From a virus, in the IMG/VR virus record IMGVR_UViG_3300046168_000070, positions 1 through 64,000 of that record: a stretch of DNA of 64,000 nt. One strand, 5' to 3'. The translations under genes were made by a program, and so were the position numbers. Below are positions 1-64,000 of the stretch, in pieces (within the stretch, counting starts at the first letter, position 1; every line of letters begins with the position of its first letter). The notes below the pieces were generated by a model. It made no database searches and was not told the origin of the DNA. It saw only the letters and a program-made list of their open reading frames with translations.

Positions 1-447
1 GGTGGAGGTTCAACGTATTTAAGCATGGGCACAGATCCCTCTGTGATAAGTTTGGTTAATTTTATAAATAATCAGAGTGGATTTAGCGCGACAACTACAG
101 CAGCGACATCGTTTGAAAACCGATCTCCTCCTGGAACATTGCAAGGAACATACAATTCTACTTATTCTGGAGAAGGTCAAGGCCCCTATGTTGAACAATT
201 TGTAAATTGGATCAATAATTCAGTTGAAAATATCTCTGCCAGAATTACAGTTCCTTATGATAGTGAAACAAACTCAGGTATTGAACTAGATCAGTTTTTA
301 AGACCTCAAGACAGATCTGATATTGTAAAATCTTACACAGATGCAGACGATAATAGGTTTGGGTACAATGACATAAATTTTAATGGTAACAGGGTTATTG
401 TCGCGCTACTCATAGCAATACAGAGGTTGGAGAAGACTCTGGCTTAG
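1..447 (+). CDS. N-terminal fragment (runs off window start) of giant adhesin/tail-fibre-like protein, FG-GAP-type beta-propeller; frameshifted near 400-405
   Basis: Frame 1 is open from base 1. RFGYNDINFNGNRVIV continues as ATHSNTEVGEDSGLVKIFDYNGTEWTQVG in the -1 frame, matching an FG-GAP-like repeat. Confidence 0.65.
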   Translation, partial: GGGSTYLSMGTDPSVISLVNFINNQSGFSATTTAATSFENRSPPGTLQGTYNSTYSGEGQGPYVEQFVNWINNSVENISARITVPYDSETNSGIELDQFLRPQDRSDIVKSYTDADDNRFGYNDINFNGNRVIVALLIAIQRLEKTLA

Positions 448-680
448 TTAAAATTTTTGATTACAACGGCACTGAATGGACTCAAGTAGGCACCACCATA
501 AATGGGCACGAGTCATTAGCTAAAGAAGGTTTAGTTTCTATCAACAAGGTCGGAAACATAATAATTACTGGAGGAATAAATAAAAGAAACTTTAGAATTT
601 TTAAAGAAATTAATAGTGAATGGGTCGAGCAACATTCAGAATCTCACATAATTTCTTCCACAAAAGAAGTTTCGGTAGAT

Positions 681-3548
681 ATGGATTACTCAGGAGACAA
701 CACAATATCAATACAGTCATCTGATGCAGTAGTTCGAACTAGAAAAGAAAGAGAAATACAAATTTACAATGTTAATGGCTTCTTTGATACTAGAGAATGT
801 AGAGATTTTAGTTCAATGTTCCAAAGTTGCCTGATGTTAAATCATTTTGGCGGCAAGCTCGTCTACAACTCTACAGCTTCATCACCAGATGATGTTTTTG
901 GCATAATTGAAGATAAAATATTTGATTCTCTGGCATTCAATTATAAAAGCGCAGTTCGTATGGATAGAATGTTTTTCAATGTTTTTAAAGATTTTGTATC
1001 TGATTTTGTAGACGCACTTGAATCTTTGAAAAGAAGTTTCGCAATATATGGAAGTCGAACATACTATATAGAAAATACCGAAATGTTTCCCATTGAAACA
1101 ATTCAAGAAATAGAAGAGCTTATTTATATATTCTTTAACCTTAGCGACCCCTCAGATCTGCCCATTAAAAATACTGCAACATCTTTATTCTACAGCTCGC
1201 TTGGGATTGAAAGTCTAGCTTCAACAAAACGTATTTATTCAGCTATTAATGCTGGTCAAACAAATAATATAGTTGGATGGACTGTAGAAGCCGATGCCGA
1301 TACGATATTAAGTGATGATGAAATTCCATCAACTATTACAGATAATAGTATTAATACTGCGCTATCAGTTTATTATGATTCGCTAGCGCCATTTTTCGCA
1401 GAAAATGACACATATTCTTTTGTTCCAGAACACAAATCTTTTTTCCTTAATTTTAATGATAGAGAAATAGATTCTGAAATTAGTTTAGGTGGCATATTTT
1501 ACAACAGTCAAAATATTGAGAATGTCGTTTTTTTAAAGAATCCAAATTTTAAAAACAAAATCAACAACATTTCAAGTTCTTTTTTTGATTGTAGGAGATT
1601 AAGAGACTTCATAGATTTAAGGGGCTTCGATTTTAACACTTTACAGACTACAAATAATTTTGCGAGAAATTGCTACCATATTAAGTATATATTTTTCGAT
1701 GATACATTTTTGAGTGAAGGTAATACAACATCTGATATTTCATTTATGTTTTATAACTGTTTTTTACTTCAATCTGTAAATACTGAAAACTGGATAGGCA
1801 ATAATCTATACACGATGGCTCATGTTTTCGCAAATTGCCACTCTATTGAAGTGATTAATTTTTCTAAACTAAATCCAGAAAAATGTTTACTTTTCAATAA
1901 TGCATTTGAAGAATGTAACTCAATTAATGAATTAAACTTAAATAATTTCTCAACTACTTCAGGAATCAGTTTTAATTATATGTTTCAAAACGTGGGTGCA
2001 GCTTATCCTGCATGGGAATTTATTTATGAAGAATACGGCCCTCCAGGTAGTGCTGGTACAGTATCAACTGAGCAGCCTGACCTTGATTACGCCGAAGGAG
2101 TTAATGCCTACTTACTTAATAATTACGTAAGAGATGAGTCTGGTAATATAATACCCCCAAGTTCTGCAATCGATTTTCAATTTTACCGAAATCAAGTTTA
2201 CGGAAATTGGTATTCGCTTTACTATGGAAGTCTTAACAGTTATTATTATGAGAAGGATGGATTTCTTTACATAGTTTTAGATTTTTTAAGAGATAATTTT
2301 TACAGAGAAGCTCAGTTAACGATGCCTACGCAAGAAGAATACACTATGTATATAGATAGAAAATGGGATTACTCGGAAGGATTGGATTCCTTAGACTTAA
2401 CAAGCTTTGATATCTCTAACGCTTACCAAGCAGATAGATCTCCCTACAATACTCGTAGCACAAGTCATTTGGTAAGTACCAGATACCGCGGACTTTTTGA
2501 AGATAAATACTTACCACAGCTATTAGGTAATTCAAGACACTGGAACCCAGATCTTGTGAATGCTTATTCATACGTTTCGCTATTCCTAAAACATAAAGCT
2601 CTTAATAATTATTTTTATTTTGAAAAAATCAATGATTCAGACCACCCATTTGACTACATGGACCAAATGTTTCAGGAATATGAAAAAGCTTATGAAATCG
2701 ATCCAACTCCTTCGTTAGCGTATTCGCTTTCCTCCCCCCTTTATCCTTTTTATACTAATTACAACAATGGCCTTTCTGGTGGCATAACTGGCATGTTCAA
2801 AGGGTTAACTATTAATACTTTAACCATACCCGAAAATTTTAAAATAAATAATCATTCCAAAAAATTCGCTAATGTGGATCTTTCCAGTGGCACTGCATCA
2901 CTTATGAAAGATATAATGGAGACAAAAAGTTCAAAATTATTTTATAGCGAAAATGAAATTTTAGATTTTGTTAATAATTCGAACTGGGATCCTACGAATT
3001 CTACAACTTCTAATAACCCCCTTTATGGCGACTTTGTTATAGCTTTATCACCATCTTGCAAAGAACTGTTTTTTAGGATTAGAGTAAATGAATTAAATAT
3101 TTCCAATGAATTCTTAGAAAGCTTATCGGCAACTAGAGATATATCTGGATTATTTAGCTCAGCATGTTGTAGAAACTTTAATGAAAATTGGGCGTTAAAA
3201 CCTAGTGAGTTTAATCGTTCTTCGTACGTTTCTGGAGGCGCAATAAAAACTAATCTGACCGATTTTTCAAAAATCGACACCAGCTCAGCTTTAATTTTTA
3301 CTTCCGCTTTTGGGGAAGCGATGCTTGAAAACTTAGATTTATCTACATTAAATACAAATAATGCTTTTGATCTTACATACACATTTGCCCGCTGGGACTT
3401 AAGCCTAAACCCCCTAGTTCTTTCAAGCATGGATACATCTAACGTTCGTTCAATGGTTGGAACCTTCTCATACATAAAGGATCTTAGCTCGCTAACAACA
3501 GTACCTAACTCAGTAGATCTATCTTTTTTAAATTTTAAAAAGTTGTAA
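681..3548 (+). CDS. Middle fragment of giant adhesin-like protein with BspA/DUF285-type leucine-rich repeats (frame open from 390)
   Basis: Repeats such as LDLSTLNTNNAFDLTYTF, SMDTSNVRSMVGTFS and LNLNNFSTTSGISFNYMF. No stop in this frame between 390 and 681. Confidence 0.7.
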   Translation: MDYSGDNTISIQSSDAVVRTRKEREIQIYNVNGFFDTRECRDFSSMFQSCLMLNHFGGKLVYNSTASSPDDVFGIIEDKIFDSLAFNYKSAVRMDRMFFNVFKDFVSDFVDALESLKRSFAIYGSRTYYIENTEMFPIETIQEIEELIYIFFNLSDPSDLPIKNTATSLFYSSLGIESLASTKRIYSAINAGQTNNIVGWTVEADADTILSDDEIPSTITDNSINTALSVYYDSLAPFFAENDTYSFVPEHKSFFLNFNDREIDSEISLGGIFYNSQNIENVVFLKNPNFKNKINNISSSFFDCRRLRDFIDLRGFDFNTLQTTNNFARNCYHIKYIFFDDTFLSEGNTTSDISFMFYNCFLLQSVNTENWIGNNLYTMAHVFANCHSIEVINFSKLNPEKCLLFNNAFEECNSINELNLNNFSTTSGISFNYMFQNVGAAYPAWEFIYEEYGPPGSAGTVSTEQPDLDYAEGVNAYLLNNYVRDESGNIIPPSSAIDFQFYRNQVYGNWYSLYYGSLNSYYYEKDGFLYIVLDFLRDNFYREAQLTMPTQEEYTMYIDRKWDYSEGLDSLDLTSFDISNAYQADRSPYNTRSTSHLVSTRYRGLFEDKYLPQLLGNSRHWNPDLVNAYSYVSLFLKHKALNNYFYFEKINDSDHPFDYMDQMFQEYEKAYEIDPTPSLAYSLSSPLYPFYTNYNNGLSGGITGMFKGLTINTLTIPENFKINNHSKKFANVDLSSGTASLMKDIMETKSSKLFYSENEILDFVNNSNWDPTNSTTSNNPLYGDFVIALSPSCKELFFRIRVNELNISNEFLESLSATRDISGLFSSACCRNFNENWALKPSEFNRSSYVSGGAIKTNLTDFSKIDTSSALIFTSAFGEAMLENLDLSTLNTNNAFDLTYTFARWDLSLNPLVLSSMDTSNVRSMVGTFSYIKDLSSLTTVPNSVDLSFLNFKKL

Positions 3549-3568
3549 ACATTGGTGAAATATTTAGA

Positions 3569-6500
3569 ATGACTCATGTTAATATTATAACGATGCCGAC
3601 TTCTCGTCATTTATTTAAAACCAGTGCTGATACTAATTTATTCAATATATCTTATGCTTTTAATGGGGATCAGACCAAATATAGCCCTAATGAAGCTTTT
3701 TATTTCAATAATATTAAAGAAATGTTTGATAAAATTAATTTGTTCATACGCAACATATGCCTAGGAGATACCTCTGATCTTACAAGTCTATCTAATTTAT
3801 TTGATAGAAGATTTCCACGACTATCATTTAATCACCGACCCATACATGGAAGATTAACATCTCTAAATGAAAACCAAAGTGATTATAATTCAATAGTAGA
3901 CCCAAACTATACATCACGCCAAGACTTTTTAGATAATGAAAGTGAATATAATTACAGGGCGTTCGGGCCTGTCTTCTTTTTTGATGATGATTTAACAGAC
4001 CTCTCAAACCAAGATTACATATTAGATGTTACTCCGCTAGATATGGGAGGGTTTAGGCAAAACAACATCCAGCAAGATTGGCGTTATATGTTCTCTGATA
4101 TAGCAGTAAAAGGAATTAAAGGTATAAATGAAATCAATTTTGACGTAAGAAAATTAGAGTCTTATGGAACTTACAGATTAAGTAATATGTTCCAGTTTTA
4201 CCTTTACCACTCTTTTACGAATTACAGAACTTATCCTTCAGCAGCAACAAACGGCTTCGTAGGCTCAGTAGGCTCAATAAACGAGGTTCTATTACACGCA
4301 ATAGACATATCCCATTGGTGTACAGAAGGAACAAGCGAGCCATCTCGTTTTGTGTACGGAATGAGCGCAATCACTAAAGAAGTCGTACTTATTGATTACA
4401 ATACATCGCCCCCCTCAGAATACGTCACATTCAGAGCGCCAGACTGGGGCTTGGCATGCAATATAAACTTAGAATATACAATATCTAATATTACACCAGG
4501 TTCAAGAGTTCAAGTATATAACCTAACTCAAACATATGAGGTTTATAATGATATAGTCAATGCAAATTCATTGGTAGATTATTTTACTCAAAACGAGATT
4601 CAAGAAGGTGATAAAATAAGGGTAAGAGTTACTTATGTAAATGGAACTTCAGCTAATCAGCCTATAGAACTAATTGAAGAAATTCAATATCCAGGCTTAA
4701 ATATTTCTCTTGATACATCAAGCTCTACAATTTACAATGCAATTGCTATTGATGGTAGTAGTGTCGCAGAGTTTGAAGCTGTGAACTATTCTCAATCTAA
4801 TAAGCCACCAATAATTGAAATCAATGATACAAACAATGAAACTTTTGTAAATAGATTTATAGCTTGGTATTTCAATGAAATAACAACAGAGAACGGAATA
4901 AGTTATTTATATAATGCTTTTATAATTAAATCTGTAAATCAAGTAATAATTAATCCTGATAATAATTTTTATTCCAGCTGGTATTATGGAAAGTTTATAG
5001 GCGCAACAAAATTTAACAATACAAAATTAGATACATTATATTTTAAAAATGGATCAATATATCCATCAGATGGCTCATCTCCTAAAACAGAAGATAGTAA
5101 TGAAATTATTTTTGATGATTTTATTATTGATTTATCAGCGAAAGATGGGAGTTACGCAGGGCTAGACGTCGAATTTGTTTTAGTGGAAACGGGAAGCTTC
5201 GAGGCTAACGTAAGCACGGATTGTATAGATTGCTTGGGTTCGGAAACCACTCAAGAAGTTTTAATAACAGAAGAGTTTTATATAGCTAAAACGGAAGTAA
5301 CTCAATCTCAATATGAACTAATAACTCGCAACAACAACTTAGGTTTAAGCACGAACCCAAGTCAGTATACTGGGCCCAATTTACCAGTTGAGCAAGTCTC
5401 ATGGGATAATGTTCAAGATTTCTTCACTATACTAAATACTGAATATTTAGACATTCTACCAATAGGGTGGAGCTTTAGTCTACCCTCAGAAGCTGAGTGG
5501 GAATTTGCAGGCAGAGGAGGAGTTAACTCTGGATACTACTGGGGAGATACAATTGATTCATCGAAAGCTAATTATAATTGGGACGGTGGTCAAAACGATG
5601 GGAGTGATACTAACAAAACGGTCGATGTAAGCACTTTTGCCCCAAATCCTCTAGGACTTCTTGATATTCACGGTAATGTATCTGAATGGGTATTAGATCC
5701 ATTTCAAATGCAATACCCTGGGACATCTACTAAAGATCCAAATGATTATCCTTATGGAGTAGCTATAGATCCATTCTCTTTTGCGAATTCAGACGAAAGA
5801 ATAATTAAAGGAGGCGCGTGGAACGATGGAGCAGACGCATTAAAATTCGCATATAGATCGAAAGCTCTAAAAAACGCAAAGAGTCGTTCATTAGGGTTCA
5901 GAATAGCCATACGAAAATCTCCCCTTGTATTGTTTAACAGAGATACTTTTATTTTAGTAACCTTTGATACCTCAGGATCTATGTCTGGAGCTGAACCGCA
6001 AATAAGAGCAGCTCTTTCTGGTGGTTACTTTAAGCAAGGTAGCACTACAGAAAGAAGCCCAGAGTCAGTTAGGGCAGTCCTACAAGATTATTATGCCACA
6101 GGAGGAACAGAATTTGAAGGTAATACTAACCCTGCAACAAATGGAAGAGACGAATACGACGCAAAAGTACGATTTATAGAAGATCCATCAGAAAGGCATT
6201 GGGAATATATAAGAAATAGTAAAGGGACGGGTTTAGGGGTAGGAGTGGGTGACGATTTTGAAGGAGCTAAAGCTATTATATCTTTAGCCTTTCAGGATGA
6301 GTCAAGTCCTTACGGTAACAGCGCCACCAACACCCAAAGCCAACAGGATGTATCAAATTTAAAAGCAGAAATACTAGCTCTACCAAACAGTGTTTTATTC
6401 TTTGGTCATGCTTTCCACGTAACAGGGACTGCTGCATTCAAAACTTACCTGCAAGACATTCAAAACGGAAAGTCGGGACTTAGCAGTAATTTTACTTTTC

Positions 6501-6631
6501 AAGATGAGCCATGGAATGAAATGATTGGATTTTCATATGATTTAAATGAAAATGAATCTACTTTATTTTTTAGGAATAAAATTTTAGAAGCCATAGAGGA
6601 TAAGGGTTATCAATTACCTGATTTATTTTAA
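3569..6631 (+). CDS. C-terminal fragment of giant adhesin-like protein: tail-fibre-like module, FGE-sulfatase (CLec-fold) domain, vWA-like domain
   Basis: FYIAKTEVTQSQY, LPVEQVSW, LPSEAEWEFAGRGG, PNPLGLLDIHGNVSEW and SLGFRIA are FGE-sulfatase motifs. FDTSGSMS is a MIDAS-like DxSxS motif. Confidence 0.8.
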   Translation: MTHVNIITMPTSRHLFKTSADTNLFNISYAFNGDQTKYSPNEAFYFNNIKEMFDKINLFIRNICLGDTSDLTSLSNLFDRRFPRLSFNHRPIHGRLTSLNENQSDYNSIVDPNYTSRQDFLDNESEYNYRAFGPVFFFDDDLTDLSNQDYILDVTPLDMGGFRQNNIQQDWRYMFSDIAVKGIKGINEINFDVRKLESYGTYRLSNMFQFYLYHSFTNYRTYPSAATNGFVGSVGSINEVLLHAIDISHWCTEGTSEPSRFVYGMSAITKEVVLIDYNTSPPSEYVTFRAPDWGLACNINLEYTISNITPGSRVQVYNLTQTYEVYNDIVNANSLVDYFTQNEIQEGDKIRVRVTYVNGTSANQPIELIEEIQYPGLNISLDTSSSTIYNAIAIDGSSVAEFEAVNYSQSNKPPIIEINDTNNETFVNRFIAWYFNEITTENGISYLYNAFIIKSVNQVIINPDNNFYSSWYYGKFIGATKFNNTKLDTLYFKNGSIYPSDGSSPKTEDSNEIIFDDFIIDLSAKDGSYAGLDVEFVLVETGSFEANVSTDCIDCLGSETTQEVLITEEFYIAKTEVTQSQYELITRNNNLGLSTNPSQYTGPNLPVEQVSWDNVQDFFTILNTEYLDILPIGWSFSLPSEAEWEFAGRGGVNSGYYWGDTIDSSKANYNWDGGQNDGSDTNKTVDVSTFAPNPLGLLDIHGNVSEWVLDPFQMQYPGTSTKDPNDYPYGVAIDPFSFANSDERIIKGGAWNDGADALKFAYRSKALKNAKSRSLGFRIAIRKSPLVLFNRDTFILVTFDTSGSMSGAEPQIRAALSGGYFKQGSTTERSPESVRAVLQDYYATGGTEFEGNTNPATNGRDEYDAKVRFIEDPSERHWEYIRNSKGTGLGVGVGDDFEGAKAIISLAFQDESSPYGNSATNTQSQQDVSNLKAEILALPNSVLFFGHAFHVTGTAAFKTYLQDIQNGKSGLSSNFTFQDEPWNEMIGFSYDLNENESTLFFRNKILEAIEDKGYQLPDLF

Positions 6632-6643
6632 ATCAATTTGATA

Positions 6644-6672
6644 TTGACTTTGATCTTTATTCAGTCTATAAT
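6644..6672 (+). promoter_or_regulatory. Sigma70-like promoter of nrdB
   Basis: TTGACT-17 bp-TATAAT. Confidence 0.8.
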
Positions 6673-6688
6673 CGTTATATATAAAATT

Positions 6689-7702
6689 ATGAAAGATAAA
6701 ACAGGAGAACTACTAACAAAAAATATTGCAGGGGTAAATAGAATTTTACCTCATAAACATAAATACGCATGGGATTTATTTTTAAAAAGTTGCGCTAATA
6801 ATTGGATGCCTACAGAGATATCAATGCAAAACGATATTCAGCAGTGGAAAAATAACGAAATTACAGATGATGAAAAACTTCTAGTTAAGCGTTGTCTTGG
6901 CTTTTTTGCTGGGAGCGAGTCCTTAGTTGGCAATAATCTACTTCTTTCGGCATTTAAATTTGTCACTGACGCTGAATGCCGACAGTACATATTGCGCCAG
7001 GCATTCGAAGAAAGCTTGCATAATCTTACGGTAGTTTATATATGCGATAGTTTAGATCTGGATATTGAAGAAGTTTTTACTGCGTATGAAACTATTCCTA
7101 GTATAAAAGCTAAAGATGACTTTCTAATGAGTATTACTAACGATATTACCCGTCAAGATTTTAACCCACACAACAAAGAAGGTAAACAAGAAATACTAAG
7201 AAACTTCTTAACTTACTGGATCGTCTGCGAAGGAACTTTCTTTTTTAGTGGCTTTGCAATGTTACTTGCTTTAGGTAGGCAAAATAAACTGCAAGGAGTT
7301 TCTGACCAAATAAAATATACATTAAGAGATGAAAGTTCTCACATTGCATTCGGAACTTATTTAATTAATACATTAATTGAGCAGAACCCATCAATATGGA
7401 CTAAAGCTATTCAAGATGAATTCGTAGAGCATATAAAGAAAGCTGTAGAGTTAGAAATAGCATATGCTCATGATGTACTTCCAACAGGAATACTAGGATT
7501 AAATGCAGAAATGTTTGTAGATTACATGCATTATATAGGCAACAGAAGATTAGAAGCTATAGGCTTAGATTATCGCTTTCCGAGCGACAAAAACCCATTT
7601 CCATGGCTAGGAGAAGTAGTAGATGTTCAAGCTATGGGCAACTTCTTTGAGAGAAGGGTTAGAGAGTACCAACAAAGTGGATCTCTAGAAGACGATTTTT
7701 AA
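6689..7702 (+). CDS. nrdB: Ribonucleotide reductase class I beta subunit (R2), class Ic-like signature
   Basis: W-x-P-x-E, GFFAGSESLVGNN, FEESLH, CEGTFFFSGF, RDESSH and C-terminal NFFERRVREY. ATG 6689 is preferred because the ORF-track TTG overlaps the promoter. Confidence 0.95.
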   Translation: MKDKTGELLTKNIAGVNRILPHKHKYAWDLFLKSCANNWMPTEISMQNDIQQWKNNEITDDEKLLVKRCLGFFAGSESLVGNNLLLSAFKFVTDAECRQYILRQAFEESLHNLTVVYICDSLDLDIEEVFTAYETIPSIKAKDDFLMSITNDITRQDFNPHNKEGKQEILRNFLTYWIVCEGTFFFSGFAMLLALGRQNKLQGVSDQIKYTLRDESSHIAFGTYLINTLIEQNPSIWTKAIQDEFVEHIKKAVELEIAYAHDVLPTGILGLNAEMFVDYMHYIGNRRLEAIGLDYRFPSDKNPFPWLGEVVDVQAMGNFFERRVREYQQSGSLEDDF

Positions 7703-9094
7703 TTATTTATTACTCGACCTTTTAGCTTTTTCTAAAGCTTCTTTGGATGGGCGATCTTTATCTCCAGGTTTCGCTGGTTTATAATTTTTGCCCATCCTTT
7801 TTTTCTTGTCTCTAATATTTTCCCATAAACCTTTTTTATGTCCAGGAGCATGACCAGCTTCAGAATCTTGTTTAATTTTCTTTTGTAATTCTTCATGAGT
7901 TTTTCCTGGCATAAACATAGTTTTTCCATTCTGTTTTTGCTCGTGTATTCCATTTAGTCCTAGTTTCTTTGCGGCTTGCATAGCTTCACCAGGATTGTCA
8001 AAAATATATTTAGCTTGGGATTCGGCAGCCTTTGAATCTTCTTTCTTAGACTCTTTTTTATCTTTTGATTTGTCAGATTCTTTATCTTTTTTTTCGTCAG
8101 GTTTACCACCTTTCTTCTTCATAATAGCTTTTTGTAAAGCAGGGGGTAATTTCTTTTGCTCTTTAGAGAGTTCCGCTTCTATATCTTCTTTAAAAATTCC
8201 ATCAAAATCAGCTTGGGACTCATCAAGTAAATCAAATTTTTTAATATCTAAATCAACTTCTATACGCTCTTCTTGAGTGATTCCCCAATCTCCATCATCC
8301 TCAAGATACACGCTGGATGCTTTAGCTACGTCTTGGTCAGCTTTACGATAAGAATCTTTGACTTTACCACCCCTTTTCATTTTCAAAAACATATTGACTC
8401 TAGCCATTGCCCATCCACCCCTTGTCATGCCAGGTCGATGAGAGGTAGAGAAAGCTCCAGCTCCTCTTCTATATATTTTTTTTAATTGTCCAAGAGTAAC
8501 TTTTTTACTTGGATGTTTTTTATTGTGATCAGAAACTTTTTGCTTTAAACCACTTATAACTTTTTCTGAAAATGTAATCTTTGAACCTTTTTCTCCAGCA
8601 CTCCCAGCTTTATTTTTGTTTGAACCTTTTTTCTTCTCTGAAGGTTTGGCTGGAGTTTGAGCGGCGCTTTTAGGACCAGACCTAGCCTCGCTTTCGTCTA
8701 AAAATTCTACCATTTCTTGCTCAGTACCATCTTCCCCCTTGGTCATTTTAGTAACACTCTTCTTACTCCACATCTTACAACTCCAATATTTAGCCTTAGT
8801 CTTAGGTCCAGGATTGTCGCAGCCATGTCTAGCTCTAAAGCTTTTTCGTCTTGCAGGATCATCTCGCTTTATAGACATATTCGGATCTCCGAAATTAACT
8901 TTTACCACATTACCTTTATCATTTTTAACATAAACTGAAAACTTCTTCGGTCCACCAGGAGTCCTGAATGGTTTATTTAACTTTTTCCCTTTATTTTTTT
9001 CAGCAGCCCAAGCTTCTTCTGAAATAACTTCTTCAGTTCCTTGTTGCGCTAATAACTGATCTTTAATTTGTTTGGTAAAATCTAATTCTTTCAT
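7703..9094 (-). CDS. Highly basic multi-module phage protein (DUF6321-like and DUF5824-like modules)
   Basis: KKFSVYVKNDKGNVVKVNFGD...RRKSFRARHGC...YWSC and YRRGAGAFSTSHRPG...WAMARVN resemble small basic modules recalled from marine viruses. Confidence 0.7.
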   Translation of the reverse strand: MKELDFTKQIKDQLLAQQGTEEVISEEAWAAEKNKGKKLNKPFRTPGGPKKFSVYVKNDKGNVVKVNFGDPNMSIKRDDPARRKSFRARHGCDNPGPKTKAKYWSCKMWSKKSVTKMTKGEDGTEQEMVEFLDESEARSGPKSAAQTPAKPSEKKKGSNKNKAGSAGEKGSKITFSEKVISGLKQKVSDHNKKHPSKKVTLGQLKKIYRRGAGAFSTSHRPGMTRGGWAMARVNMFLKMKRGGKVKDSYRKADQDVAKASSVYLEDDGDWGITQEERIEVDLDIKKFDLLDESQADFDGIFKEDIEAELSKEQKKLPPALQKAIMKKKGGKPDEKKDKESDKSKDKKESKKEDSKAAESQAKYIFDNPGEAMQAAKKLGLNGIHEQKQNGKTMFMPGKTHEELQKKIKQDSEAGHAPGHKKGLWENIRDKKKRMGKNYKPAKPGDKDRPSKEALEKAKRSSNK

Positions 9095-9102
9095 AAGGGA
9101 AT

Positions 9103-9108
9103 TTACAC
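9103..9108 (-). promoter_or_regulatory. GTGTAA element, 8 nt upstream of ATG 9094
   Basis: ttacac on + strand; recurring motif. Confidence 0.65.
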
Positions 9109-9147
9109 ATTATTTATTTAATAAATAAAACTTTTTATATTTTTTGT

Positions 9148-9153
9148 GTGTAA
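9148..9153 (+). promoter_or_regulatory. GTGTAA element, 8 nt upstream of ATG 9162
   Basis: Divergent partner of the 9103-9108 element. Confidence 0.65.
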
Positions 9154-9161
9154 TATTGATT

Positions 9162-9557
9162 ATGGAATATAGTAAACAAGGAGTACCAGGAAAACTTATT
9201 AATACTCAAGTAGCTTCAGCCAATCTTGGTGAAGTTACTGAGTTTGAGGGGCAAAGAATTCAATCTGCTTATTTTTCAACTTGTGGAGATACGATAGGCA
9301 TACAAGCTCCAGAAGGTAGATCAATTGTAATAACTGACGTAATTCATGGGGCTACAGGAGGCACTACTGGAGATAGTACTGATTTAGAGCTATGCTATAA
9401 AGACTCAAAATCATCCTTAGCTTCGGCTAGAGTAGTTTTTCTAGTTATGCCAGCAAGAACAACCCATACTTTTTTTACTCCAATTTTATTACCTCAAAGT
9501 AAATTTTTAAACTTTAGAGCTGGATCTGATCTCACAATTTGCTATTACATAGTTTAG
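9162..9557 (+). CDS. Hypothetical protein, beta-rich, possibly structural
   Basis: ORF; ATG 9162 follows a GTGTAA element. Confidence 0.7.
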   Translation: MEYSKQGVPGKLINTQVASANLGEVTEFEGQRIQSAYFSTCGDTIGIQAPEGRSIVITDVIHGATGGTTGDSTDLELCYKDSKSSLASARVVFLVMPARTTHTFFTPILLPQSKFLNFRAGSDLTICYYIV

Positions 9558-9559
9558 TC

Positions 9560-9588
9560 TTGACTTTTATATAAATATCACCTATAAT
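9560..9588 (+). promoter_or_regulatory. Sigma70-like promoter of recA operon
   Basis: TTGACT-17 bp-TATAAT. Confidence 0.8.
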
Positions 9589-9591
9589 CAT

Positions 9592-9930
9592 ATGGTGATT
9601 AAAAATAAAAACAAAAAAGACATTCTTGCCAACATAGTAAATATTCCTAAAACTCAAAAACGAGCATTTTGGGCGCGTGAATTTAAAATCTTAAATGACT
9701 TAATGAGGCTATTCCCTAATGAATCTTTCTGGAATTTAATCAACTTTAAAGAAAAAAAAGACTCTTTAATATTTTATAAGTCAGAACACGGAATAAAAGT
9801 ACTTAAAACATTATATAATGAATATAATTATCAACCTAGAGTCACTCCCAAAATTGAGTTAGGCGAAAAATTTGGTGAAGATAAGATTATATCAAGCAAT
9901 AAAAACACAATTAAAAACTTTTTATCATAA
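9592..9930 (+). CDS. Hypothetical protein
   Basis: ORF whose stop overlaps the recA ATG; true start may be GTG 9595. Confidence 0.7.
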   Translation: MVIKNKNKKDILANIVNIPKTQKRAFWAREFKILNDLMRLFPNESFWNLINFKEKKDSLIFYKSEHGIKVLKTLYNEYNYQPRVTPKIELGEKFGEDKIISSNKNTIKNFLS

Positions 9931-11036
9931 TGACAGAAACACAATCAAATACATTTTTAAAATCTTTTCTTAAAAACAATAAAGAGTATCACTATAATTT
10001 TGAAGAAGAGATAGATTATAAAGTCTCAAGCGGCAGTCTTAGGATGGACTTTGAGCTTGGAGGAGGATTCGGCCCAGGGCTTCACAGGTTTGTAGGAATG
10101 AATGAAGGGGGCAAAACATCCGAATCTCTAGAAGTTATGAAAAACTTTTTAAATACGCAAGAAAAAAGTAAAGGTTTCTTCATTAAAGCAGAAGGGCGGT
10201 TAAGTCCTGAAATGAGGTTACGCTCAGGAATAAATTTTGTATTTTCTGAAGATGAATGGGTAGAAGGAACTTGTTTTGTTTTCGAAAGTAACGTTTATGA
10301 AACAGTTTTAGAGGTCATGAAGATGTTAATATTAAACAATGACGACGGAAACAAATACTGCTTTGTACTTGATTCTCTAGATGGACTAATCACTAAAGAT
10401 GACTTAAATAAATCTTTTGAAGATGCTCATAAAGTTGCTGGAGGAGCGCTGCTTGGCGCAAAGTTCATGCAAAGAATGAGTATATCTTTAGCGAAAAGAG
10501 GCCACATGGCGATATTCATATCTCAAGTGAGAGCAGACATCAAGCTAGACCCATACTCAAAAGCACCAGTAAGGCAAACTAGCGCAACTGGAGGTAATGC
10601 TTTATTACACTTTGCAAATTTTATATTAGAATTTCAGCCTAGGTTTAAAAAAGATATCATATTAGAAGATCAAGCTAAACCAGTTTGTCCAGATAAAAAT
10701 CCTATGCTCGGGCATCTAGTAAGTATCGCAGTTAAAAAATCTCCCAACGAAAAAACAAACTATACATTAAACTACCCAATTAAATATGGAAGACAGGGAG
10801 GTAATTCAGTGTGGGTTGAGAGAGAGATTATAGATATGCTTTATTTATGGGGTTATATAAATAAAAAAGGAGCATGGATTAGTGTTGAAGAAGAGTTTAT
10901 TAATATATTAAAAGATAATAAATTTGAATTTCCCGAAAAAATACAAGGCGACTCTAAATTAAATAATCATTTAGAAGAAAATGCGGACTTAGTTAAATTT
11001 TTAATTAATCATTTTAAAGAAATTATATCCAAGTGA
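9930..11036 (+). CDS. recA: RecA/UvsX-like recombinase
   Basis: SSGSLRMDFELGGG, P-loop GMNEGGKT, Walker B FVLDSL, IFISQVR and TGGNALLHFA. Confidence 0.9.
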   Translation: MTETQSNTFLKSFLKNNKEYHYNFEEEIDYKVSSGSLRMDFELGGGFGPGLHRFVGMNEGGKTSESLEVMKNFLNTQEKSKGFFIKAEGRLSPEMRLRSGINFVFSEDEWVEGTCFVFESNVYETVLEVMKMLILNNDDGNKYCFVLDSLDGLITKDDLNKSFEDAHKVAGGALLGAKFMQRMSISLAKRGHMAIFISQVRADIKLDPYSKAPVRQTSATGGNALLHFANFILEFQPRFKKDIILEDQAKPVCPDKNPMLGHLVSIAVKKSPNEKTNYTLNYPIKYGRQGGNSVWVEREIIDMLYLWGYINKKGAWISVEEEFINILKDNKFEFPEKIQGDSKLNNHLEENADLVKFLINHFKEIISK

Positions 11037-11440
11037 AGTTTAAAACTACCTCTGGAGTGATCAAGCGAGCAAAAACTCCTAAAAAATATTTTATTAATTG
11101 GAGTGCAGAAAGCAAAAGTAAATTCCAAAAAAGCGTAAAAGATTTTCTTTTTGATTTTTGGCGCTATGACGTAGTGCTTGAGGAATTTCCTATTCCTGGA
11201 AGTAGACTTTCAATAGATTTTTTTAATGTAAATAAAAAAATTGCAGTAGAAGTTCAAGGAGATCAGCACATTAAGTATGTGCCTTATTTTCACCAAACAA
11301 AAGGCAACTATCTCCATCAATTAAGAAAAGACAAAGATAAAGAAAATTTTTGCAAAATAAATAATATTACTCTAGTAGAAATATTCACAGACGATGTTGT
11401 ATCTAAAGATTTATTTAAAAAGTATAATATAGATTTATAG
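11033..11440 (+). CDS. Vsr/DUF559-like PD-(D/E)xK endonuclease
   Basis: LEEF...IDFF...IAVEVQGDQH...D-x-x-K-x-x-FC. Confidence 0.7.
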   Translation: MKFKTTSGVIKRAKTPKKYFINWSAESKSKFQKSVKDFLFDFWRYDVVLEEFPIPGSRLSIDFFNVNKKIAVEVQGDQHIKYVPYFHQTKGNYLHQLRKDKDKENFCKINNITLVEIFTDDVVSKDLFKKYNIDL

Positions 11441-11445
11441 TGTAA
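11440..11445 (+). promoter_or_regulatory. GTGTAA element, 8 nt upstream of ATG 11454
   Basis: Recurring motif. Confidence 0.6.
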
Positions 11446-11453
11446 AGCTTTTT

Positions 11454-11711
11454 ATGAGAGATTTCGATCCAAACAATTTAGGGCGCTTTGAAATGCCCGA
11501 AGAAATATTTGAAAAAATATATGAACTTTCTGGAGGTGTAGAAGAATCCTCCAAAGGATTCTTGTTAGCTTATGTAAACAGCGAAGGAGAACCAATAATA
11601 CATTCTAAAGCCCCAAATCAAATAGTGCATATGGGGTTGATTAAGGCTATCGAGCAATTCCTTATTCAAATGGAATCTCAAGAAGATATGCCTCCTCCGT
11701 CAGAAGATTAA
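11454..11711 (+). CDS. Small acidic hypothetical protein
   Basis: ORF fills the gap between the endonuclease and dnaB. Confidence 0.75.
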   Translation: MRDFDPNNLGRFEMPEEIFEKIYELSGGVEESSKGFLLAYVNSEGEPIIHSKAPNQIVHMGLIKAIEQFLIQMESQEDMPPPSED

Positions 11712-11713
11712 TC

Positions 11714-11742
11714 TTGACTTTTAAGGAGTTTATTGATATCAT
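11714..11742 (+). promoter_or_regulatory. Sigma70-like promoter, leaderless dnaB transcript
   Basis: TTGACT-17 bp-TATCAT, ATG 6 nt downstream. Confidence 0.7.
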
Positions 11743-11748
11743 TAAAAT

Positions 11749-13263
11749 ATGATATCGTCAAACGAACTAGAACAACATGTATTGGCTGGATTAATAAGGT
11801 ATCCAGATATATTCCATGACATTGAATATTTTATAGATGAAAAAGATTTTTATGATGAAGACTCTATAGTGCATAAAACTATATTTAAAATCATAAAACA
11901 ATTAGCAAACGCATCTGAACCTATAGATCCAGTTATTATAGCAGAAAGAATTAATTCTATCGGAATTAGTTTTGAAGATAATATAAATGTATCTGATTAT
12001 GTCCAAGCATTATCAATGCGGAGAGTAGCAAAGAATCAAGTTATGTCTTCCTGTAAAGAGCTTAAGAAGCTGACAGTAAAAAGAGAGATTTGTAATTCTG
12101 CTAAAGAAGTAATTTCTTCAGTTAAAAGAATGCCAGCTGAATCTTCTTATTCAGAAATTGTGGGAGAAGCTGATGCGGTATTCAATAAAACTATCAACGT
12201 TTTTGACTCGGGGCAAGACGCCCCTATGAACATCTATGAAAATATGGAGTCCATGATTGAAGAGTTAGGGAATAACCCCGTAACTGATTTTGGAATGAAA
12301 GGCCCGCATAAGAAATTACATGATCTATATGGATCGCTTCTTAGACCAGGCAACATTACAGTCATAACAGCTAGGTCTGGAGTGGGTAAGACTCAATTTT
12401 GTATGGATTTTTGCACGAAAGTTTCAGCAGAACATAATGTTCCTATATTACACTTTGATAACGGCGAGATGAGTTTCGAAGAGCTCACAATGAGGCAGTG
12501 TGCAGCACTCAGCGGAGTACCCTTACATCTTTGTGAAACAGGCAAGTGGAGGACTGCGGGAGAAGAAGTATGTAATAAAATTAGATCAGTGTTCCCTAAA
12601 GTTAAAGGTCTACAGTTTTACTATCAAAACGTCGGGGGTCTTTCTGTTAATGAAATGATTAGCTTAGTAAAAAGATTTTATTACGGGAAAATCGGAAGAG
12701 GTAATCCGCTAATATTAAGTTTTGATTATATTAAAACCTCTTATTCGGAAAATGGCTCCAACATGAAAGAGTGGGAGCAAATTGGTAAAATGGTAAATGA
12801 CTTTAAGAAGTGCATACAAAGAGATATTGTTGTTGATGGAAAACCAGTCATACCTATGATTACTAGCGTACAAACTAATCGAATGGGGATCAGTCAAAAC
12901 AGAAATTCGGACGCTGTTGTTGAAGATGAAAGCGTGGTATCATTATCAGACAGAATTACTCAGTTTTGCTCTCATATGTTTTTCTTAAGGCCAAAAACTA
13001 CCGATGAGGTAGAATCAGATATGGGCTTCGGAACCCATAAACTAATAAATCTAAAATCTAGACATTTAGGTGATGACGTTTTTGGTGCCCTAGAGCCAGT
13101 TAAAATGCCAGATGGTAGATTGAAGAAAAATTATATCAATTTAAATTTTGATAATTTTGGCATAACAGAAGTAGGAGATTTAAGAGATCTAGTCGAACAT
13201 CTAGAGGCTACAGGAGAGCCTATAATGGATGGAGATTCAGAGTTGCCTGATTTATTTTCTTAA
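11749..13263 (+). CDS. dnaB: DnaB-like replicative helicase
   Basis: N-terminal LEQHVLAGLI, Walker A ARSGVGKT, DNGEMS, FDYIK, SVQTNR and LINLKSRH. Confidence 0.92.
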   Translation: MISSNELEQHVLAGLIRYPDIFHDIEYFIDEKDFYDEDSIVHKTIFKIIKQLANASEPIDPVIIAERINSIGISFEDNINVSDYVQALSMRRVAKNQVMSSCKELKKLTVKREICNSAKEVISSVKRMPAESSYSEIVGEADAVFNKTINVFDSGQDAPMNIYENMESMIEELGNNPVTDFGMKGPHKKLHDLYGSLLRPGNITVITARSGVGKTQFCMDFCTKVSAEHNVPILHFDNGEMSFEELTMRQCAALSGVPLHLCETGKWRTAGEEVCNKIRSVFPKVKGLQFYYQNVGGLSVNEMISLVKRFYYGKIGRGNPLILSFDYIKTSYSENGSNMKEWEQIGKMVNDFKKCIQRDIVVDGKPVIPMITSVQTNRMGISQNRNSDAVVEDESVVSLSDRITQFCSHMFFLRPKTTDEVESDMGFGTHKLINLKSRHLGDDVFGALEPVKMPDGRLKKNYINLNFDNFGITEVGDLRDLVEHLEATGEPIMDGDSELPDLFS

Positions 13264-13265
13264 TA

Positions 13266-14318
13266 ATGAGCCCTGATACTATTAAATCTGTGTTAAGTGA
13301 GCTCGGCTACAATTTAGTAGACCGAGGTTCTTACTGGCAAACTAATGCTCTCTTCCGCAATGGAGACAACTCGACCGCTATCCAGATATATAAAAACTCT
13401 GGAGTATGGAAAGATTACGTCTCAGGAACCTCCTTTATGCCTTTCAAAACTTTAATTCAAGCTACATTAAAAACTAATGATAAAGAAATTATAAATAAAT
13501 ATTTAAAAAACATTGACACTCTTGACTTAGATAGCGTCGAACGTCAATATAAACCTACTCAAAAAATTATGTCAGAAGAAATATACCCAAAATCCGATAT
13601 AGATAAATTTTTACCTCATTATAAATTTTATGAAAATAAAGGTATATCTAAATCTATTCTACAAAAACTAAAGTCAGGATTCTGTACAGAAGGTAAGATG
13701 CATAATCGATTTGTATTTCCTATTTTTAATGAAAGCGGAATGATTCATGGATTAGCTGGTAGAGATATGCTTAAAGATGCTCCGAATAGACCCAAATGGA
13801 AACACATGGGGCAGAAAAACAACTGGATATACCCCTTATATGACGCAGACTCTCTAGCTAGAGAATATATAAACAATAAAGAAGAAGTTATTTTAGTTGA
13901 AAGTATAGGAGATTTATTATCTTTACACGAGTCAGGTATTTATAATTGCCTTGTAACTTTCGGGCTCTCTGTTTCTCCTAAAATGATATGCGCCTTAGTC
14001 TCTTTAGCTCCTAAAAAAATAATATTATCTTTTAATAATGACTCAGACAAAGAAGAGAATAGAGGTGCAGATGCCTGCGTCAAAAACTATTTAAAGCTAT
14101 TAGATTATTTTGATCAAAATTCATTATGCATATGCCTGCCCACAAAAAATGATTTTGGAGATATGAATATAGATGAAGTATCACAATGGCAAATTAAATT
14201 ATCCAATATAGACCAACTAAAACAACAACAATATATTTTAAAAAGATCAAGCGAATTAAGATCTAATAAAAAATTAGCTGAAAGCTTATACAAAAAAACA
14301 AAAAAAATAAAATTATGA
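13266..14318 (+). CDS. dnaG: DnaG-type primase (TOPRIM)
   Basis: RFVFPIFN...GLAGR, PKWKH, VILVESIGD, TFG and SFNND...G...A; adjacent to the helicase. Confidence 0.85.
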   Translation: MSPDTIKSVLSELGYNLVDRGSYWQTNALFRNGDNSTAIQIYKNSGVWKDYVSGTSFMPFKTLIQATLKTNDKEIINKYLKNIDTLDLDSVERQYKPTQKIMSEEIYPKSDIDKFLPHYKFYENKGISKSILQKLKSGFCTEGKMHNRFVFPIFNESGMIHGLAGRDMLKDAPNRPKWKHMGQKNNWIYPLYDADSLAREYINNKEEVILVESIGDLLSLHESGIYNCLVTFGLSVSPKMICALVSLAPKKIILSFNNDSDKEENRGADACVKNYLKLLDYFDQNSLCICLPTKNDFGDMNIDEVSQWQIKLSNIDQLKQQQYILKRSSELRSNKKLAESLYKKTKKIKL

Positions 14319-15346
14319 AACGTGATGTTAGATTATCCGCCAGTAGAATTAGTACATTAAAAAAATGCAGTTGGACATATTGGGTAAAGTACGTACTCAA
14401 GCTTCCTGACACAACCAATGCTGGAGCAAGTAGAGGCTGGATCTGCCACTTGATCTTTGAAATTCTTGGTGAGCCGCGACACAAAAAAGTTTATGATCGG
14501 CTTTTAGTGGCGAAAGATATTTTTGAAGTTGAATCAATCAAGAGGCTCGTAATGCATCATGCTCGTAAAATGAATGTTGATGACACAGAAAATCTTCAGC
14601 TCATTAGCGATATGACAATGGCTGGTTTAAACTTTGATTTTTTCGGGGACACATTCGCAAAACCCGATTTAGCTATTTCTGAAAAAGAATTTCTACTCGA
14701 TGTGGACGAAGATGGCAAAAGGTATAAAGTTTTAGGTTTTATTGATAAATTATTTCTTTATAAATCTGCAAGCAAAGCTTTAATCAGGGACTTTAAAAGC
14801 AGCAAGAGTGTATTCAAAGGCAAAGACCTTGAAGATAACCTGCAAGATTTAATCTACTGCTTGGCAGTGAAAAGAATGTTTCCTGAATACAAAAATAGAG
14901 TAATGGAGTTTCTGTTTCTTAAGTTCAATCTCGAATCAAAGGGCAAAGTAATGATGCCTACAATTCTTGATGACGAGTTAGATGGGTTCGAATATGAACT
15001 CACGCAAATCCAAGACTACTTAGAAAATTTTTCGGAAAAAGACGCTATGTCTAATTTCGCAGCAGACCAAGGATTCCCCAAAGATGGAAGCTTTGGAGGT
15101 TTATTAGCTTGCGGTAAAGATGGTTTTAAAATGAGTCGAGGGTCTCCAGTTCTAGACGAGAATGGAGAACCGATAAAAGCATTTATCTGCCCTTTTAGAA
15201 AAGGTTTCAATTATTATGTATTAATTAATTCGGAAAATAAAATAATCAAAAGCTCATTTGAAGATGAGAAAGATAAGCTTGTCGCCAAAGAAGGTGAAAC
15301 TGTTGAATTAAGAGAGTATAAAGGTTGCCCAAAATGGGTTAATTAA
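14315..15346 (+). CDS. PD-(D/E)xK Cas4/AddB-like exonuclease
   Basis: LSASRI...C, G-x-x-x-H, GFIDKL, IRDFKSSK and Q-x-x-x-Y; one N-terminal plus three C-terminal Cys. Confidence 0.8.
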   Translation: MKRDVRLSASRISTLKKCSWTYWVKYVLKLPDTTNAGASRGWICHLIFEILGEPRHKKVYDRLLVAKDIFEVESIKRLVMHHARKMNVDDTENLQLISDMTMAGLNFDFFGDTFAKPDLAISEKEFLLDVDEDGKRYKVLGFIDKLFLYKSASKALIRDFKSSKSVFKGKDLEDNLQDLIYCLAVKRMFPEYKNRVMEFLFLKFNLESKGKVMMPTILDDELDGFEYELTQIQDYLENFSEKDAMSNFAADQGFPKDGSFGGLLACGKDGFKMSRGSPVLDENGEPIKAFICPFRKGFNYYVLINSENKIIKSSFEDEKDKLVAKEGETVELREYKGCPKWVN

Positions 15347-15369
15347 ATTCTTTATTCCAAGGCAATATA

Positions 15370-16368
15370 TTAACCTGGCCCAGAAGCTACTTTTGGGACA
15401 TTGGTTTTATAAGGGTGAGAACCATTTAAATTACCAGTAATTCCCCATTTGTGAGCTAGATATCCTTCGACTTGCTGCCTCTGTGAATTGCTTGGAGATT
15501 CATATATAATAACTTCAGCAACTTTTCCTGACGGTGAGTGATTTAGGGCTCGATTAGCAAAAATCGCTAAGTGTGCTGTTGATGCAACGTTATTAGTATA
15601 TGAAATAGATGTTGTTCCACTTAATAAAGAGCCATTCACTAATAATTCAATTTTTTGATCTTCTGTTTTATCAAAGGAGACGCAAAATATATTAAAGCCC
15701 GTGATTTCAGTATTGCCCGCTGAAGTAGTTCCTAGGTTTGTATTTTTTAAAAGTCCATAAAATTTCGTAGAATTATTTGCTCCTAGTTGCCAGTCGTTAT
15801 TATTAGAATCTTGTGCAATTATTGAATCAAAAACGGAATCAACTCCAGTTACTTCACAAACAATAAAAAGAACCACGTCCCCGCTTGAAGGATTCGCAAA
15901 ATTCTGCTTTATAAAATAATCATTTCCATCAAAGTCAATAACATTTAACAAGTTCTGTGTGCTCGATCCTGTGGAAGGGTCTCCGTTTGCGACTACATGA
16001 TTATTTTTCCCACTTTTATCATTCCACTGGCTTACAGTACTGGATGAATGGGTAATGGATCCACTGTCACTTGCGTCTAACCAAAGTTCTGTAGCTATTT
16101 CTGCTGGAGTCCAGAGCTCTAGCTCTATAGCCGTGTTATCGAAATGTCTGTACCATTTATTTTGAAAGTAATACGCCATACATTGAGTATTATCTTCAGT
16201 GCCATCTGTAACTAAAACAGTAGAACCATTATCAGCAACAAGAGGCAATGAGCCAGCATCATAACTCTTTATAGTAATCGAGTCCACTTCATCAATGATC
16301 TCGTTTACCTTGTTTCTTGCTTCATTAAGATCTACTTGAGTTTGATCAGAATTTAATTTGTCTACCAT
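15370..16368 (-). CDS. LamG/concanavalin-A-like domain virion protein
   Basis: LWLDASD, VSQWNDKSG, GKVAEVIIY and QVEGYLAHKWG. Confidence 0.8.
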   Translation of the reverse strand: MVDKLNSDQTQVDLNEARNKVNEIIDEVDSITIKSYDAGSLPLVADNGSTVLVTDGTEDNTQCMAYYFQNKWYRHFDNTAIELELWTPAEIATELWLDASDSGSITHSSSTVSQWNDKSGKNNHVVANGDPSTGSSTQNLLNVIDFDGNDYFIKQNFANPSSGDVVLFIVCEVTGVDSVFDSIIAQDSNNNDWQLGANNSTKFYGLLKNTNLGTTSAGNTEITGFNIFCVSFDKTEDQKIELLVNGSLLSGTTSISYTNNVASTAHLAIFANRALNHSPSGKVAEVIIYESPSNSQRQQVEGYLAHKWGITGNLNGSHPYKTNVPKVASGPG

Positions 16369-16379
16369 TTCAATATTTA

Positions 16380-16385
16380 TTACAC
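16380..16385 (-). promoter_or_regulatory. GTGTAA element, 11 nt upstream of ATG 16368
   Basis: ttacac on + strand. Confidence 0.6.
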
Positions 16386-16934
16386 TGTTTTGTTATTGTA
16401 TAATTTGAAATACCTTTCATCATCGTTAATCGCATCAAGATACTTAGGTTGATAACAATCCAACCTATAGAAATAACTAGATTGATCTGGAGTTGGTTGA
16501 TTAGTTTCTTGCGCTTTACCCCAATATGTATACATTTTAATTAAATCGTCAGTAGAATGCTTTGTTTTGGAAAAATTCTTATCTGGTTTTTTATCTTTTT
16601 CAAACCCGATTGCATTAAATATTATAATTTTATATGGATTAAGAGGGCACTCCTCCATATATTTAATTAATTTTCTCCCCCTAATCATACCATCCTGCTT
16701 CGGGTTAAATCCCTTCTTTAAAAAAAGCCAGTCGAACAATATGATATTAGTATTAGATCTTTTGTGGTTAATTGGGCAATAATTAAGATAGTTTAACTGA
16801 TACCCGCCTCCCAGGTTCACAGAATTATATTCTTTGCAATAATTTACATTATATCGCTTGCCTATATGAACAAACATAGGGTCGTTTTCTATTTCATCAG
16901 AACGATAATTATCTTGACTTAACTCAATCAACAT
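16380..16934 (-). CDS. Hypothetical protein
   Basis: ORF; ATG 16934 preferred because it follows a minus-strand TTGAAA-16-TATAAT by 6 nt. Confidence 0.65.
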   Translation of the reverse strand: MLIELSQDNYRSDEIENDPMFVHIGKRYNVNYCKEYNSVNLGGGYQLNYLNYCPINHKRSNTNIILFDWLFLKKGFNPKQDGMIRGRKLIKYMEECPLNPYKIIIFNAIGFEKDKKPDKNFSKTKHSTDDLIKMYTYWGKAQETNQPTPDQSSYFYRLDCYQPKYLDAINDDERYFKLYNNKTV

Positions 16935-16942
16935 GTTATTAT
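16914..16942 (+). promoter_or_regulatory. Sigma70-like promoter of the polymerase operon (extended -10)
   Basis: TTGACT-17 bp-TATTAT preceded by TG. Confidence 0.7.
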
Positions 16943-16951
16943 TATATTTAT

Positions 16952-17689
16952 ATGATACCAATTTTCAAAAGTCATTATTCGATTGGAAAATCTATCTTAA
17001 CTTTAAAAAATCCAGAAAAAGTTGAAGAAGATGGCGCTGATAGCGTTTTCTCTATAGCTCAAGAGTACAAACTCAAACAAGTTTGCTTAGTGGAGGACTC
17101 TTTAGTGGGCTTTTTAGAGGCGAAAAAAACCTCCGAAGAGTTAGGCATTAATTTATATTTCGGCCTCAGGATGGAAATTGAGAATGGTAGTTCCTATAAG
17201 GTTATTATCTTCGCCAAAAACAGTGAAGGCATCAAAGACTTAAACAGCATATATAGTGACAAATTTTGTTCAGAAGAAAAATTTTCTATAGATTCACTTA
17301 AATCTTTATGGACAGATAATCTTTTGCTAGTTATACCTTTTTACGATTCTTTTATATTTAACAATACATTATCTTTTGCGGGATGCATGCCTGATTTTAA
17401 TTTTACAAATCCATCTTTTTTACTAGAAGACAACGGCTTGCCATTTGACCATATAATAAGAAAAAAAGTATTAGATTACTGCAATACAAATCAACTTGAA
17501 ACATTAGAAGCTAAAAGTATTTATTATAAAAACAAATCTGACTTTGATGCTTGGTTAACTTATAAAATTGCGACAAATAGACGCTTCGGAAAGAATCAAT
17601 CATTATATTGCCCTAATTTTGATCACCTTGGTAGTGATGAATTTTGCTTCGAATCTTACCTCAATAAAAATGACAGACAAACTTCTTAG
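16952..17689 (+). CDS. Stand-alone PHP domain of split DNA polymerase III alpha
   Basis: KSHYSIGKSIL, CLVED...GF, FGLRM and IFAKNSEGIKDLNSI. Confidence 0.8.
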   Translation: MIPIFKSHYSIGKSILTLKNPEKVEEDGADSVFSIAQEYKLKQVCLVEDSLVGFLEAKKTSEELGINLYFGLRMEIENGSSYKVIIFAKNSEGIKDLNSIYSDKFCSEEKFSIDSLKSLWTDNLLLVIPFYDSFIFNNTLSFAGCMPDFNFTNPSFLLEDNGLPFDHIIRKKVLDYCNTNQLETLEAKSIYYKNKSDFDAWLTYKIATNRRFGKNQSLYCPNFDHLGSDEFCFESYLNKNDRQTS

Positions 17690-18311
17690 ATTTAATAAAA
17701 AACAAAAATATATATATTTTGATTTCGAAACTTGTGGCTTAAATTTAGCCTCAAAAGAAAACAAACCTTGGCAGCTTGCGTTTATAGTATCCGATGGAAC
17801 TAAGATTGTTTCAGAAAAAGATTATTTAATCAAGTGGGACACTCTTGATATTTCTGATGGAGCTGCAAAAACAACAGGATTCTCTAGAACTAAATACAAC
17901 AAACTCTCTGTTGATCCAACAATGGTTCTCGATGAATTCGAGAAATACATCTATGACGATCAATATTTAATTATAGGGCACAATATACTAGGCTTTGATG
18001 TTTATATACATAATATATTCAGAAAACTACTAGGCAGAGATACAGACTATTCTTACATAAATAGATGCATAGATACATTATCTTTATCGAAAGCTAAATT
18101 AAAAGAAATTAAATTTGACAAAAATCAAACTTTAATTAATTGGCAATACAGATTAAACTCTTTTAGAGAAAGAGGAATGAAGTGTAGCTTAAAAGTTATG
18201 TGCAAATTGTACGATATACCCTTTGACGAATCAAAACTGCATGATGCATTATATGATATCAGAATCAACAAACTATTATTCGAGAAATTATTATGGCAAA
18301 TAGATATTTAA
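17670..18311 (+). CDS. DEDDh 3'-5' exonuclease (DnaQ-like)
   Basis: YFDFETCG, GHNILGFD, IDTL and LHDALYDI. Confidence 0.9.
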   Translation: MTDKLLRFNKKQKYIYFDFETCGLNLASKENKPWQLAFIVSDGTKIVSEKDYLIKWDTLDISDGAAKTTGFSRTKYNKLSVDPTMVLDEFEKYIYDDQYLIIGHNILGFDVYIHNIFRKLLGRDTDYSYINRCIDTLSLSKAKLKEIKFDKNQTLINWQYRLNSFRERGMKCSLKVMCKLYDIPFDESKLHDALYDIRINKLLFEKLLWQIDI

Positions 18312-20869
18312 AATTTAAAGAAAACTTTTCCAACTACGATGACTGTATTGATCCAGGAGTAAAACTCCCCGAGATCAATATCACTTTGAAACAAAAAAAA
18401 GAGCTTAAATGTAAACCTGACTGTTCAAACCTAGACTACCTTAAAGCTTTGTGCTGGAAGGGGGTCAGGGACAAAGGTGTAGACAAACTCAAGAACAAGC
18501 AAGACTATTATGACAGAGCTAAAACAGAGTTAGAAATTCTAGACAAGCTTGGGTTCGTTGATTACATTTTATTAAATTGGGACATTCTTAATTATTGTCA
18601 CGAAAACGATATCCCAACAGGCCCAGGCAGAGGGTCGGCTGCAGGATCTTTGGTTCTTTTTTTAATCAGAGTAACTAATATTGATCCTGTTAAATATGAT
18701 TTATTTTTTGAGAGGTTTGTAAGTGAGAGTCGAGCTAAGAAAATTGAAAAAAATGGAGTCACGTATTTAGATGGCAGCTTATTAGCAGATATTGATAATG
18801 ATATTTCCTACGAAAGAAGAAAAGACGTTATTTCTTATATAGAAAACAGATTCCCAGGCAGAACCGCTAAGATTTTAACACTAAATACATTAAGCGGAAA
18901 ACTTTGTATTAAAGAATGTGGCAAAATTGTAAAAGAATTATCCGAACAAGACGTAAATTTAGTTAGCTCTTATATACCTAAAAGATTTGGCGAAGTAGCT
19001 CCTTTAAGAGATGCCTATAATGAATCTCAAAAATTTAAAGAATGGGTAGATTCTAATGAAAAAATATTCAAAATTGCAAAGAAAATAGAAGGTTTAAATA
19101 AAAATACTGGAGTCCATCCTTCAGGTATAGCAATTTGCCATCAAGATATTAGTAGAGCTTGTCCCATCCAAAAGACTAATGACGGAGCTCTTGTTACAGG
19201 ATATGATATGAATTGGGTGGCAGAGTTAATGGTTAAATTCGATATCTTAGGATTGAGAACACTGACAGTTATTCATGACACTTGTAAGCAGTTAAATATT
19301 TCCCCAGAAAGTATTGATCTAAATTCAAAAGCAATTTTTAAACCACTCAAGAATCTAGAAAACCCACATGGCTTATTTCAAATCGAAGCCGACACAAACT
19401 TTCGGGTGTGTAGAAAAATTAAGCCCTCAAGCCTAGAGGAGCTCAGTGCTGTTGTTGCCATTGCTCGTCCAGGAGCTCTAGAGTTCATGGATAATTATTC
19501 GGACTATACTCGAACAGGTGACTTTCAAAGTGTTCATCCATTTTTTGATGAAGTATTGAATTATACAGGCGGTATACCTCTTTACCAAGAACAATTAATG
19601 AAAATGGCCGTTAAAGTCGGATTCACTCTTGATGAAGCAGAGCAGCTAAGGAGAATAGTTGGAAAAAAGAAAGTTAAAGAGATGCCTCAATGGAAGTCTA
19701 AAATTTCAGAAAAAATTCGAGAGAAGAATTTAGATGAAGAAATTGGAGAAGTTTTGTGGAAGGTCGCAGAAGATAGTGCAAATTACTCTTTTAATAAATC
19801 TCATTCTATATCCTATGCAACTCTTGCAGCATGGACAGTTTATTTAAAATTTAAGCACCCAAAACAATTCTTCTTAAGCCTTTTAAAGATGACGGAATAC
19901 GAACCATCTCCACAAGAAGAAATAAGTAAAGTTTCTAGAGAATTAAGCTTTTTCAACATACAACTTTTACAACCTGATTTAATAAGATCAAATATGGAAT
20001 TCTCTATAGAGAAAGATAATATAAGATTTGGATTAAATAGTATTAAAGGGGTAAGTAATAAGTCTTTAGCTAATATCAACTCTTTCATTAAAGAAAACGA
20101 AAATACTTCTAATAAGTTTGAGTTATTTTTATGCGCAAAAGAATGCGGAATTAATATTGGAATATTATGTGGTTTAATCCAGGCAGGGGCTTTGCATACA
20201 GAAAATAAATCCAGAGCTCGCACAGTACTTGAAGCACAAGCCTTCAATATTTTAACAGATAGAGAAAAGCGTTTATTCACACAAATCGGCTCTGACTTTG
20301 ATTACGACATACTAACTGCAGTATCAACATGTATATCAAAAAACCTCCTCGGAGACAATGGAAAACCAATTATGTCGGAAAAAAGATTTCAAACCTTTAA
20401 GACTAAACTATCTCCATATAAAGAGATTTATGAAAAAAACAAGTCTTACGAACAGTTTGCTAATTGGTATTTTGAAACAAAGTTGTTGGGTTACAGCTAT
20501 TCTACAACTCTACAAAAAGTATTCAGTACGGACAAAAACAGGTTTTACAACACCTATGAGCATTCAACTTTTCAAAAAGGCGAAAGAGTAAAAATGGTAT
20601 GTGTAGTAGAAGATGTTTTATCTGGAGTGAGTCGGAATGGAAATAAATATATCAAATTATCTTTACATGACGAAATCGGCTCAGTCCAAGCAATGATAGG
20701 TGATTTTAGAACTCCTAATTTAACTAAATATAAAGATTCTGGAGGAGTCACTCCTAAAAAAGATAATATTATTGTTATAGTAGGAGAAAAGAGTGATGAC
20801 ATAATATTTGTAGATCGAATGTCTATAATGGACGACAAGATTTACATGAAACTTAGTGATTTAAAATAG
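18293..20869 (+). CDS. dnaE: DNA polymerase III alpha core (DnaE, lacking most of the PHP domain)
   Basis: GPGRGSAAGSL, LFFERF, ADIDND, GVHPSG, VKFDILGL, YQEQLM, YSFNKSHS and a C-terminal OB fold. Confidence 0.95.
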   Translation: MANRYLKFKENFSNYDDCIDPGVKLPEINITLKQKKELKCKPDCSNLDYLKALCWKGVRDKGVDKLKNKQDYYDRAKTELEILDKLGFVDYILLNWDILNYCHENDIPTGPGRGSAAGSLVLFLIRVTNIDPVKYDLFFERFVSESRAKKIEKNGVTYLDGSLLADIDNDISYERRKDVISYIENRFPGRTAKILTLNTLSGKLCIKECGKIVKELSEQDVNLVSSYIPKRFGEVAPLRDAYNESQKFKEWVDSNEKIFKIAKKIEGLNKNTGVHPSGIAICHQDISRACPIQKTNDGALVTGYDMNWVAELMVKFDILGLRTLTVIHDTCKQLNISPESIDLNSKAIFKPLKNLENPHGLFQIEADTNFRVCRKIKPSSLEELSAVVAIARPGALEFMDNYSDYTRTGDFQSVHPFFDEVLNYTGGIPLYQEQLMKMAVKVGFTLDEAEQLRRIVGKKKVKEMPQWKSKISEKIREKNLDEEIGEVLWKVAEDSANYSFNKSHSISYATLAAWTVYLKFKHPKQFFLSLLKMTEYEPSPQEEISKVSRELSFFNIQLLQPDLIRSNMEFSIEKDNIRFGLNSIKGVSNKSLANINSFIKENENTSNKFELFLCAKECGINIGILCGLIQAGALHTENKSRARTVLEAQAFNILTDREKRLFTQIGSDFDYDILTAVSTCISKNLLGDNGKPIMSEKRFQTFKTKLSPYKEIYEKNKSYEQFANWYFETKLLGYSYSTTLQKVFSTDKNRFYNTYEHSTFQKGERVKMVCVVEDVLSGVSRNGNKYIKLSLHDEIGSVQAMIGDFRTPNLTKYKDSGGVTPKKDNIIVIVGEKSDDIIFVDRMSIMDDKIYMKLSDLK

Positions 20870-20870
20870 A

Positions 20871-20876
20871 GTGTAA
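20871..20876 (+). promoter_or_regulatory. GTGTAA element upstream of clpC
   Basis: 16 nt before ATG 20893. Confidence 0.55.
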
Positions 20877-20892
20877 TATATAATAATATATC

Positions 20893-23340
20893 ATGAACGC
20901 AGAACCCCAAGCTAATTTTACGCCAAGATGCCAAGCCATCATAAATGAATCTAAAAAATTATGCTCTAAACTAAGGCATGATTCAGTAGAGCCAATTCAT
21001 TTATTTTCTTGTATTCTTAGTAATCAATTTAGCGTAATACCTGATTTATTGGCTACTTATTCTATTAGCATTGACGAAGCTATTACCTGTGTTTCGGCAA
21101 ATCTTCAAAAAGTAAAACCAATAGATAGGAATAGCACTTTCAATATACATTTCTCCAAAGACTGTAAAGAGGTTATATTTTCAGCTATTGAAATTTCAGA
21201 GCAGCTGTTGCATCCTTATGTTGGGGTAGAGCACTTATTAATATCAATACTAGAGCAAAAAGACCCCCTAACTTCTGCAGTTTTAGAATCTCTTGAAATT
21301 AACTATAAAGAGTTTCACGTTCTTTTACATAATCAGTTATTTTTAGCCTCAGGAGTTGATAATATCGGATGGAGCCCTAGTCAATCATCAGTTAACCAAG
21401 AAAGCTCTGCAAGCGCCAAGCATAAATCCCAATCATCCTATCCCGCAATTGAGAAATATTGTAAAAATTTAAATAAAGTTGCAGAACAAGATGGGTTCGC
21501 TAAGTTAGTTAGTAAAGATGCAGAACTTAAAGTTCTATGTGAAATACTTTGTAGAAAAAATAAAAATAATCCTATACTGCTAGGAGAGCCAGGGGTTGGT
21601 AAAACTGCCATTATTGAAGGTTTAGCTTCGTCAATAGTAAATCAAACTTGCCCAAATATTCTATTAAATAAAAGTATATTTTCCCTAGATCTAGGGCTGT
21701 TAGTCGCTGGCACAAAGTACAGAGGTCAATTTGAAGAACGTCTCAAAAAATTATTAAATGAGTTTAAGAATTTCAAAAACTCTATCTTATTTATAGATGA
21801 AATACACACTATTATCGGGGCAGGTGGTGCAGAAGGATCAATGGATGCCTGTAACATACTAAAGCCAGCCTTAGCTAGGGGCGAAGTCTCTTGCATCGGG
21901 GCCACCACTTTGTCTGAATACAAAAAAACTATCAGGAAAGATGGAGCTCTGTCTAGAAGATTTCATCCTATTAAAGTAAATGAGCCTTCCACAGAAGAGA
22001 CTCTTAAAATCCTCAAAGGCATTAGCCCGTTCTACGAAAAATACCACAAAGTTAAGTACCGAGATGAAGCTTTAACTTATTGCGTTAACCTAGCCGAAAA
22101 ATATGTAAATGAAGGAAATTTTCCAGACAAGGCTATAGATATTCTAGATCATGCAGGATCAAAATGTAAAATTAAAAACTTCAATATACCTGACGCTATA
22201 AAAGACTTAGAAAAAACTATATCAGAGAGAATAGATTCCACCTCCTATCTCCATAATGGATCTATGACAGGAGACCTTGAAGAACTTTTCGAAAAGTATG
22301 AGTCAATGCTGAAAGAGTGGGACAAAGATTATGAAAAAAATTTACCTATAATTTCTAAAAAAGAAATACTTGATATAGTTTCTGAAAAGTGCAATGTATC
22401 AATAAAAGATATGGATGAATCTACCGTAGAAAAAGCTAAATCATTAAATAGGTTTTTGTCCAGGAAATTAATTAACCAGAAAGATGCAATAAAATCTTTG
22501 TCTAATTGCTTAAAGCGTAATTTATGTGGGTTAAAAGAGCCCAATAAACCTTTGGGATCATTTTTATTTTTAGGGTCTACAGGAGTGGGTAAAACTTATC
22601 TTTCAAAACTTCTTTCATCTCACTTATTTCAATCAAAAGATTCTTTTATTTCGATAGATATGTCAGAATACTCTGAAAAAAATTCAATATCTAAATTTAT
22701 AGGATCAGCTCCTGGTTATGTAGGCTATGAAGAAGGAGGAGGGCTAGTTGAAAAATTGAGAGCAAACCCTCATGCAGTTGTTCTTTTTGACGAGATAGAA
22801 AAAGCTCATCCCGATGTCTTGAATATCCTATTGCAAATTCTAGAAGAGGGATCTTTAACTGATAATACTGGATATTCTGCAGATTTCTCGAAGTCTATTG
22901 TTATTGCGACTAGCAATATCGGCTCTGAAAAAATAATAGAAAATAAATCATTAGGTTTTATGTCTTCTCCAGAAAGTGCAGAGTCTTTGGCTATTAAAGA
23001 TTTAGAAAAATCAATGAGGCCAGAACTAATCAATAGGTTCGATGAAATTATAGTATTCAATCAATTGAAGGACGATGACTTTAAATCAATTATAAATATA
23101 GAAATATCTAAAATTAAATCAATGCTTAAGCATTCTAAAATACAAATCAATGTAGACGAAAAAGCTTTAGAGTATTTATATAATTTAAATTTTGATAAAA
23201 AATATGGAGCAAGATTTATATCAAGAACATTAAAAAACGAGCTACAAAACCCTCTATCTGACTTTATACTTAAAAATTACCAACAAAAGAAAATCAATAT
23301 TACCACTACGAAAAATGGAAGAGGAATTAAACTATATTAA
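20893..23340 (+). CDS. clpC: ClpC/ClpA-type Hsp100 AAA+ unfoldase
   Basis: Two Clp-N repeats, [14 protein letters not shown] and [15 protein letters not shown], short middle domain, ClpP-docking LGF loop at 22951-22959. Confidence 0.9.
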
Positions 23341-24472
23341 AACATTTCAAGAGGAGTATGAACCAGACTCCCATAATTTTGTAAATGAATATTTCGAAAT
23401 ATTTAAGTCAAACTTTGAAAATAACGAGCTACCTAAAGAAATTAGATTTTTAGACGAACAAGGTTTCAGAATTTCTGCGCCTACCACCAATAAAACTTAT
23501 CTTACAGTTTTCTTTTCGAAACCCGAAAAACCTTCATATCTGGGTAAATTTTCCCTAGTATCAGATGGGGCAGATATTAAAAAAGAATCAGTTATATTAA
23601 AAAGTCTTAAAGATTTAGATGTTTCTCCTGAACTTTTATACTATGGAGAACTACAAAATGGCTCTGACGTAAATTTTTTGTTTACTACCGTAGAAGGTGT
23701 TAATAACAATTTAAATGGAACAAATCCTGATTTTTGGTGGGCAAATCATAAAGAAATTTTACTAGAGAGATTACTATTACTGCACAAACTAAAAAATAAC
23801 ATATCCGTTTCGCGGTATGAAGATATTTTTATTTCCGATTTTTTCGAAAACGTTTTGTTTGAAGAAGAAAATTTATTTGATTTTGTTTTTCAGTCAGACT
23901 CGGATCCCGCTTTTTATGATTTCATTTTAAAATGTAAAGATAGCTGCTTGGATATATGTTCGAAATTAGATAAGAAGGAATTTGTTCTGTGCCATAATAA
24001 TTTATGCAAGTCTTCTGTTTTGTTTGAGCCAAACTCAAAAGAGAAATTTAAATTTATAAATTTTCATAAATCGATAATAGCTCCTCCTGCTATTGATTTA
24101 CTGTCAATATATCACAGGCTATCTCTAGAAGAAGATGACTACCATAGTAGCTTCTCAAGAGATAGCTTCTCTGAAATTAAAAAAGTTTATGAAAAAATTG
24201 CTGGAGTTGAAATTGACTTTTCTGTTGATATTAGGTTCTTAAATACAGTTCAAAGAATTTTATTACTCATTTATGAAAATAATTTTCCGCCAGTCGCCTT
24301 ATTTCAATCAAATGCATTGTTAAAATTCCGATCTAGAAGCTCTGAATTAAAATACCTCAAGGACAGGTTTTTAAATATTATTCAATCTCCAGAATTTTCT
24401 CATAAAAAACAATTTGAATATATTCAAAACGCGGACGATATCCCTCTGCAAGAATTACTTTTATACGGTTAA
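23315..24472 (+). CDS. APH/choline-kinase-like phosphotransferase, apparently catalytically degenerate
   Basis: KESVILKSL...SPELLYY; LCHNNL at the HxDL position and FINF at the IDF position. Confidence 0.55.
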   Translation: MEEELNYIKTFQEEYEPDSHNFVNEYFEIFKSNFENNELPKEIRFLDEQGFRISAPTTNKTYLTVFFSKPEKPSYLGKFSLVSDGADIKKESVILKSLKDLDVSPELLYYGELQNGSDVNFLFTTVEGVNNNLNGTNPDFWWANHKEILLERLLLLHKLKNNISVSRYEDIFISDFFENVLFEEENLFDFVFQSDSDPAFYDFILKCKDSCLDICSKLDKKEFVLCHNNLCKSSVLFEPNSKEKFKFINFHKSIIAPPAIDLLSIYHRLSLEEDDYHSSFSRDSFSEIKKVYEKIAGVEIDFSVDIRFLNTVQRILLLIYENNFPPVALFQSNALLKFRSRSSELKYLKDRFLNIIQSPEFSHKKQFEYIQNADDIPLQELLLYG

Positions 24473-24512
24473 TTATGTATTGAATTTTTTATATTTCTAT
24501 ATATAATAATTC

Positions 24513-25082
24513 ATGAGCATAGCCCTTTATAAACCAAACAGTAAAAATACTGGAACTGCAGTTAATTTAAGAATTGGCTCAGGCAAATATAATGTACCTG
24601 CCCTTTACATAGGCGCAATTCAACAGCATAGCTGGGACGACTCTAGAAAGCTAGGCTCTTTTAGCGAGAATGCAAAAAACCCTGACAAAACAATCAATAT
24701 TAAGTTAAACGAATTTGAGTGTGGCGAAATCTTAAACTCAATAAAGGATCGGGTGGAGTATTCAACTTTTCATAAATTTGATGATAACCAAACAGTGATT
24801 AAATTCACACCATGGGACAAGCAAAGAAAAATTTCTAAATACAATCCTAAAAGCAAAACTTTCGATGAAACAAGCGTTACAGTAAGCGCCTTCGGTTTAA
24901 CAATTACAAGAAATGGGAATCAAAGTTTTAAAATTTCAATTGAGCCAGGAGAAGTTAGGGTAATTGAAGAGTTTTTAAAAAATTATTTGATTGATTTCTT
25001 TAAATCAAAAGCAGAAAATTTAGATAAAAATAAATCATCCGCTACTCCAACTGAAAATTTATCTGAAGATCCTCCTTTTTAA
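24513..25082 (+). CDS. Putative Whirly-like ssDNA-binding protein
   Basis: Two beta-sheet/helix repeats ending KLNEFECGEIL and SIEPGEVRVI; acidic C-terminus SEDPPF. Confidence 0.45.
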   Translation: MSIALYKPNSKNTGTAVNLRIGSGKYNVPALYIGAIQQHSWDDSRKLGSFSENAKNPDKTINIKLNEFECGEILNSIKDRVEYSTFHKFDDNQTVIKFTPWDKQRKISKYNPKSKTFDETSVTVSAFGLTITRNGNQSFKISIEPGEVRVIEEFLKNYLIDFFKSKAENLDKNKSSATPTENLSEDPPF

Positions 25083-25750
25083 TGAAGAAAGTTCTAATTC
25101 ACAGCAATCACTCAAAAGCCTTTACAGGTTTCGGCAAACATACTAAAAATTTATTAATCTTTTTGCAAAAGACAGGTAAGTATGAATTAATAGAGTTTGC
25201 TAACGGTAGAAAGTGGTCAGACCCTACTTTATCTAAAATGCCATGGAAAACATATGGCTCTGCGCCTGATAGCGATATAGCTACTCAAAAAGCCTCAAGA
25301 GACCCCAAGTTAAAACGTCAACTAGGTTACGGGGGCATCATGATAGACGAAGTTATAGAAAAAGAAAAACCTGATGTTTACATAGGGATAGAAGATATAT
25401 GGGCCTTTAGTGGCTACTGGGAAAAGCCTTGGTGGGATAAAATTAATCATGCAGTTTGGACAACCCTTGACAGTTTACCTATTCTACCTGAAGCAGTTAG
25501 CGCTGCTCCTAGAATTAAAAACTATTTTGTTTGGGCTTCTTTTGCGGAAAAGGCTATGAAAGAGCTTGGGCACGGTCACGTCAAAATGATAAGAGGTTCT
25601 TTAGAAACAAATCAATTTTTTAAATTAAATAAAAATGATAAGCTAAAACTAAGGTCTGCATTCGGTATAGACGAAAAAGAATTCATTATAGGCTTTGTAT
25701 TTAGAAACCAACTCCGCAAAAGCGTTCCCAATCTATTAGATGGTTTTTAA
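25082..25750 (+). CDS. GT4-like glycosyltransferase, N-terminal part (frameshifted)
   Basis: KVLIHSN...TGFG and IIGFVFRNQLRKSVPNL; continues in the +1 frame at 25749. Confidence 0.8.
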   Translation: MKKVLIHSNHSKAFTGFGKHTKNLLIFLQKTGKYELIEFANGRKWSDPTLSKMPWKTYGSAPDSDIATQKASRDPKLKRQLGYGGIMIDEVIEKEKPDVYIGIEDIWAFSGYWEKPWWDKINHAVWTTLDSLPILPEAVSAAPRIKNYFVWASFAEKAMKELGHGHVKMIRGSLETNQFFKLNKNDKLKLRSAFGIDEKEFIIGFVFRNQLRKSVPNLLDGF

Positions 25751-26993
25751 AATATTCAGAGATAAAAATCCTGAATCCAAAGCTAAGCTTTTACTGCACA
25801 CAAACTGGTCAGAAGGCTGGGACATTCCTAGGCTTTTAAAAGAGAAGGAAATAGACCCATCATTAGTTTTAACCACTTACTATTGCTCTAAATGTAAAAA
25901 TTATGAAGTCAAAACATTTGTAGGTCAACAACAAAATTGTAAGTTTTGTGGTTCAGAAAAAACACAAAATACTACTAGTGTTAATGCTGGTGTGTCAGAA
26001 GATCAATTAAATCAAGTTTATAATTTAATGGATGTCTATTGTCACCCTTTTACATCTGGCGGGCAAGAGATTCCGATTCAAGAAGCTAAATTAACTGAAT
26101 TAATTACTTTAGTAACTAACTATAGTTGCGGGGAAGACTGTTGTACTGAAGAAAGTGGAGGTTTGCCACTCAACTGGAAAGAATATCGAGAGCCTGGCAC
26201 ACAATTTATTAAAGCTACCACAGATCCTTTCAGTATTTATAAACAATTAAATAAAGTTTATAAAATGAATGAAAAAGACTTAGAGCAAAAAGGTAAAATT
26301 GCCCGTGAGTTTGTCTTAAAAAACTTTTCAATAGAAGTCATAGGAAGGCAAGTAGAAGAGTTTATTGATTCTTGTCCTGAAATTGAATATAATTTTGACA
26401 TCAAGCCTCATAACAAAAAAAGAAACAACAATTATCCATTACAAAAAATAGAAGATAATCTAGAATGGCTTATAGATCTCTATAAAAATATTTTAATAAG
26501 AGATGTTGATGAAAACGATGACGGTATCAAGCATTGGATGGCAAAGATACAGCAGGGAGGCTCAAGAGAAAGTATTCACAACTACTTCATTTCGGTAGCA
26601 AATAAAGAAAACCAAGAAATTGTGGATTCTCTTGATAGGATCCTACGAGAAGATACTTCTAAAAAAATTGCTATAGTTGTAAATGAAAACGCTACAGAAA
26701 CATTTCTCTGCACATCCTTACTACCTTCAATAAAGAGACTGTACGCAGATCATAATATATATTTCTTTGCCCCTGAAAATAGCCTAGATATACTTAAGGG
26801 TAATCCTCATATATATAAAAGCCTACCCGTCTCGGAAGATCTTTTTGATTGTATTTCTCTGGAAAAGAAAAGGGAAGGCGAGAATTTCTTTGATGTAGTC
26901 TATTATCCATCAGATGCTTCTTCAGGAGCATTTCGTTATTGTCATCAAGGAAGAGATAAAATAGAATATAAAACAGAATATGCACATACTTGA
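25740..26993 (+). CDS. GT4-like glycosyltransferase C-terminal part + DUF4214-like + GT9-like segment
   Basis: DVYCHPFTSGGQEIPIQEA (GT4 E-x7-E), CxxC...CxxC insert, LYKNILIRDVD...W...GGSR. Confidence 0.75.
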   Translation: MVFKIFRDKNPESKAKLLLHTNWSEGWDIPRLLKEKEIDPSLVLTTYYCSKCKNYEVKTFVGQQQNCKFCGSEKTQNTTSVNAGVSEDQLNQVYNLMDVYCHPFTSGGQEIPIQEAKLTELITLVTNYSCGEDCCTEESGGLPLNWKEYREPGTQFIKATTDPFSIYKQLNKVYKMNEKDLEQKGKIAREFVLKNFSIEVIGRQVEEFIDSCPEIEYNFDIKPHNKKRNNNYPLQKIEDNLEWLIDLYKNILIRDVDENDDGIKHWMAKIQQGGSRESIHNYFISVANKENQEIVDSLDRILREDTSKKIAIVVNENATETFLCTSLLPSIKRLYADHNIYFFAPENSLDILKGNPHIYKSLPVSEDLFDCISLEKKREGENFFDVVYYPSDASSGAFRYCHQGRDKIEYKTEYAHT

Positions 26994-28143
26994 ACACTTT
27001 TCTCTTAATTGCGGAATTAAATCTGCAGAGGCATTCATCCAGGAAGACTTTATCCCAGTAGCTTGTGATAAGTTTATATGTATTAATAATGACCATTCTA
27101 TCAGTTCATTTAATTATTCTTATTGGTCTGACGTATTTGATATAATCAAACCTTATCTTGACAAATCTAATATTAAAATCATCCAAATAGGTTCACCCAA
27201 AGACCAACTACTACCAAGCTGTGAAGATTTCCGACATATACAGACTAGACATCAAGGGGCTTATATAATTAATAGATCTGAATTATTCATAGGTTCTGAC
27301 ATTTTTTATTCAAACATTGCATCGCATTTTAACACTCCAGGAGTGCTTTTATTCGGGCCGATCCCTCCCTCCTGCACCGCGCCCTTCTGGAACAAGGATA
27401 AATTTGATATTTTGTGTGAAACAGAAAAATTTTCTTATTCCTCTAAAGAGTTAGAGAAATCAATTGATCAAATCAAGCCTGAAGATATAGCAAACGCTAT
27501 ACTTAAAAGGCTGAAAATTCCATTTGAAAGCGATCAAAATACACAATTTATAGGTCAACTTTATGACAACAAAATTTTTGAAGTAATACCTAATTTTTCG
27601 CCGAACCCTGATTTTCTGAAAAATTCATTTATTACAATTAGAGCGGACTATGAAGAATCAGATGACCATATTCCTTCTTGGGCTTCAGGTCGTAAGGTCA
27701 ATTTGATTACAGATAGAAAGATAGATTTAAATTTAATTAATGCCATTAAAAGTTCTTTGCAGGTTATCCATTTTCAAATACCAGATGATTGTAGTGAAGA
27801 AGTTATCTCAGAAAATCAACAGTATTTTAAAACTATTAAAAAATTTGGCATAAACATTAGTTTATTCAGAAAAACAACTGAGTTTATAGAAAAACTTAGA
27901 TTGCACTATTTTGACTGGAATGTTGAAGTTTTATCTCAAAAGAAACCTGGCGATGATGTTTTAAACAATAAAGATCTGTTTTTTTATTCTGGCAAACTGA
28001 TCTTTTCAAATGGGAAAAAATACCCTTCCATTGAGCATGCCGTAAACGACGTAGAAAGTTCTACTGGAGTAAATAAAATCATAGATAGCGATTTATTTTG
28101 GTCAGAATCAGATCATTATAGAATTATTTCAAAAAGTAATTGA
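26980..28143 (+). CDS. GT9 (heptosyltransferase)-like protein
   Basis: YSYWSDV...IIQIG...LFIGSDIFYSNIASHFNTPGVLLFGP. Confidence 0.65.
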   Translation: MHILEHFSLNCGIKSAEAFIQEDFIPVACDKFICINNDHSISSFNYSYWSDVFDIIKPYLDKSNIKIIQIGSPKDQLLPSCEDFRHIQTRHQGAYIINRSELFIGSDIFYSNIASHFNTPGVLLFGPIPPSCTAPFWNKDKFDILCETEKFSYSSKELEKSIDQIKPEDIANAILKRLKIPFESDQNTQFIGQLYDNKIFEVIPNFSPNPDFLKNSFITIRADYEESDDHIPSWASGRKVNLITDRKIDLNLINAIKSSLQVIHFQIPDDCSEEVISENQQYFKTIKKFGINISLFRKTTEFIEKLRLHYFDWNVEVLSQKKPGDDVLNNKDLFFYSGKLIFSNGKKYPSIEHAVNDVESSTGVNKIIDSDLFWSESDHYRIISKSN

Positions 28144-28168
28144 CTTAGTTTATAATATATGTTATTAT
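28140..28168 (+). promoter_or_regulatory. Sigma70-like promoter (extended -10)
   Basis: TTGACT-17 bp-TATTAT preceded by TG. Confidence 0.7.
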
Positions 28169-28177
28169 ATATAAACA

Positions 28178-28966
28178 ATGAAAAAAACAACTAAGCAAAC
28201 AAAAATAGATAACAGCTCTGGTCCAAATCTTTATGCTAGAGACGAAAACGGATTACTACAAAACCATCAATATGAATTTAATGACGATGGCTCAATCAAT
28301 TGGAGAGCCATGATTAAAGATGAGCATTTATTTCCAAATAGATCTTGGTTTCAAACTAGAGGAAAAGATTATCCTAAAACTATAGAAGGTCTCGCGGATC
28401 ACCAACTTTTAATAAAATTAAGTGGCATAAAAGAACTAGCTAAACTCAGAGGATTTTCTTCGGTTAACTATAAAACTGTAAAATGCGAAGAAGACCATGT
28501 AGCTGTATCTTGTTCGATTACTTTTCTAGCCAACTATGAAACCAACAATGAGCCTATTGTGTTTGAGGATATGGCTAATGCAACACTGAACAATACTAGC
28601 AGCTTCGCAACTAAATTTCTAGAAACAATCGCTTGTAATAGATCATTTGTGCGCTGCGTTAGAAACTTTTTAAATGTCCATATTGTCGGAGATGACGAAA
28701 TCGATAAATCAAACAATACTCAGCAGAATCTTACCCAGAGAGAAACTGAAGCGCAGTCAAATTCAGACATCTCTCCTGCTGGAATACTCGCTAGCCTAGC
28801 AAAAGATAAATTTGGCATCAATAACTATAGCGACTTCAAAAGCAAACTTCGGGAATTGTGGCAAAATGATTTGTATAAAAATGCTGACACTAAAAATTGG
28901 TCAGACTTTTCAGACATTCCTCCTAAAGAAGCGAGAGCTCTACTCAAAGCGCTACACTCATCTTAA
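28178..28966 (+). CDS. Rad52/Sak-like single-strand annealing protein
   Basis: LSGIKELAKLRG...VSCSITF...FLETIACNRSFVRCVRNFL. Confidence 0.5.
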   Translation: MKKTTKQTKIDNSSGPNLYARDENGLLQNHQYEFNDDGSINWRAMIKDEHLFPNRSWFQTRGKDYPKTIEGLADHQLLIKLSGIKELAKLRGFSSVNYKTVKCEEDHVAVSCSITFLANYETNNEPIVFEDMANATLNNTSSFATKFLETIACNRSFVRCVRNFLNVHIVGDDEIDKSNNTQQNLTQRETEAQSNSDISPAGILASLAKDKFGINNYSDFKSKLRELWQNDLYKNADTKNWSDFSDIPPKEARALLKALHSS

Positions 28967-28970
28967 TTAG

Positions 28971-28976
28971 GTGTAA
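28971..28976 (+). promoter_or_regulatory. GTGTAA element upstream of tmRNA
   Basis: 26 nt before the predicted mature 5' end. Confidence 0.5.
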
Positions 28977-29002
28977 CCTTCAAAGTTCTTTGAAAAATTT
29001 AT

Positions 29003-29400
29003 GGGCGTGTACTGGATTCGATTTAAATTAGATTAGTATACTGCAAGTAGGAGTTGCATCTGGCTCCTAAAAAAGGTGCAAACAATTACATGGCAACAAA
29101 AACCGTGTTAAAGCTTTTGGCTTAAAAGCTAAAAAGCTTGCCTTAGCAGCTTAGTTCTGCTACCTCGTAACTTTTGACGCAGATAAAGAGATTACGAGGT
29201 CATCAATCTGCAAAACAGATAAAAGTTTATCCGTTTCATAAACTGTACCATTGAGTATTCGAGGGCCTCAAGTTTGAGTGAATAATTGAAATGGTTAGTT
29301 GGATGTTAATATCATAACTGTAAAAAAAATTAACTAAACTTGTAGATGTATATCTACAGAAAATTTAAAGACGCGGGTTCGACTCCCGCCACGTCCACCA
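29003..29400 (+). ncRNA. ssrA: tmRNA (398 nt, CCA encoded); tag GNKNRVKAFGLKAKKLALAA at 29092-29154
   Basis: Acceptor stem GGGCGTG/CACGTCC-ACCA with G3:U70; CTGGATTCGA; T-arm GCGGGTTCGACTCCCGC; pseudoknot 1 (AGGAG/CTCCT and TTGCATC/GGTGCAA); tag ends LALAA-TAG. Confidence 0.96.
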
Positions 29401-29402
29401 AT

Positions 29403-29732
29403 TTAAATTATTTTTTTATTTATTAAACATGCGAGACTAGGAATTGAAAACATACAAAGCAAAGCATAAATAATATTTAAATTAAAAAACCAAACACACC
29501 ACAACCCTAAAAACAAAGACAGCCAAGTGCTATAACATAAAGGGCAGCTTAATAATTCTCCAAGTTTTCCCCAATTATCTACAATATAATCATGCAAATC
29601 ATCTAATGTATATATTTTTTCTTTTATAAATAACGACAGAGCATATACCTTTAAATTAGTATATTCCAATATAGCAATAACATTAGATACAACTAAAACA
29701 GAAGCAATATAAATTAATAAATAATTTATCAT
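29403..29732 (-). CDS. DUF1360-like membrane protein
   Basis: GELLSCPLCYSTW plus transmembrane helices. Confidence 0.6.
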   Translation of the reverse strand: MINYLLIYIASVLVVSNVIAILEYTNLKVYALSLFIKEKIYTLDDLHDYIVDNWGKLGELLSCPLCYSTWLSLFLGLWCVWFFNLNIIYALLCMFSIPSLACLINKKII

Positions 29733-29950
29733 TTTTTAATTTTTGGTTTAATAAAAGATGTGTATTTTCTCCTCACGCTAGCTTTCCTGCACGACGAGCA
29801 GCCTCCAGGCGTATTAACTTCAGAAAGATAATCTCTTTTCATTTGCTCGCAACCTTCAAAATCAATTTCCTTGCAAGTTTGCTCTGGAGTTTTATTTACA
29901 TCCATAAATATCGTTATTAAATTCATTTCTTCTGGCGTACTATTATTCAT
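29729..29950 (-). CDS. Small Cys-containing hypothetical protein
   Basis: GGCSSCRK; stop overlaps the start of the next gene. Confidence 0.6.
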   Translation of the reverse strand: MNNSTPEEMNLITIFMDVNKTPEQTCKEIDFEGCEQMKRDYLSEVNTPGGCSSCRKASVRRKYTSFIKPKIKK

Positions 29951-29955
29951 TTTTC

Positions 29956-29984
29956 TTGACAAATTTGTTTATATATATTATAGT
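29956..29984 (+). promoter_or_regulatory. Sigma70-like promoter, leaderless transcript
   Basis: TTGACA-17 bp-TATAGT, ATG 6 nt downstream. Confidence 0.75.
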
Positions 29985-29990
29985 TATAAT

Positions 29991-30530
29991 ATGAAAAATA
30001 TTCTAGAAAAAACTAAAACTTATCTAGTCGGCCATATGCAATATATTAGCGGAAGAAATTGGAGAACTGAAGTTACTCAAAAGCTCTCTGAAATCAATGT
30101 AACTTGTTTTGACCCTTACGAAAAGCCATTTATGAAAGACGTAGAAGAAGATGAAGCGTCTAGGCTTGAGATGGAAAATTGGATGAAAACTAAGCAATAC
30201 GATAGGGCAGCTCAAAGAATGAAAACCGTAAGAGCATATGATTTAAACTTAGTAGATAGAAGTGACTTTATTATTGCTCATCTTGTCCCCTCTGTAGCTT
30301 CTTGGGGTAGCGCTGAAGAAATTGTAACTGCTGTTAGGATGAAGAAGCCAATCTTTATAAGCATGGAAGGGGGCAAGTCAAAAACTCCACTTTGGATGCT
30401 TGGTATGTTACCTCACAAGTACATTTATGATTCGGTAGAAGAAATTGTGGATATGCTATTTGCAATCAATGACGGATCAAAGCCAATTGATTCTGATCGT
30501 TGGAGATTATTAAGGCATGAATATAGATAA
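29991..30530 (+). CDS. Nucleoside 2-deoxyribosyltransferase / 5'-nucleotide N-hydrolase-like protein
   Basis: TYLVG, FDP, DLNLVDRSDFIIA, SWGSAEE and KKPIF. Confidence 0.75.
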   Translation: MKNILEKTKTYLVGHMQYISGRNWRTEVTQKLSEINVTCFDPYEKPFMKDVEEDEASRLEMENWMKTKQYDRAAQRMKTVRAYDLNLVDRSDFIIAHLVPSVASWGSAEEIVTAVRMKKPIFISMEGGKSKTPLWMLGMLPHKYIYDSVEEIVDMLFAINDGSKPIDSDRWRLLRHEYR

Positions 30531-30543
30531 ATTAAAATATTTC

Positions 30544-30572
30544 TTGACTTTTTAAAACTTTTTTACTATAAT
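30544..30572 (+). promoter_or_regulatory. Sigma70-like promoter, leaderless transcript
   Basis: TTGACT-17 bp-TATAAT, ATG 7 nt downstream. Confidence 0.8.
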
Positions 30573-30579
30573 TATATAT

Positions 30580-30678
30580 ATGGACAATTCAGAATTACAA
30601 GGTTATTTTATTTTAGCGGGAGCAGCAATTTATTGCATTTGCTTATGTATTAAATATTCAGAAGGAGGAAAGCTTTAA
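30580..30678 (+). CDS. 32-aa single-TM peptide (not in ORF track)
   Basis: MDNSELQGYFILAGAAIYCICLCIKYSEGGKL; follows a promoter, TAATG overlap with the next gene. Confidence 0.65.
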   Translation: MDNSELQGYFILAGAAIYCICLCIKYSEGGKL

Positions 30679-30899
30679 TGAAAGAAGTTTATCTTAGAGG
30701 AATTTATTCTGAATACATTGGGTTAAGAGACCAGAAAATTGCAGATCTAAATGTTATGCTTAACTCTCCTGTAGGTGTAGGTGAGCACGGAGATTTAAGT
30801 GGTACGATTAAAAAAATTATCGAAGAAATTGATAGCTACGATTCCCTTATATCTACATTGAATAATTTAATTCCTAAAGAAGAAGAAAAAAGTGAATAA
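30678..30899 (+). CDS. Hypothetical protein
   Basis: ORF with PVGVGEHGD motif, translationally coupled. Confidence 0.75.
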   Translation: MKEVYLRGIYSEYIGLRDQKIADLNVMLNSPVGVGEHGDLSGTIKKIIEEIDSYDSLISTLNNLIPKEEEKSE

Positions 30900-31056
30900 A
30901 CAAAAAGCGTTATTAATTAAAAAATTAATTTCCTATGATGGTTCATCAGCTGAACACAAAAGAGTGTTTAAAAAGTTAAAGAAAAAATATAATAGTTTAC
31001 CTAAATCAGAAAAGATTAAATTATTGCAAGATATAGAATCTACATTCAAAGATTAA
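30892..31056 (+). CDS. 54-aa basic hypothetical protein (not in ORF track)
   Basis: GTG start overlapping the previous stop; fills the gap to the end of tail J. Confidence 0.6.
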   Translation: MNKQKALLIKKLISYDGSSAEHKRVFKKLKKKYNSLPKSEKIKLLQDIESTFKD

Positions 31057-34000
31057 GATGTGCCATCAGGCTCAATCCTATACCATATACCATTAACTTC
31101 TATATGAAGATTACCATCTTCAACTTTTAATCTTGAGTCTCCAGATATAACTAAATTTTCAGTAAAGTTTGTATCTTGTATTTTATCGTCAAAAATATTT
31201 GTGTTATTTAAAGCTTCATCTATTTTTCCAGATATTCCTTCTCCTTCAGAGAAGTAAGTTGACATTGGCGAACCGTTAATTGTAGGCTCTTGAGAAAAAG
31301 CCACAATCTCTCCAGCTTCGAAACCGTTAGTTTTTATAGTTTGTCCAGAAATTATTCCTCCAACGCCATCGTAGTTTCCGTCGTCGCCAGCCAAGCATCT
31401 AATGTTCATTCCTTTGACATTAACATAAAAGTCAAGCATGTCATTATTTATCTCTCCTTTAGTTAGTCCAAACTTGTTACTACTATCTCCTTCCCCTAAT
31501 ATGTCTGTATAAGTTTTGCTTGTTACATTTTCTAAGTTATATTGACCTATACCAACAGGAGTACCTTGATGCGAATCTGTATGATTTCCTAGTGGATATT
31601 TAACGAAAGAATCTGGGTTGTTTTGAGCGCCATCTGCAGATGACCAAGCCTCTGTTCCCCCTATAATTAAACCTTCCCTAAATTGCTTCATACCCATTAA
31701 TCTTTCATCGCCAAAGGTATTAACAAAAGCATGAGCCAAGTCTTCTTCAGTTGCCTCATCTTCATCTTCTTCCAATAAATCAGCTAAATCTTCTTCGGGC
31801 ACAACTATAAAACCAGTGACGCCAAAATCAATCTCTTGACTGGGAAGCTCCGTTATTTTACCTAAAAAATCTAACGCAGAATTATTCCAAGTAAAATAAT
31901 CCCATGCTTTTATTTTTATATAAAAATCGTTATCATAATTAATACCTTCTTCTAGTTCGTCATCGTATGGGATAATTATTTGATTAGAGCCTTCTAATGA
32001 ATTGAATTCGTTATCATCAGCAGGTTCAAAATCTGGGTTATCTTTACCTATAAATACCTGTATAAAACCTATAGATTGAGTCTCTTCATATGCATTACCA
32101 TTTGTATAGTTTCCAGATACTAATAATTTTATGGATTCAAATGCTGATAAGGTGTTACTTCCTATACCTTCTGGAATATTTTTTCTTAAAATTGTTTTAT
32201 TAGTGTCATTAAAAATTACATCCTCAGTACCCCATTCACCTAACTCATTTATCATTTCTTTGTCGCTAATTTCTTCGGAGTGGGCGTAATGCACTAATGG
32301 AAAATTTTCCCAGTGGGTATCGACTTGTTCGCCATATTTTGGATCTATATACTGATATTCTTCCCATGCTTCAGCAGCAAGCTTAATGTTATCATACGAT
32401 ATATCTATATATATTGTTTGAGCATTGCCTCCTGTCCATCGACTTATTTTTCTACTTCGCGAATTAACAACATTAGAATTAATAGTATTATTTCTGATTT
32501 CGTTCCATAATGTTTGAGCCTCCTCCAACGAATATATATTGGATGGGACGTTTGAATTTTTTGAAGCTTCTGCTACAAAATCAAATTTTGCGTTTTCAGG
32601 TATTTTACCATGCTCAGATGTTTCTGATTGAGTTTCATTCCCCTCTTCATCCGTTAAGATGATTGATATTTTTTTATCTTTATTTAAATCATAAAAGATA
32701 TCATCATGCGGAGTAAATCTTGGCACGAGTGTAGAGACTACAGGCGTGTATGAGATCGGAGGGTCGTACATAATAAAAGATTGCTTAGAGCTGTATTTTC
32801 TAATGTTGCCCGCTCTTGCCACACCCTGAATAACTACAGCTATTCCTCTTTGATCTTGTAAATTGGCATATACAAAACTTTGAATTCCATTATCATCAAC
32901 TGTTGTATTATACCGTAATTCATAATTAAAAGTATATTGCATTCTAGTCAATAAATTATTATTATCATAAATCCATTTTACATTATTAGTAAGAGGATTG
33001 CCAGCGCTACTTGCATTAGTTGATCCACCCCTATCAACGGGACACAAACCTACCCTGAATCCCTCAAAGAAAGGGCTATTAGTTTGTAAGTCAGCGATGT
33101 TGTCGTATATAGTTCTAGATGAATTTATATCTTGATATTTCCAACTTATATCAAAGCTTGCTCCAGCAGTCTCAACCACGCGATAATTACTTTTGGTTAC
33201 TCCATCTTCGTTTAATACTCCTACATCTGAAATTCCTGGCGGGCTATTACTATAACTTTCGTCAGATATAAGTTTTGATGCTATTCCAGCTCCAGATGTT
33301 TTAGATTGAGATGTAGAAGACTGTATACCTGTTGTTGTAACATAAATAGTCCATACTCCAGCAACTGAGCTAGAAGTTTTACTCACTCCAGTGTTTATTG
33401 TAAATTCTTTTGTTCCGCCACCATTTCTGCTTGAATTATTATATGTTGCTTGACTTCCAGATGGATCAGTTAAAATAATATTATTAGTTATACTATTAAA
33501 TTTGGATTCGTCAATAGTTGTTGAAAATTTAACTTTAAAAGAAAGATTTGATCCGCTAACAATGGAGAATTTTTCAATAATGGGTGGGGTAGCATTTGCT
33601 ATCTCAGTACTATCTCCTAGTGTTATTTCATAATTTGAAGATATTACTGGAAAACTTTGATCCATGGAAGAGATTTTTTCTTCGTCAAATAAGGTGGCTA
33701 TGATTTTATACTTACCTTCTCCTTCTTCTTCTATACCTACAATTCTGTATTTTCTTTCTTGCCAATCGTTAGCATATGTTCCACCATCAGTTGGATTAAC
33801 TAAAGCCCAATCTGTTCCTTTTGATACTACATTATATCCATTATCGTAGCTATCTAACAAAGAGCTAGTAAATTTTAAAATATTCCCATTAACGTCTTTA
33901 ACTTTAATTCTATTAGTAGTTATGCTTGATCCATCTGCAGGAAAAACTGACCCTTGTAATCTTTGAGCTTTATTTAAATTAGCAATATCTTGCCCAGTGA

Positions 34001-36857
34001 CTGATCCTTTATTGTCTAAAAAATCCATATTATAACTTGGGTCAATGTTACCTAATATTATATCATAATATTTATTTTGTCTTGTAGTTTGATTAAGGGT
34101 TTGTAAAGTAATAGGATGAGTTAATACTAAAATTTCATCACCCTCAACATCAACTATTTTACCTATTGATTGATTTGTATTTTTAAGAGAATCGCTTACT
34201 CCTATAATATTACCTGGTTTTAAAAATAAAGCTCTATAATCTGTAGAAAAAGTGATTGTCTCTGTATTGACAGAAGAGGTCAGGAAAAACCAACGCCCCA
34301 TTCTTCGCGCTTGACCTCTTGATGTACATCCTAGTGGCTCGATGTTTTTTCTTATTACTCCTAATTCTTTAACGCCTTGTTTATCTTCTACATATTCATA
34401 TTTTTTTCTGTAATCATCAGTTTTATCCATATAACCAACTCTAGCAACAGTGTATCTTGTGGATTTTGAACTTGTATAATATGCGAAAACACCTCCTTCA
34501 ACATTTGTGTTGGTGAAGTTAATCGCAGGTTCATCAATTTCAATCGCAGGAATTTTATTCCAGTATTTTTTCCAATCTTGATCTACTCCAGGCCTAATAC
34601 CAACACCACCATTTGTAATTTTTTCATATATATTAAAAGTGGAGTGAGGAAACTCTACTTTTGTTCCTATAACATAACTTGCAGAATTTGAAAAATTTTC
34701 GTATTTTATGGTATTACCTCCTCCATCTATAGAGACAGAAACCCCCCTTCCATCCCAATATGCTATCCCATGAAAAGTTTCTGCTATAGTTTTTAAAAGT
34801 TCATAAGCTTCTTCTTCTTCTGAAATTAGTACGTTCATTGAGTATCTAGGCTCTTTACCATTGTATGTATCATCAACCCCTACAAAGTTTCCATCATCAT
34901 CCACAGCATCACAATATCTACCTATTTTATATAATGTCCATTTATCAATTTTGTTAATATCTAAATAGGCTCCAATACCATATCTGTTATTTGTCATTAA
35001 ATCATATAAAACCCATGCAGGATTATCAGACCAAGCATACTTAAATGTACCATCCCAAGCTCCATCGTATACATTAGCTCCAACTGTTGATCTATTGTCT
35101 GGGGTATAGTTAGATGGTATTAAAATTTTCTTAAGTTTTAAATGATAAGTTCTCTCTGGTTTTTCTGTAAAATATCTAGAATTAAAAGATTGCTGTACAA
35201 TTGCCGAGTAAGGATAAGACATTTTTTCGTCTATAATTTCTGTGACACTCTCCAAGCTAATTTTTGAACCCATAATTGGAGATATTAATTCTCTTCCTGT
35301 TTTTGTCACTTTCAGATATCTTGCTTTAGATATTTTATCTCCATTAACAGTCACTATAGAAGGTGGTAGCTTGAAGCAATTAAAAGCGTTATTTGCGTCA
35401 TCTGTTGGCATAAAAAAAGTTTCCATTCCACTCTCGTAAACTTCTCTAATTGCGTCTGCTGATCCAAATTGTTGAAATCGATTAAGCCCTAAATTTGGTT
35501 CGGTTTGATCTGACGTGTAATTATGAGGAAGAGCTTGATCTTCCTTTAATGCCGTTAAGCCTTCAGCGTCAAAAACTTCTGCTGGGTTTCTTTTACTCTC
35601 AAGATCATCCATTCCTTCATCAAAATCGCTGTCTTCTCCAAAAATTACCTCTCCATCAACTCCGAAACTAGCTCTTCCCACATCTATTAAATATTTACTA
35701 CCTGCAACCAACCCCTGCACAAAATAATTTCGTGTGATCGATTTCCGAGGATTGGATGAGGATTGAGAAAGGCCATGATGTGCCAGCCACGCTCTAAACT
35801 CACTAGATTGAGCTTCTTCATCAGTTAGTCCGTTTATGCCTATTTCTATCGAGAATCCTACTTTATGCTCCCTGGCTGTTGTCATTAAACCAACCTTGCC
35901 AGCTCCTGCTCCATGGTCTACGGTATCTTTTAACTCATCTATAGATATTGTAGCGTATGCAAAATCAACTTCGCTATTTTTGATTGTATGAGAAACAGGA
36001 AATCCTCCTTCTGAAAATTCTGCATGGCCAGCACTCCAAGCAGTAAAGTCTCGAGTTGATGTATGTGTCCTAATGTCTGATCCATGCTCTACTTGACTTG
36101 CTGCATAACCGTAATCTATTGCTTTTTGCAAACCACTTGTGTCTCCTATAAAATAGCCTATATGCGATCCTTGTGTTTGAAACCAGGATGCAGTATTAAA
36201 TGTAGATCCAAGTTTTTTTCCGCCAAGTTGAAGAAGAAGTAATGCAAAAAAACCGAAGGGTCTTTTCGCCGCTTCTTGTAAGGTCTCTGTATTATATGCG
36301 CTTTGTTCCTCAAGCATAGTATCCGTTGTAGCCATATTTGGTCCTACAAGAGCTTGTTTAATTGACTGGGTATTATAAATTTTACTTCGAGCCCACTTTT
36401 CGTCCCGAGAATATGGGTTTATGCCTTTATGGCTTCCAACTGCATAATTTAAAGCTAGCCTTCTATAATTATAAGTGCTATTTTCGTTTTGGACTACTGT
36501 CCCGTTAAAATAAACACCTTTTGCGATATCAGTACCAGTAACTAAATTTCCATTACTGTCGCAAAAGCCTTCAATCGGGCCTTCGCATATTAAGTCAAGT
36601 GTTTCAGATTGAGAAAAGCTCTGTAAAGAATTTTCATCTGGAGCAGGAGGTTTCAGCAAAGGAGTGGGAGGTGATCCTTTCCCTTTTCCTCCCCCTTCTC
36701 CAGAAACTAATGGTAGGACTGCGTAGCTTTTTTTTTGCTCAATAATTTTACAAGGATATATATTATACTTTACAAAAAATTTTAATTCATCTAAATTTTT
36801 ATACTTCCTCTTCCCAAGCGTTTTATTGAGAATGCCATAAAATTTTACATTTATCAT
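31053..36857 (-). CDS. Central tail fibre / tip attachment protein (lambda gpJ-like)
   Basis: LDLICEGPIEG, YPYSAIV, FKYAWSDNPAWVLYDL, CDAVDD...EPRYSMN, GCTSRGQARRMGRW and FLKPGNII. Confidence 0.93.
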   Translation of the reverse strand: MINVKFYGILNKTLGKRKYKNLDELKFFVKYNIYPCKIIEQKKSYAVLPLVSGEGGGKGKGSPPTPLLKPPAPDENSLQSFSQSETLDLICEGPIEGFCDSNGNLVTGTDIAKGVYFNGTVVQNENSTYNYRRLALNYAVGSHKGINPYSRDEKWARSKIYNTQSIKQALVGPNMATTDTMLEEQSAYNTETLQEAAKRPFGFFALLLLQLGGKKLGSTFNTASWFQTQGSHIGYFIGDTSGLQKAIDYGYAASQVEHGSDIRTHTSTRDFTAWSAGHAEFSEGGFPVSHTIKNSEVDFAYATISIDELKDTVDHGAGAGKVGLMTTAREHKVGFSIEIGINGLTDEEAQSSEFRAWLAHHGLSQSSSNPRKSITRNYFVQGLVAGSKYLIDVGRASFGVDGEVIFGEDSDFDEGMDDLESKRNPAEVFDAEGLTALKEDQALPHNYTSDQTEPNLGLNRFQQFGSADAIREVYESGMETFFMPTDDANNAFNCFKLPPSIVTVNGDKISKARYLKVTKTGRELISPIMGSKISLESVTEIIDEKMSYPYSAIVQQSFNSRYFTEKPERTYHLKLKKILIPSNYTPDNRSTVGANVYDGAWDGTFKYAWSDNPAWVLYDLMTNNRYGIGAYLDINKIDKWTLYKIGRYCDAVDDDGNFVGVDDTYNGKEPRYSMNVLISEEEEAYELLKTIAETFHGIAYWDGRGVSVSIDGGGNTIKYENFSNSASYVIGTKVEFPHSTFNIYEKITNGGVGIRPGVDQDWKKYWNKIPAIEIDEPAINFTNTNVEGGVFAYYTSSKSTRYTVARVGYMDKTDDYRKKYEYVEDKQGVKELGVIRKNIEPLGCTSRGQARRMGRWFFLTSSVNTETITFSTDYRALFLKPGNIIGVSDSLKNTNQSIGKIVDVEGDEILVLTHPITLQTLNQTTRQNKYYDIILGNIDPSYNMDFLDNKGSVTGQDIANLNKAQRLQGSVFPADGSSITTNRIKVKDVNGNILKFTSSLLDSYDNGYNVVSKGTDWALVNPTDGGTYANDWQERKYRIVGIEEEGEGKYKIIATLFDEEKISSMDQSFPVISSNYEITLGDSTEIANATPPIIEKFSIVSGSNLSFKVKFSTTIDESKFNSITNNIILTDPSGSQATYNNSSRNGGGTKEFTINTGVSKTSSSVAGVWTIYVTTTGIQSSTSQSKTSGAGIASKLISDESYSNSPPGISDVGVLNEDGVTKSNYRVVETAGASFDISWKYQDINSSRTIYDNIADLQTNSPFFEGFRVGLCPVDRGGSTNASSAGNPLTNNVKWIYDNNNLLTRMQYTFNYELRYNTTVDDNGIQSFVYANLQDQRGIAVVIQGVARAGNIRKYSSKQSFIMYDPPISYTPVVSTLVPRFTPHDDIFYDLNKDKKISIILTDEEGNETQSETSEHGKIPENAKFDFVAEASKNSNVPSNIYSLEEAQTLWNEIRNNTINSNVVNSRSRKISRWTGGNAQTIYIDISYDNIKLAAEAWEEYQYIDPKYGEQVDTHWENFPLVHYAHSEEISDKEMINELGEWGTEDVIFNDTNKTILRKNIPEGIGSNTLSAFESIKLLVSGNYTNGNAYEETQSIGFIQVFIGKDNPDFEPADDNEFNSLEGSNQIIIPYDDELEEGINYDNDFYIKIKAWDYFTWNNSALDFLGKITELPSQEIDFGVTGFIVVPEEDLADLLEEDEDEATEEDLAHAFVNTFGDERLMGMKQFREGLIIGGTEAWSSADGAQNNPDSFVKYPLGNHTDSHQGTPVGIGQYNLENVTSKTYTDILGEGDSSNKFGLTKGEINNDMLDFYVNVKGMNIRCLAGDDGNYDGVGGIISGQTIKTNGFEAGEIVAFSQEPTINGSPMSTYFSEGEGISGKIDEALNNTNIFDDKIQDTNFTENLVISGDSRLKVEDGNLHIEVNGIWYRIEPDGTS

Positions 36858-37351
36858 CTAAACAAATTCCTATTCCATGTCTGATTGCCTATAACATTAC
36901 TACCAACCCTCAATCTACCATAACCTAAAGGAACAGGCTTTCCTTGACTTTCTACATTAGTTTCCCCGCGAAAAGAGTAAGAGGATGTTTTTGCTGATTG
37001 TGTTGATGCATTATCCATAGTTGGAGCCTGAACAGAATTAGCTGCCATTATAACACTTACTCCGATTGACACAACTAGCCCAACAATAAAAGTAAAAAGG
37101 AAGGCTCCTTTTGCTGCGGGTAAAATATCTATTCTTTTCATATCTTTTTTGTTAGCGTCTTCTAAAGATGCAACTTTTCCGTCAACTAGCATAGAAAATT
37201 CCATTTGGTCAAAATTTCGCGCTAAAAAAGTCATAAAATTTGACTCGACAGCATCAATAGCTTTCAATACATCACTTACAGACTCTAACTCAAATTCATA
37301 CTTTGACCGAAATTTTTCTTCAAATATACCATGTAAATATACTTCAACCAT
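36854..37351 (-). CDS. Tail assembly protein (lambda gpI-like, ubiquitin-like N-terminus)
   Basis: VYLHG...IDILPAAKGA, hydrophobic segment, SYSF...N...QGKPVPLGYGRLRVGS. Confidence 0.9.
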   Translation of the reverse strand: MVEVYLHGIFEEKFRSKYEFELESVSDVLKAIDAVESNFMTFLARNFDQMEFSMLVDGKVASLEDANKKDMKRIDILPAAKGAFLFTFIVGLVVSIGVSVIMAANSVQAPTMDNASTQSAKTSSYSFRGETNVESQGKPVPLGYGRLRVGSNVIGNQTWNRNLFR

Positions 37352-37715
37352 CAATAATCTCCTTTATTTTTTCAATTTTATACTCTTTGCATAGATCTGG
37401 GTAAAAAGCTTCAAATTTATCCTTTTCGTTTATATATAAAATATTTGGCAAACAATTAATTCTAGATATTAATTTATCTGTTTCTGAAAAAGACTCTGAA
37501 TTTGGATGGCTATGATATATAGCTAAAATATCAGACTCTAATTTTGTTTGCAGATATGCTTCAGGATGTATCTCAAACCTGCTTTCAGGAGTTGTCGAAA
37601 TATTTTTACATTGCTTAATAAAAACTTCGCTATCTAGCTCAACAACAAAGCCGCAAACTTCTTCTTGAAGTTTACTTAAGGCGTGTATTTTTATATTTTT
37701 AAGAATTTGTGTCAT
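37344..37715 (-). CDS. JAB/MPN+ metallopeptidase (lambda gpK N-terminal domain)
   Basis: EEVCGF and YHSHP-x6-S-x-x-D JAMM motif; no NlpC/P60 domain. Confidence 0.88.
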   Translation of the reverse strand: MTQILKNIKIHALSKLQEEVCGFVVELDSEVFIKQCKNISTTPESRFEIHPEAYLQTKLESDILAIYHSHPNSESFSETDKLISRINCLPNILYINEKDKFEAFYPDLCKEYKIEKIKEIIDG

Positions 37716-38901
37716 AACCTTCTGTAGCTGGAAAGCCTCCAAATCTCAGCGTGTTGTTTTTTGTATAACCAGATCTAAATCTTAATCTGCAAGCATCTAC
37801 ACTTTTAGAGCATTGGTCAGCGACCCATTGGCCACCCTTTTTTTCTGGAGCATTATTTAAATTAGATAAGTGGTCTAGAACACAAACCCATATAGTTTTA
37901 TCATTTTGTTGAGAAAGGTTTCCGTTAGCAGTTAACTGAACCTGTTTAGTGCCAGCCACAAAACCTTCTCCAGCAGCAGCTGGAGGAGTTTTAACAACAT
38001 CACCTGCTTGATAGTTTACGTCTATAGTCCAATCGGAAATAGTAGCAGTATAATCGAACTCGCCGATTATAGAGCTGCCGCCTCTTTTTTTTGGTCTGGC
38101 TCCATTCAATCTGGACAATGCAGCTGAATTTTCATAAGAATCTTGAGGTCCTAGCATAAAGTTGGTTTCGTCTAACTCTGTAGCTACGGCTGGGCCAGTG
38201 AAATAACAACCTTCTCCCCTATAACACCATGAGCAATATCCCCCTAAAATGGTTCTGTTGGGTATAGTGACGTTTTCAACATCTAAAGATGATGTCAATT
38301 CATATTCAACAGATTCTTTCGTTTCATTAGCTTTTTTTGATATAAAATATAAGCTAGAAGAAAATTCATAAGCTGAATCTGCTGCTTGACCAGGGCCAGG
38401 AGGCCTTACTCCCCAAGGATTTACATTATTATTTTGAGGAAAGTTATCTCCATCTAAAAATTTAGCGAATACTTGCCTCCTCATAACCCTTGCGTTCGTC
38501 ATATCATTAAAATATTTATTATAAGTAGAAATAGTTTCTAAAACCGTACCTTTATGCCCAACTTGATTTATTAATGTAGATATGTTTTTATTTGATATAG
38601 TAATCAAAGGTCTAGGCAGGCCTTGAGAAGAAGATGAAAAATTTGCAGATTGAAGGCCTATAGGCATATATGAAAAGCCTGCCCATTTCAATCCATTTTC
38701 TTGTATATATTGAGCTGATTGAGCATCTATATTAGATAGGTTATCGGCTGAGCACAGGCGTAGCGCATAATTTCTGTTATCATAAACATCTACATCTTGA
38801 TATCCTTCTAAATAATATATCTCGTACAAAGAAATTAAAGCTGTGGGAGCTAGCCCAAAAGCTTGCTCCATATTTAATCCTTGTTTCTGGTAATCTTCCA
38901 T
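37699..38901 (-). CDS. Minor tail protein (lambda gpL-like)
   Basis: ISLYEI, LPRPLITISN, YELTSSLD, CSWCYRGEGC and CSKSVDACRLRF...FGGFP. Confidence 0.9.
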   Translation of the reverse strand: MEDYQKQGLNMEQAFGLAPTALISLYEIYYLEGYQDVDVYDNRNYALRLCSADNLSNIDAQSAQYIQENGLKWAGFSYMPIGLQSANFSSSSQGLPRPLITISNKNISTLINQVGHKGTVLETISTYNKYFNDMTNARVMRRQVFAKFLDGDNFPQNNNVNPWGVRPPGPGQAADSAYEFSSSLYFISKKANETKESVEYELTSSLDVENVTIPNRTILGGYCSWCYRGEGCYFTGPAVATELDETNFMLGPQDSYENSAALSRLNGARPKKRGGSSIIGEFDYTATISDWTIDVNYQAGDVVKTPPAAAGEGFVAGTKQVQLTANGNLSQQNDKTIWVCVLDHLSNLNNAPEKKGGQWVADQCSKSVDACRLRFRSGYTKNNTLRFGGFPATEGYDTNS

Positions 38902-38909
38902 ATAAGTAT

Positions 38910-38915
38910 TTACAC
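38910..38915 (-). promoter_or_regulatory. GTGTAA element, 8 nt upstream of tail L ATG
   Basis: ttacac on + strand. Confidence 0.65.
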
Positions 38916-39661
38916 TATAGTTTAAAATTATAAGTTATTGAAATTCCTTGTTTTATATTATTTATTCTATGCCACCAAAACCTAGGTATATTTAAACTTT
39001 GGTTTTCATTTAATATTATTATATTTTGTTTTATATTATTTTTAATTAAAATTTTTGAAATCTCTGTCTTAGAATACATGGCTCCAGAATGATCTAAATC
39101 TAAATTTTCTATTAATTCATTGTATTGAGGGCTAATTAACAATACCTCTTTGCTGCCACTCACAACACTTAACAAAGAATGAGCTATTGGTTTTTTATAG
39201 AAGTTTTCTTTATGAATCTGCTTAAGGGTTCTGTCGATTTTATAGCTATAGGAATCGTAATGTAAAGGAGTGGTAGTACCTTTCCCTCCCCACCATAATG
39301 ATATATCTCCTACTTTACCAAAATTATACTTATTAATAATTTCTTTTTCTAATTTTAAAATTTTCTCAGGTTGTACAAATCCAAAAGGATTTTCTGAACG
39401 CAGGTAATATTTGTTATTTTTTTTGTTTATATATTCTTTAACATATTGTTCTATAGTTATCTCTATACGATTTATTTCTTGCAAATTTGATAACTGACCT
39501 CCCTCTACTATCTCTGGTACAATAACTTTAAGGTCTCCATAATCTTTTAATATTTTATCAACGTTGATAATTTCACTCAATCCAAAATCATGACTTAAAA
39601 CAAATGGTTGATTTTTTTTAAACAAATGTGTTATATTATCAGTATTTTTAACATTTAACAT
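38915..39661 (-). CDS. JmjC/cupin-8 2OG-Fe(II) oxygenase
   Basis: LWWGGKGTTTPLHYD, VSGSKEVLLI and IPRFWWH. Confidence 0.85.
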   Translation of the reverse strand: MLNVKNTDNITHLFKKNQPFVLSHDFGLSEIINVDKILKDYGDLKVIVPEIVEGGQLSNLQEINRIEITIEQYVKEYINKKNNKYYLRSENPFGFVQPEKILKLEKEIINKYNFGKVGDISLWWGGKGTTTPLHYDSYSYKIDRTLKQIHKENFYKKPIAHSLLSVVSGSKEVLLISPQYNELIENLDLDHSGAMYSKTEISKILIKNNIKQNIIILNENQSLNIPRFWWHRINNIKQGISITYNFKL

Positions 39662-39664
39662 ACT

Positions 39665-39976
39665 TTATGTTAATCTATTTAATATTTTCTTCAATACAAA
39701 AGATTGGTTATTGTAATTAATTAATTCTATCTTCAAGTTACTTTTTCGGCGCGGGCCTATATAAAAACCTTGAACTTCGTCTCTGCTTACTATAGCGTCA
39801 ACAAAATCATATGAATTATTTTGCTTCAGCCAAGACCAATACAAATCAATCTCCTCTTCTTGGCATTCTATTAATAAATTTTTATTTAAAAAACATTTTA
39901 CATATAAACTTAGGTCTCTAAAACAGTATACTTGACTAGGCGGAGCCGTCAAACTACCATCTACAATTAAATCCAT
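39665..39976 (-). CDS. Hypothetical protein
   Basis: ORF preceded by GTGTAA. Confidence 0.7.
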   Translation of the reverse strand: MDLIVDGSLTAPPSQVYCFRDLSLYVKCFLNKNLLIECQEEEIDLYWSWLKQNNSYDFVDAIVSRDEVQGFYIGPRRKSNLKIELINYNNQSFVLKKILNRLT

Positions 39977-39984
39977 ATTTTTTT

Positions 39985-39990
39985 TTACAC
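39985..39990 (-). promoter_or_regulatory. GTGTAA element, 8 nt upstream of ATG 39976
   Basis: ttacac on + strand. Confidence 0.65.
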
Positions 39991-40056
39991 TTAAACAACT
40001 TAAAAATTTTTTCGAACAAATTTAAAATCATAGTGGACGATATACAAAAATAATAC

Positions 40057-40085
40057 TTGACAAATTACTTAATATGCATTATGAT
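40057..40085 (+). promoter_or_regulatory. Sigma70-like promoter, leaderless transcript
   Basis: TTGACA-17 bp-TATGAT, ATG 7 nt downstream. Confidence 0.75.
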
Positions 40086-40092
40086 CATAAAC

Positions 40093-40398
40093 ATGAATAC
40101 TGAAAATAAATCAAAAACTTCTACTGAGTGGTCTTCCAGAGAAATGGGGGCACTTTGGCGCAAAAGCGGTAATACCGACTATTTAACAGGGCACTTCAAG
40201 ACTACAGAGCTTGGTCAAGAAGTCGTCCATAAAGTTGTTATTTTTGCTAACAAAAATAAAAAAGATAATGAAAGGGCTCCAGACTTAATCATCTATAAGT
40301 CTAAACCTAACAATGTTACAGAAAGTCAACAAGTTGAACCTCAAGCAGTAGCAGCTTCTGTAGGCTCTGAAGATGAAGTCCCTGATAACTTGTTTTAA
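40093..40398 (+). CDS. DUF736-like putative ssDNA-binding protein
   Basis: EMGALWRK...YLTG...VVIFAN...PDLIIY; acidic tail EDEVPDNLF. Confidence 0.55.
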   Translation: MNTENKSKTSTEWSSREMGALWRKSGNTDYLTGHFKTTELGQEVVHKVVIFANKNKKDNERAPDLIIYKSKPNNVTESQQVEPQAVAASVGSEDEVPDNLF

Positions 40399-40399
40399 A

Positions 40400-40405
40400 G
40401 TGTAA
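40400..40405 (+). promoter_or_regulatory. GTGTAA element, 11 nt upstream of ATG 40417
   Basis: Recurring motif. Confidence 0.6.
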
Positions 40406-40416
40406 ATACTTTTATT

Positions 40417-41520
40417 ATGAATACTTATGGTTTACTAAGCTCGAGCTCTACTTTATCTCAATCGTCTAGCGAAAACTCTTTTAGAAGTTTATCTAAGAAA
40501 GCTTTTAATGCAAAACCTTTGAATGAAGCTATCTCGGAGCTTAGCCAAATCATAATGCATAATGCAATATGTGCTCAAAACCATATTAAATTTTGTGCCC
40601 AAAATAACATTAAACTATATTCTATCTTCAACGACTTAATTCCTTTATTGCATGATGATTCGATCCCTTGCTCCATTAAAGATCTCGCTGATTATGAATC
40701 AATAATAAAAGAACTTAAAAAAATAGGAATTATAGCTAGAAAATTTAATGTTAAAATTTGTGTCGAGTTAAGAAAGCAAGTTCTATTATCAGGCACAGAA
40801 ACAACTATTAAAAAATCTTTAAATTTAATTAATTTATGGTCTACAATTTTTGATTTATTTGAGCTAGATCAAGGATTGGAATCACCGATTATTATACAGG
40901 TGAATAATTCTGTTAATGAGTCGGAAGAGCTAAAATTAAAAAACGTAATTGATAAATTTTATAATTCTTTTGAAAACCTACCAGAATCTTCTCAATCAAG
41001 AGTTTCAGTTACAAACGAAAAAGAAGGTTGCTGGAATTGTCAAAATTTATTTAAATGGCTTCATCTTTATTGTGGTGGAGAATATGGTAAGTTTTTTCCT
41101 TTAGTTTATAACAACTTAAATCACAAATTAAACCCTTCTGTTATTGGAGGGAAAGAAGTTTCTGATAAGCAGAATGTCGAAGCTTTTAAACACACTTGGC
41201 CAGAAAATAATACACCTTGCTTCTTTTGGGATGAAGAACCTTTAGATGATGCTTTTTCGAAAGAAATACCGTCTTTTGGAAAGGACATAGGGTGGATATG
41301 TTGCGGTATTAATAGCGATCAGAATATTTTTCAAATGAAAGGTGTCGTCATAAAAGATGAAAACCTTAATCTTAGCAGTTTTGATGACTTGCTCTCAGTT
41401 AAAGTTGAGATTGACGATAGCGAGATTAACGAAACAGAAATTGATATTGCTCATAAAAAGATTAAAGAAGCTCTTGAAACTAAAGGTGGTAGCGGCTTCA
41501 ACTCGATATACGGGTTCTAG
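40417..41520 (+). CDS. UV-damage endonuclease (UvsE/UVDE)-like protein, degenerate
   Basis: N-terminal YGL...FRSL...HN...IKLY...LIPL pattern of UvsE; metal ligands not recognisable. Confidence 0.6.
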   Translation: MNTYGLLSSSSTLSQSSSENSFRSLSKKAFNAKPLNEAISELSQIIMHNAICAQNHIKFCAQNNIKLYSIFNDLIPLLHDDSIPCSIKDLADYESIIKELKKIGIIARKFNVKICVELRKQVLLSGTETTIKKSLNLINLWSTIFDLFELDQGLESPIIIQVNNSVNESEELKLKNVIDKFYNSFENLPESSQSRVSVTNEKEGCWNCQNLFKWLHLYCGGEYGKFFPLVYNNLNHKLNPSVIGGKEVSDKQNVEAFKHTWPENNTPCFFWDEEPLDDAFSKEIPSFGKDIGWICCGINSDQNIFQMKGVVIKDENLNLSSFDDLLSVKVEIDDSEINETEIDIAHKKIKEALETKGGSGFNSIYGF

Positions 41521-41528
41521 ATAAGTTT

Positions 41529-42566
41529 TTGAATATGGCAAAACCTTTAATAGATTTTGATTTAATCAGATTAAAAATTTCCCTCAGAGATGAAAATTTG
41601 TCTCATGATTATCAAAAATTAGATCATCAAAAAATAGCTTCACTTATTACGCCTTATTGTATTCAGTTTAAAAATGACGACATTAAAAGAAGATATATAG
41701 AATTATTTAATCATCTTTGTGGGACTTTAGAATATTTATTTAAAGTTAAAGTTATTACGCCCCACAAGTTTTTGAAAATAACTGAAAAATATGTAGTTGA
41801 AGATTACAGACTTATTATAAATACTCCTGATCATTATGAAATTAGACATCTAAATCTGAACCCAAGAAATTATTTATTTTACCAAACTGGAAACAGACAA
41901 GAATTAATTAGTTGCCCCCAATCTGATAGTTTTATGCATGAAGAGTATCTAACAGACTTCCGACAATTATTTAATCAGCCTGACCAGATTACCTACTTTA
42001 CTTACTTACCTCAAAAAATTTCTTTGAATGAAATTTGCATAACAAAGAATTATGCAATTATATCCACGGCACTTGAGAAGCAATATAAAAACATAAAAAA
42101 AGAATTATCAGATTTTTTAAGATTAAAAATCATAACTTTTCGATCTCCCGATAATTCGACAGATATCACAAAGTATTTTAGGTCAATTGATTCCGCGCCA
42201 TCTCTAAATATTTCAGAATCTTTCAGCGTTAATAACAACAGTAAATTAATTTACGCAGAAACAGGAATACAAGACACAGATTCTAAAATTAAATTAGTTA
42301 TTGATGAAGTCAATAAAATAGATAATACAACTACAATAAAATTTAAAAACCCTCCAAATAATAAATTAATTAATTATTTAGACTTTTCTATGCTCGATGG
42401 AAGTTTTTTATTTCCGTTGTATGATGAGATTGCATATGAAAATAAATATTATCTTGCCGAACATTTCCCACAAAACTTTTTTCTCAGCGCAATGCATCCA
42501 GACCTTGACTTAGTGAACAAAAATGGTGTTAATTTTGCAAACATGATTTCTATATCAATGATATAA
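41529..42566 (+). CDS. Hypothetical protein (weak ATP-grasp-like resemblance)
   Basis: Long ORF; no clear motif. Confidence 0.6.
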   Translation: MNMAKPLIDFDLIRLKISLRDENLSHDYQKLDHQKIASLITPYCIQFKNDDIKRRYIELFNHLCGTLEYLFKVKVITPHKFLKITEKYVVEDYRLIINTPDHYEIRHLNLNPRNYLFYQTGNRQELISCPQSDSFMHEEYLTDFRQLFNQPDQITYFTYLPQKISLNEICITKNYAIISTALEKQYKNIKKELSDFLRLKIITFRSPDNSTDITKYFRSIDSAPSLNISESFSVNNNSKLIYAETGIQDTDSKIKLVIDEVNKIDNTTTIKFKNPPNNKLINYLDFSMLDGSFLFPLYDEIAYENKYYLAEHFPQNFFLSAMHPDLDLVNKNGVNFANMISISMI

Positions 42567-42579
42567 AATTATTTTTTTA

Positions 42580-42608
42580 TTGACATTTTAATACTTTTAA
42601 AATATAAT
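42580..42608 (+). promoter_or_regulatory. Sigma70-like promoter
   Basis: TTGACA-17 bp-TATAAT (perfect consensus). Confidence 0.85.
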
Positions 42609-42616
42609 CTATATAT

Positions 42617-42820
42617 ATGAAAATTGAAAACAACTCAAACTCTACTAAAAGAGGAAGAAAAAAAGGCTCTACATCTTTCACTCATTTAACTTATAAAGAC
42701 TTAGGTAAATTTGTTGGCGCCGAAACTTTGGTTCCTGTTCATAAGTCGTGGCTAGAACAATTAGGTTTTGATATCTATACTAAAGAACAAATCGAAAAGT
42801 ACACTCAAAAAAAGCTTTAA
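42617..42820 (+). CDS. Small basic protein with AT-hook-like KRGRKKGS
   Basis: ORF directly after a promoter. Confidence 0.7.
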   Translation: MKIENNSNSTKRGRKKGSTSFTHLTYKDLGKFVGAETLVPVHKSWLEQLGFDIYTKEQIEKYTQKKL

Positions 42821-42825
42821 TAATT

Positions 42826-42831
42826 GTGTAA
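42826..42831 (+). promoter_or_regulatory. GTGTAA element, 12 nt upstream of ATG 42844
   Basis: Recurring motif. Confidence 0.6.
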
Positions 42832-42843
42832 CAAATACTTACA

Positions 42844-43263
42844 ATGTCTAAAATTTTACTTGCAACAATCTTTTTTTATTCAATTGGCTGCTCCAGTTCA
42901 ATCACAAAAATCCATAAAGGGCAAAATAATGAACTCGTCAGAGAATTCGACCCGCCGATCATCAGAGAAATTGGAGAAGCTGGAGACGCTCTTAAAGAGT
43001 CGGTCCCTGTGCGAGTAAAGCTTTATCACATGCCTTTAGTCAGTGGTAGCAGACTTAAAATGATCAACAAGTGGGATCAGCCCCCACACATATATGAATA
43101 TGATTATGCCGAAGAACAGTATGTCGAAAATTATGTAACTTTCGATGTCGAAAATATTGAAAAATCTCAATCAATGAATATAATTGATTATATTAACTCA
43201 AACATAAAAGATCCTTCAGGCTTTCAACAAAATCATAAAAAACGATTTTTACTAGGCCTTTGA
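42844..43263 (+). CDS. Putative lipoprotein
   Basis: MSKILLATIFFYSIG-C lipobox-like signal. Confidence 0.65.
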   Translation: MSKILLATIFFYSIGCSSSITKIHKGQNNELVREFDPPIIREIGEAGDALKESVPVRVKLYHMPLVSGSRLKMINKWDQPPHIYEYDYAEEQYVENYVTFDVENIEKSQSMNIIDYINSNIKDPSGFQQNHKKRFLLGL

Positions 43264-43264
43264 T

Positions 43265-43747
43265 ATGGATAAAAACCCAACCCCATTCTCCGTGTTTCAA
43301 GATTTAGCAGAAAAAAAAGGATATAGACCTAAAAGAGCCACCACTTCTTTAAAAAAAGAAAATGTGCAATTTCTATTTCAAACGCCGACCCATAAAGATA
43401 TTGAGGTAGATTTAAAAACTAAAAAACGTTTTAAAAATAAATCTTTTGATAAATGGATTTGGATTGAATTTGCAGACAAGCATGGCAGAAAAGGATGGGT
43501 TTATGGTAGGGCGAAATTTATCGCTTTCGAAACAGCAGACTCTTTTATTCTAGTAAATAGATCTGAGCTTGCCGAATTTTTACAGAGAACAAATGTAGCT
43601 CGCTTTGATCTCCCTTTCGTAGATCAACCTTGGAAGGCTAAATATAGAGTCTTCAGAAGACCTCAGACAAAAGAAACTTTGACTCAAATCAAAACGCATG
43701 ATTTATTAAAATTAAAATCTGTACAAGTTTGGAAAAAATATGAGTAA
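43265..43747 (+). CDS. Phage PD-(D/E)xK-like putative nuclease
   Basis: EVDLK...WIWIEF...GWVYG-x-A-x-FIAFE. Confidence 0.55.
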   Translation: MDKNPTPFSVFQDLAEKKGYRPKRATTSLKKENVQFLFQTPTHKDIEVDLKTKKRFKNKSFDKWIWIEFADKHGRKGWVYGRAKFIAFETADSFILVNRSELAEFLQRTNVARFDLPFVDQPWKAKYRVFRRPQTKETLTQIKTHDLLKLKSVQVWKKYE

Positions 43748-43913
43748 TTTATTAGAAGTCGCGCTTTTTAATGTGTGGCATTTTTTTGGAACTATTGTAT
43801 TAATTATTACTATTGGATTAGCAATATCATTACCAGTGAGTGTTTACTTTAGGAATAAACAGCTACAATCATCAAACTTATTAAAAATAATCAAATCAAA
43901 ACTATATGAATAA
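43740..43913 (+). CDS. 57-aa membrane protein (not in ORF track)
   Basis: MSNLLEVALFNVWHFFGTIVLIITIGLAISLPVSVYF...; overlaps both neighbours. Confidence 0.65.
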   Translation: MSNLLEVALFNVWHFFGTIVLIITIGLAISLPVSVYFRNKQLQSSNLLKIIKSKLYE

Positions 43914-44094
43914 TCAAGATAAATTCTATGTTGTAACACGAAATGGTCGTAGAGTAGAAGAGAAAGACTATTGGACTAAAGACAGAGCGCTTAAGAGAGC
44001 AGATTCTCTTATAACTACTTTAAAAAAATGGAAAGATAAAGACAGGAATAAAGTAGAAGTAGTAGAAACTGAAAAGCCTCATTTAATTAAGTGA
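43906..44094 (+). CDS. Hypothetical protein
   Basis: Coupled ORF. Confidence 0.7.
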   Translation: MNNQDKFYVVTRNGRRVEEKDYWTKDRALKRADSLITTLKKWKDKDRNKVEVVETEKPHLIK

Positions 44095-44633
44095 TTGGCG
44101 AATTTGATCCGTCAAATTCTCAAAAAACATATCAGCATAAAGGATTTAAAATCTCCCCATCAACATTGTGGGTAGATAATTTCTTAAAAGATTTAAGAGA
44201 CCTAGACAAAGAATCCAGAAAGCTTATGTTTTGGGATCAGACTGATGGAGAATTATTTTTTAAATTAAAATCTTTCACAACAAAAGGTTTCAGCTTCAGC
44301 AAAAACAATAATAAAATGTATTGGTTATTCAATAAACCTCAAGACTTCAACAATGCGTGGACATTAGATGTATTTAATCCCCCAAACTCAGGCATTAACG
44401 GAATAGAATTTATTAGAGCTGTGCCTACATATTTTTATTTAGTGGATAAATTCAGAGAAATTTTTCAATGCAAAAAATTAAGAGCTTTTGTCGTTAATGA
44501 TAATGTTCAATCATTAAGAATGTGTCATACTCTAGTTAAAAAAGGTTATTTAGAGGTAGAGTGTGAGCTCAAAAATGAGGTTAATATTCTAGGAAAAGAC
44601 AGAGATTTAACTCTCTTTCTAAGATCAAACTAA
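44091..44633 (+). CDS. GNAT (RimJ/RimL-like) fold protein
   Basis: KKLRAFVVNDNVQSLRM...GYLEVE. Confidence 0.5.
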   Translation: MIGEFDPSNSQKTYQHKGFKISPSTLWVDNFLKDLRDLDKESRKLMFWDQTDGELFFKLKSFTTKGFSFSKNNNKMYWLFNKPQDFNNAWTLDVFNPPNSGINGIEFIRAVPTYFYLVDKFREIFQCKKLRAFVVNDNVQSLRMCHTLVKKGYLEVECELKNEVNILGKDRDLTLFLRSN

Positions 44634-44640
44634 AAAAAAT

Positions 44641-45186
44641 ATGGAAATTATCGCTTTTATATCTATAATTATACTAATAGCAAGTTTATACTTTCAATCT
44701 CAATATAAAAACAACGTCAGTTTATTATCATCTGAAAATAAATTATTAAAAACTAGAGAGGATCAATTAAATACAACAATATCTGAACTTAACGCATCAT
44801 TAAAACGTGAACAAGAAATTATTCAAGAACGAAAAATTGAATTAGATAAAAAAGAGAAAGGTATAGTTTTAACTTTAAATGATTTAGAAATACAATTAGC
44901 TAAAGAAAAAGAAGCAAAAAAGAAAGTCACATCACAAAAAAAGAGTAGCGAAGTAAGGCTTGGCCATATCGCAGAAACTCTAGCTCCTTTCCTCGATCAA
45001 TTTGAATTCGATCCAGAAGCTTGTACATTTTTAGGAAAACCCATAGATTATATATCATTCGGCGAAGAAGAAATTACCTTTATAGAAGTAAAAAGCGGAA
45101 ACAGTCAATTAAACAATAATCAAAGAAGAGTAAGGGATTTAATCAAAGACAAAAAAGTAGGCTGGAAAGAAATTAGAATAAAATAA
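44641..45186 (+). CDS. Membrane-anchored Holliday junction resolvase-like endonuclease (Endonuc_Holl-type)
   Basis: N-terminal TM, coiled coil, GHIAETLAPF...FLGKPIDYI-x-F...FIEVKSG-x-SQL. Confidence 0.8.
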   Translation: MEIIAFISIIILIASLYFQSQYKNNVSLLSSENKLLKTREDQLNTTISELNASLKREQEIIQERKIELDKKEKGIVLTLNDLEIQLAKEKEAKKKVTSQKKSSEVRLGHIAETLAPFLDQFEFDPEACTFLGKPIDYISFGEEEITFIEVKSGNSQLNNNQRRVRDLIKDKKVGWKEIRIK

Positions 45187-45205
45187 ATTTAATTATAAAA
45201 AATAT

Positions 45206-45859
45206 ATGAAAACAAAAATCGTATCATTATTACTAGCCTTAGGGCTTACAACTAACGCCGCCTTTTCTGGCAACTCTGCGAAAGTAGGTTACGCATCTGA
45301 CTTCTTTTACAGAGGAGCTCAAAAGGCAGAACAATCAGTTCAATCTTCCGTAAAACTTGGTTCAGCGCTTGGAGGTGTGGATTTAAGCGCTCATGCTTGC
45401 ACGAACCAATCTGTTGATACAGGAGTAGATAGTTATAATCTTGGAGCAGGAGTAGGCAAATCTTTCTCGGACGGCTTGCTATCTGTTTATGCTGGAGTAA
45501 ATCATTTCGAAGATCGCCCTGGAGATGCTCTCTCTGAATTTCAGGTTAGAGTCTCTTCAAATGTAGCGCTAAATCCATCTGTTTCAGTCTATAGAGACTT
45601 TGATGAGTCTTTGTATACTGTAGAGCTAGGAGTAGGTCATTCTTTCGATCTGTCGATTGCCTCTCTCGACTTGTCAGCCGCAGTTGGTAATACAGATTTA
45701 ACAAACAGTACAGATCGAACATATTATGCCGCTGGAGCTGACATCTCCAAAAGTATTTCGGAAAATGCAGAATTCTCTGTCGGAGTAGATTATGTAGATG
45801 CAGATGACTTGGATGAGCGCGAATTTGTGTTCGGAACTGCTTTAACTGTTAAATTTTAA
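45206..45859 (+). CDS. Outer-membrane beta-barrel protein (TorF/TIGR02001-like putative porin)
   Basis: Signal peptide, YASDFFYRG...QSSV, alternating beta-strands, C-terminal TVKF. Confidence 0.75.
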   Translation: MKTKIVSLLLALGLTTNAAFSGNSAKVGYASDFFYRGAQKAEQSVQSSVKLGSALGGVDLSAHACTNQSVDTGVDSYNLGAGVGKSFSDGLLSVYAGVNHFEDRPGDALSEFQVRVSSNVALNPSVSVYRDFDESLYTVELGVGHSFDLSIASLDLSAAVGNTDLTNSTDRTYYAAGADISKSISENAEFSVGVDYVDADDLDEREFVFGTALTVKF

Positions 45860-45864
45860 TTATT

Positions 45865-46107
45865 ATGAAAAATACGTTAGAAATAATCAAAACTTATGCT
45901 GGTGGAGTCACTAGCTTGTTATTAACGCTAATTGGGCTTCTTGTTGTCGCTCAAGTTGTATTCGGTACTGGAGCTCCAATTGATGTAATTGGAAACCTTC
46001 AAGAAGTAGTTACTGGATTTGTAGGACAAGGCGCAAGTCTTGCAGGAGTTATTACACTTTTGCTAATTGTTGCCTTATTCCAGAAATCTACAAGTCCTGA
46101 TAAGTAA
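45865..46107 (+). CDS. Small two-TM membrane protein
   Basis: Hydrophobic, VVAQVVFG...DVIGNL motif. Confidence 0.75.
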   Translation: MKNTLEIIKTYAGGVTSLLLTLIGLLVVAQVVFGTGAPIDVIGNLQEVVTGFVGQGASLAGVITLLLIVALFQKSTSPDK

Positions 46108-46134
46108 CAACTAACTCTTTATTGAGTTTAATTT

Positions 46135-46157
46135 AGGGGCGCTTTGCGCCCCTTTTT
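46135..46157 (+). terminator. Rho-independent terminator
   Basis: AGGGGCGC-TTT-GCGCCCCT followed by T run. Confidence 0.85.
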
Positions 46158-46193
46158 CATGGATTTTTATCTAAGTTAATATATAATAATATA

Positions 46194-46949
46194 ATGTCAG
46201 ATTCAATAGCTATTCTAACTTCTTATTTTTCTAAAAAGAAACACCCAAATAGCCCAACTGATGCTTATGTCGTAGGAAGGGCTGCGGATGGTAAAGTGCA
46301 GAACAATGAAATTGAATACATTAAACCTTGGTATGAATCAGTTGATAAATTAAAATTAAAAGGTTTTATATTTCACGATAATCTTTCTGACGCTTTTGTT
46401 GAGCAATATACAACAGAAGATATAAAATTTATAAAAGTAGGAGACTTCGAATACTCAAATAATGATTATCGGTTTTTTTGTTTCAATGATTTTTTAAAAG
46501 AGAATAAATTTAATTACGTTTTTCATGCTGATGCTTCAGATGTAAAGGTTGTAAAGAACCCAGTGAACTTAATCAAGGATCATCCCGACATATCTTACTT
46601 CGCATGTAAAGACAGCATTAAGCTTAAGCATTTTGGCGATTATTTAAATGTTCATGACAAATTTAATTTCGAGGATAAAATGATGTTTATGCTAAACATT
46701 GATTCGTGGGATTTAATTAATATGGGAGTAGTTGGCGGAACTCATGAAGACATGTCTAACTTTTATTCTAAATTTGTAGAGGTTAGGGAATCTATGGGTG
46801 TTCCAGAATTTAATTCAGATATGTGGCTTTGCCAGTATTTACTTAGATCACAATTTAAAGATAAAAATTTTATTATGGGCGAACCTGTTTGTAGTGAATT
46901 TAAACAATACCAAAATGAAAGAGAAGATGTCTACTTTATCCACAAGTAA
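46194..46949 (+). CDS. Putative GT-A-fold glycosyltransferase
   Basis: DYRFFCF...YVFHADASDV...NMGVVGG; first gene of the glycan cluster. Confidence 0.55.
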   Translation: MSDSIAILTSYFSKKKHPNSPTDAYVVGRAADGKVQNNEIEYIKPWYESVDKLKLKGFIFHDNLSDAFVEQYTTEDIKFIKVGDFEYSNNDYRFFCFNDFLKENKFNYVFHADASDVKVVKNPVNLIKDHPDISYFACKDSIKLKHFGDYLNVHDKFNFEDKMMFMLNIDSWDLINMGVVGGTHEDMSNFYSKFVEVRESMGVPEFNSDMWLCQYLLRSQFKDKNFIMGEPVCSEFKQYQNEREDVYFIHK

Positions 46950-47583
46950 AATATTAGTGTGCATTTATACTTGCGCACAAGACGCTGAATCTGTCGCAGA
47001 ATTAAAGGACACGGATTGGTTTAAAGATGTGTCTTCTAGAGATAATTTTGAAATTATTGAAGTTCTGGCAGATCCCTCAATCAAAGAAGAGTATTCTTTT
47101 AAAAATAATATTTTAACTTTAAAAACTGAAGAATCTTACGATAATCTATGTATGAAAACATATAACATGATAGATGCATGCAGCAAACTCTTTGATTTTG
47201 ATCATTTACTTAAAATAGATAGTAATATAATTAAAAATCGCCATAATAAAACTAGCATGTTGTTTTCTTTTGAGTATTTTTTGAAAAAATTTTATAACGA
47301 AGGAGTTTTTGGTGAATATAATGGGTTGACTCCAATTCAAGGAAATACTGTCGAACAATTTAGAAATTGGGCTTCATCAAAAAAACTCTTTGTTATGCCA
47401 GAAGTTTTAATCTCTGAAATAGGAGAAAGCAAATGGGCTACGAACTATTGGGCTGGTGGTTGTTATTGTTTAGGGCAAAAATCTATACAAAAAGTTATTG
47501 CTCAAAAAAAATTATTTCAAAAATTTAAAAACTTAATGGGGGGCTGCGAGGACATGGCTGTCGCCTCAGCTTTAATAGGATAA
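46927..47583 (+). CDS. GT31/Fringe-like glycosyltransferase
   Basis: ESYDNLCMKT, LLKIDS, AGGCYCL and EDMAV. Confidence 0.7.
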   Translation: MSTLSTSKILVCIYTCAQDAESVAELKDTDWFKDVSSRDNFEIIEVLADPSIKEEYSFKNNILTLKTEESYDNLCMKTYNMIDACSKLFDFDHLLKIDSNIIKNRHNKTSMLFSFEYFLKKFYNEGVFGEYNGLTPIQGNTVEQFRNWASSKKLFVMPEVLISEIGESKWATNYWAGGCYCLGQKSIQKVIAQKKLFQKFKNLMGGCEDMAVASALIG

Positions 47584-47584
47584 C

Positions 47585-48223
47585 ATGAAACTTATAAACC
47601 ATTGTTATTATATAAATCTTGATCACAGAACTGATAGGAATCAAGTGATGAAAGATAAGGTAATGCCTTTTTTCGGTTTCTCTAAGGAAGAGTATACTAG
47701 ATTTTCTGGAGTAAATACTTCGCACGAAAAAACTCTCTCTTCGAGGAGTGTTGGTTGCGCAAAGTCTCATCTAGGAGTGCTCGAAGAGGCTATAGCAAAA
47801 AACTATAATTATGTATTAATTTTAGAAGACGACTTTTATCCTTTGGTAGATTCTTTTGAATTTAATTCCAGGTGGAATTATTTCACTGAAAACTTTGCAG
47901 ATTTTAACTTATGTCAAATAAGCTATAATAATATAAAACCAGCCATCCAACTCGATGACTCAGGTTTAGTTTACTTTTGCGACAATTCTCAGACTGCATC
48001 CGCTTATATTATAAAAATTAATTTTGCAAAAAAAATTATAACTCACATCAAAGAGTCTATCGAGCAACTCTCCAAAGAAGGTTGTCATTCCTTATTTGCA
48101 TACGATCAAGCCTGGAAGAAATTTCAAACACAAGATAATAAATGGTTTCAATTAAAAAGATGCGGCTATCAGCGCGCAGATTATAGTGACTTAGAAAAAA
48201 GGTTCGTAAATTACCAATGTTAA
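47585..48223 (+). CDS. GT25 family glycosyltransferase
   Basis: YYINLDHRTDR, GCAKSH and LILEDD. Confidence 0.88.
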   Translation: MKLINHCYYINLDHRTDRNQVMKDKVMPFFGFSKEEYTRFSGVNTSHEKTLSSRSVGCAKSHLGVLEEAIAKNYNYVLILEDDFYPLVDSFEFNSRWNYFTENFADFNLCQISYNNIKPAIQLDDSGLVYFCDNSQTASAYIIKINFAKKIITHIKESIEQLSKEGCHSLFAYDQAWKKFQTQDNKWFQLKRCGYQRADYSDLEKRFVNYQC

Positions 48224-48840
48224 TAAAATTCAAAGATATAGTAGCTAAATACGGAAAGCCAAAAGGGATCATCCATATTGGCGCTCACAAAATGGAAGAG
48301 CGCGAAGATTATCTAGCGAGTGGCATTAAGGACATTATATGGATCGAAGCCAACCCTGAACTTGTTAAGCGCAATCAATCATTAACATCTCCTCTGGAAA
48401 GTGTTTTTGGATGTGCGGTCTCAGATGTAGATAATAAAATTTACGATTTCAATATAACTAATAATGGAGAATCTAGCTCAATACTAGATCTGGATTTACA
48501 CAAAACCCATCATCCGCATATACATGTGACTGAAACCATAAAAGTGAAATCAAGCAGAATCGACACTTTAATTAAAGAGAACTCTATTAACATTCAAGAT
48601 TATGATTTTGTTAATATCGATATCCAAGGCGCGGAACTTTTAGCATTAAAAGGTTTCGGTGATTGCTTGCGATCAGTCAAATATATTTACACAGAAGTAA
48701 ATACTAATTTTTTGTATAAAGATTGTGCGTTGGTTTCGCAAATAGATGAATATTTAGAAAAGTATGAATTTAAACGAGTTGCAACAGCAATGACTAAATA
48801 CGAATGGGGGGATGCTTTGTACATAAAACAAAATGATTAA
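48217..48840 (+). CDS. FkbM-family methyltransferase
   Basis: IHIGAH, WIEANP, NIDIQGAELLALKG and YTEV. Confidence 0.9.
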   Translation: MLIKFKDIVAKYGKPKGIIHIGAHKMEEREDYLASGIKDIIWIEANPELVKRNQSLTSPLESVFGCAVSDVDNKIYDFNITNNGESSSILDLDLHKTHHPHIHVTETIKVKSSRIDTLIKENSINIQDYDFVNIDIQGAELLALKGFGDCLRSVKYIYTEVNTNFLYKDCALVSQIDEYLEKYEFKRVATAMTKYEWGDALYIKQND

Positions 48841-49675
48841 TCTTTGCTATAATCATTGCTCTATGGGCCCACAAAAAGTCTATAATAACCTACAAAAAGG
48901 TTTAGAATCCTTGGGGGTTAATTATTCTCACAATGATCCGAACCCAAAAAATGGGTTTGTTACAGTATTTTTAAATAAACACAATTCTATTCAATCGAAT
49001 CTAATAAACAATTCTTTTGTAGGGCCAAACATCTGTGTTCTACCTATTGATGACAGGATAATGATGGAACAGAAATATCAAAAAACTATCGTCCCCTCCA
49101 AATGGGTTAAAAATCTTTATTCAAAATGGATACCAGCAGAGAAAATATGCACTTGGGCGGTTGGTATAGATACCGACCTTTTTTCTGACAAATCTAATAA
49201 TGAAAAAACTAACGACTGTTTAATTTATTTCAAAAGAAGAAGTTCTGAAGAATTAAATATAATCAAAAATTTTTTAAAAGAAAAAAAACAATCTTTTGTT
49301 CTTGTGGAATACGGGAAATATAATGAGGCTCAATTTATAGACGTTATTACAAAAAGCAAATATGGAATAATTTTAGACAACACAGAAAGTCAGGGTATAG
49401 CAATTCAAGAAATGATGAGTTGTAATTTACCACTTTTAGTTTGGGATGTAACTCATTGGGTTGATAGAGGTGAAAAATACAAGATTAAGGCAACCTCAAT
49501 ACCTTACTGGGACGAAAGATGTGGTATTAATTTTGACAATGGCGAAGATTTAGAAAAAGCTTATAATGACTTAACCGAGAATCTGTCAAATTATAAACCA
49601 AGGGAATATGTGATGGAAAATTTATCAATAGAGAAAGCTACAAATAATATTTTAACAATAATGAACTTATTATGA
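48833..49675 (+). CDS. GT4-like glycosyltransferase
   Basis: GPQKV, VGPN and ESQGIAIQEMMSCNLPLLVW. Confidence 0.75.
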   Translation: MINLCYNHCSMGPQKVYNNLQKGLESLGVNYSHNDPNPKNGFVTVFLNKHNSIQSNLINNSFVGPNICVLPIDDRIMMEQKYQKTIVPSKWVKNLYSKWIPAEKICTWAVGIDTDLFSDKSNNEKTNDCLIYFKRRSSEELNIIKNFLKEKKQSFVLVEYGKYNEAQFIDVITKSKYGIILDNTESQGIAIQEMMSCNLPLLVWDVTHWVDRGEKYKIKATSIPYWDERCGINFDNGEDLEKAYNDLTENLSNYKPREYVMENLSIEKATNNILTIMNLL

Positions 49676-50598
49676 AGAATGTTTTAATAACAGGTATAAA
49701 CGGTTTTGTTGGGTCTTCGATAGCCAAACGAGAATTAGAAAGAGGTAACAATGTAATTGGAATCGTTAGGGATATCAACAGAAAGAGCCAAAAAGATATC
49801 TTAGATAAATGTACTATTATATATGGCGATATAACTAATACGCAACTCATTGATAGGGTTATTGCCGATTATGAGGTTGATTTAATCTATCACCTAGCTG
49901 CAATGTCAATTGTTAAGATTGCTGATAAGAATCCATTAAATTGTTATATGAGTAATGTCATAGGTACGATTAATATATTGGATGGAGTCAGAAAGATTAA
50001 TCCTTTAATTAAAGTGGTTATGGCTTCATCTGATAAAGCTTATGGTACTCACGATAAATTACCGTATACCGAGGATATGAAATTACAGCCAGATGACCCA
50101 TACTCAACATCCAAAGCATGTTCTGACTTAATCGCACAATCCTACAACAAAACATATAACTTAAACGTGAATGTGATTAGATGTGCTAACATCTACGGCC
50201 CTAGAGATATGAACTTATCTAGGATTATACCAAACACGATTAGAAATATTAAGAACGGAACGAAGCCTAGGATTTATTCTGGGGTATTAGAATTCAAACG
50301 TGAATTTGTTTTCATTGAAGATGTAGTTGACGCTTACCTATTAATGGCTGATAACGGTGTTCCAGGTGAGATTTACAATATTGGTGATTGTGAATTCTAT
50401 ACGATTCAAGAAGTAGTAGAAATTATCTCAGAAATAATGGAATATAAAGGTGGGTATGAAATTGCTGATAAGGACTTTATTGAGATTCCATTCCAATATA
50501 TGTCGGCTGATAAATTAAAAGGCTTAGGCTGGACTAAGACTCACACATTCAAAGAAGGTCTAAGTAAGACTATTGAATGGTATAAAGCGAGGTTATAA
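49672..50598 (+). CDS. NAD-dependent nucleotide-sugar 4,6-dehydratase/epimerase (RfbG-like)
   Basis: LITGINGFVG, HLAA, ASSDKAYG, YSTSK and NIYGPRD. Confidence 0.9.
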   Translation: MKNVLITGINGFVGSSIAKRELERGNNVIGIVRDINRKSQKDILDKCTIIYGDITNTQLIDRVIADYEVDLIYHLAAMSIVKIADKNPLNCYMSNVIGTINILDGVRKINPLIKVVMASSDKAYGTHDKLPYTEDMKLQPDDPYSTSKACSDLIAQSYNKTYNLNVNVIRCANIYGPRDMNLSRIIPNTIRNIKNGTKPRIYSGVLEFKREFVFIEDVVDAYLLMADNGVPGEIYNIGDCEFYTIQEVVEIISEIMEYKGGYEIADKDFIEIPFQYMSADKLKGLGWTKTHTFKEGLSKTIEWYKARL

Positions 50599-51389
50599 TG
50601 AAAAATTTAGTAATAGGTTCTGGAGGTTTCTTAGGTACGCAGTTATGTAGGCACTTAAGAGACCTTGGGGATCAAGTTATAGAATATGATATAAAGAATA
50701 GTGTTACGCAAGACGCTAGGCTTGGAGAATTACCATTAGACGGTGTTAATAGAGTTTATTTCTTAGCGTGGGATGTTGGTGGTTCTAAATATCTTTACAA
50801 AGAGGGTAGTCAAGAAACACAAATGACATGGAATAATGAGTTAATGCTTAATGTGTTTAAACAAATCATGGATATTCCGTTTGTGTTTATTTCATCCCAA
50901 TTAGCAGATGTTACTGACACTGTTTATGGTGTACAGAAACAAATGGGTGAAGTGTGGACCAAACTATCAAAGCATGGTATAGCTGTTAGGCTATGGAACA
51001 TTTACGGTTATAATGAGGATTTCACAGAAAGAAGTCATGTAGTTTCTGACTTCATATTTCAAGCAATGACTAATAAGGAAATTAACATGCTCACAATGGG
51101 TGAAGAATTTAGACAATATATTCACATAGACGATGTGTGTAATGGGTTAGTTAAAGCATTTGACATTAAGGACAGGAGCAAGACATATGATCTATCAACT
51201 GGTGAGTGGGTTAAATTAATTGATTTAGCGCTTCTAATAAGTGAAATTACAGATTGTAAGGTTGTCAGGGGTGAAAAATTAGGTGATAGTCTATTAATCG
51301 ATAATAAAGACTTTGTTCCTGGTTGGGAGCCAAGTGTTTTCCTAAAAGAAGGCTTAACAAGAATGGTAAAAGAGTTTAAACATGAGTAG
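50598..51389 (+). CDS. NAD-dependent nucleotide-sugar epimerase
   Basis: GSGGFLG, YGVQK, NIYG and RQYIHIDD. Confidence 0.85.
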   Translation: MKNLVIGSGGFLGTQLCRHLRDLGDQVIEYDIKNSVTQDARLGELPLDGVNRVYFLAWDVGGSKYLYKEGSQETQMTWNNELMLNVFKQIMDIPFVFISSQLADVTDTVYGVQKQMGEVWTKLSKHGIAVRLWNIYGYNEDFTERSHVVSDFIFQAMTNKEINMLTMGEEFRQYIHIDDVCNGLVKAFDIKDRSKTYDLSTGEWVKLIDLALLISEITDCKVVRGEKLGDSLLIDNKDFVPGWEPSVFLKEGLTRMVKEFKHE

Positions 51390-51534
51390 CGGAGTTAAAA
51401 ACAGATTAGTAAAGTTAAGTAATCAAGGGTTTAAACCTAAGAAAATATTAGATATTGGTGCTAATGTTGGTGAGTTCCATGGACTATTTCAGAAAGGTGA
51501 AGTTTTTCAGAGGGACGTTTTGTTTTATAAATAA
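51382..51534 (+). pseudogene. Internally deleted FkbM-family methyltransferase remnant (50 aa)
   Basis: N-terminal FKPKKILDIGANVGEF joined directly to C-terminal GEVFQRDVLFYK. Confidence 0.7.
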
Positions 51535-51540
51535 AAGAAT

Positions 51541-52347
51541 ATGAAAGTCAGTACAATTACACCATGCTATAAGATGGGAGAATATCTCCCAAAGTTCTTA
51601 GAAGAATTAGAACAACAAACACTATTCCCAAACTTCGAAGTTGTGTTAGATCATAACGACCCAGAAGATTGGGAAGTGGAACTGGTTCAATCATATATTG
51701 AGAAATACCCAGATGGTGTTATCAAACATATCATTACAAAACCAGTAGACCCAATCGGTGTTTCAATGAACACATGCATTAAGGAAGCTTCTGGCGAATA
51801 CTTAACGATTTGGAATATAGACGATTTAAGAACCCCAGAATCACTTGAAAGTCAAATGAAAGTGTTAGATGAAAATGAAGGTGTGGATATCGTCAACACC
51901 AATTTTCAAATAGTTAATTCATTTGGAGCTAAAGCTGGCAGACAGATTGACCATAGAAAATATGATGAATCAGAATATAAGAGAGGAATGGTTTTAGGGC
52001 CATTCTTTATGTTCAGAAAATCAATATGTCTCAAAGCTGGATACTTTGATGAGCAACTTAAATCTGGCGCTGATTTTGACTTCGCTATTAGATTAGCTCA
52101 TAATGGCGATGTGATGTTTTCGGAGGGTAATGGCGGTTATTATCTAGACGAAGGGAAAGGCGCTAGTACGAGCGGTGATTTACAACCAATAGAGAAGACA
52201 TTCATTTATGTTAGATATGGTATTCATGATAAAATAGATCGTGAAAGATGTCATATATTCATGGATAAAGCCATGGAATATGATGTTGAAAATATCACTA
52301 GTTTTCAAAAAAAAACCAAATACACTAATTACATCAATACCCAATAA
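51541..52347 (+). CDS. GT2 family glycosyltransferase
   Basis: VSTITPCY, ASGEYLTIWNIDD and GADFDF. Confidence 0.88.
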   Translation: MKVSTITPCYKMGEYLPKFLEELEQQTLFPNFEVVLDHNDPEDWEVELVQSYIEKYPDGVIKHIITKPVDPIGVSMNTCIKEASGEYLTIWNIDDLRTPESLESQMKVLDENEGVDIVNTNFQIVNSFGAKAGRQIDHRKYDESEYKRGMVLGPFFMFRKSICLKAGYFDEQLKSGADFDFAIRLAHNGDVMFSEGNGGYYLDEGKGASTSGDLQPIEKTFIYVRYGIHDKIDRERCHIFMDKAMEYDVENITSFQKKTKYTNYINTQ

Positions 52348-52373
52348 AAAGCCAATCCAAAAATACATACAAC

Positions 52374-53591
52374 ATGACAAACTTAAAAAATTTAATAGAA
52401 AAAACAAAAAACAATCCAACGATTAAATGGACGGCTCACAAGGAGCATTTAAATGCGATTGAACCCGCACTAAAGTCTTACCTAAACAATGAAACTTTTC
52501 CCAATAAAGGAAAGGTTCATGGCTATTTCACATTAATTCACAATGTAGTTAAAAGCCTACCAGATGATGCGATAATAGTTGAATTGGGCAACAGAGAGGG
52601 AATGAGCACGTTGGCCATATATGATGCCTTAAAGGATAATCAAAAATTCTATACAATAGATATAATAAAAGATCTTCGTGTTATGCCAAAATCTTTCTTT
52701 GATGATGGTAGAGTAAATGTCATTTATGGTGATTGTGTTAGTGATGGCATAGTTTCGTTATTTGAAAATGAGTCAATAGATTTTTTGTTTTCAGATACTA
52801 TTCATTATTACAAGCAAGTTGATAGTGAATTTAAAGCCTATAAAAATAAGTTAAAAAATAATTCTATAATCTTTATGGATGATATAAAATTAAATGATAA
52901 AGGAAGATTTTACGAAGAGTGGGAAGGAGAAAAGTATAGTATGGGAAATTGGTGCCATGAGACTGGTTTTGGATTGTTTAAATTTAAAAATAAAATGGCA
53001 AACGCTGATATTGTAATATGGTATAATCATGATAGAAAGTTAGGGTTTTTAGGAATACCCAAATGTGCATCAACTACATTAAGAGTTTTCACTGGGTGCA
53101 ACACTCTTTCAGATACAGATATACCAGAAGATTATAATGGTTTTACTGTAATAAGAGAGCCTGTAGAAAGATACGTTTCTGGCTTCATTGAAGTCATGTA
53201 CCCAGCTCCAGATTATCCAAAGTGTAGATATCATCATAATTTAAATTTGTCAAATGATGTAATAAACGATTTGGACAATATCAATAAAATATTAGATGAT
53301 ATAGAAAAGTTTAAGTCTTTTACCGAATATATTATAGAAAACGGCTTTTTTGAACCTCATACATTCCCTCAATCTTTTTATTTGAATAATGATGATAGGT
53401 TTAAGATTTATAAAATGGAAAATTTAGACCAATTATCTAAAGACCTTGGTCTTGGAAAGGCTCCTAATTTAAATCGAACAAGTAATAATGCTGTCAAAAA
53501 AAAGTTATTAAAATTTCTAAAAGAAGATAAGTTTGTGTCAAAGATTGAAGGGTTATATAAAGAAGATATAAAAATTTACAATTCATTATGA
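52374..53591 (+). CDS. Class I SAM methyltransferase (Methyltransf_24-like) fused to sulfotransferase-2-like domain
   Basis: IVELGNREGMST, DFLFSDT-x-H; then GIPKCASTTL (5'-PSB), IREPVERYVSG (3'-PB) and HTFPQ. Confidence 0.8.
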   Translation: MTNLKNLIEKTKNNPTIKWTAHKEHLNAIEPALKSYLNNETFPNKGKVHGYFTLIHNVVKSLPDDAIIVELGNREGMSTLAIYDALKDNQKFYTIDIIKDLRVMPKSFFDDGRVNVIYGDCVSDGIVSLFENESIDFLFSDTIHYYKQVDSEFKAYKNKLKNNSIIFMDDIKLNDKGRFYEEWEGEKYSMGNWCHETGFGLFKFKNKMANADIVIWYNHDRKLGFLGIPKCASTTLRVFTGCNTLSDTDIPEDYNGFTVIREPVERYVSGFIEVMYPAPDYPKCRYHHNLNLSNDVINDLDNINKILDDIEKFKSFTEYIIENGFFEPHTFPQSFYLNNDDRFKIYKMENLDQLSKDLGLGKAPNLNRTSNNAVKKKLLKFLKEDKFVSKIEGLYKEDIKIYNSL

Positions 53592-54439
53592 AAATAGTTG
53601 GAATTACGCCAATAAAAAACGAATCAGCTTTTATTGATTCTTTTGCTTCATCAGCCACACAAGTTTGCGATAAAGTCATTGTTTTAGATGATGGCTCAAC
53701 TGATAATTCAGTAGAGTTATTAAAGAAATATGATAAAATAGAAATTGTAGAATTAAAGAATAATGATGGCTGGGGTTCTAAGAGGTCTCATTTGTTTAAT
53801 TTAGCTAGAGAATACTCTCCTACTCATATTGTAGGATTAGATGCTGACGAAGCTTTTACAGCAAATGCAATAAAAAATTTTGATATCATTGCATCATCAA
53901 TTAAACCAGGAGAGAGATGCACTTTACATTGGCTTCCAATGTGGAAATCTTTATACGAATACAGACAAGACAATAGTGCTTGGTCTAATAGTTTTAAGGA
54001 TTTTATAATTTGCGATGATGGTAAAATCAATTATTCAGGAAACTGGATTCATGAGCCTAGATTACCAATAGTAAAACCTACAAAACAAATTCCTACTGAT
54101 ATTGGGGGTGTTTTTCATTTTCAATTTTCTTCATGGGAAGCCTTTCAAATTAAACAATCTTGGTATAGATGTTTAGAAAGGGTCAGTAATCCAAATAAGT
54201 CTATAGGACAAATAAATAAAACTTATTCTATAACTCTTGATGATAAAAATTGTCATTTAAGAAAAGCGCCAGAAGAGTGGTACGAAGGAGTTGTTCTTCC
54301 TGATTTGGATAAAATATATCAAAACACATTATGGAGAATAAAAGAGATTGAAGAATGGATAAAACATCATGGTTTAGATTATTTTAAAGATTTAAACATT
54401 TGGCATGTTGCAGATATAAACAATTTGAGAAATGAATAA
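53588..54439 (+). CDS. GT2-like glycosyltransferase
   Basis: IKNE, VLDDGSTD, GLDADE and IHEPR. Confidence 0.85.
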   Translation: MKIVGITPIKNESAFIDSFASSATQVCDKVIVLDDGSTDNSVELLKKYDKIEIVELKNNDGWGSKRSHLFNLAREYSPTHIVGLDADEAFTANAIKNFDIIASSIKPGERCTLHWLPMWKSLYEYRQDNSAWSNSFKDFIICDDGKINYSGNWIHEPRLPIVKPTKQIPTDIGGVFHFQFSSWEAFQIKQSWYRCLERVSNPNKSIGQINKTYSITLDDKNCHLRKAPEEWYEGVVLPDLDKIYQNTLWRIKEIEEWIKHHGLDYFKDLNIWHVADINNLRNE

Positions 54440-55544
54440 GATAAGAGTTGCATTTATAAAATTTGGTGGACTTTCTGCTGGTGGTACAGAAAGATTTTTA
54501 CATGCAATAGCTGGTAATTTACCACAAGATATATTTGAGGTTGATTACTACTATACAGATGCTGCACCATATTTGGGTTCTGACTGGCAACATCCAGATA
54601 CGGACCCAGATAGAAAGAAATATATGGAGAGTAAGAATGTTAACTTAATTAAGGTGGAAGTTGAATTCAAGGATGTTAGAGATAGGTTACATCCATGGGT
54701 TAACACTAACTTATGGGACTTATTTAGTGAAGATAATTACGATGTTGTTCTTGGGGGTAGAGCTGGCCACCCAGAGTTCCCATTTCACATGATAACTAAA
54801 ACACCATTAATCAATATCTTAGCGCTAAATGCTGGTGTAGATAATCAAAGGAATATATTTAAATCATTCCACATAACCAACTGGTGCGGTCAACAATGGA
54901 TTAAACAGGGTGGTGACGCTAGTAGATTAGAGATTGTGCCAGTTATCCAAGAAATGCCAGAACCACCATTCACGAATATGCGTGAGGAATTAGGCGTCAG
55001 TGATAAGTTCGTCTACGGATTTCACCAACGTAATTCAAGTGGCTTGTTCTCAGAAGTACCTCTTAATGCGTATAAGCAAATCGAAACTGATGATACTTGC
55101 TTCATCTTATTAGGCGGGCATGACGATTATAATAATCAAGCTAAAGAATTGTGTTTAAAAAATTTCATATCATTACCGCATACAGGTGATTCTGATGCGA
55201 TACATTCGTTTTTAGAAACGATAGATGTTTTTAGTCACGGCAGAAACGATGGAGAAACCTTTGGCGCTGTTTTTACAGAAGCCATGTATCACAAAAAACC
55301 TTGCATAAGTCACACGTCTTTCGCAAATGGACATGTTGAAGTCATAGGTGATTCTGGGAAATGTTTTTCTAGGTCCGATATAGAAGGTTATTCTTTAGAA
55401 ATGTTGAAATTAAAAAATGAAAAAAAATATTATTGCGAAAAATCAAAGTTAGCCTACGAAAGATATAAAAAAGAATACTCTCTAGATTCTCAAATAGAAA
55501 AAATTATTAAAATATTACAAGATGCTTCAAAAAAAATCTTTTAA
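54432..55544 (+). CDS. GT4 family glycosyltransferase
   Basis: GGLSAGGTER and GETFGAVFTEAM. Confidence 0.88.
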   Translation: MNKIRVAFIKFGGLSAGGTERFLHAIAGNLPQDIFEVDYYYTDAAPYLGSDWQHPDTDPDRKKYMESKNVNLIKVEVEFKDVRDRLHPWVNTNLWDLFSEDNYDVVLGGRAGHPEFPFHMITKTPLINILALNAGVDNQRNIFKSFHITNWCGQQWIKQGGDASRLEIVPVIQEMPEPPFTNMREELGVSDKFVYGFHQRNSSGLFSEVPLNAYKQIETDDTCFILLGGHDDYNNQAKELCLKNFISLPHTGDSDAIHSFLETIDVFSHGRNDGETFGAVFTEAMYHKKPCISHTSFANGHVEVIGDSGKCFSRSDIEGYSLEMLKLKNEKKYYCEKSKLAYERYKKEYSLDSQIEKIIKILQDASKKIF

Positions 55545-55546
55545 AA

Positions 55547-56347
55547 ATGATTATTATAAAAATGCAAGGTGGCCTTTGTAATCAATTATTTCAATGGGCT
55601 TTTGGCCGCTCATTATCTAAAAGATTTGGTGTTAAAGATTATTATGATATTAGTTTTTATACTAGCGGAGCTAATCGCGTGGGATATACAGATGCTAGAG
55701 AGTTTTGTTTGCCTGACTTATTAAATATAAAAATTCCAATACTAACTCAAGATGCAATAGATCAATTTCATTCTAAAGCGTATCGAGACGGGGCTCAAAA
55801 ATTTATACAAGAACCGTCCAATGGGTCTTTTATACAAATTGAATATGATAAAAAATTTTTTTATTATTTTGATGGTTATTGGCAGAACGAAAAATACATA
55901 AAAGATTATAGAAGCGAAATTATATCTTGCTTAGATTTAGATTTAAATCATAATCTTGACTTTACAGACTCCTGTTCTTTACATGTCAGGAGAGGAGACT
56001 ATTTAAAATCGAATGGCTATCATCCTGTTTTAGATATTACATATTATCAAAAAGCTTTAGAGATAATAAAACCTAAAGGTAATTTATTTGTATTTTCTGA
56101 TGATATCGCGTGGTGCAAGCAAAACCTTGAATTTGAAAATATGATTTTTATGGAAAACAATTCGAATATAGATGATTTAAAACTAATGACTATGTGCCAC
56201 AATAACATAATAGCTAATAGTTCTTTCAGTTGGATGGGGGCGTGGCTCAATCAAAATCCACAAAAAAAAGTCGTCTCACCAAAAGTTTGGTATGGGAATA
56301 ATGTCGATTATCAAACAGTTAGGCCTGAAGAATGGATTGTTATTTAA
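55547..56347 (+). CDS. GT11 alpha-1,2-fucosyltransferase
   Basis: GGLCNQLFQ, GYWQNEKY, LHVRRGDY, VFSDDI-x-W and IIANSSFSWMGA. Confidence 0.92.
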   Translation: MIIIKMQGGLCNQLFQWAFGRSLSKRFGVKDYYDISFYTSGANRVGYTDAREFCLPDLLNIKIPILTQDAIDQFHSKAYRDGAQKFIQEPSNGSFIQIEYDKKFFYYFDGYWQNEKYIKDYRSEIISCLDLDLNHNLDFTDSCSLHVRRGDYLKSNGYHPVLDITYYQKALEIIKPKGNLFVFSDDIAWCKQNLEFENMIFMENNSNIDDLKLMTMCHNNIIANSSFSWMGAWLNQNPQKKVVSPKVWYGNNVDYQTVRPEEWIVI

Positions 56348-56375
56348 TTTTTTAAACATCAAGATATAATATTAT

Positions 56376-57437
56376 ATGAAAAAAATCGTTGTAACAGGAG
56401 TCACAGGACAAGATGGTAGTCATATGGTAGACTATCTTTTAAAATTGTTTAAACAAGAATTTGGTAAAACTGATTTCATGCTTTACGGCACTGCGCGCAG
56501 GCTTAGTGTTAAAAATCATGAAAATATTTTGCATTTAGAAGATGAGCCTAGATTTCAACTAATTAATATGGATTTAAACGACGCCCATAGTATTCGAGAT
56601 GTAGTCATTGACATTCAGCCAGATTATTTTATTAACTTTGCAGCTCAATCTTTCGTTGCAGGTAGTTGGGAATACCCTATTCAAACATGGGATACAGACG
56701 CAAGCTCGGTGTTGCATATACTTGAATCTATTCGTAGATTTGCTCCTCATTGCCGATTTTATAACGCAGGTTCTTCTGAGGAGTTTGGCGATGTCGTATA
56801 TACGCCACAAGATGAAAATCATCCGCTACTACCTCAGTCTCCATATGGTGCAGCCAAGTGTGCCGCAAGGCATATCGTTAGAGTTTATAGAGAGTCATAT
56901 GGCTTATATGCAGTGCAAGGCTGGTTGTTTAACCATGAAGGTTCGAGAAGAGGGTTGGATTTTGTTACTCGTAAAATCACCCATACAATTGCCAAGATAA
57001 AAATTGCCCTCGAAAATAATAAACCTCTACCGATTCTTAAACTTGGCAACTTAGAAGCTCAGAGAGACTGGAGCGATGCAGAAGATTTTATGGAAGGAGT
57101 TTGGTTAATGTTAAATCAAGATAAGCCAGAGAATTATGTTTTAGGGAGCGGAGAAATGTTTACGGTGAGACATTTCTTAAATACATGCCTAAGTCATGCT
57201 GATATTAAATTTTATTCTGAAGGAGAAAGTGACTCAGAAAAATATTATACCGAATCTGGACAGTTATTTTTTGAAGTTGACCCGAAGTTTTATCGACCAG
57301 CAGAAGTCCACAAACTTTGCGGAGACCCATCTAAAGCAGAATCTGAGTTAGGTTGGAAGCGAAAGACTTCATTTAAAGATTTAGTGCTTAAAATGTATAA
57401 TAACGATTACTCAATTTTAAATGGACAAAAAATCTAA
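56376..57437 (+). CDS. gmd: GDP-mannose 4,6-dehydratase
   Basis: TGVTGQDG, NFAAQSFV, SSEEFG, SPYGAAK, FNHE, FVTRKI and YRPAEV. Confidence 0.96.
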   Translation: MKKIVVTGVTGQDGSHMVDYLLKLFKQEFGKTDFMLYGTARRLSVKNHENILHLEDEPRFQLINMDLNDAHSIRDVVIDIQPDYFINFAAQSFVAGSWEYPIQTWDTDASSVLHILESIRRFAPHCRFYNAGSSEEFGDVVYTPQDENHPLLPQSPYGAAKCAARHIVRVYRESYGLYAVQGWLFNHEGSRRGLDFVTRKITHTIAKIKIALENNKPLPILKLGNLEAQRDWSDAEDFMEGVWLMLNQDKPENYVLGSGEMFTVRHFLNTCLSHADIKFYSEGESDSEKYYTESGQLFFEVDPKFYRPAEVHKLCGDPSKAESELGWKRKTSFKDLVLKMYNNDYSILNGQKI

Positions 57438-58368
57438 AATTTTTATTGCAGGGCATAAAGGCATGGTAGGTTCCGCAGTCCTTGATTTGCTCAAAAAATC
57501 TGGTTATGAAAATATCATTACCCGATCCAGAAGAGAACTGGATTTAAGAGATCAAAGTAAAGTTCACTCCTTTTTTAAAAATAATTCAATTGACGCAGTG
57601 ATTTTATGCGCCGCAAAAGTTGGAGGAATTGAATCTAATAATGTTTATAGAGCGGATTATATATATGATAATTTACAAATTGCCACAAATATAATTAAAT
57701 CAGCTCACAATTCCTCAGTTAAAAAATTAATTAATTTAGGATCTTCTTGCATTTACCCCAAAAGCCCAAAACTGCCTATAACAGAAGAGCAGTTACTGAC
57801 TGGACCTCTAGAGAAAACGAACGAGCCTTATGCCGTTGCAAAAATTGCAGCTCTCAAAATGTGCGAAGCCTACTATCACCAATATGGAGACAATTTTTAC
57901 TCCATAATGCCATGCAACCTTTATGGCGAGAATGATAATTTCGACCTATACAGCTCTCATGTTTTACCTGCGTTAATCAATAAGTTTCACGCAGCGAAGC
58001 AAGATGAATTGGGATTTGTTAAGATTTGGGGCTCAGGCAAACCAAGAAGAGAGTTTCTTCATGTCAGAGACTTAGCGAGTGCAATTTTGTTATGCCTTCA
58101 GAAAATTAACGCCGAAGATATTTATAAATATAATATTTCTCATTTAAATTGTGGATCTTATCAAGAATTTTCTATACTTGAATTAGCTAATATAATTAAA
58201 TCTATAGTAGGGTTTCGTGGGGAAATCAGATATGACAAAACGAAGCCAGATGGAACTTTTAGAAAATTAATGAACAGCAATCGTATGTTCAAATTTGGCT
58301 TTACTCCATCAATAGCCTTAACAGAAGGTATTCGCCAAACATACAACTGGTATCTTAAAAATGTCTGA
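57421..58368 (+). CDS. fcl: GDP-L-fucose synthase
   Basis: AGHKGMVGS, AAKVGGI, LGSSCIYPK, YAVAKI, PCNLYG, SHVLPAL and KPDG. Confidence 0.96.
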   Translation: MDKKSKIFIAGHKGMVGSAVLDLLKKSGYENIITRSRRELDLRDQSKVHSFFKNNSIDAVILCAAKVGGIESNNVYRADYIYDNLQIATNIIKSAHNSSVKKLINLGSSCIYPKSPKLPITEEQLLTGPLEKTNEPYAVAKIAALKMCEAYYHQYGDNFYSIMPCNLYGENDNFDLYSSHVLPALINKFHAAKQDELGFVKIWGSGKPRREFLHVRDLASAILLCLQKINAEDIYKYNISHLNCGSYQEFSILELANIIKSIVGFRGEIRYDKTKPDGTFRKLMNSNRMFKFGFTPSIALTEGIRQTYNWYLKNV

Positions 58369-58600
58369 CAAATATACTGGCCCAAGAGATTTTGATGAGC
58401 AAACCGATGCATTTCGTTTTGATCTTGATGATATGTGTGATAGATATTTAGAAGAGTTTGACATTAATGTTTTTACAATAGCTGGAGCTTTGATGGAAAA
58501 AATTAAAGAGTTACTTGGAGACGATATAGTTTTTAATTTAGATGAGCCAGATGAAGAAGAAGATGATGAAAACCTTGACGATTTTAATCTAGATGGATAG
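58361..58600 (+). CDS. Small acidic hypothetical protein
   Basis: Coupled ORF. Confidence 0.7.
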   Translation: MSDKYTGPRDFDEQTDAFRFDLDDMCDRYLEEFDINVFTIAGALMEKIKELLGDDIVFNLDEPDEEEDDENLDDFNLDG

Positions 58601-58757
58601 AAATAAAAAATACCAACAAACAGATAAAGGGAAAGAATCATTATCTAGAGCTAGAAAAAAATATGATGAAGCAGACAAGGAAAAACGTAGGCAACAGAAG
58701 CGAGATTACATGCGTCGCAAAAGAGAAGAAGACCCGAATTATTGCAAGTGGAAATAA
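58593..58757 (+). CDS. 54-aa basic helical protein (not in ORF track)
   Basis: MDRNKKYQQTDKGKESLSRARKKY...RDYMRRKR; overlaps the previous stop. Confidence 0.65.
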   Translation: MDRNKKYQQTDKGKESLSRARKKYDEADKEKRRQQKRDYMRRKREEDPNYCKWK

Positions 58758-58762
58758 AAACG

Positions 58763-58768
58763 GTGTAA
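58763..58768 (+). promoter_or_regulatory. GTGTAA element upstream of the DUF1549/1553 gene
   Basis: 27 nt before ATG 58796. Confidence 0.5.
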
Positions 58769-58786
58769 TTTAATCATAATTGTCTA

Positions 58787-61066
58787 TTGATTGTTATGAA
58801 AATTTTAATCTTATTGTTTTTATCTTCAATTCTCTGTTTTGGGGATACGCTATATTTTAATAACGGAAAAAATTTGAAAGGCGATATTGTAGAGGCGAAT
58901 GCTACACATGCGTTAATTAAAAGATCAAGTGATCTGCAATTATTCAGGATTTCAATTGATTCTTTAACAAAAGACAACCAAGCTTATATTAAAAATAATT
59001 TTCCACCGAGTCATGAAGCTTTGCCTAAATTTAAAAGACCATTATCTGATAGAGATTTAAAAACTCATGCTTATTATATTGATAGCTTAATTGAAGCAAA
59101 ACTCAGAGGGTATAATCTTAGGCCAAATAAGGAGGTCGATGATGCTATATATTTACGTAGAGCATATCTTAAAATTATCGGGAGGACGCCTTCTTTAGCA
59201 GAAGTAAACTCTTTTTTTGATGATAAAGATAAAAATAAAAGATCAAAATTAGTTGATCAGTTATTAGGTAGTGAAGGATATGTAAGTCACTGGTTTAATT
59301 TTTGGGCGGATATATTAAGAATTAAAGATAGGTTAACCAATAGAATATCTGGAGTGCCTTATAAGAATTATGTAAAAGAGTTTATATCAAATAACAGACC
59401 ATACGATGAATGGGTTAGAGAAATGTTATCCTCATCAGGCTCTCTATGGATTAAAGGCAACGAAGGAGTAAGTTATTTTGCTCGTGATGTCAATATGCCT
59501 CTTGATAGCATGGCTAACACAGTACGTATTTTTTTAGGCACAAGCCTCGAGTGCGCCCAATGCCATGACCATCCTTTTGATCGTTGGACTCAAAAACAAT
59601 TTTACGAAATGGCTGCATTCACAAGTGGCTCGACTAATTTGAGAACAAAAAGTCCAGAAAATTTAAGCGTCTTAAATAGATTAGCGAGAGATGAAAGAAG
59701 AAAATTAGAGCAGTCCGATCAACCTCAAAAATCTAGACAGCTACAAAATAGCATAAGAGATATCCAAGATATTTTGCAAACTGGATTAACGAGTTTAGGT
59801 AACGGAAAGATCAGTTTGCCTAAAGATTATCAGTATGATAATGCAAAACCTAATGAAGCTTTACTAGGGAAAACGATTTTCGGTAAAGAGGTAGATATTA
59901 AAACTGTTGCTCCAAATGCAGGTTCTAGGGAAATTTATGCTAATTGGTTGGCGTCTGAATCAAATCCAAGATTTACAGCTGTTATTGTAAATCGCTTGTG
60001 GAAGGAAGTTTTTGGATTAGCTTTAATAGAGCCAATTGATAATATGTTCGATGACACTCTTGCTACCGACCCAAAATTGCAATTACATCTCGAAAAAGTC
60101 ATGGTTGCCTTAAATTATGATTTAAGAGAGTTTTTAAGAATATTGTATAACACTAAAACATTCCAAAAAGAGTCTGTAACCAGAGATGTAATACCTAAGG
60201 ATAATAAAGATCAATCTATGCCTGTAGAAGTTGAGTGGATTATCGCAGGGCCAAATACCAAAGCTCAGTCTAAAGGAGCTGTCCCTTATTTTTATCAAGG
60301 GCCGATATTAGAAAGAATGAGTGGGGAGCAAATTTGGGATTCTTTAGTAAATTTAACATTTGATAATATAGATTCTAGAAAATTAGAGCAAAATACAAAA
60401 GGTTACGATCAATTTCAAACTCTTTCAGCCATGAGTGGAGAAGAATTATTTGAAGATATAATGGCTAAAATCAATAAAACCGAAAAGCCTAAAGCTGCAA
60501 GTAAATCAAAATTTGGTGAGCCGATAAATACTGATTGCCCTATCAAGCCTGGAAGAGCAATCGACCCAACATTATTAGCTCTCAATGAGAACGGTGAAAC
60601 TTTGGCATTTTGCTGTGAATCTTGTGTTGATAAATACAAATCTCAAAAGAAAGCTAGAGAGCAAGAGTACAAGCAGAATTTTGTCAAAGATAGAAATTCA
60701 GTTAGAGCTTCCGAACTATCTTCTCCCGCTCCGATTGGTCATTTAATCAGAGAGTTTGGCGGCTCAGATAGAGAGCAGATCGAAAACGCAAACAAAAGCG
60801 CTTCAGCGACACAAGTATTAAATTTATTAAATGGGTTCGTTGAAACAAGGTTATTGAAAAATAAAAACTTTGAAGTTATTAAAGCAATTGAATCTCAAAA
60901 GTCGTTAAGTGATAAAATAACAGTAGGTTATAAATATATATTAAACCGAGAGCCTACTTCTAAAGAATTAAGGATATTTACTGATAATTTAAAAAATACG
61001 AAAGATGCATATAAAGAAATAATATGGGTATTAATTAATAGTCATGAATTTATGTTTGTTAGGTAA
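58787..61066 (+). CDS. Secreted DUF1549 + DUF1553 (PSCyt2/PSD1) protein with CxxCH haem motif, SHD1-like N-terminus and YHS-like insert
   Basis: Signal peptide, YLRRAYLKIIGRTP, CAQCHDHPFD, NPRFTAVIVNRLW and WVLINSHEF; ATG 58796 is a likely start. Confidence 0.92.
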   Translation: MIVMKILILLFLSSILCFGDTLYFNNGKNLKGDIVEANATHALIKRSSDLQLFRISIDSLTKDNQAYIKNNFPPSHEALPKFKRPLSDRDLKTHAYYIDSLIEAKLRGYNLRPNKEVDDAIYLRRAYLKIIGRTPSLAEVNSFFDDKDKNKRSKLVDQLLGSEGYVSHWFNFWADILRIKDRLTNRISGVPYKNYVKEFISNNRPYDEWVREMLSSSGSLWIKGNEGVSYFARDVNMPLDSMANTVRIFLGTSLECAQCHDHPFDRWTQKQFYEMAAFTSGSTNLRTKSPENLSVLNRLARDERRKLEQSDQPQKSRQLQNSIRDIQDILQTGLTSLGNGKISLPKDYQYDNAKPNEALLGKTIFGKEVDIKTVAPNAGSREIYANWLASESNPRFTAVIVNRLWKEVFGLALIEPIDNMFDDTLATDPKLQLHLEKVMVALNYDLREFLRILYNTKTFQKESVTRDVIPKDNKDQSMPVEVEWIIAGPNTKAQSKGAVPYFYQGPILERMSGEQIWDSLVNLTFDNIDSRKLEQNTKGYDQFQTLSAMSGEELFEDIMAKINKTEKPKAASKSKFGEPINTDCPIKPGRAIDPTLLALNENGETLAFCCESCVDKYKSQKKAREQEYKQNFVKDRNSVRASELSSPAPIGHLIREFGGSDREQIENANKSASATQVLNLLNGFVETRLLKNKNFEVIKAIESQKSLSDKITVGYKYILNREPTSKELRIFTDNLKNTKDAYKEIIWVLINSHEFMFVR

Positions 61067-61428
61067 TCCCATCTATTATATTTAAAAAAATAAATCATAT
61101 CATCTTTTATATAAATCCAACCCCATTTCTCTGTATAAAAATACCCTTTATAGCTTGGAGCATTATATATCCATCCTAATTTTTCAGAATACAACCAACT
61201 TCTAGAAATAGATTTTTTGTAAGTTCCATAAACTCTCCCCAAAGTTTTCATTGTGAACCACAAGCCTTTCGGTTTTTTACCGCATCTTGCCATCCATTCG
61301 CCAAGATCTAACGGTTGAGTAGATTTAGCTTGATTTTTGCACCAATCGCAATTATCTAGAAAATCTTTTCTTTCCACCCTTGCTTCTAGACAAATATATA
61401 TTAATATAAAAAGAAGCGAAAACCTCAT
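61042..61428 (-). CDS. Secreted Trp/Tyr-rich repeat protein
   Basis: Signal peptide; WLYSEKLGWIY and FYTEKWGWIY repeats. Confidence 0.7.
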   Translation of the reverse strand: MRFSLLFILIYICLEARVERKDFLDNCDWCKNQAKSTQPLDLGEWMARCGKKPKGLWFTMKTLGRVYGTYKKSISRSWLYSEKLGWIYNAPSYKGYFYTEKWGWIYIKDDMIYFFKYNRWDYLTNINS

Positions 61429-61436
61429 ATATTGTA

Positions 61437-61442
61437 TTACAC
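61437..61442 (-). promoter_or_regulatory. GTGTAA element, 8 nt upstream of ATG 61428
   Basis: ttacac on + strand. Confidence 0.65.
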
Positions 61443-61465
61443 TTGTGTTGATTTTTCTTTAAAAT

Positions 61466-61471
61466 GTGTAA
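61466..61471 (+). promoter_or_regulatory. GTGTAA element, 10 nt upstream of ATG 61482
   Basis: Divergent partner of the 61437 element. Confidence 0.65.
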
Positions 61472-61481
61472 TAATAATATT

Positions 61482-62774
61482 ATGAACTTAAATACAATTG
61501 ATGAATTAGGGAGAAGAGAATTTATAGCGCATGCCGCAAAAGCATGCTTCGGAGTAGGGCTTATGCCGATGGCAGGAGCTTATATTAACAATACAGTGAG
61601 CGCTCTTGAGCCTAGTACTAGAGTTCCGACAGCTAGGCATGTCATTTATTTAAATATGTCAGGAGCGATGTCGCATCTTGACACATTTGCCCCAAAGCCT
61701 GACGCTCCTGATATTCAAGGGCCTACTAAATCAATTGCAACAAGCGCTGATGGAGTTATTTTATCCGAAAATCTACCAAAAACAGCGAAACTAATGCATC
61801 TTGGGTCAATTATCAAAACAATGAATACTAGTCAAGGAGCCCACATGCAAGCAAGTTATTTAATGCACACTAGTTATCTTAAGAGGGGCACAATTGTGCA
61901 TCCTACATTCGGGAGTTGGGTGTCAAAGCTTTCAGGTTCAATGAATAAAACAATACCTAGCAATGTTAAGATTGGAGGTGGAGGAGGCGGAGCTGGCTTT
62001 CTAGAGTCTAAATACGGCGCTCTTCCTATTAACAACCCTTCCTCAGGTCTAGCTAATAGTAAAATGGCTTCGTATTTAGATCATGAGCATTTTCAAAGCA
62101 GAATATCTATTGCCGAGCAATTGAATCAAAATTTTTCTACAGAATTTCCATTAAAACAAGTAAGAGCTTACAGTGACTTATATAAAGACGCAATAAAATT
62201 AATGAATAGTAATGATCTAAATGCTTTTGATATCACTAAAGAGCCAGCATCTGCAAGTGATCTTTATGGAAACACTAACTTCGGTAAAGGTTGCTTGTTA
62301 GCTAAAAGGCTAGTTGAGCATGGTGTTAGGTATGTAGAAGTTACGCGAGGAGGTTGGGATACTCATGATAATAACTTTGAAAGAGTTGCTGCAAATTGTG
62401 CTGATATCGATCAAGCTTTAAGCGGACTTCTTATTGATTTAGACAGAAGAGGGCTTTTATCAGAGACTTTGGTTGTATTAACCTCTGAATTTGGCAGAAC
62501 GCCAAACATAAATGGAAGAGACGGGAGAGACCATTGGCCTTATTGCTTCACAGCTTTTCTCGCAGGAGGTGGAGTGAAAGGTGGATTTACTTATGGTGAG
62601 ACAGACAAAACAGGCAGATCTCCTGTTGAAGGAAAACCTATCAAGCCAGAAGATTTGAATGCTACTATAGCTCATACCCTTGGTTTATCTTTAAATAATT
62701 ATCAATATTCCCCGTCAGGAAGACCTTTTACTATAGCCCATAAAGGCGAGCCTTTGTTTGATATTTTATCTTGA
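61482..62774 (+). CDS. Tat-exported DUF1501 family protein (alkaline phosphatase/sulfatase-like superfamily)
   Basis: GRREFI Tat motif, IYLNMSGAMSHLDTF, GCLLAKRLVEHGVRYVEV, GGWDTH, TSEFGRTP and GRDHWP. Confidence 0.92.
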   Translation: MNLNTIDELGRREFIAHAAKACFGVGLMPMAGAYINNTVSALEPSTRVPTARHVIYLNMSGAMSHLDTFAPKPDAPDIQGPTKSIATSADGVILSENLPKTAKLMHLGSIIKTMNTSQGAHMQASYLMHTSYLKRGTIVHPTFGSWVSKLSGSMNKTIPSNVKIGGGGGGAGFLESKYGALPINNPSSGLANSKMASYLDHEHFQSRISIAEQLNQNFSTEFPLKQVRAYSDLYKDAIKLMNSNDLNAFDITKEPASASDLYGNTNFGKGCLLAKRLVEHGVRYVEVTRGGWDTHDNNFERVAANCADIDQALSGLLIDLDRRGLLSETLVVLTSEFGRTPNINGRDGRDHWPYCFTAFLAGGGVKGGFTYGETDKTGRSPVEGKPIKPEDLNATIAHTLGLSLNNYQYSPSGRPFTIAHKGEPLFDILS

Positions 62775-62799
62775 CAAATAATTTAAATTCATCTATAAT
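62771..62799 (+). promoter_or_regulatory. Sigma70-like promoter, leaderless transcript
   Basis: TTGACA-17 bp-TATAAT, ATG 6 nt downstream. Confidence 0.85.
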
Positions 62800-62805
62800 C
62801 ATTAG

Positions 62806-63381
62806 ATGAATAAATTACCCAAAATTATTGGATTAACAGGATTCGCTAGAAGTGGTAAAGATACTTTTTTTACCGCCATTAACATGCTTTCAAGAGAGAT
62901 GGGCCTACCAGATTTTCGAAGATTCGCTTTTGCTGATGAATTAAAAAAAGAATGCGACCCTTTTTTGCTTGATAACATAGGAATATCTGCTTGGACTCAA
63001 GAAAATGAATCTAAAGAATTAATCCGCCCTTTTTTAGTGACTTATGGGACTCATATAAGAAGAAAGTTAGATCAAAATTGCTGGATCAATAAAATAAAAG
63101 ATTCAGTTGAATATTGTTCTGCTAACAGCGAAATACCTGTTATTACAGATGTTAGATATGAAAATGAGGCTGCATGGATTAAAGAAAATGATGGAGTTAT
63201 CGTGGAGATTATTAGACAGTCTGTTGCTCCTGCTAATGAAGAAGAAAAGAGAGAGTCATTAAAGCTTATGAATTATAGAGATTTTGTTGTTTCTTGGCCT
63301 ACGTTTGGCGATGACAGCATGGCAGAGTGCGTAGGTTTTGCTCGCTCTTTTTTGTCTGATATTCAATGCGTTTTAGCATAA
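62806..63381 (+). CDS. Deoxynucleoside monophosphate kinase (T4 gp1-like)
   Basis: IIGLTGFARSGKDT, FADELK, R-x-x-L-x-x-YGT and ITDVRYENE. Confidence 0.88.
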   Translation: MNKLPKIIGLTGFARSGKDTFFTAINMLSREMGLPDFRRFAFADELKKECDPFLLDNIGISAWTQENESKELIRPFLVTYGTHIRRKLDQNCWINKIKDSVEYCSANSEIPVITDVRYENEAAWIKENDGVIVEIIRQSVAPANEEEKRESLKLMNYRDFVVSWPTFGDDSMAECVGFARSFLSDIQCVLA

Positions 63382-64000
63382 TGAATCAAATTAAATATAA
63401 ACTTGATCTATATAGCAAGTATTTTTTTAATTTAAATTCAAACCTATCTATTGAAGAAAATTTATTTATTAGTAAATGTATTTCAAATATAGATGAAAAA
63501 GATATTTTCATAAATGAGCATATCTCTGCGTATACCTTTTGTCCATCAGTTGATAACTCAGGATTAATTAATTATGGAAGATTTGCTTTTGGTAAAAAGA
63601 CTAAAAATAAATACTTCTACAACTTAGTCGAGCAGCTGTTCAACTTCTTAAATATAAATATTCATAATTCAAAAGTTAATTTTTTTTATTATGGAGTAGG
63701 TTGGGATTATTTAAATCATTTAATAAAGTTTTATCAATTAAGCTCAGATTATCGCAATATTTACTGCGAAGAGTTTTTGGTAGATCGCGCGAACTTCAAA
63801 AATAACTATATGGTAAAATCTAAAGAATATTCCGTAGGGATCGACAACACAATCATGAACAAAGATGACGCAAATGTTAATCAAATTAACTTAAATAATA
63901 ATTCTAAAGTCTTTGATAATTCTTATGCTAATGATTTGTGTGACAAAATGAAATCTTTAGATTTTTTGTTAGACACTTATAGTATATACAATAATAAAAC
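63381..64000 (+). CDS. Hypothetical protein, partial (runs off window end)
   Basis: ATG overlaps the previous stop; no stop found to base 64000. Confidence 0.7.
   Translation, partial: MNQIKYKLDLYSKYFFNLNSNLSIEENLFISKCISNIDEKDIFINEHISAYTFCPSVDNSGLINYGRFAFGKKTKNKYFYNLVEQLFNFLNINIHNSKVNFFYYGVGWDYLNHLIKFYQLSSDYRNIYCEEFLVDRANFKNNYMVKSKEYSVGIDNTIMNKDDANVNQINLNNNSKVFDNSYANDLCDKMKSLDFLLDTYSIYNNK

Follow-up and report, generated by a model that had tools for sequence, protein, structure and literature searches.

A tmRNA and a ClpC-type unfoldase in an uncultured marine phage: a plausible ribosome-rescue and proteolysis toolkit

Bacterial trans-translation employs a one-piece tmRNA with a tRNA-like domain, a G3:U70 pair, pseudoknot 1, a stop codon in helix 5 and a tag ending in LALAA, together with a Clp-family unfoldase that carries a ClpP-docking loop, and the phage locus described here has each of these elements. 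In bacteria the tag is degraded by ClpXP or ClpAP, with SspB as adaptor in E. coli, whereas no adaptor was found in the phage genome. The carrier also differs, as a phage that looks virulent and lacks both SmpB and ClpP; the unfoldase is of the ClpC type and not ClpX or ClpA, and the tag, at 20 basic residues, is about twice as long as the four Verrucomicrobiota tags that we read.

Earlier reports treat phage tmRNAs and phage Clp components each as isolated curiosities. The cultured Bacillus megaphage G carries a tmRNA, ClpX and ClpP, for which its authors propose translation monitoring (PMC12484599). It resembles our phage in joining a tmRNA with Clp proteolysis genes, but has its own ClpP and ClpX, dispersed over a 499-kb genome, where our 194-kb phage has a ClpC-type unfoldase, no ClpP and a loose linkage. 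Two-piece ssrA genes are known from the OM43 phage Melnitz and from pelagimyophages (PMC9004378), and tmRNA plus SmpB from huge phages (PMC7162821). As here, these tmRNAs are complete, promoter-driven and found in lytic marine or large phages, and the proposals made for them, that translation is kept running or that proteins are tagged for recycling, apply to our case too. In contrast to them, the present tmRNA is one-piece and belongs to a separate phage lineage, in which the 5' leader and the long tag are conserved; the marine share of one-piece phage tmRNAs is only 2.5% (PMC9004378). Among jumbo phages, ClpP, ClpS, ClpA and ClpX have been noted and proposed to redirect host proteolysis or aid assembly (PMC7824862). 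That survey mentions tmRNA 0 times, and describes neither a phage-specific ClpC clade nor a tmRNA linkage.

The locus lies in a 64-kb window of the DNA of an uncultured marine phage. The 193,844-bp genome was rated complete by CheckV and has an 844-bp terminal repeat. SmpB and ClpP were not found in the window, in agreement with the preliminary description of this DNA, and extending the search for smpB, clpP and tRNAs to the remainder, as that description had proposed, yielded none in the complete genome. ClpS, an RF-1 domain and an integrase were likewise not found in the 193,844 bp, and the ClpC partners MecA, McsB and ClpS were not detected. Because ClpC has a ClpP-docking loop and the genome lacks ClpP, host ClpP is the sole available partner; because the phage lacks SmpB, entry of the tmRNA into stalled ribosomes would need host factors. 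We assume that the phage tmRNA is compatible with host SmpB and AlaRS, and phage ClpC with host ClpP. Our preferred reading, to which we give a probability of about 0.5, is that the two genes, working and separately promoted, belong to a long-standing phage toolkit for ribosome rescue and Clp proteolysis, of which this phage keeps just the parts that connect to host factors.

The tmRNA and its tag

The tmRNA region comprises the following features:
28971-28976, + strand: GTGTAA box, 26 nt ahead of tmRNA base 1
28984-29002, + strand: conserved 19-nt 5' leader, shared by most of the 32 phage tmRNAs inspected
29003-29400, + strand: one-piece tmRNA (ssrA), identified by ARAGORN and Rfam RF00023
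29092-29154, + strand: tag reading frame, with resume codon GGC, 20 codons ending in LALAA and stop TAG at 29152-29154
29144-29162, + strand: helix 5 hairpin with the tag stop in its loop (columns 199-203 pair with 213-217)

The RF00023 match reached 130.1 bits (E = 1.4e-50, model positions 1-374) against a curated gathering score of 47 bits, and window and whole-genome searches agreed. The acceptor stem contains the G3:U70 alanine identity pair, a T-arm is present and the 3' CCA is encoded, bearing out the earlier view of a complete alanyl-type tmRNA. Across 22 related phage tmRNAs, compensatory changes occurred at 34 of the 69 predicted pairs, including pairs in the acceptor stem and T-arm, while G3:U was invariant in 22/22 copies. 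Judged by the ARAGORN and Rfam matches and these patterns of sequence change, the tmRNA is a real gene under selection. It looks functional, with aminoacylation and SmpB-dependent ribosome entry predicted.

The tag frame lies after pseudoknot 1 and stops within helix 5. For this copy ARAGORN returned a different frame (ending KLLA, stop at 29123), which we judged a mis-call, as the tags of relatives support the +1 frame. This +1 frame is ARAGORN's own choice in the closest relative, G001; its peptide is conserved in all clade relatives (21 related phage tmRNAs compared); and the hairpin that holds its stop covaries, with compensatory changes at 2 of 5 pairs. The LALAA ending originally read from this DNA is therefore correct. 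The tag ends in a hydrophobic degron, the canonical one for Clp, and conservation of its body extends well past the degron.

A phage might also carry ssrA as a passive remnant with no role in infection, left by imprecise excision of host DNA or kept as an attP-type target. It is generally known that ssrA is the integration site of many temperate phages, which carry its 3' end (discussed in PMC9004378), and the 3' 31 nt of the phage tmRNA are 97% identical to many Verrucomicrobiota tmRNAs. However, only this universal 3' end matched among the 301 Verrucomicrobiota genomes searched, and the phage carries the entire gene, preceded by a promoter-like box of its own and a conserved leader. The leader, a single copy in this genome, was also found in distant phage lineages and was absent ahead of four Verrucomicrobiota tmRNAs. 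The genome lacks a detectable integrase and has terminal repeats, with the tmRNA at an internal position. Together with the extensive compensatory change and the tag-peptide conservation among phage copies, these observations make a remnant very improbable.

A phage-specific ClpC clade

Two features define the unfoldase:
20893-23340, + strand: ClpC-type class I Hsp100 unfoldase of 815 aa (P0001), assigned by Pfam, solved structures and phrog_4871 (E = 5e-225)
22948-22956, + strand: codons of the L-G-F ClpP-docking tripeptide (residues 686-688), aligned with the AGF loop of S. aureus ClpC

Pfam recognized Clp_N, AAA, AAA_lid_9, AAA_2 and ClpB_D2-small, and of Clp_N only the second repeat (residues 100-141). 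The best solved relative, S. aureus ClpC (6em9, E = 3.5e-187), aligned in a single stretch (9-812 against 6-801), whereas matches to ClpB/Hsp104 broke into two, which confirms the short M-domain typical of ClpC (about 50-70 residues). A ClpB disaggregase was rejected (TIGR03346, 735 bits against a cut-off of 1232), its match splitting around the M-domain and the LGF loop being present. ClpA was rejected too (TIGR02639, 689 bits against a cut-off of 993), with ClpA structures scoring well below those of ClpC. The protein is accordingly a ClpC-type Hsp100 and not ClpB, and both the LGF loop and the short M-domain first noted for it hold against ClpC structures.

Both AAA+ modules are intact (GEPGVGKT, ILFIDEIH and KYRGQFE in the first; GSTGVGKT, [10 protein letters not shown] and GYVGY in the second), and conservation of the Walker A/B motifs and pore-loop tyrosines extends to the phage homologues. 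The two rings, pore loops, short M-domain and ClpP loop are shared with the ClpCs of S. aureus and B. subtilis (6em9, 3j3s). Unlike them, the phage protein has an N-domain that has diverged strongly, and a Q in its pore loop replaces the E of bacteria; the pore-loop signature KYRGQFE was found in 82 of the phage sequences. In a tree containing 80 bacterial ClpCs, which were the best hits of a word-based scan only, 87 of the 88 phage proteins grouped in a single clade (support 1.0) that excluded the bacterial ones, and identity to any bacterial ClpC found was 36-41%. The hydrophobic-Gly-Phe tripeptide was kept in 86/88 phage proteins. A separate ClpC clade of large uncultured phages that retains its docking loop even without a phage ClpP is a new observation, and the retention argues for a proteolytic rather than a pure chaperone role.

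N-domain identity within the phage clade was 26-28%, against 55% among bacteria of different phyla; this substrate-selecting domain evolves fast. The GTEH motifs of the ClpC N-domain, which we take to be phospho-arginine sites, read EPIH (first) and GVEH (second) in the phage protein. The phage ClpC looks functional, and ClpP docking and ClpP-dependent degradation are predicted.

Promoter-like boxes and gene neighbourhood

The surroundings of the two genes include:
16952-20869, + strand: split DNA polymerase III alpha/exonuclease genes (16952-17689, 17568-18311, 18293-20869)
20871-20876, + strand: GTGTAA promoter-like box before ClpC, 16 nt ahead of its ATG
23315-24472, + strand: 385-aa ORF whose start overlaps the end of ClpC by 26 nt
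29871-30530, + strand: nucleoside 2-deoxyribosyltransferase (NDT)-like gene (weak Pfam match), closing the variable slot that holds the tmRNA

Both genes follow a GTGTAA element, as had been reported. Genome-wide, 25 of 58 GTGTAA copies were intergenic although intergenic sequence makes up 8% of the genome (p = 7e-13), and nearly all of these were in the sense orientation 14-33 nt ahead of a start codon. The gap between polymerase III and ClpC held GTGTAA, GTGTAT or GTGTAC in 17 of the 25 relatives listed. Ahead of the tmRNA the box was kept in G001 (-32), G002 (-29) and G362 (-33), whereas in other relatives a sigma70-like TTGAC(A/T)-N17-TAnnnT replaces it. Of the proposal of late co-expression, the shared phage-specific box is borne out. 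Co-expression is not conserved, since several relatives have the sigma70-like promoter at the tmRNA, and late timing is not established because GTGTAA also precedes the ribonucleotide reductase gene.

The polymerase genes (Pfam DNA_pol3_alpha, finger and HHH_6; NCBIfam DnaE and epsilon-like pieces) preceded ClpC in every clade relative examined, and ClpC is a fixed replication-module gene behind DNA polymerase III in this phage family. The 385-aa ORF had no family match beyond a weak kinase-like one (E = 0.009), and as G001 is the only relative carrying it, it falls outside the conserved set. The NDT-like gene shows 71-83% identity among clade members and is the first conserved gene to follow ClpC or the cargo. 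The tmRNA itself counts as accessory cargo in the variable slot just downstream of ClpC, 5.66 kb from the end of ClpC (23340) to its first base (29003), close to the spacing of ~5.6 kb first given. Its position can equally well be described as beside the NDT-like gene, in a variable slot. In the complete genome G003, ClpC and the surrounding genes were kept and a 267-aa ORF occupied the place of the tmRNA.

This arrangement bears on the possibility that the two genes are unrelated neighbours, the tmRNA boosting ribosome recycling and ClpC serving replication, assembly or host-protein removal, with ancestry and genome size explaining their co-occurrence. The constant place of ClpC in the replication module, the moving cargo position of the tmRNA and its varying promoter type fit such independence, as do the assembly and translocase roles suggested for phage ClpA and ClpX (PMC7824862). 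Against it stand the docking loop kept in nearly all phage ClpCs, the placement of the tmRNA directly after clpP in huge relatives and the large excess of tmRNAs in ClpC-bearing phages, both of which are detailed below. We consider independence possible, if on the unlikely side; ordinary joint inheritance of two auxiliary genes would then be all that the locus reflects.

Co-occurrence and coupling of the two genes

All 3 complete TerL relatives had ClpC, and 2 of the 3 had the tmRNA. Every tmRNA-bearing record at least 90% complete also had ClpC (6/6, or 9/9 counting clade genomes), and a tmRNA was found in 10 of 15 ClpC-selected records at least 70% complete against a baseline of 2.3% of phage genomes (PMC9004378), a very large excess, although here, as in all our co-occurrence counts, the records are not phylogenetically independent and genome size is a confounder. 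That a long-tag phage tmRNA lineage accompanies ClpC at a rate far above that of tmRNAs in phages overall is new. The co-occurrence that the preliminary description had proposed to look for in relatives is thus seen, but not as a dedicated pair, since ClpC persists without a tmRNA in G003 and G005. A shared rescue-and-proteolysis toolkit is plausible; tmRNA and ClpC as an obligate pair is not shown.

A tighter coupling, in which ClpC recognizes the phage tag through its body or LALAA and feeds host ClpP, so that the two genes form one tag-and-destroy unit, would account for the conserved tag body and its doubled length relative to the four Verrucomicrobiota tags. It would also fit relatives in which the tmRNA lies downstream of ClpC on the same strand at 69 nt (G337), 137 nt (G367), 1.4 kb (G345/G380) or 2 kb (G377), the clpP-tmRNA adjacency in three huge relatives, and the GTGTAA boxes before both genes in G000, G001 and G002. 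However, the close cases are confined to two sister groups and therefore represent few events, the genes are 113 kb apart in G002, and ClpC outlives the tmRNA in the two genomes named above. Tag charge and ClpC N-domain charge showed no co-variation. A ClpC clade without the N-domain likewise pairs with tmRNAs, so this domain cannot be a general tag reader. Moreover, the main ssrA protease in model bacteria is ClpXP. On balance a dedicated pair seems doubtful. Of the original suggestion that the phage supplies the tagging RNA and redirects host ClpP, the intact genes and the docking loop speak for the general idea, and the dedicated pairing is not supported.

Under the pared-down toolkit that we favour, the tmRNA would be transcribed from its GTGTAA box with a leader of about 18 nt and trimmed to base 1. 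Host AlaRS would charge it with alanine via G3:U70, and host SmpB and EF-Tu would deliver it to stalled ribosomes, where it would append the 20-residue basic LALAA tag, freeing the ribosome and marking the truncated protein for Clp-type degradation. ClpC belongs to a phage-only lineage of double-ring AAA+ unfoldases. Given that the phage lacks its own ClpP, ClpC would have to dock on that of the host and would redirect it to phage-chosen substrates. Host ClpXP would probably clear the tagged proteins, perhaps with a contribution from ClpC-ClpP, and the main job of ClpC would be independent of the tag.

If the two genes are coupled, the phage would run a protein-quality-control and degradation route on host hardware, with a bearing on how ribosomes are freed amid host mRNA decay or defence nucleases that cut tRNA or mRNA, and on orthogonal degradation tags for synthetic biology. 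One could go further and suppose an ancestral phage-owned route (long-tag tmRNA, SmpB, ClpP and phage-only ClpC) common to large marine and freshwater phages, reduced in mid-sized genomes to a tmRNA and a tag-reading ClpC that use host SmpB and ClpP. Such a route, which we think unlikely, would let the phage alone decide which proteins, truncated or of the host, are destroyed while it infects the cell.

In the larger relatives the set is complete and clpP abuts the tmRNA, a further new observation. Among records of 197-369 kb a real ClpP was present in 6/6 and SmpB in 3/6. The huge relatives have a DnaJ-ClpP-tmRNA-tRNA-release-factor island, and the distance from clpP to the tmRNA downstream of it is 129 nt in G361, 134 nt in G366 and 700 nt in G373.

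The unfoldase and the tmRNA of the phage genome

The features discussed here are listed below at their window positions, the terminase at its genome position.

16952-20869: DNA polymerase III (PolIII) alpha pieces, comprising a DnaE N-terminal piece, an exonuclease-like piece and an 858-aa core
20893-23340: ClpC, 815 aa, with Clp_N, AAA, AAA_lid_9, AAA_2 and ClpB_D2-small domains
28984-29002: 19-nt leader directly adjoining tmRNA base 1
29003-29400, + strand: tmRNA, on which ARAGORN and Rfam RF00023 concur
29092 (GGC) to 29152-29154 (TAG), + strand: tag frame, +1 relative to that of ARAGORN
29144-29162: hairpin carrying the tag stop TAG in its loop, with compensatory changes
29871-30530: nucleoside 2-deoxyribosyltransferase-like (NDT-like) gene, 71-83% identical across the family
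111752-113740 of the genome: large terminase

The ClpC ORF matched phrog_4871 ('ATP-dependent protease') with an E value of 5e-225, and its closest solved structures were the ClpCs of S. aureus (E 3.5e-187) and B. subtilis (E 7e-179). ClpC structures aligned colinearly over residues 9-812, while matches to ClpB and Hsp104 broke in two at the M-domain, and the phage protein scored below the NCBIfam equivalog cut-offs for both ClpB and ClpA. Its Walker A and B motifs and both pore loops were intact, as was an LGF tripeptide (residues 686-688) that aligned with the AGF of ClpC. The preliminary description of a ClpP-docking ClpC and not ClpB is borne out by the colinear alignment, the LGF tripeptide and the score below the ClpB cut-off; the product is predicted to be a ClpC-type, ClpP-coupled unfoldase, not ClpB. 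No donor of the gene was nameable, the best bacterial matches being 36-41% identical and spread across many phyla. An overlapping downstream ORF (23315-24472) was considered as a conserved adaptor or kinase and rejected, as it occurred in the closest relative (G001) only and had no significant family match.

The tmRNA scored 130.1 bits (Rfam RF00023 cut-off 47) and covered the full model. Its acceptor stem (G-G-G-C-G-U-G / C-A-C-G-U-C-C) gives a G3:U70 pair and CCA is encoded. The tag that ARAGORN assigned to this copy (ending ...KLLA) was rejected by comparison with relatives. In the +1 frame the tag is a peptide of 20 residues, GNKNRVKAFGLKAKK-LALAA. We accepted this frame on four lines of evidence: it is ARAGORN's own choice in G001 (terminase identity 94%); an open frame encoding a recognisably related peptide is found at the same place in all clade relatives; the stop used by ARAGORN in the copy under study is not conserved in G001; and the +1 stop is placed in the hairpin loop. 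The ending LALAA had thus been read correctly from the sequence. Clade tags follow the pattern Gly, Asn/Lys-Lys, Arg-Val/Ile-Lys/Arg, Ala/Ser/Thr-Phe/Leu/Tyr and several more basic residues, with LALAA, FALAA or VAMAA at the C terminus.

When 22 phage tmRNA copies were aligned, double compensatory changes were found at 34 of the 69 predicted pairs, located in the acceptor stem, helix 2, pseudoknot 1, helix 5 and the T-arm, and G3:U was invariant. This pattern indicates that selection within phage genomes acts on both the structure and the coding of the tmRNA. ARAGORN reported no tmRNA for approximately 20 related copies, which Rfam scored at 66-138 bits; tag lists built with ARAGORN only will miss or mis-read this lineage. 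An extra ∼35-40 nt inside the tmRNA (29246-29283) recurred in two other phages (G327 and G337) and, in shorter form, in G333; it was absent from G001 and most others, and represents a recurring indel of the pseudoknot region.

The 19-nt leader was kept before most phage tmRNAs inspected, distant lineages included, and was absent before four Verrucomicrobiota tmRNAs. A role as a general promoter was ruled out by its single occurrence in the genome; it may signal processing or belong to a mobile tmRNA cassette. When 301 Verrucomicrobiota genomes were searched at the DNA level for a tmRNA donor, they matched over the universal 3' 31 nt only, so that no host or donor was nameable from it, and the four Verrucomicrobiota tags read were 9-10 residues long compared with 20 in the phage.

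The record spans 193,844 bp (GC 34%), the window covering its first 64 kb, and CheckV rates the genome complete. An 844-bp direct terminal repeat (window 1-844, genome 193001-193844) is present at both ends, although IMG/VR labels the record linear without end repeats. The whole genome encodes one tmRNA and no tRNA. Neither SmpB, ClpP, ClpS nor an RF-1-domain (ArfB-type) rescue protein was found anywhere in it; the absence of smpB and clpP first noted for the window, and the proposed search of the remainder for these genes and for tRNAs, therefore give the same answer for the complete genome. A tyrosine integrase was likewise not found across the genome. Origin of the tmRNA as an attP site or prophage remnant was rejected because there is no integrase and the tmRNA is internal to a terminally repeated genome.

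Co-occurrence and the phage ClpC clade

Among the complete relatives found through the terminase, ClpC was present in 3/3 and the tmRNA in 2/3. The exception, G003 (163 kb, rated complete), kept ClpC and the five genes after the ClpC-coupled ORF; a 267-aa ORF occupied its tmRNA site, where no RNA-family match was found. ClpC thus persists without the tmRNA. A second set of 30 more viral contigs was found with a DNA pattern derived from the tmRNA. The full tmRNA was present in all 23 contigs searched from this set, and ClpC in all six of its records at least 90% complete. Conversely, 10 of the 15 records at least 70% complete that had been chosen via ClpC or terminase, not via the tmRNA, carried a tmRNA. 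The published rate is 2.3% of isolates (402 of 18,146 phage genomes), with two-piece forms in pelagiphages (PMC9004378). Against this rate p is about 1e-13, in a test that ignores shared ancestry and genome size and takes the published 2.3% as its only baseline. Co-occurrence in relatives, proposed as a check, is consequently seen in 10/15 and 6/6 records; G003 is a complete counter-example.

In a maximum-likelihood tree of 168 ClpCs (88 viral and the 80 best bacterial matches, from many phyla), 87 of the 88 viral proteins formed one clade with support of 1.0, apart from the bacterial sequences. Its three branches comprise full-length proteins of mid-sized phages, including the phage under study; full-length proteins of 200-370-kb phages; and proteins of ∼670 aa lacking the N-domain. 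tmRNAs were found with all three, so that ClpCs without the N-domain also travel with them. The hydrophobic-Gly-Phe loop was retained in 86 of the 88 viral proteins, and pore loop 1 has Gln where S. aureus ClpC, the comparison sequence, has Glu. Identity within the phage family was 50-60% for D1 and D2; for the N-domain it was 26-28%, compared with 55% among bacteria of different phyla. Phage ClpC thus keeps its motor and its contact with ClpP, and diversifies at the end that chooses substrates. No electrostatic co-variation was found between tag charge (+7 to -6) and ClpC N-domain charge.

Gene order and promoters

The conserved order runs from the PolIII pieces to ClpC, a variable stretch and the highly conserved NDT-like gene, and the tmRNA usually lies in the variable stretch or beside the NDT-like gene. 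It is located 69 nt downstream of ClpC in G337, 137 nt in G367, 1.4 kb in G345 and G380, 5.6 kb in the phage under study and G001, and 6.2 kb in G333; in others the two are 13-25 kb apart, and in G002 113 kb. In the remaining relatives ClpC directly adjoins the NDT-like gene and the tmRNA is elsewhere. Because the ClpCs of the closest cases group as two sister pairs in the tree, close linkage reflects few events. The linkage is real, but as that of a cargo slot linked to a core module. The 71-83% identity of the NDT-like gene, compared with ∼60% for PolIII and 40-45% for ClpC nearby, points to unusual constraint on it. The PolIII core overlaps the end of the exonuclease-like piece, an arrangement common to all relatives. 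The ORFs at 25082-25750 and 25740-26993 overlap, and each matches one and the same ∼637-aa ORF in G001 and G003; the gene is therefore split here, through a frameshift, programmed frameshifting or an assembly error.

GTGTAA occurs 58 times in the genome, 25 of them in the intergenic 8% (p = 7e-13), where almost every copy is in the sense orientation and 14-33 nt ahead of a start codon. One box precedes the ClpC ATG by 16 nt and another precedes tmRNA base 1 by 26 nt; others are found ahead of tail genes, the tape measure and ribonucleotide reductase. The reductase large subunit (genome 178207-180657) follows a box at 178191. GTGTAA thus looks to be the marker of a phage promoter class not confined to structural genes. 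The PolIII-ClpC gap holds GTGTAA or GTGTAT/GTGTAC in 17 of the 25 relatives listed, and is absent altogether in one subclade. Before the tmRNA, GTGTAA is retained in G001, G002 and G362, while several other relatives have a host-type promoter, TTGAC(A/T)-N17-TAnnnT, in its place. The suggestion that both genes follow GTGTAA and might be co-expressed late therefore stands as regards the boxes; a late timing does not follow from them, since ribonucleotide reductase has the box too. Co-regulation is plausible in the phage under study, but, because promoter types differ, is not a conserved trait.

ClpP and SmpB in larger relatives

Canonical ClpP was found in all six records of 197-369 kb searched (E 1e-55 to 1e-79) and SmpB in three of them. 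The ClpP of G361 has the Ser and His motifs and best matches the solved H. pylori ClpP (E 3e-48). In G361, G366 and G373 the tmRNA follows clpP on the same strand, at distances of 129, 134 and 700 nt, respectively, from the clpP end. The order in G361 is DnaJ, two small ORFs, ClpP, tmRNA, a small ORF, tRNAs and an RF-1-domain protein; an island of DnaJ, ClpP, tmRNA, tRNAs and a short RF-1-domain protein is seen at three loci of huge relatives (L363, which is G361:217000-229000, L364 and L362).

In the mid-sized family a ClpP-like gene was found in G002 only (97 bits). Its 257-aa product (L182:2676-3449) has the Ser motif and may be either a prohead protease or a partner protease; the gene begins ∼5.4 kb upstream of where ClpC starts. 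Next to it, a 654-aa gene showed no homology to the 654-aa gene after the terminase in the phage under study.

The simplest reading is that ribosome rescue and Clp proteolysis form an old phage toolkit, complete in huge phages, which in the phage under study would have been trimmed to the parts able to use host SmpB and host ClpP. That ClpC reads the tag is conjectural, given that it persists without the tmRNA, that forms lacking the N-domain also accompany tmRNAs, that tag and N-domain charges vary independently and that the main ssrA protease in model bacteria is ClpXP. The preliminary description of a tmRNA and ClpC is confirmed as an observation, and its interpretation as a rescue and proteolysis pair is partly supported. 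Huge phages with tmRNA and SmpB have been described (PMC7162821), a jumbo-phage survey noted ClpP, ClpS, ClpA and ClpX and did not mention tmRNA (PMC7824862), and Megaphage G has tmRNA, ClpX and ClpP together (PMC12484599). Our literature search found no paper on the pairing of tmRNA and ClpC in phages.

The huge relatives also carry CTA-anticodon (amber-reading) tRNAs and second ClpP-like matches with in-frame TAA, which hint at stop-codon recoding.

What the first reader, a model, noticed from the sequence alone, without database searches (positions are those of the whole stretch)
58763..62774. Planctomycete/Verrucomicrobia DUF1549-DUF1553 haem protein and Tat-exported DUF1501 carried by a phage and wired to its own promoter class
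This gene pair is a hallmark expanded, functionally uncharacterised module of PVC bacteria. Both genes look intact: Sec signal with CAQCH haem-c motif (59552-59566), and a twin-Arg signal with GGWDTH/SEFGRTP/RDH motifs. The first also has an SHD1-like N-terminus and a Cys-rich YHS-like insert (CP...FCCESC, ~60524-60640). Each gene has its own GTGTAA element and phage-like AT-rich codons, so the module appears domesticated rather than freshly captured. I do not know of a described phage role for it. It may be a periplasmic redox plus phosphatase/sulfatase-like system for nutrient scavenging or envelope/glycan modification during infection, and offers a route to the function of these DUFs.
Basis: partly seen in the sequence, partly recalled or inferred. 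Interest (0 to 1): 0.8.

Follow-up and report, generated by a model that had tools for sequence, protein, structure and literature searches.

The report
Phage-borne PSCyt2/PSD1-DUF1501 exported gene pair
A 194-kb uncultured marine phage carries an intact, strongly selected copy of a two-gene exported enzyme system of unknown function taken from its likely hosts (marine Opitutales, Verrucomicrobia), and related phages captured the same host gene pair several separate times, so it probably matters for infection.

Summary
Gene A (58796-61066) has a signal peptide, PSCyt2, CAQCH, PSD1, a 4-Cys TRASH-like insert and DUF4214. Gene B (61464/61482-62774) is a Tat-signal DUF1501. The window belongs to a 193,844-bp IMG/VR phage record.

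The pair is not an assembly chimera. At least 49 viral contigs from more than 40 metagenomes carry the DUF1501 gene at 60-100% identity, and about 31 also carry the partner. The closest cellular copies (64-79%) are one particular single-copy paralogue, out of about 20, in marine Opitutales MAGs/SAGs.

Trees and AU tests reject a single viral origin for both genes, so the pair or the enzyme alone moved repeatedly. The phage copies have phage-like GC3 and dN/dS of 0.02-0.07. They carry the phage GTGTA[AT] upstream motif, which host copies lack.

My best guess is a periplasmic phospho-ester hydrolase system kept as an auxiliary gene. This scan has already reported the same module in at least 14 other phage genomes. 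No paper in the library describes it in phages.

The parts
58763..58768 (+). GTGTAA upstream motif of gene A (27 nt before ATG 58796)
   Evidence: In relatives the same motif sits 8-10 nt before the partner's ATG. It is present upstream of 23/32 viral copies against 1/52 host copies.
58796..61066 (+). Gene A: Sec-exported PSCyt2/PSD1 protein, 756 aa (an alternative in-frame TTG start lies at 58787). Layout: signal peptide aa 1-16; SHD1-like beta-barrel about aa 17-68; PSCyt2 about aa 95-277; PSD1 about aa 378-729; DUF4214 about aa 705-753.
   Evidence: Pfam. Model mf14b41d77fbe has pLDDT 84.7. The core matched no solved fold.
59552..59566 (+). CAQCH haem-c attachment motif (C253, C256, H257)
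   Evidence: Invariant in all 32 viral and cellular sequences aligned.
60536..60625 (+). Four-Cys TRASH/YHS-like module (CPIKPGR...FCCESC)
   Evidence: Weak TRASH/zf-FCS hits, E about 0.01. Host orthologues hold 1-2 copies; viral clade L025-L031 has none.
61042..61428 (-). 128-aa ORF with a signal peptide, inserted between the two genes and preceded by its own GTGTAA-N8-ATG (motif at 61437-61442). No family match.
   Evidence: Conserved at 58-100% identity in the sub-clade L002-L004, L006, L007, L015, L017 and L018. Absent where the pair is contiguous.
61448..61475 (+). Sigma70-like extended -10 promoter match (TTGATT-N16-AATAAT with TG) that contains the GTGTAA at 61466-61471
   Evidence: relatives have TTGACT at the same place
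61464..62774 (+). Gene B: Tat-exported DUF1501 enzyme, 436 aa from ATG 61464. The start is probably ATG 61482, as in relatives. RREF at 61512-61523.

Best explanation
This is a host-derived auxiliary gene pair of a large lytic-type tailed phage whose hosts are most likely marine Opitutales (Verrucomicrobiota; MB11C04/Seribacteraceae/Puniceicoccaceae-type).

In the infected cell the phage makes two exported proteins. One is a Tat-exported metallo-enzyme of the alkaline-phosphatase superfamily (DUF1501). The other is a Sec-exported partner carrying a c-type haem motif, a 4-Cys metal-binding module and a core fold with no match among solved structures (PSCyt2/PSD1). Together they duplicate one specific, single-copy periplasmic system of the host. 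They therefore sustain or boost that step while the host's own expression declines.

Shown here: host origin, repeated capture, strong purifying selection, adaptation to phage composition and to phage upstream signals, export signals, and the fold.

Inferred: the catalysed step is hydrolysis or transfer of a phosphate ester in the periplasm, about 40% likely. This would supply phosphorus for replicating a 194-kb genome, by analogy with phage phoA/pstS-type genes. The enzyme is the selected part and the partner is an accessory, because many phage lineages keep DUF1501 alone.
For: Phage context:
- (phage genes in the window; 194-kb record).
- 49 IMG/VR contigs carry DUF1501 at 60-100% identity, and about 31 have the partner directly upstream. 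A wider scan finds 203 viral stretches.

Host origin:
- The closest cellular homologues (64-79%) are marine Opitutales. Their loci share only these two genes with the phage.
- The host copy is one divergent single-copy paralogue among 18-22, and it sits in conserved synteny.

Repeated capture:
- Viral copies form at least 3 clades (121-row tree) or at least 6 (81-row tree) nested among host copies.
- AU tests reject a single viral clade for DUF1501 (dlnL 158) and for the partner (dlnL 261). The two trees are congruent.

Selection and domestication:
- dN/dS is 0.02-0.07 with saturated synonymous sites. GC3 is 0.25-0.26, equal to the phage backbone and below host 0.37-0.45.
- All family-invariant residues are kept.
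- The phage-specific GTGTA[AT] motif lies upstream.

Fold and chemistry:
- There is no C/S-x-P-x-R motif.
- Invariant residues are His/Asp-rich: H71, D73, H127, D299, H301, E342, D356, H357.

Export: Sec and Tat signals are visible in the sequence.
Against: - No biochemical function is known for any DUF1501 or PSCyt2/PSD1 protein (PMC3542564, PMC5615132).
- The catalytic nucleophile could not be assigned.
- Host synteny shows no pho/pst genes. It shows cytochromes, a class-V aminotransferase and a sulfatase.
- The role of a haem partner in a hydrolytic system is unexplained.
- Expression during infection and the host assignment are inferences from sequence only.
Confidence: 0.72

Rival explanations
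1. Envelope or surface-glycan remodelling. The exported enzyme modifies a phosphorylated or sulfated envelope polymer of the infected cell, as LtaS/EptA-type members of the same superfamily do. The effect would be to mask the receptor, exclude superinfecting phages or aid release, acting together with the adjacent 12-kb phage glycan-synthesis cluster.
For: - In the window's clade the module lies directly downstream of GDP-fucose synthesis genes and glycosyltransferases, and it stays within 2-8 kb of gmd/fcl in many relatives.
- Foldseek's top hits include LtaS/LtaP lipoteichoic acid synthases.
- The phage also carries an FGE-sulfatase-domain protein at 3569-6631.
Against: - In other phage clades the module sits beside RNR or replication genes, or right after a tRNA gene. 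Linkage to the glycan cluster is therefore not conserved.
- The host orthologue is a conserved single-copy gene with no glycan-synthesis neighbours.
- LtaS/EptA enzymes have N-terminal membrane domains. This protein has only a Tat signal.
Confidence: 0.17
2. A sulfate-ester hydrolase or another non-phosphate esterase that helps the host use sulfated algal polysaccharides, the niche of marine Opitutales, and so raises carbon and energy supply during infection.
For: - The only weak sequence-profile hits in the PDB are sulfatases.
- A sulfatase and an FGE-sulfatase gene lie near the host orthologue.
- The hosts are specialists on sulfated methyl-pentose polymers (PMC8857213).
Against: - There is no C/S-x-P-x-R formylglycine motif and no Pfam Sulfatase hit.
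- The conserved D-x-H and D-H pairs resemble two-metal phosphoryl-transfer sites more than the Ca site of S1 sulfatases.
- The hosts already encode many true sulfatases.
Confidence: 0.08
3. No function for the phage: passenger host DNA, an assembly chimera, or a host island misclassified as viral.
For: IMG/VR contains some misclassified contigs, and binning errors do occur: one related 210-kb phage contig sits in a 'Cellvibrionales' MAG (L092).
Against: - Near-identical and divergent copies occur with the same phage flanks in independent assemblies from more than 40 metagenomes.
- Phage genes lie on both sides.
- GC3 is that of the phage, dN/dS is 0.02-0.07, and capture was repeated.
Confidence: 0.02

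Closest known systems
The DUF1501 + PSCyt1/PSCyt2/PSD1 'conserved genetic module' of Planctomycetes, Verrucomicrobia and Lentisphaerae (Kamneva et al. 2012, PMC3542564; also He et al. 2017, PMC5615132)
   Same: Same two Pfam architectures, the same gene order (haem-motif protein upstream, DUF1501 downstream), a signal peptide on the first and a twin-arginine signal on the second, and an invariant CxxCH. The phage copy is 64-79% (enzyme) and up to 64% (partner) identical to Opitutales members.
   Different: It is encoded by a phage, has phage base composition and lies behind phage upstream motifs. The partner is shortened (756 aa against 841-893 aa in the nearest hosts; one TRASH-like module and no extra cytochrome domain). 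In this window the operon is split by an inserted minus-strand ORF. Function is unknown for the cellular module as well.
Nucleotide pyrophosphatase/phosphodiesterases and PafA-type alkaline phosphatases (ENPP6 5ege, Xac NPP 2gsn, PafA 5tj3)
   Different: Only 11-16% identity. Pfam Phosphodiest scores below its threshold (16.8 against 23 bits). The Thr/Ser nucleophile could not be located. These enzymes have no haem-protein partner.
Phage auxiliary metabolic genes for nutrient acquisition (cyanophage phoA, pstS, phoH; psbA as the model of a repeatedly exchanged host gene) - from general knowledge
   Same: Host-derived, kept under purifying selection, exchanged repeatedly between host and phage, and encoding a function of the infected cell rather than of the virion.
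   Different: The family is functionally uncharacterised, the hosts are Verrucomicrobia, and the cargo is a two-gene exported system.
UniProt A0A6J5M742, 'DUF1501 domain-containing protein [uncultured Caudovirales phage]' (BFVD)
   Same: The only DUF1501-named viral protein among the best BFVD matches listed (E 1e-8). It shows that phage-borne DUF1501 genes already sit in public databases.
   Different: 16% identity; an automatic annotation only; I found no study of it.

Membership tests
DUF1501 (PF07394) | Full-length match to the family HMM above the gathering score | tested here: met
   362.4 bits against a cut-off of 27, profile positions 1-389 of 390; 362.7 bits in the six-frame genome search
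DUF1501 (PF07394) | Twin-arginine (Tat) signal, as described for many members (PMC3542564) | tested here: met
   GRREFIAHAAKACFGVGL... R17 and R18 are invariant in 39 sequences. No signal-peptide predictor was available, so this is read from the sequence.
PSCyt2/DUF1549 + PSD1/DUF1553 (PF07583, PF07587) | Both HMMs above the gathering score, in one protein, in this order | tested here: met
   155.7 bits (cut-off 29.8) and 87 bits (cut-off 28.5)
PSCyt2/DUF1549 | Conserved CxxCH haem-c motif | tested here: met
   CAQCH at residues 253-257, invariant in the alignment. Haem attachment itself cannot be tested with these tools.
PVC DUF1501-PSCyt/PSD1 gene module (Kamneva 2012) | The two genes adjacent on one strand | tested here: met
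   Same strand, partner upstream. The gap is 1-21 nt in most viral relatives and 22-62 nt in hosts. It is 397 nt here because of an inserted ORF.
S1 formylglycine-dependent sulfatases (PF00884) | C/S-x-P-x-R formylglycine motif and a Sulfatase HMM match | tested here: not met
   No such motif. No PF00884 hit at E<=0.01. Only the fold is shared.
NPP / alkaline phosphatase family (PF01663) | HMM match above the gathering score; Thr/Ser nucleophile with a two-metal site | tested here: inconclusive
Viral auxiliary (host-derived) genes | Nested within host homologues, flanked by viral genes, under purifying selection | tested here: met
Viral auxiliary (host-derived) genes | Expressed during infection and altering host metabolism | not testable with these tools
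   There is no transcriptome or cultured host.
SHD1 (PF03983) | HMM match, or a clear fold match for the N-terminal domain | tested here: inconclusive
TRASH/YHS metal-binding domains | HMM match above threshold with the Cys pattern | tested here: inconclusive
   TRASH_HVO_1752_C scores 16.9 bits against a cut-off of 27, and zf-FCS 16.1 against 22.4. The four Cys are conserved wherever the module is present.

The most novel reading that the evidence does not exclude
Out of about 20 DUF1501 paralogues in marine Opitutales, phages have captured the same orthologue at least 4-6 separate times, with its partner at least twice. That pattern suggests this particular periplasmic system performs a step that limits phage production, as psbA does in cyanophages. 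It could be a still-unrecognised nutrient (phosphorus or metal) acquisition pathway of marine Verrucomicrobia. The compact phage versions, including enzyme-only forms, would then be the best handle for assigning a first function to the very large orphan DUF1501/DUF1549/DUF1553 families.
Probability: 0.3. Interest if true: 0.75.

Novelty: new member of a known kind. Interest (0 to 1): 0.5.

Why it matters
DUF1501 and PSCyt/PSD1 proteins are among the most expanded families in Planctomycetes and Verrucomicrobia: 18-22 DUF1501 copies in 2-2.7 Mb Opitutales genomes here. None has a known function.

Phages that repeatedly pick one orthologue and keep it under strong selection mark that orthologue as physiologically important. 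They also supply minimal, diverse natural variants for biochemistry, some with the enzyme alone and some with a trimmed partner.

The result also ties a family of about 200-kb marine phages to Opitutales hosts, for which very few phages are known. It adds an unlisted family to the catalogue of phage auxiliary genes.

Tried and rejected
- GenBank phages (INPHARED), tblastn with both proteins: no match.
- PHROGs and NCBIfam: no family for either protein.
- PDB by sequence: nothing for either protein; only sub-threshold sulfatase fragments with a profile.
- ESM Atlas by features with the known families excluded: no usable hit.
- Literature: no paper holds both DUF1501 and DUF1553. DUF1501, DUF1549, DUF1800 and COG4102 papers give no function. 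The one phage paper that mentions DUF1501 reports a weak CDD hit on a 61-aa ORF.
- Chimera or host-island reading: rejected (see rival explanations).
- Link between the phage's FGE-sulfatase-domain protein (3569-6631) and DUF1501 maturation: rejected as unsupported, because DUF1501 has no formylglycine motif and the FGE-domain gene lies 52 kb away.
- tmRNA as a host marker: only a 31-nt 3' match to host genomes, which is not diagnostic.
Full report
**What is there.** The window is the first 64 kb of a 193,844-bp IMG/VR virus record that CheckV rates complete. It encodes lambda-like tail proteins L and J, DnaB, a primase, a PD-(D/E)XK nuclease, DNA polymerase III alpha, the RNR small chain, a ClpB-like ATPase and a tmRNA. 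GC is about 33%.

Two plus-strand genes occupy the stated coordinates.
- Gene A (ATG 58796, or TTG 58787, to 61066) matches PSCyt2/DUF1549, PSD1/DUF1553 and a C-terminal DUF4214.
- Gene B (61464, or more likely ATG 61482, to 62774) is a full-length DUF1501 (362 bits).

The mature partner has exactly six cysteines: two in CAQCH and four in the CPIKPGR...FCCESC module. A 128-aa minus-strand ORF with a signal peptide (61042-61428) lies between the two genes.

**Not a chimera; a conserved phage cargo.**
- Forty-nine IMG/VR contigs from more than 40 metagenomes carry DUF1501 at 60-100% identity. One is an independent 64-kb assembly with a 100% identical enzyme and a 98% identical partner.
- About 31 contigs have the partner immediately upstream. 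At least 17 carry the enzyme without it.
- The flanks are phage genes: gmd/fcl upstream and a PHROG-139 dNMP kinase downstream.
- A profile-based scan raises the count to 203 viral stretches. These include more distant versions (about 52% and about 42%) inserted next to RNR or replication genes of related phages.
- GenBank phages and PHROGs contain nothing similar. BFVD holds one auto-annotated DUF1501 from an uncultured phage.

**Origin.**
- The nearest cellular genes (64-79% for the enzyme, up to 64% for the partner) all come from marine Opitutales MAGs and SAGs, including Ca. Seribacter and Ca. Chordibacter.
- Those loci have GC 39-53% and share only these two genes with the phage, so they are true host copies. 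One 'Cellvibrionales' 210-kb contig (L092) is a misbinned phage.
- The host genomes are 2.1-2.7 Mb and hold 18-22 DUF1501 paralogues. The phage type corresponds to one divergent, single-copy paralogue.
- That paralogue sits in conserved synteny:
  1. TPR multihaem cytochrome
  2. PSCyt2/PSD1
  3. DUF1501
  4. PSCyt1-LRR protein
  5. RHH protein
  6. class-V aminotransferase
  7. sulfatase
- Host partners have the same SHD1-like N-terminus and one or two TRASH-like modules, and some have an extra cytochrome domain. These features are therefore ancestral, and the phage version is a trimmed form.

**Repeated capture.**
- In a 121-row tree the viral enzymes form three well-supported clades nested among Opitutales sequences. 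With the more distant viral groups added, at least six changes of label are needed. One phage copy (L169) lies only 0.03-0.06 substitutions per site from host copies.
- An AU test rejects a single viral clade for the enzyme (dlnL 158) and for the partner (dlnL 261).
- The partner tree is congruent with the enzyme tree, so the pair moved as a unit at least twice.
- Caveat: these are quick IQ-TREE searches under LG+G4.

**Domestication.**
- Synonymous sites between phage copies are saturated (pS 0.68-0.83), while pN is 0.05-0.12. Where it can be computed, dN/dS is 0.02-0.07.
- GC3 of the phage copies (0.25-0.26) equals that of core phage genes and is far below host orthologues (0.37-0.45).
- The hexamer GTGTAA occurs 58 times in the genome against about 133 expected. 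Of these, 27 lie in the 7% of the genome that is non-coding, and 33 lie in sense orientation next to a start codon, most often 8 nt upstream.
- GTGTA[AT] precedes the partner in 23/32 viral copies against 1/52 host copies. It precedes DUF1501 in 12/49 viral against 1/58 host copies.
- Where the two genes are contiguous, only the first carries the motif. In the window's sub-clade the inserted minus-strand ORF brings a back-to-back motif pair (61437 minus, 61466 plus).
- Whether the motif is a promoter is open. It has no conserved -35. At DUF1501 it overlaps a sigma70-like extended -10 promoter.

**What the proteins look like.**
- It has no formylglycine motif. Its invariant residues are rich in His and Asp: H71, D73, H127, D299, H301, E342, D356, H357.
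- A profile alignment places E342 where sulfatases have their metal-binding Asp.
- The partner model (pLDDT 84.7) matches no solved fold in its core. Only the N-terminal barrel (SHD1/Hfq-like) and the DUF4214 end (phycobilisome-linker-like) find matches.

**Interpretation.** The export signals place both proteins in the periplasm of the infected cell, not in the virion. The enzyme is the part that phages always keep. I therefore read the pair as an auxiliary system that sustains one particular host periplasmic reaction. The most likely reaction is phospho-ester hydrolysis for phosphorus supply (about 40%). Envelope remodelling and sulfate-ester hydrolysis are the main rivals. The literature offers no function for the cellular module (PMC3542564, PMC5615132), and nothing in the searched library describes it in phages.

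**Earlier notes of this scan.** The same module has already been recorded in at least 14 other phage genomes, with similar conclusions.
- the identification of the specific host orthologue and its synteny;
- the formal rejection of a single capture for both genes;
- the enzyme-only lineages;
- the host-versus-phage contrast in the upstream motif.

Noticed in passing
window 29003-29400 (+): The phage encodes a full-length tmRNA (Rfam RF00023, 130 bits; ARAGORN tag peptide ANNYMATKTVLKLLA). Only its last 31 nt match Opitutales genomes (94%).
   Followed up: partly
window 3569-6631 (+): A 1020-aa protein with an FGE-sulfatase domain (PorK/GldK- and PvdO-like; PHROG 18508). I found no link to DUF1501, which has no formylglycine motif.
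   Followed up: partly
whole genome; e.g. window 9103, 11440, 38910, 39985, 61437: GTGTAA sits a fixed 8 nt or so before 33 start codons and has no conserved -35 (consensus aGTGTAAt..a..atATG). This fits a -10-only promoter giving leaderless mRNAs, or an unusual translation signal. The hexamer is depleted elsewhere (58 seen against about 133 expected).
   Followed up: partly
window 62771-62799 (+): A perfect sigma70 consensus promoter (TTGACA-N17-TATAAT, 12/12) lies directly before the dNMP kinase gene (62806). The genome therefore uses at least two kinds of upstream signal.
   Followed up: no
L092 (JAYQMT010000004.1, 210,818 bp, in a 'Cellvibrionales' MAG): GC is 35%, and the flanks of its DUF1501 gene match several genes of this phage. 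It looks like a near-complete related phage genome misbinned into a gammaproteobacterial MAG.
   Followed up: partly
L034-L042, L048, L092 (just upstream of the DUF1501 start): In one viral clade the enzyme-only DUF1501 gene starts about 15 nt after the 3' end of a tRNA gene (GGTTCGACTCC...CCACCA). This suggests tRNA-adjacent cargo insertion.
   Followed up: no
L051, L056, L060-L068 against L052, L072, L080 (host partner genes): Host partner proteins differ by cassette-like inserts at one site: one or two TRASH-like modules, or a TRASH module plus an extra CxxCH cytochrome domain. Viral clade L025-L031 has lost the module altogether.
   Followed up: partly
window 61042-61428 (-): A small secreted protein rich in W/Y/G repeats (WGWIY-like) with no family match, inserted inside the module in one sub-clade. 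Distant copies (26-28%) lie upstream of the partner in L019, L045 and L046.
   Followed up: partly
window 20893-23340 (+) and 25740-26993 (+): A ClpB/ClpA-type double AAA+ chaperone gene in the phage, and a second protein with a DUF4214 domain.
   Followed up: no
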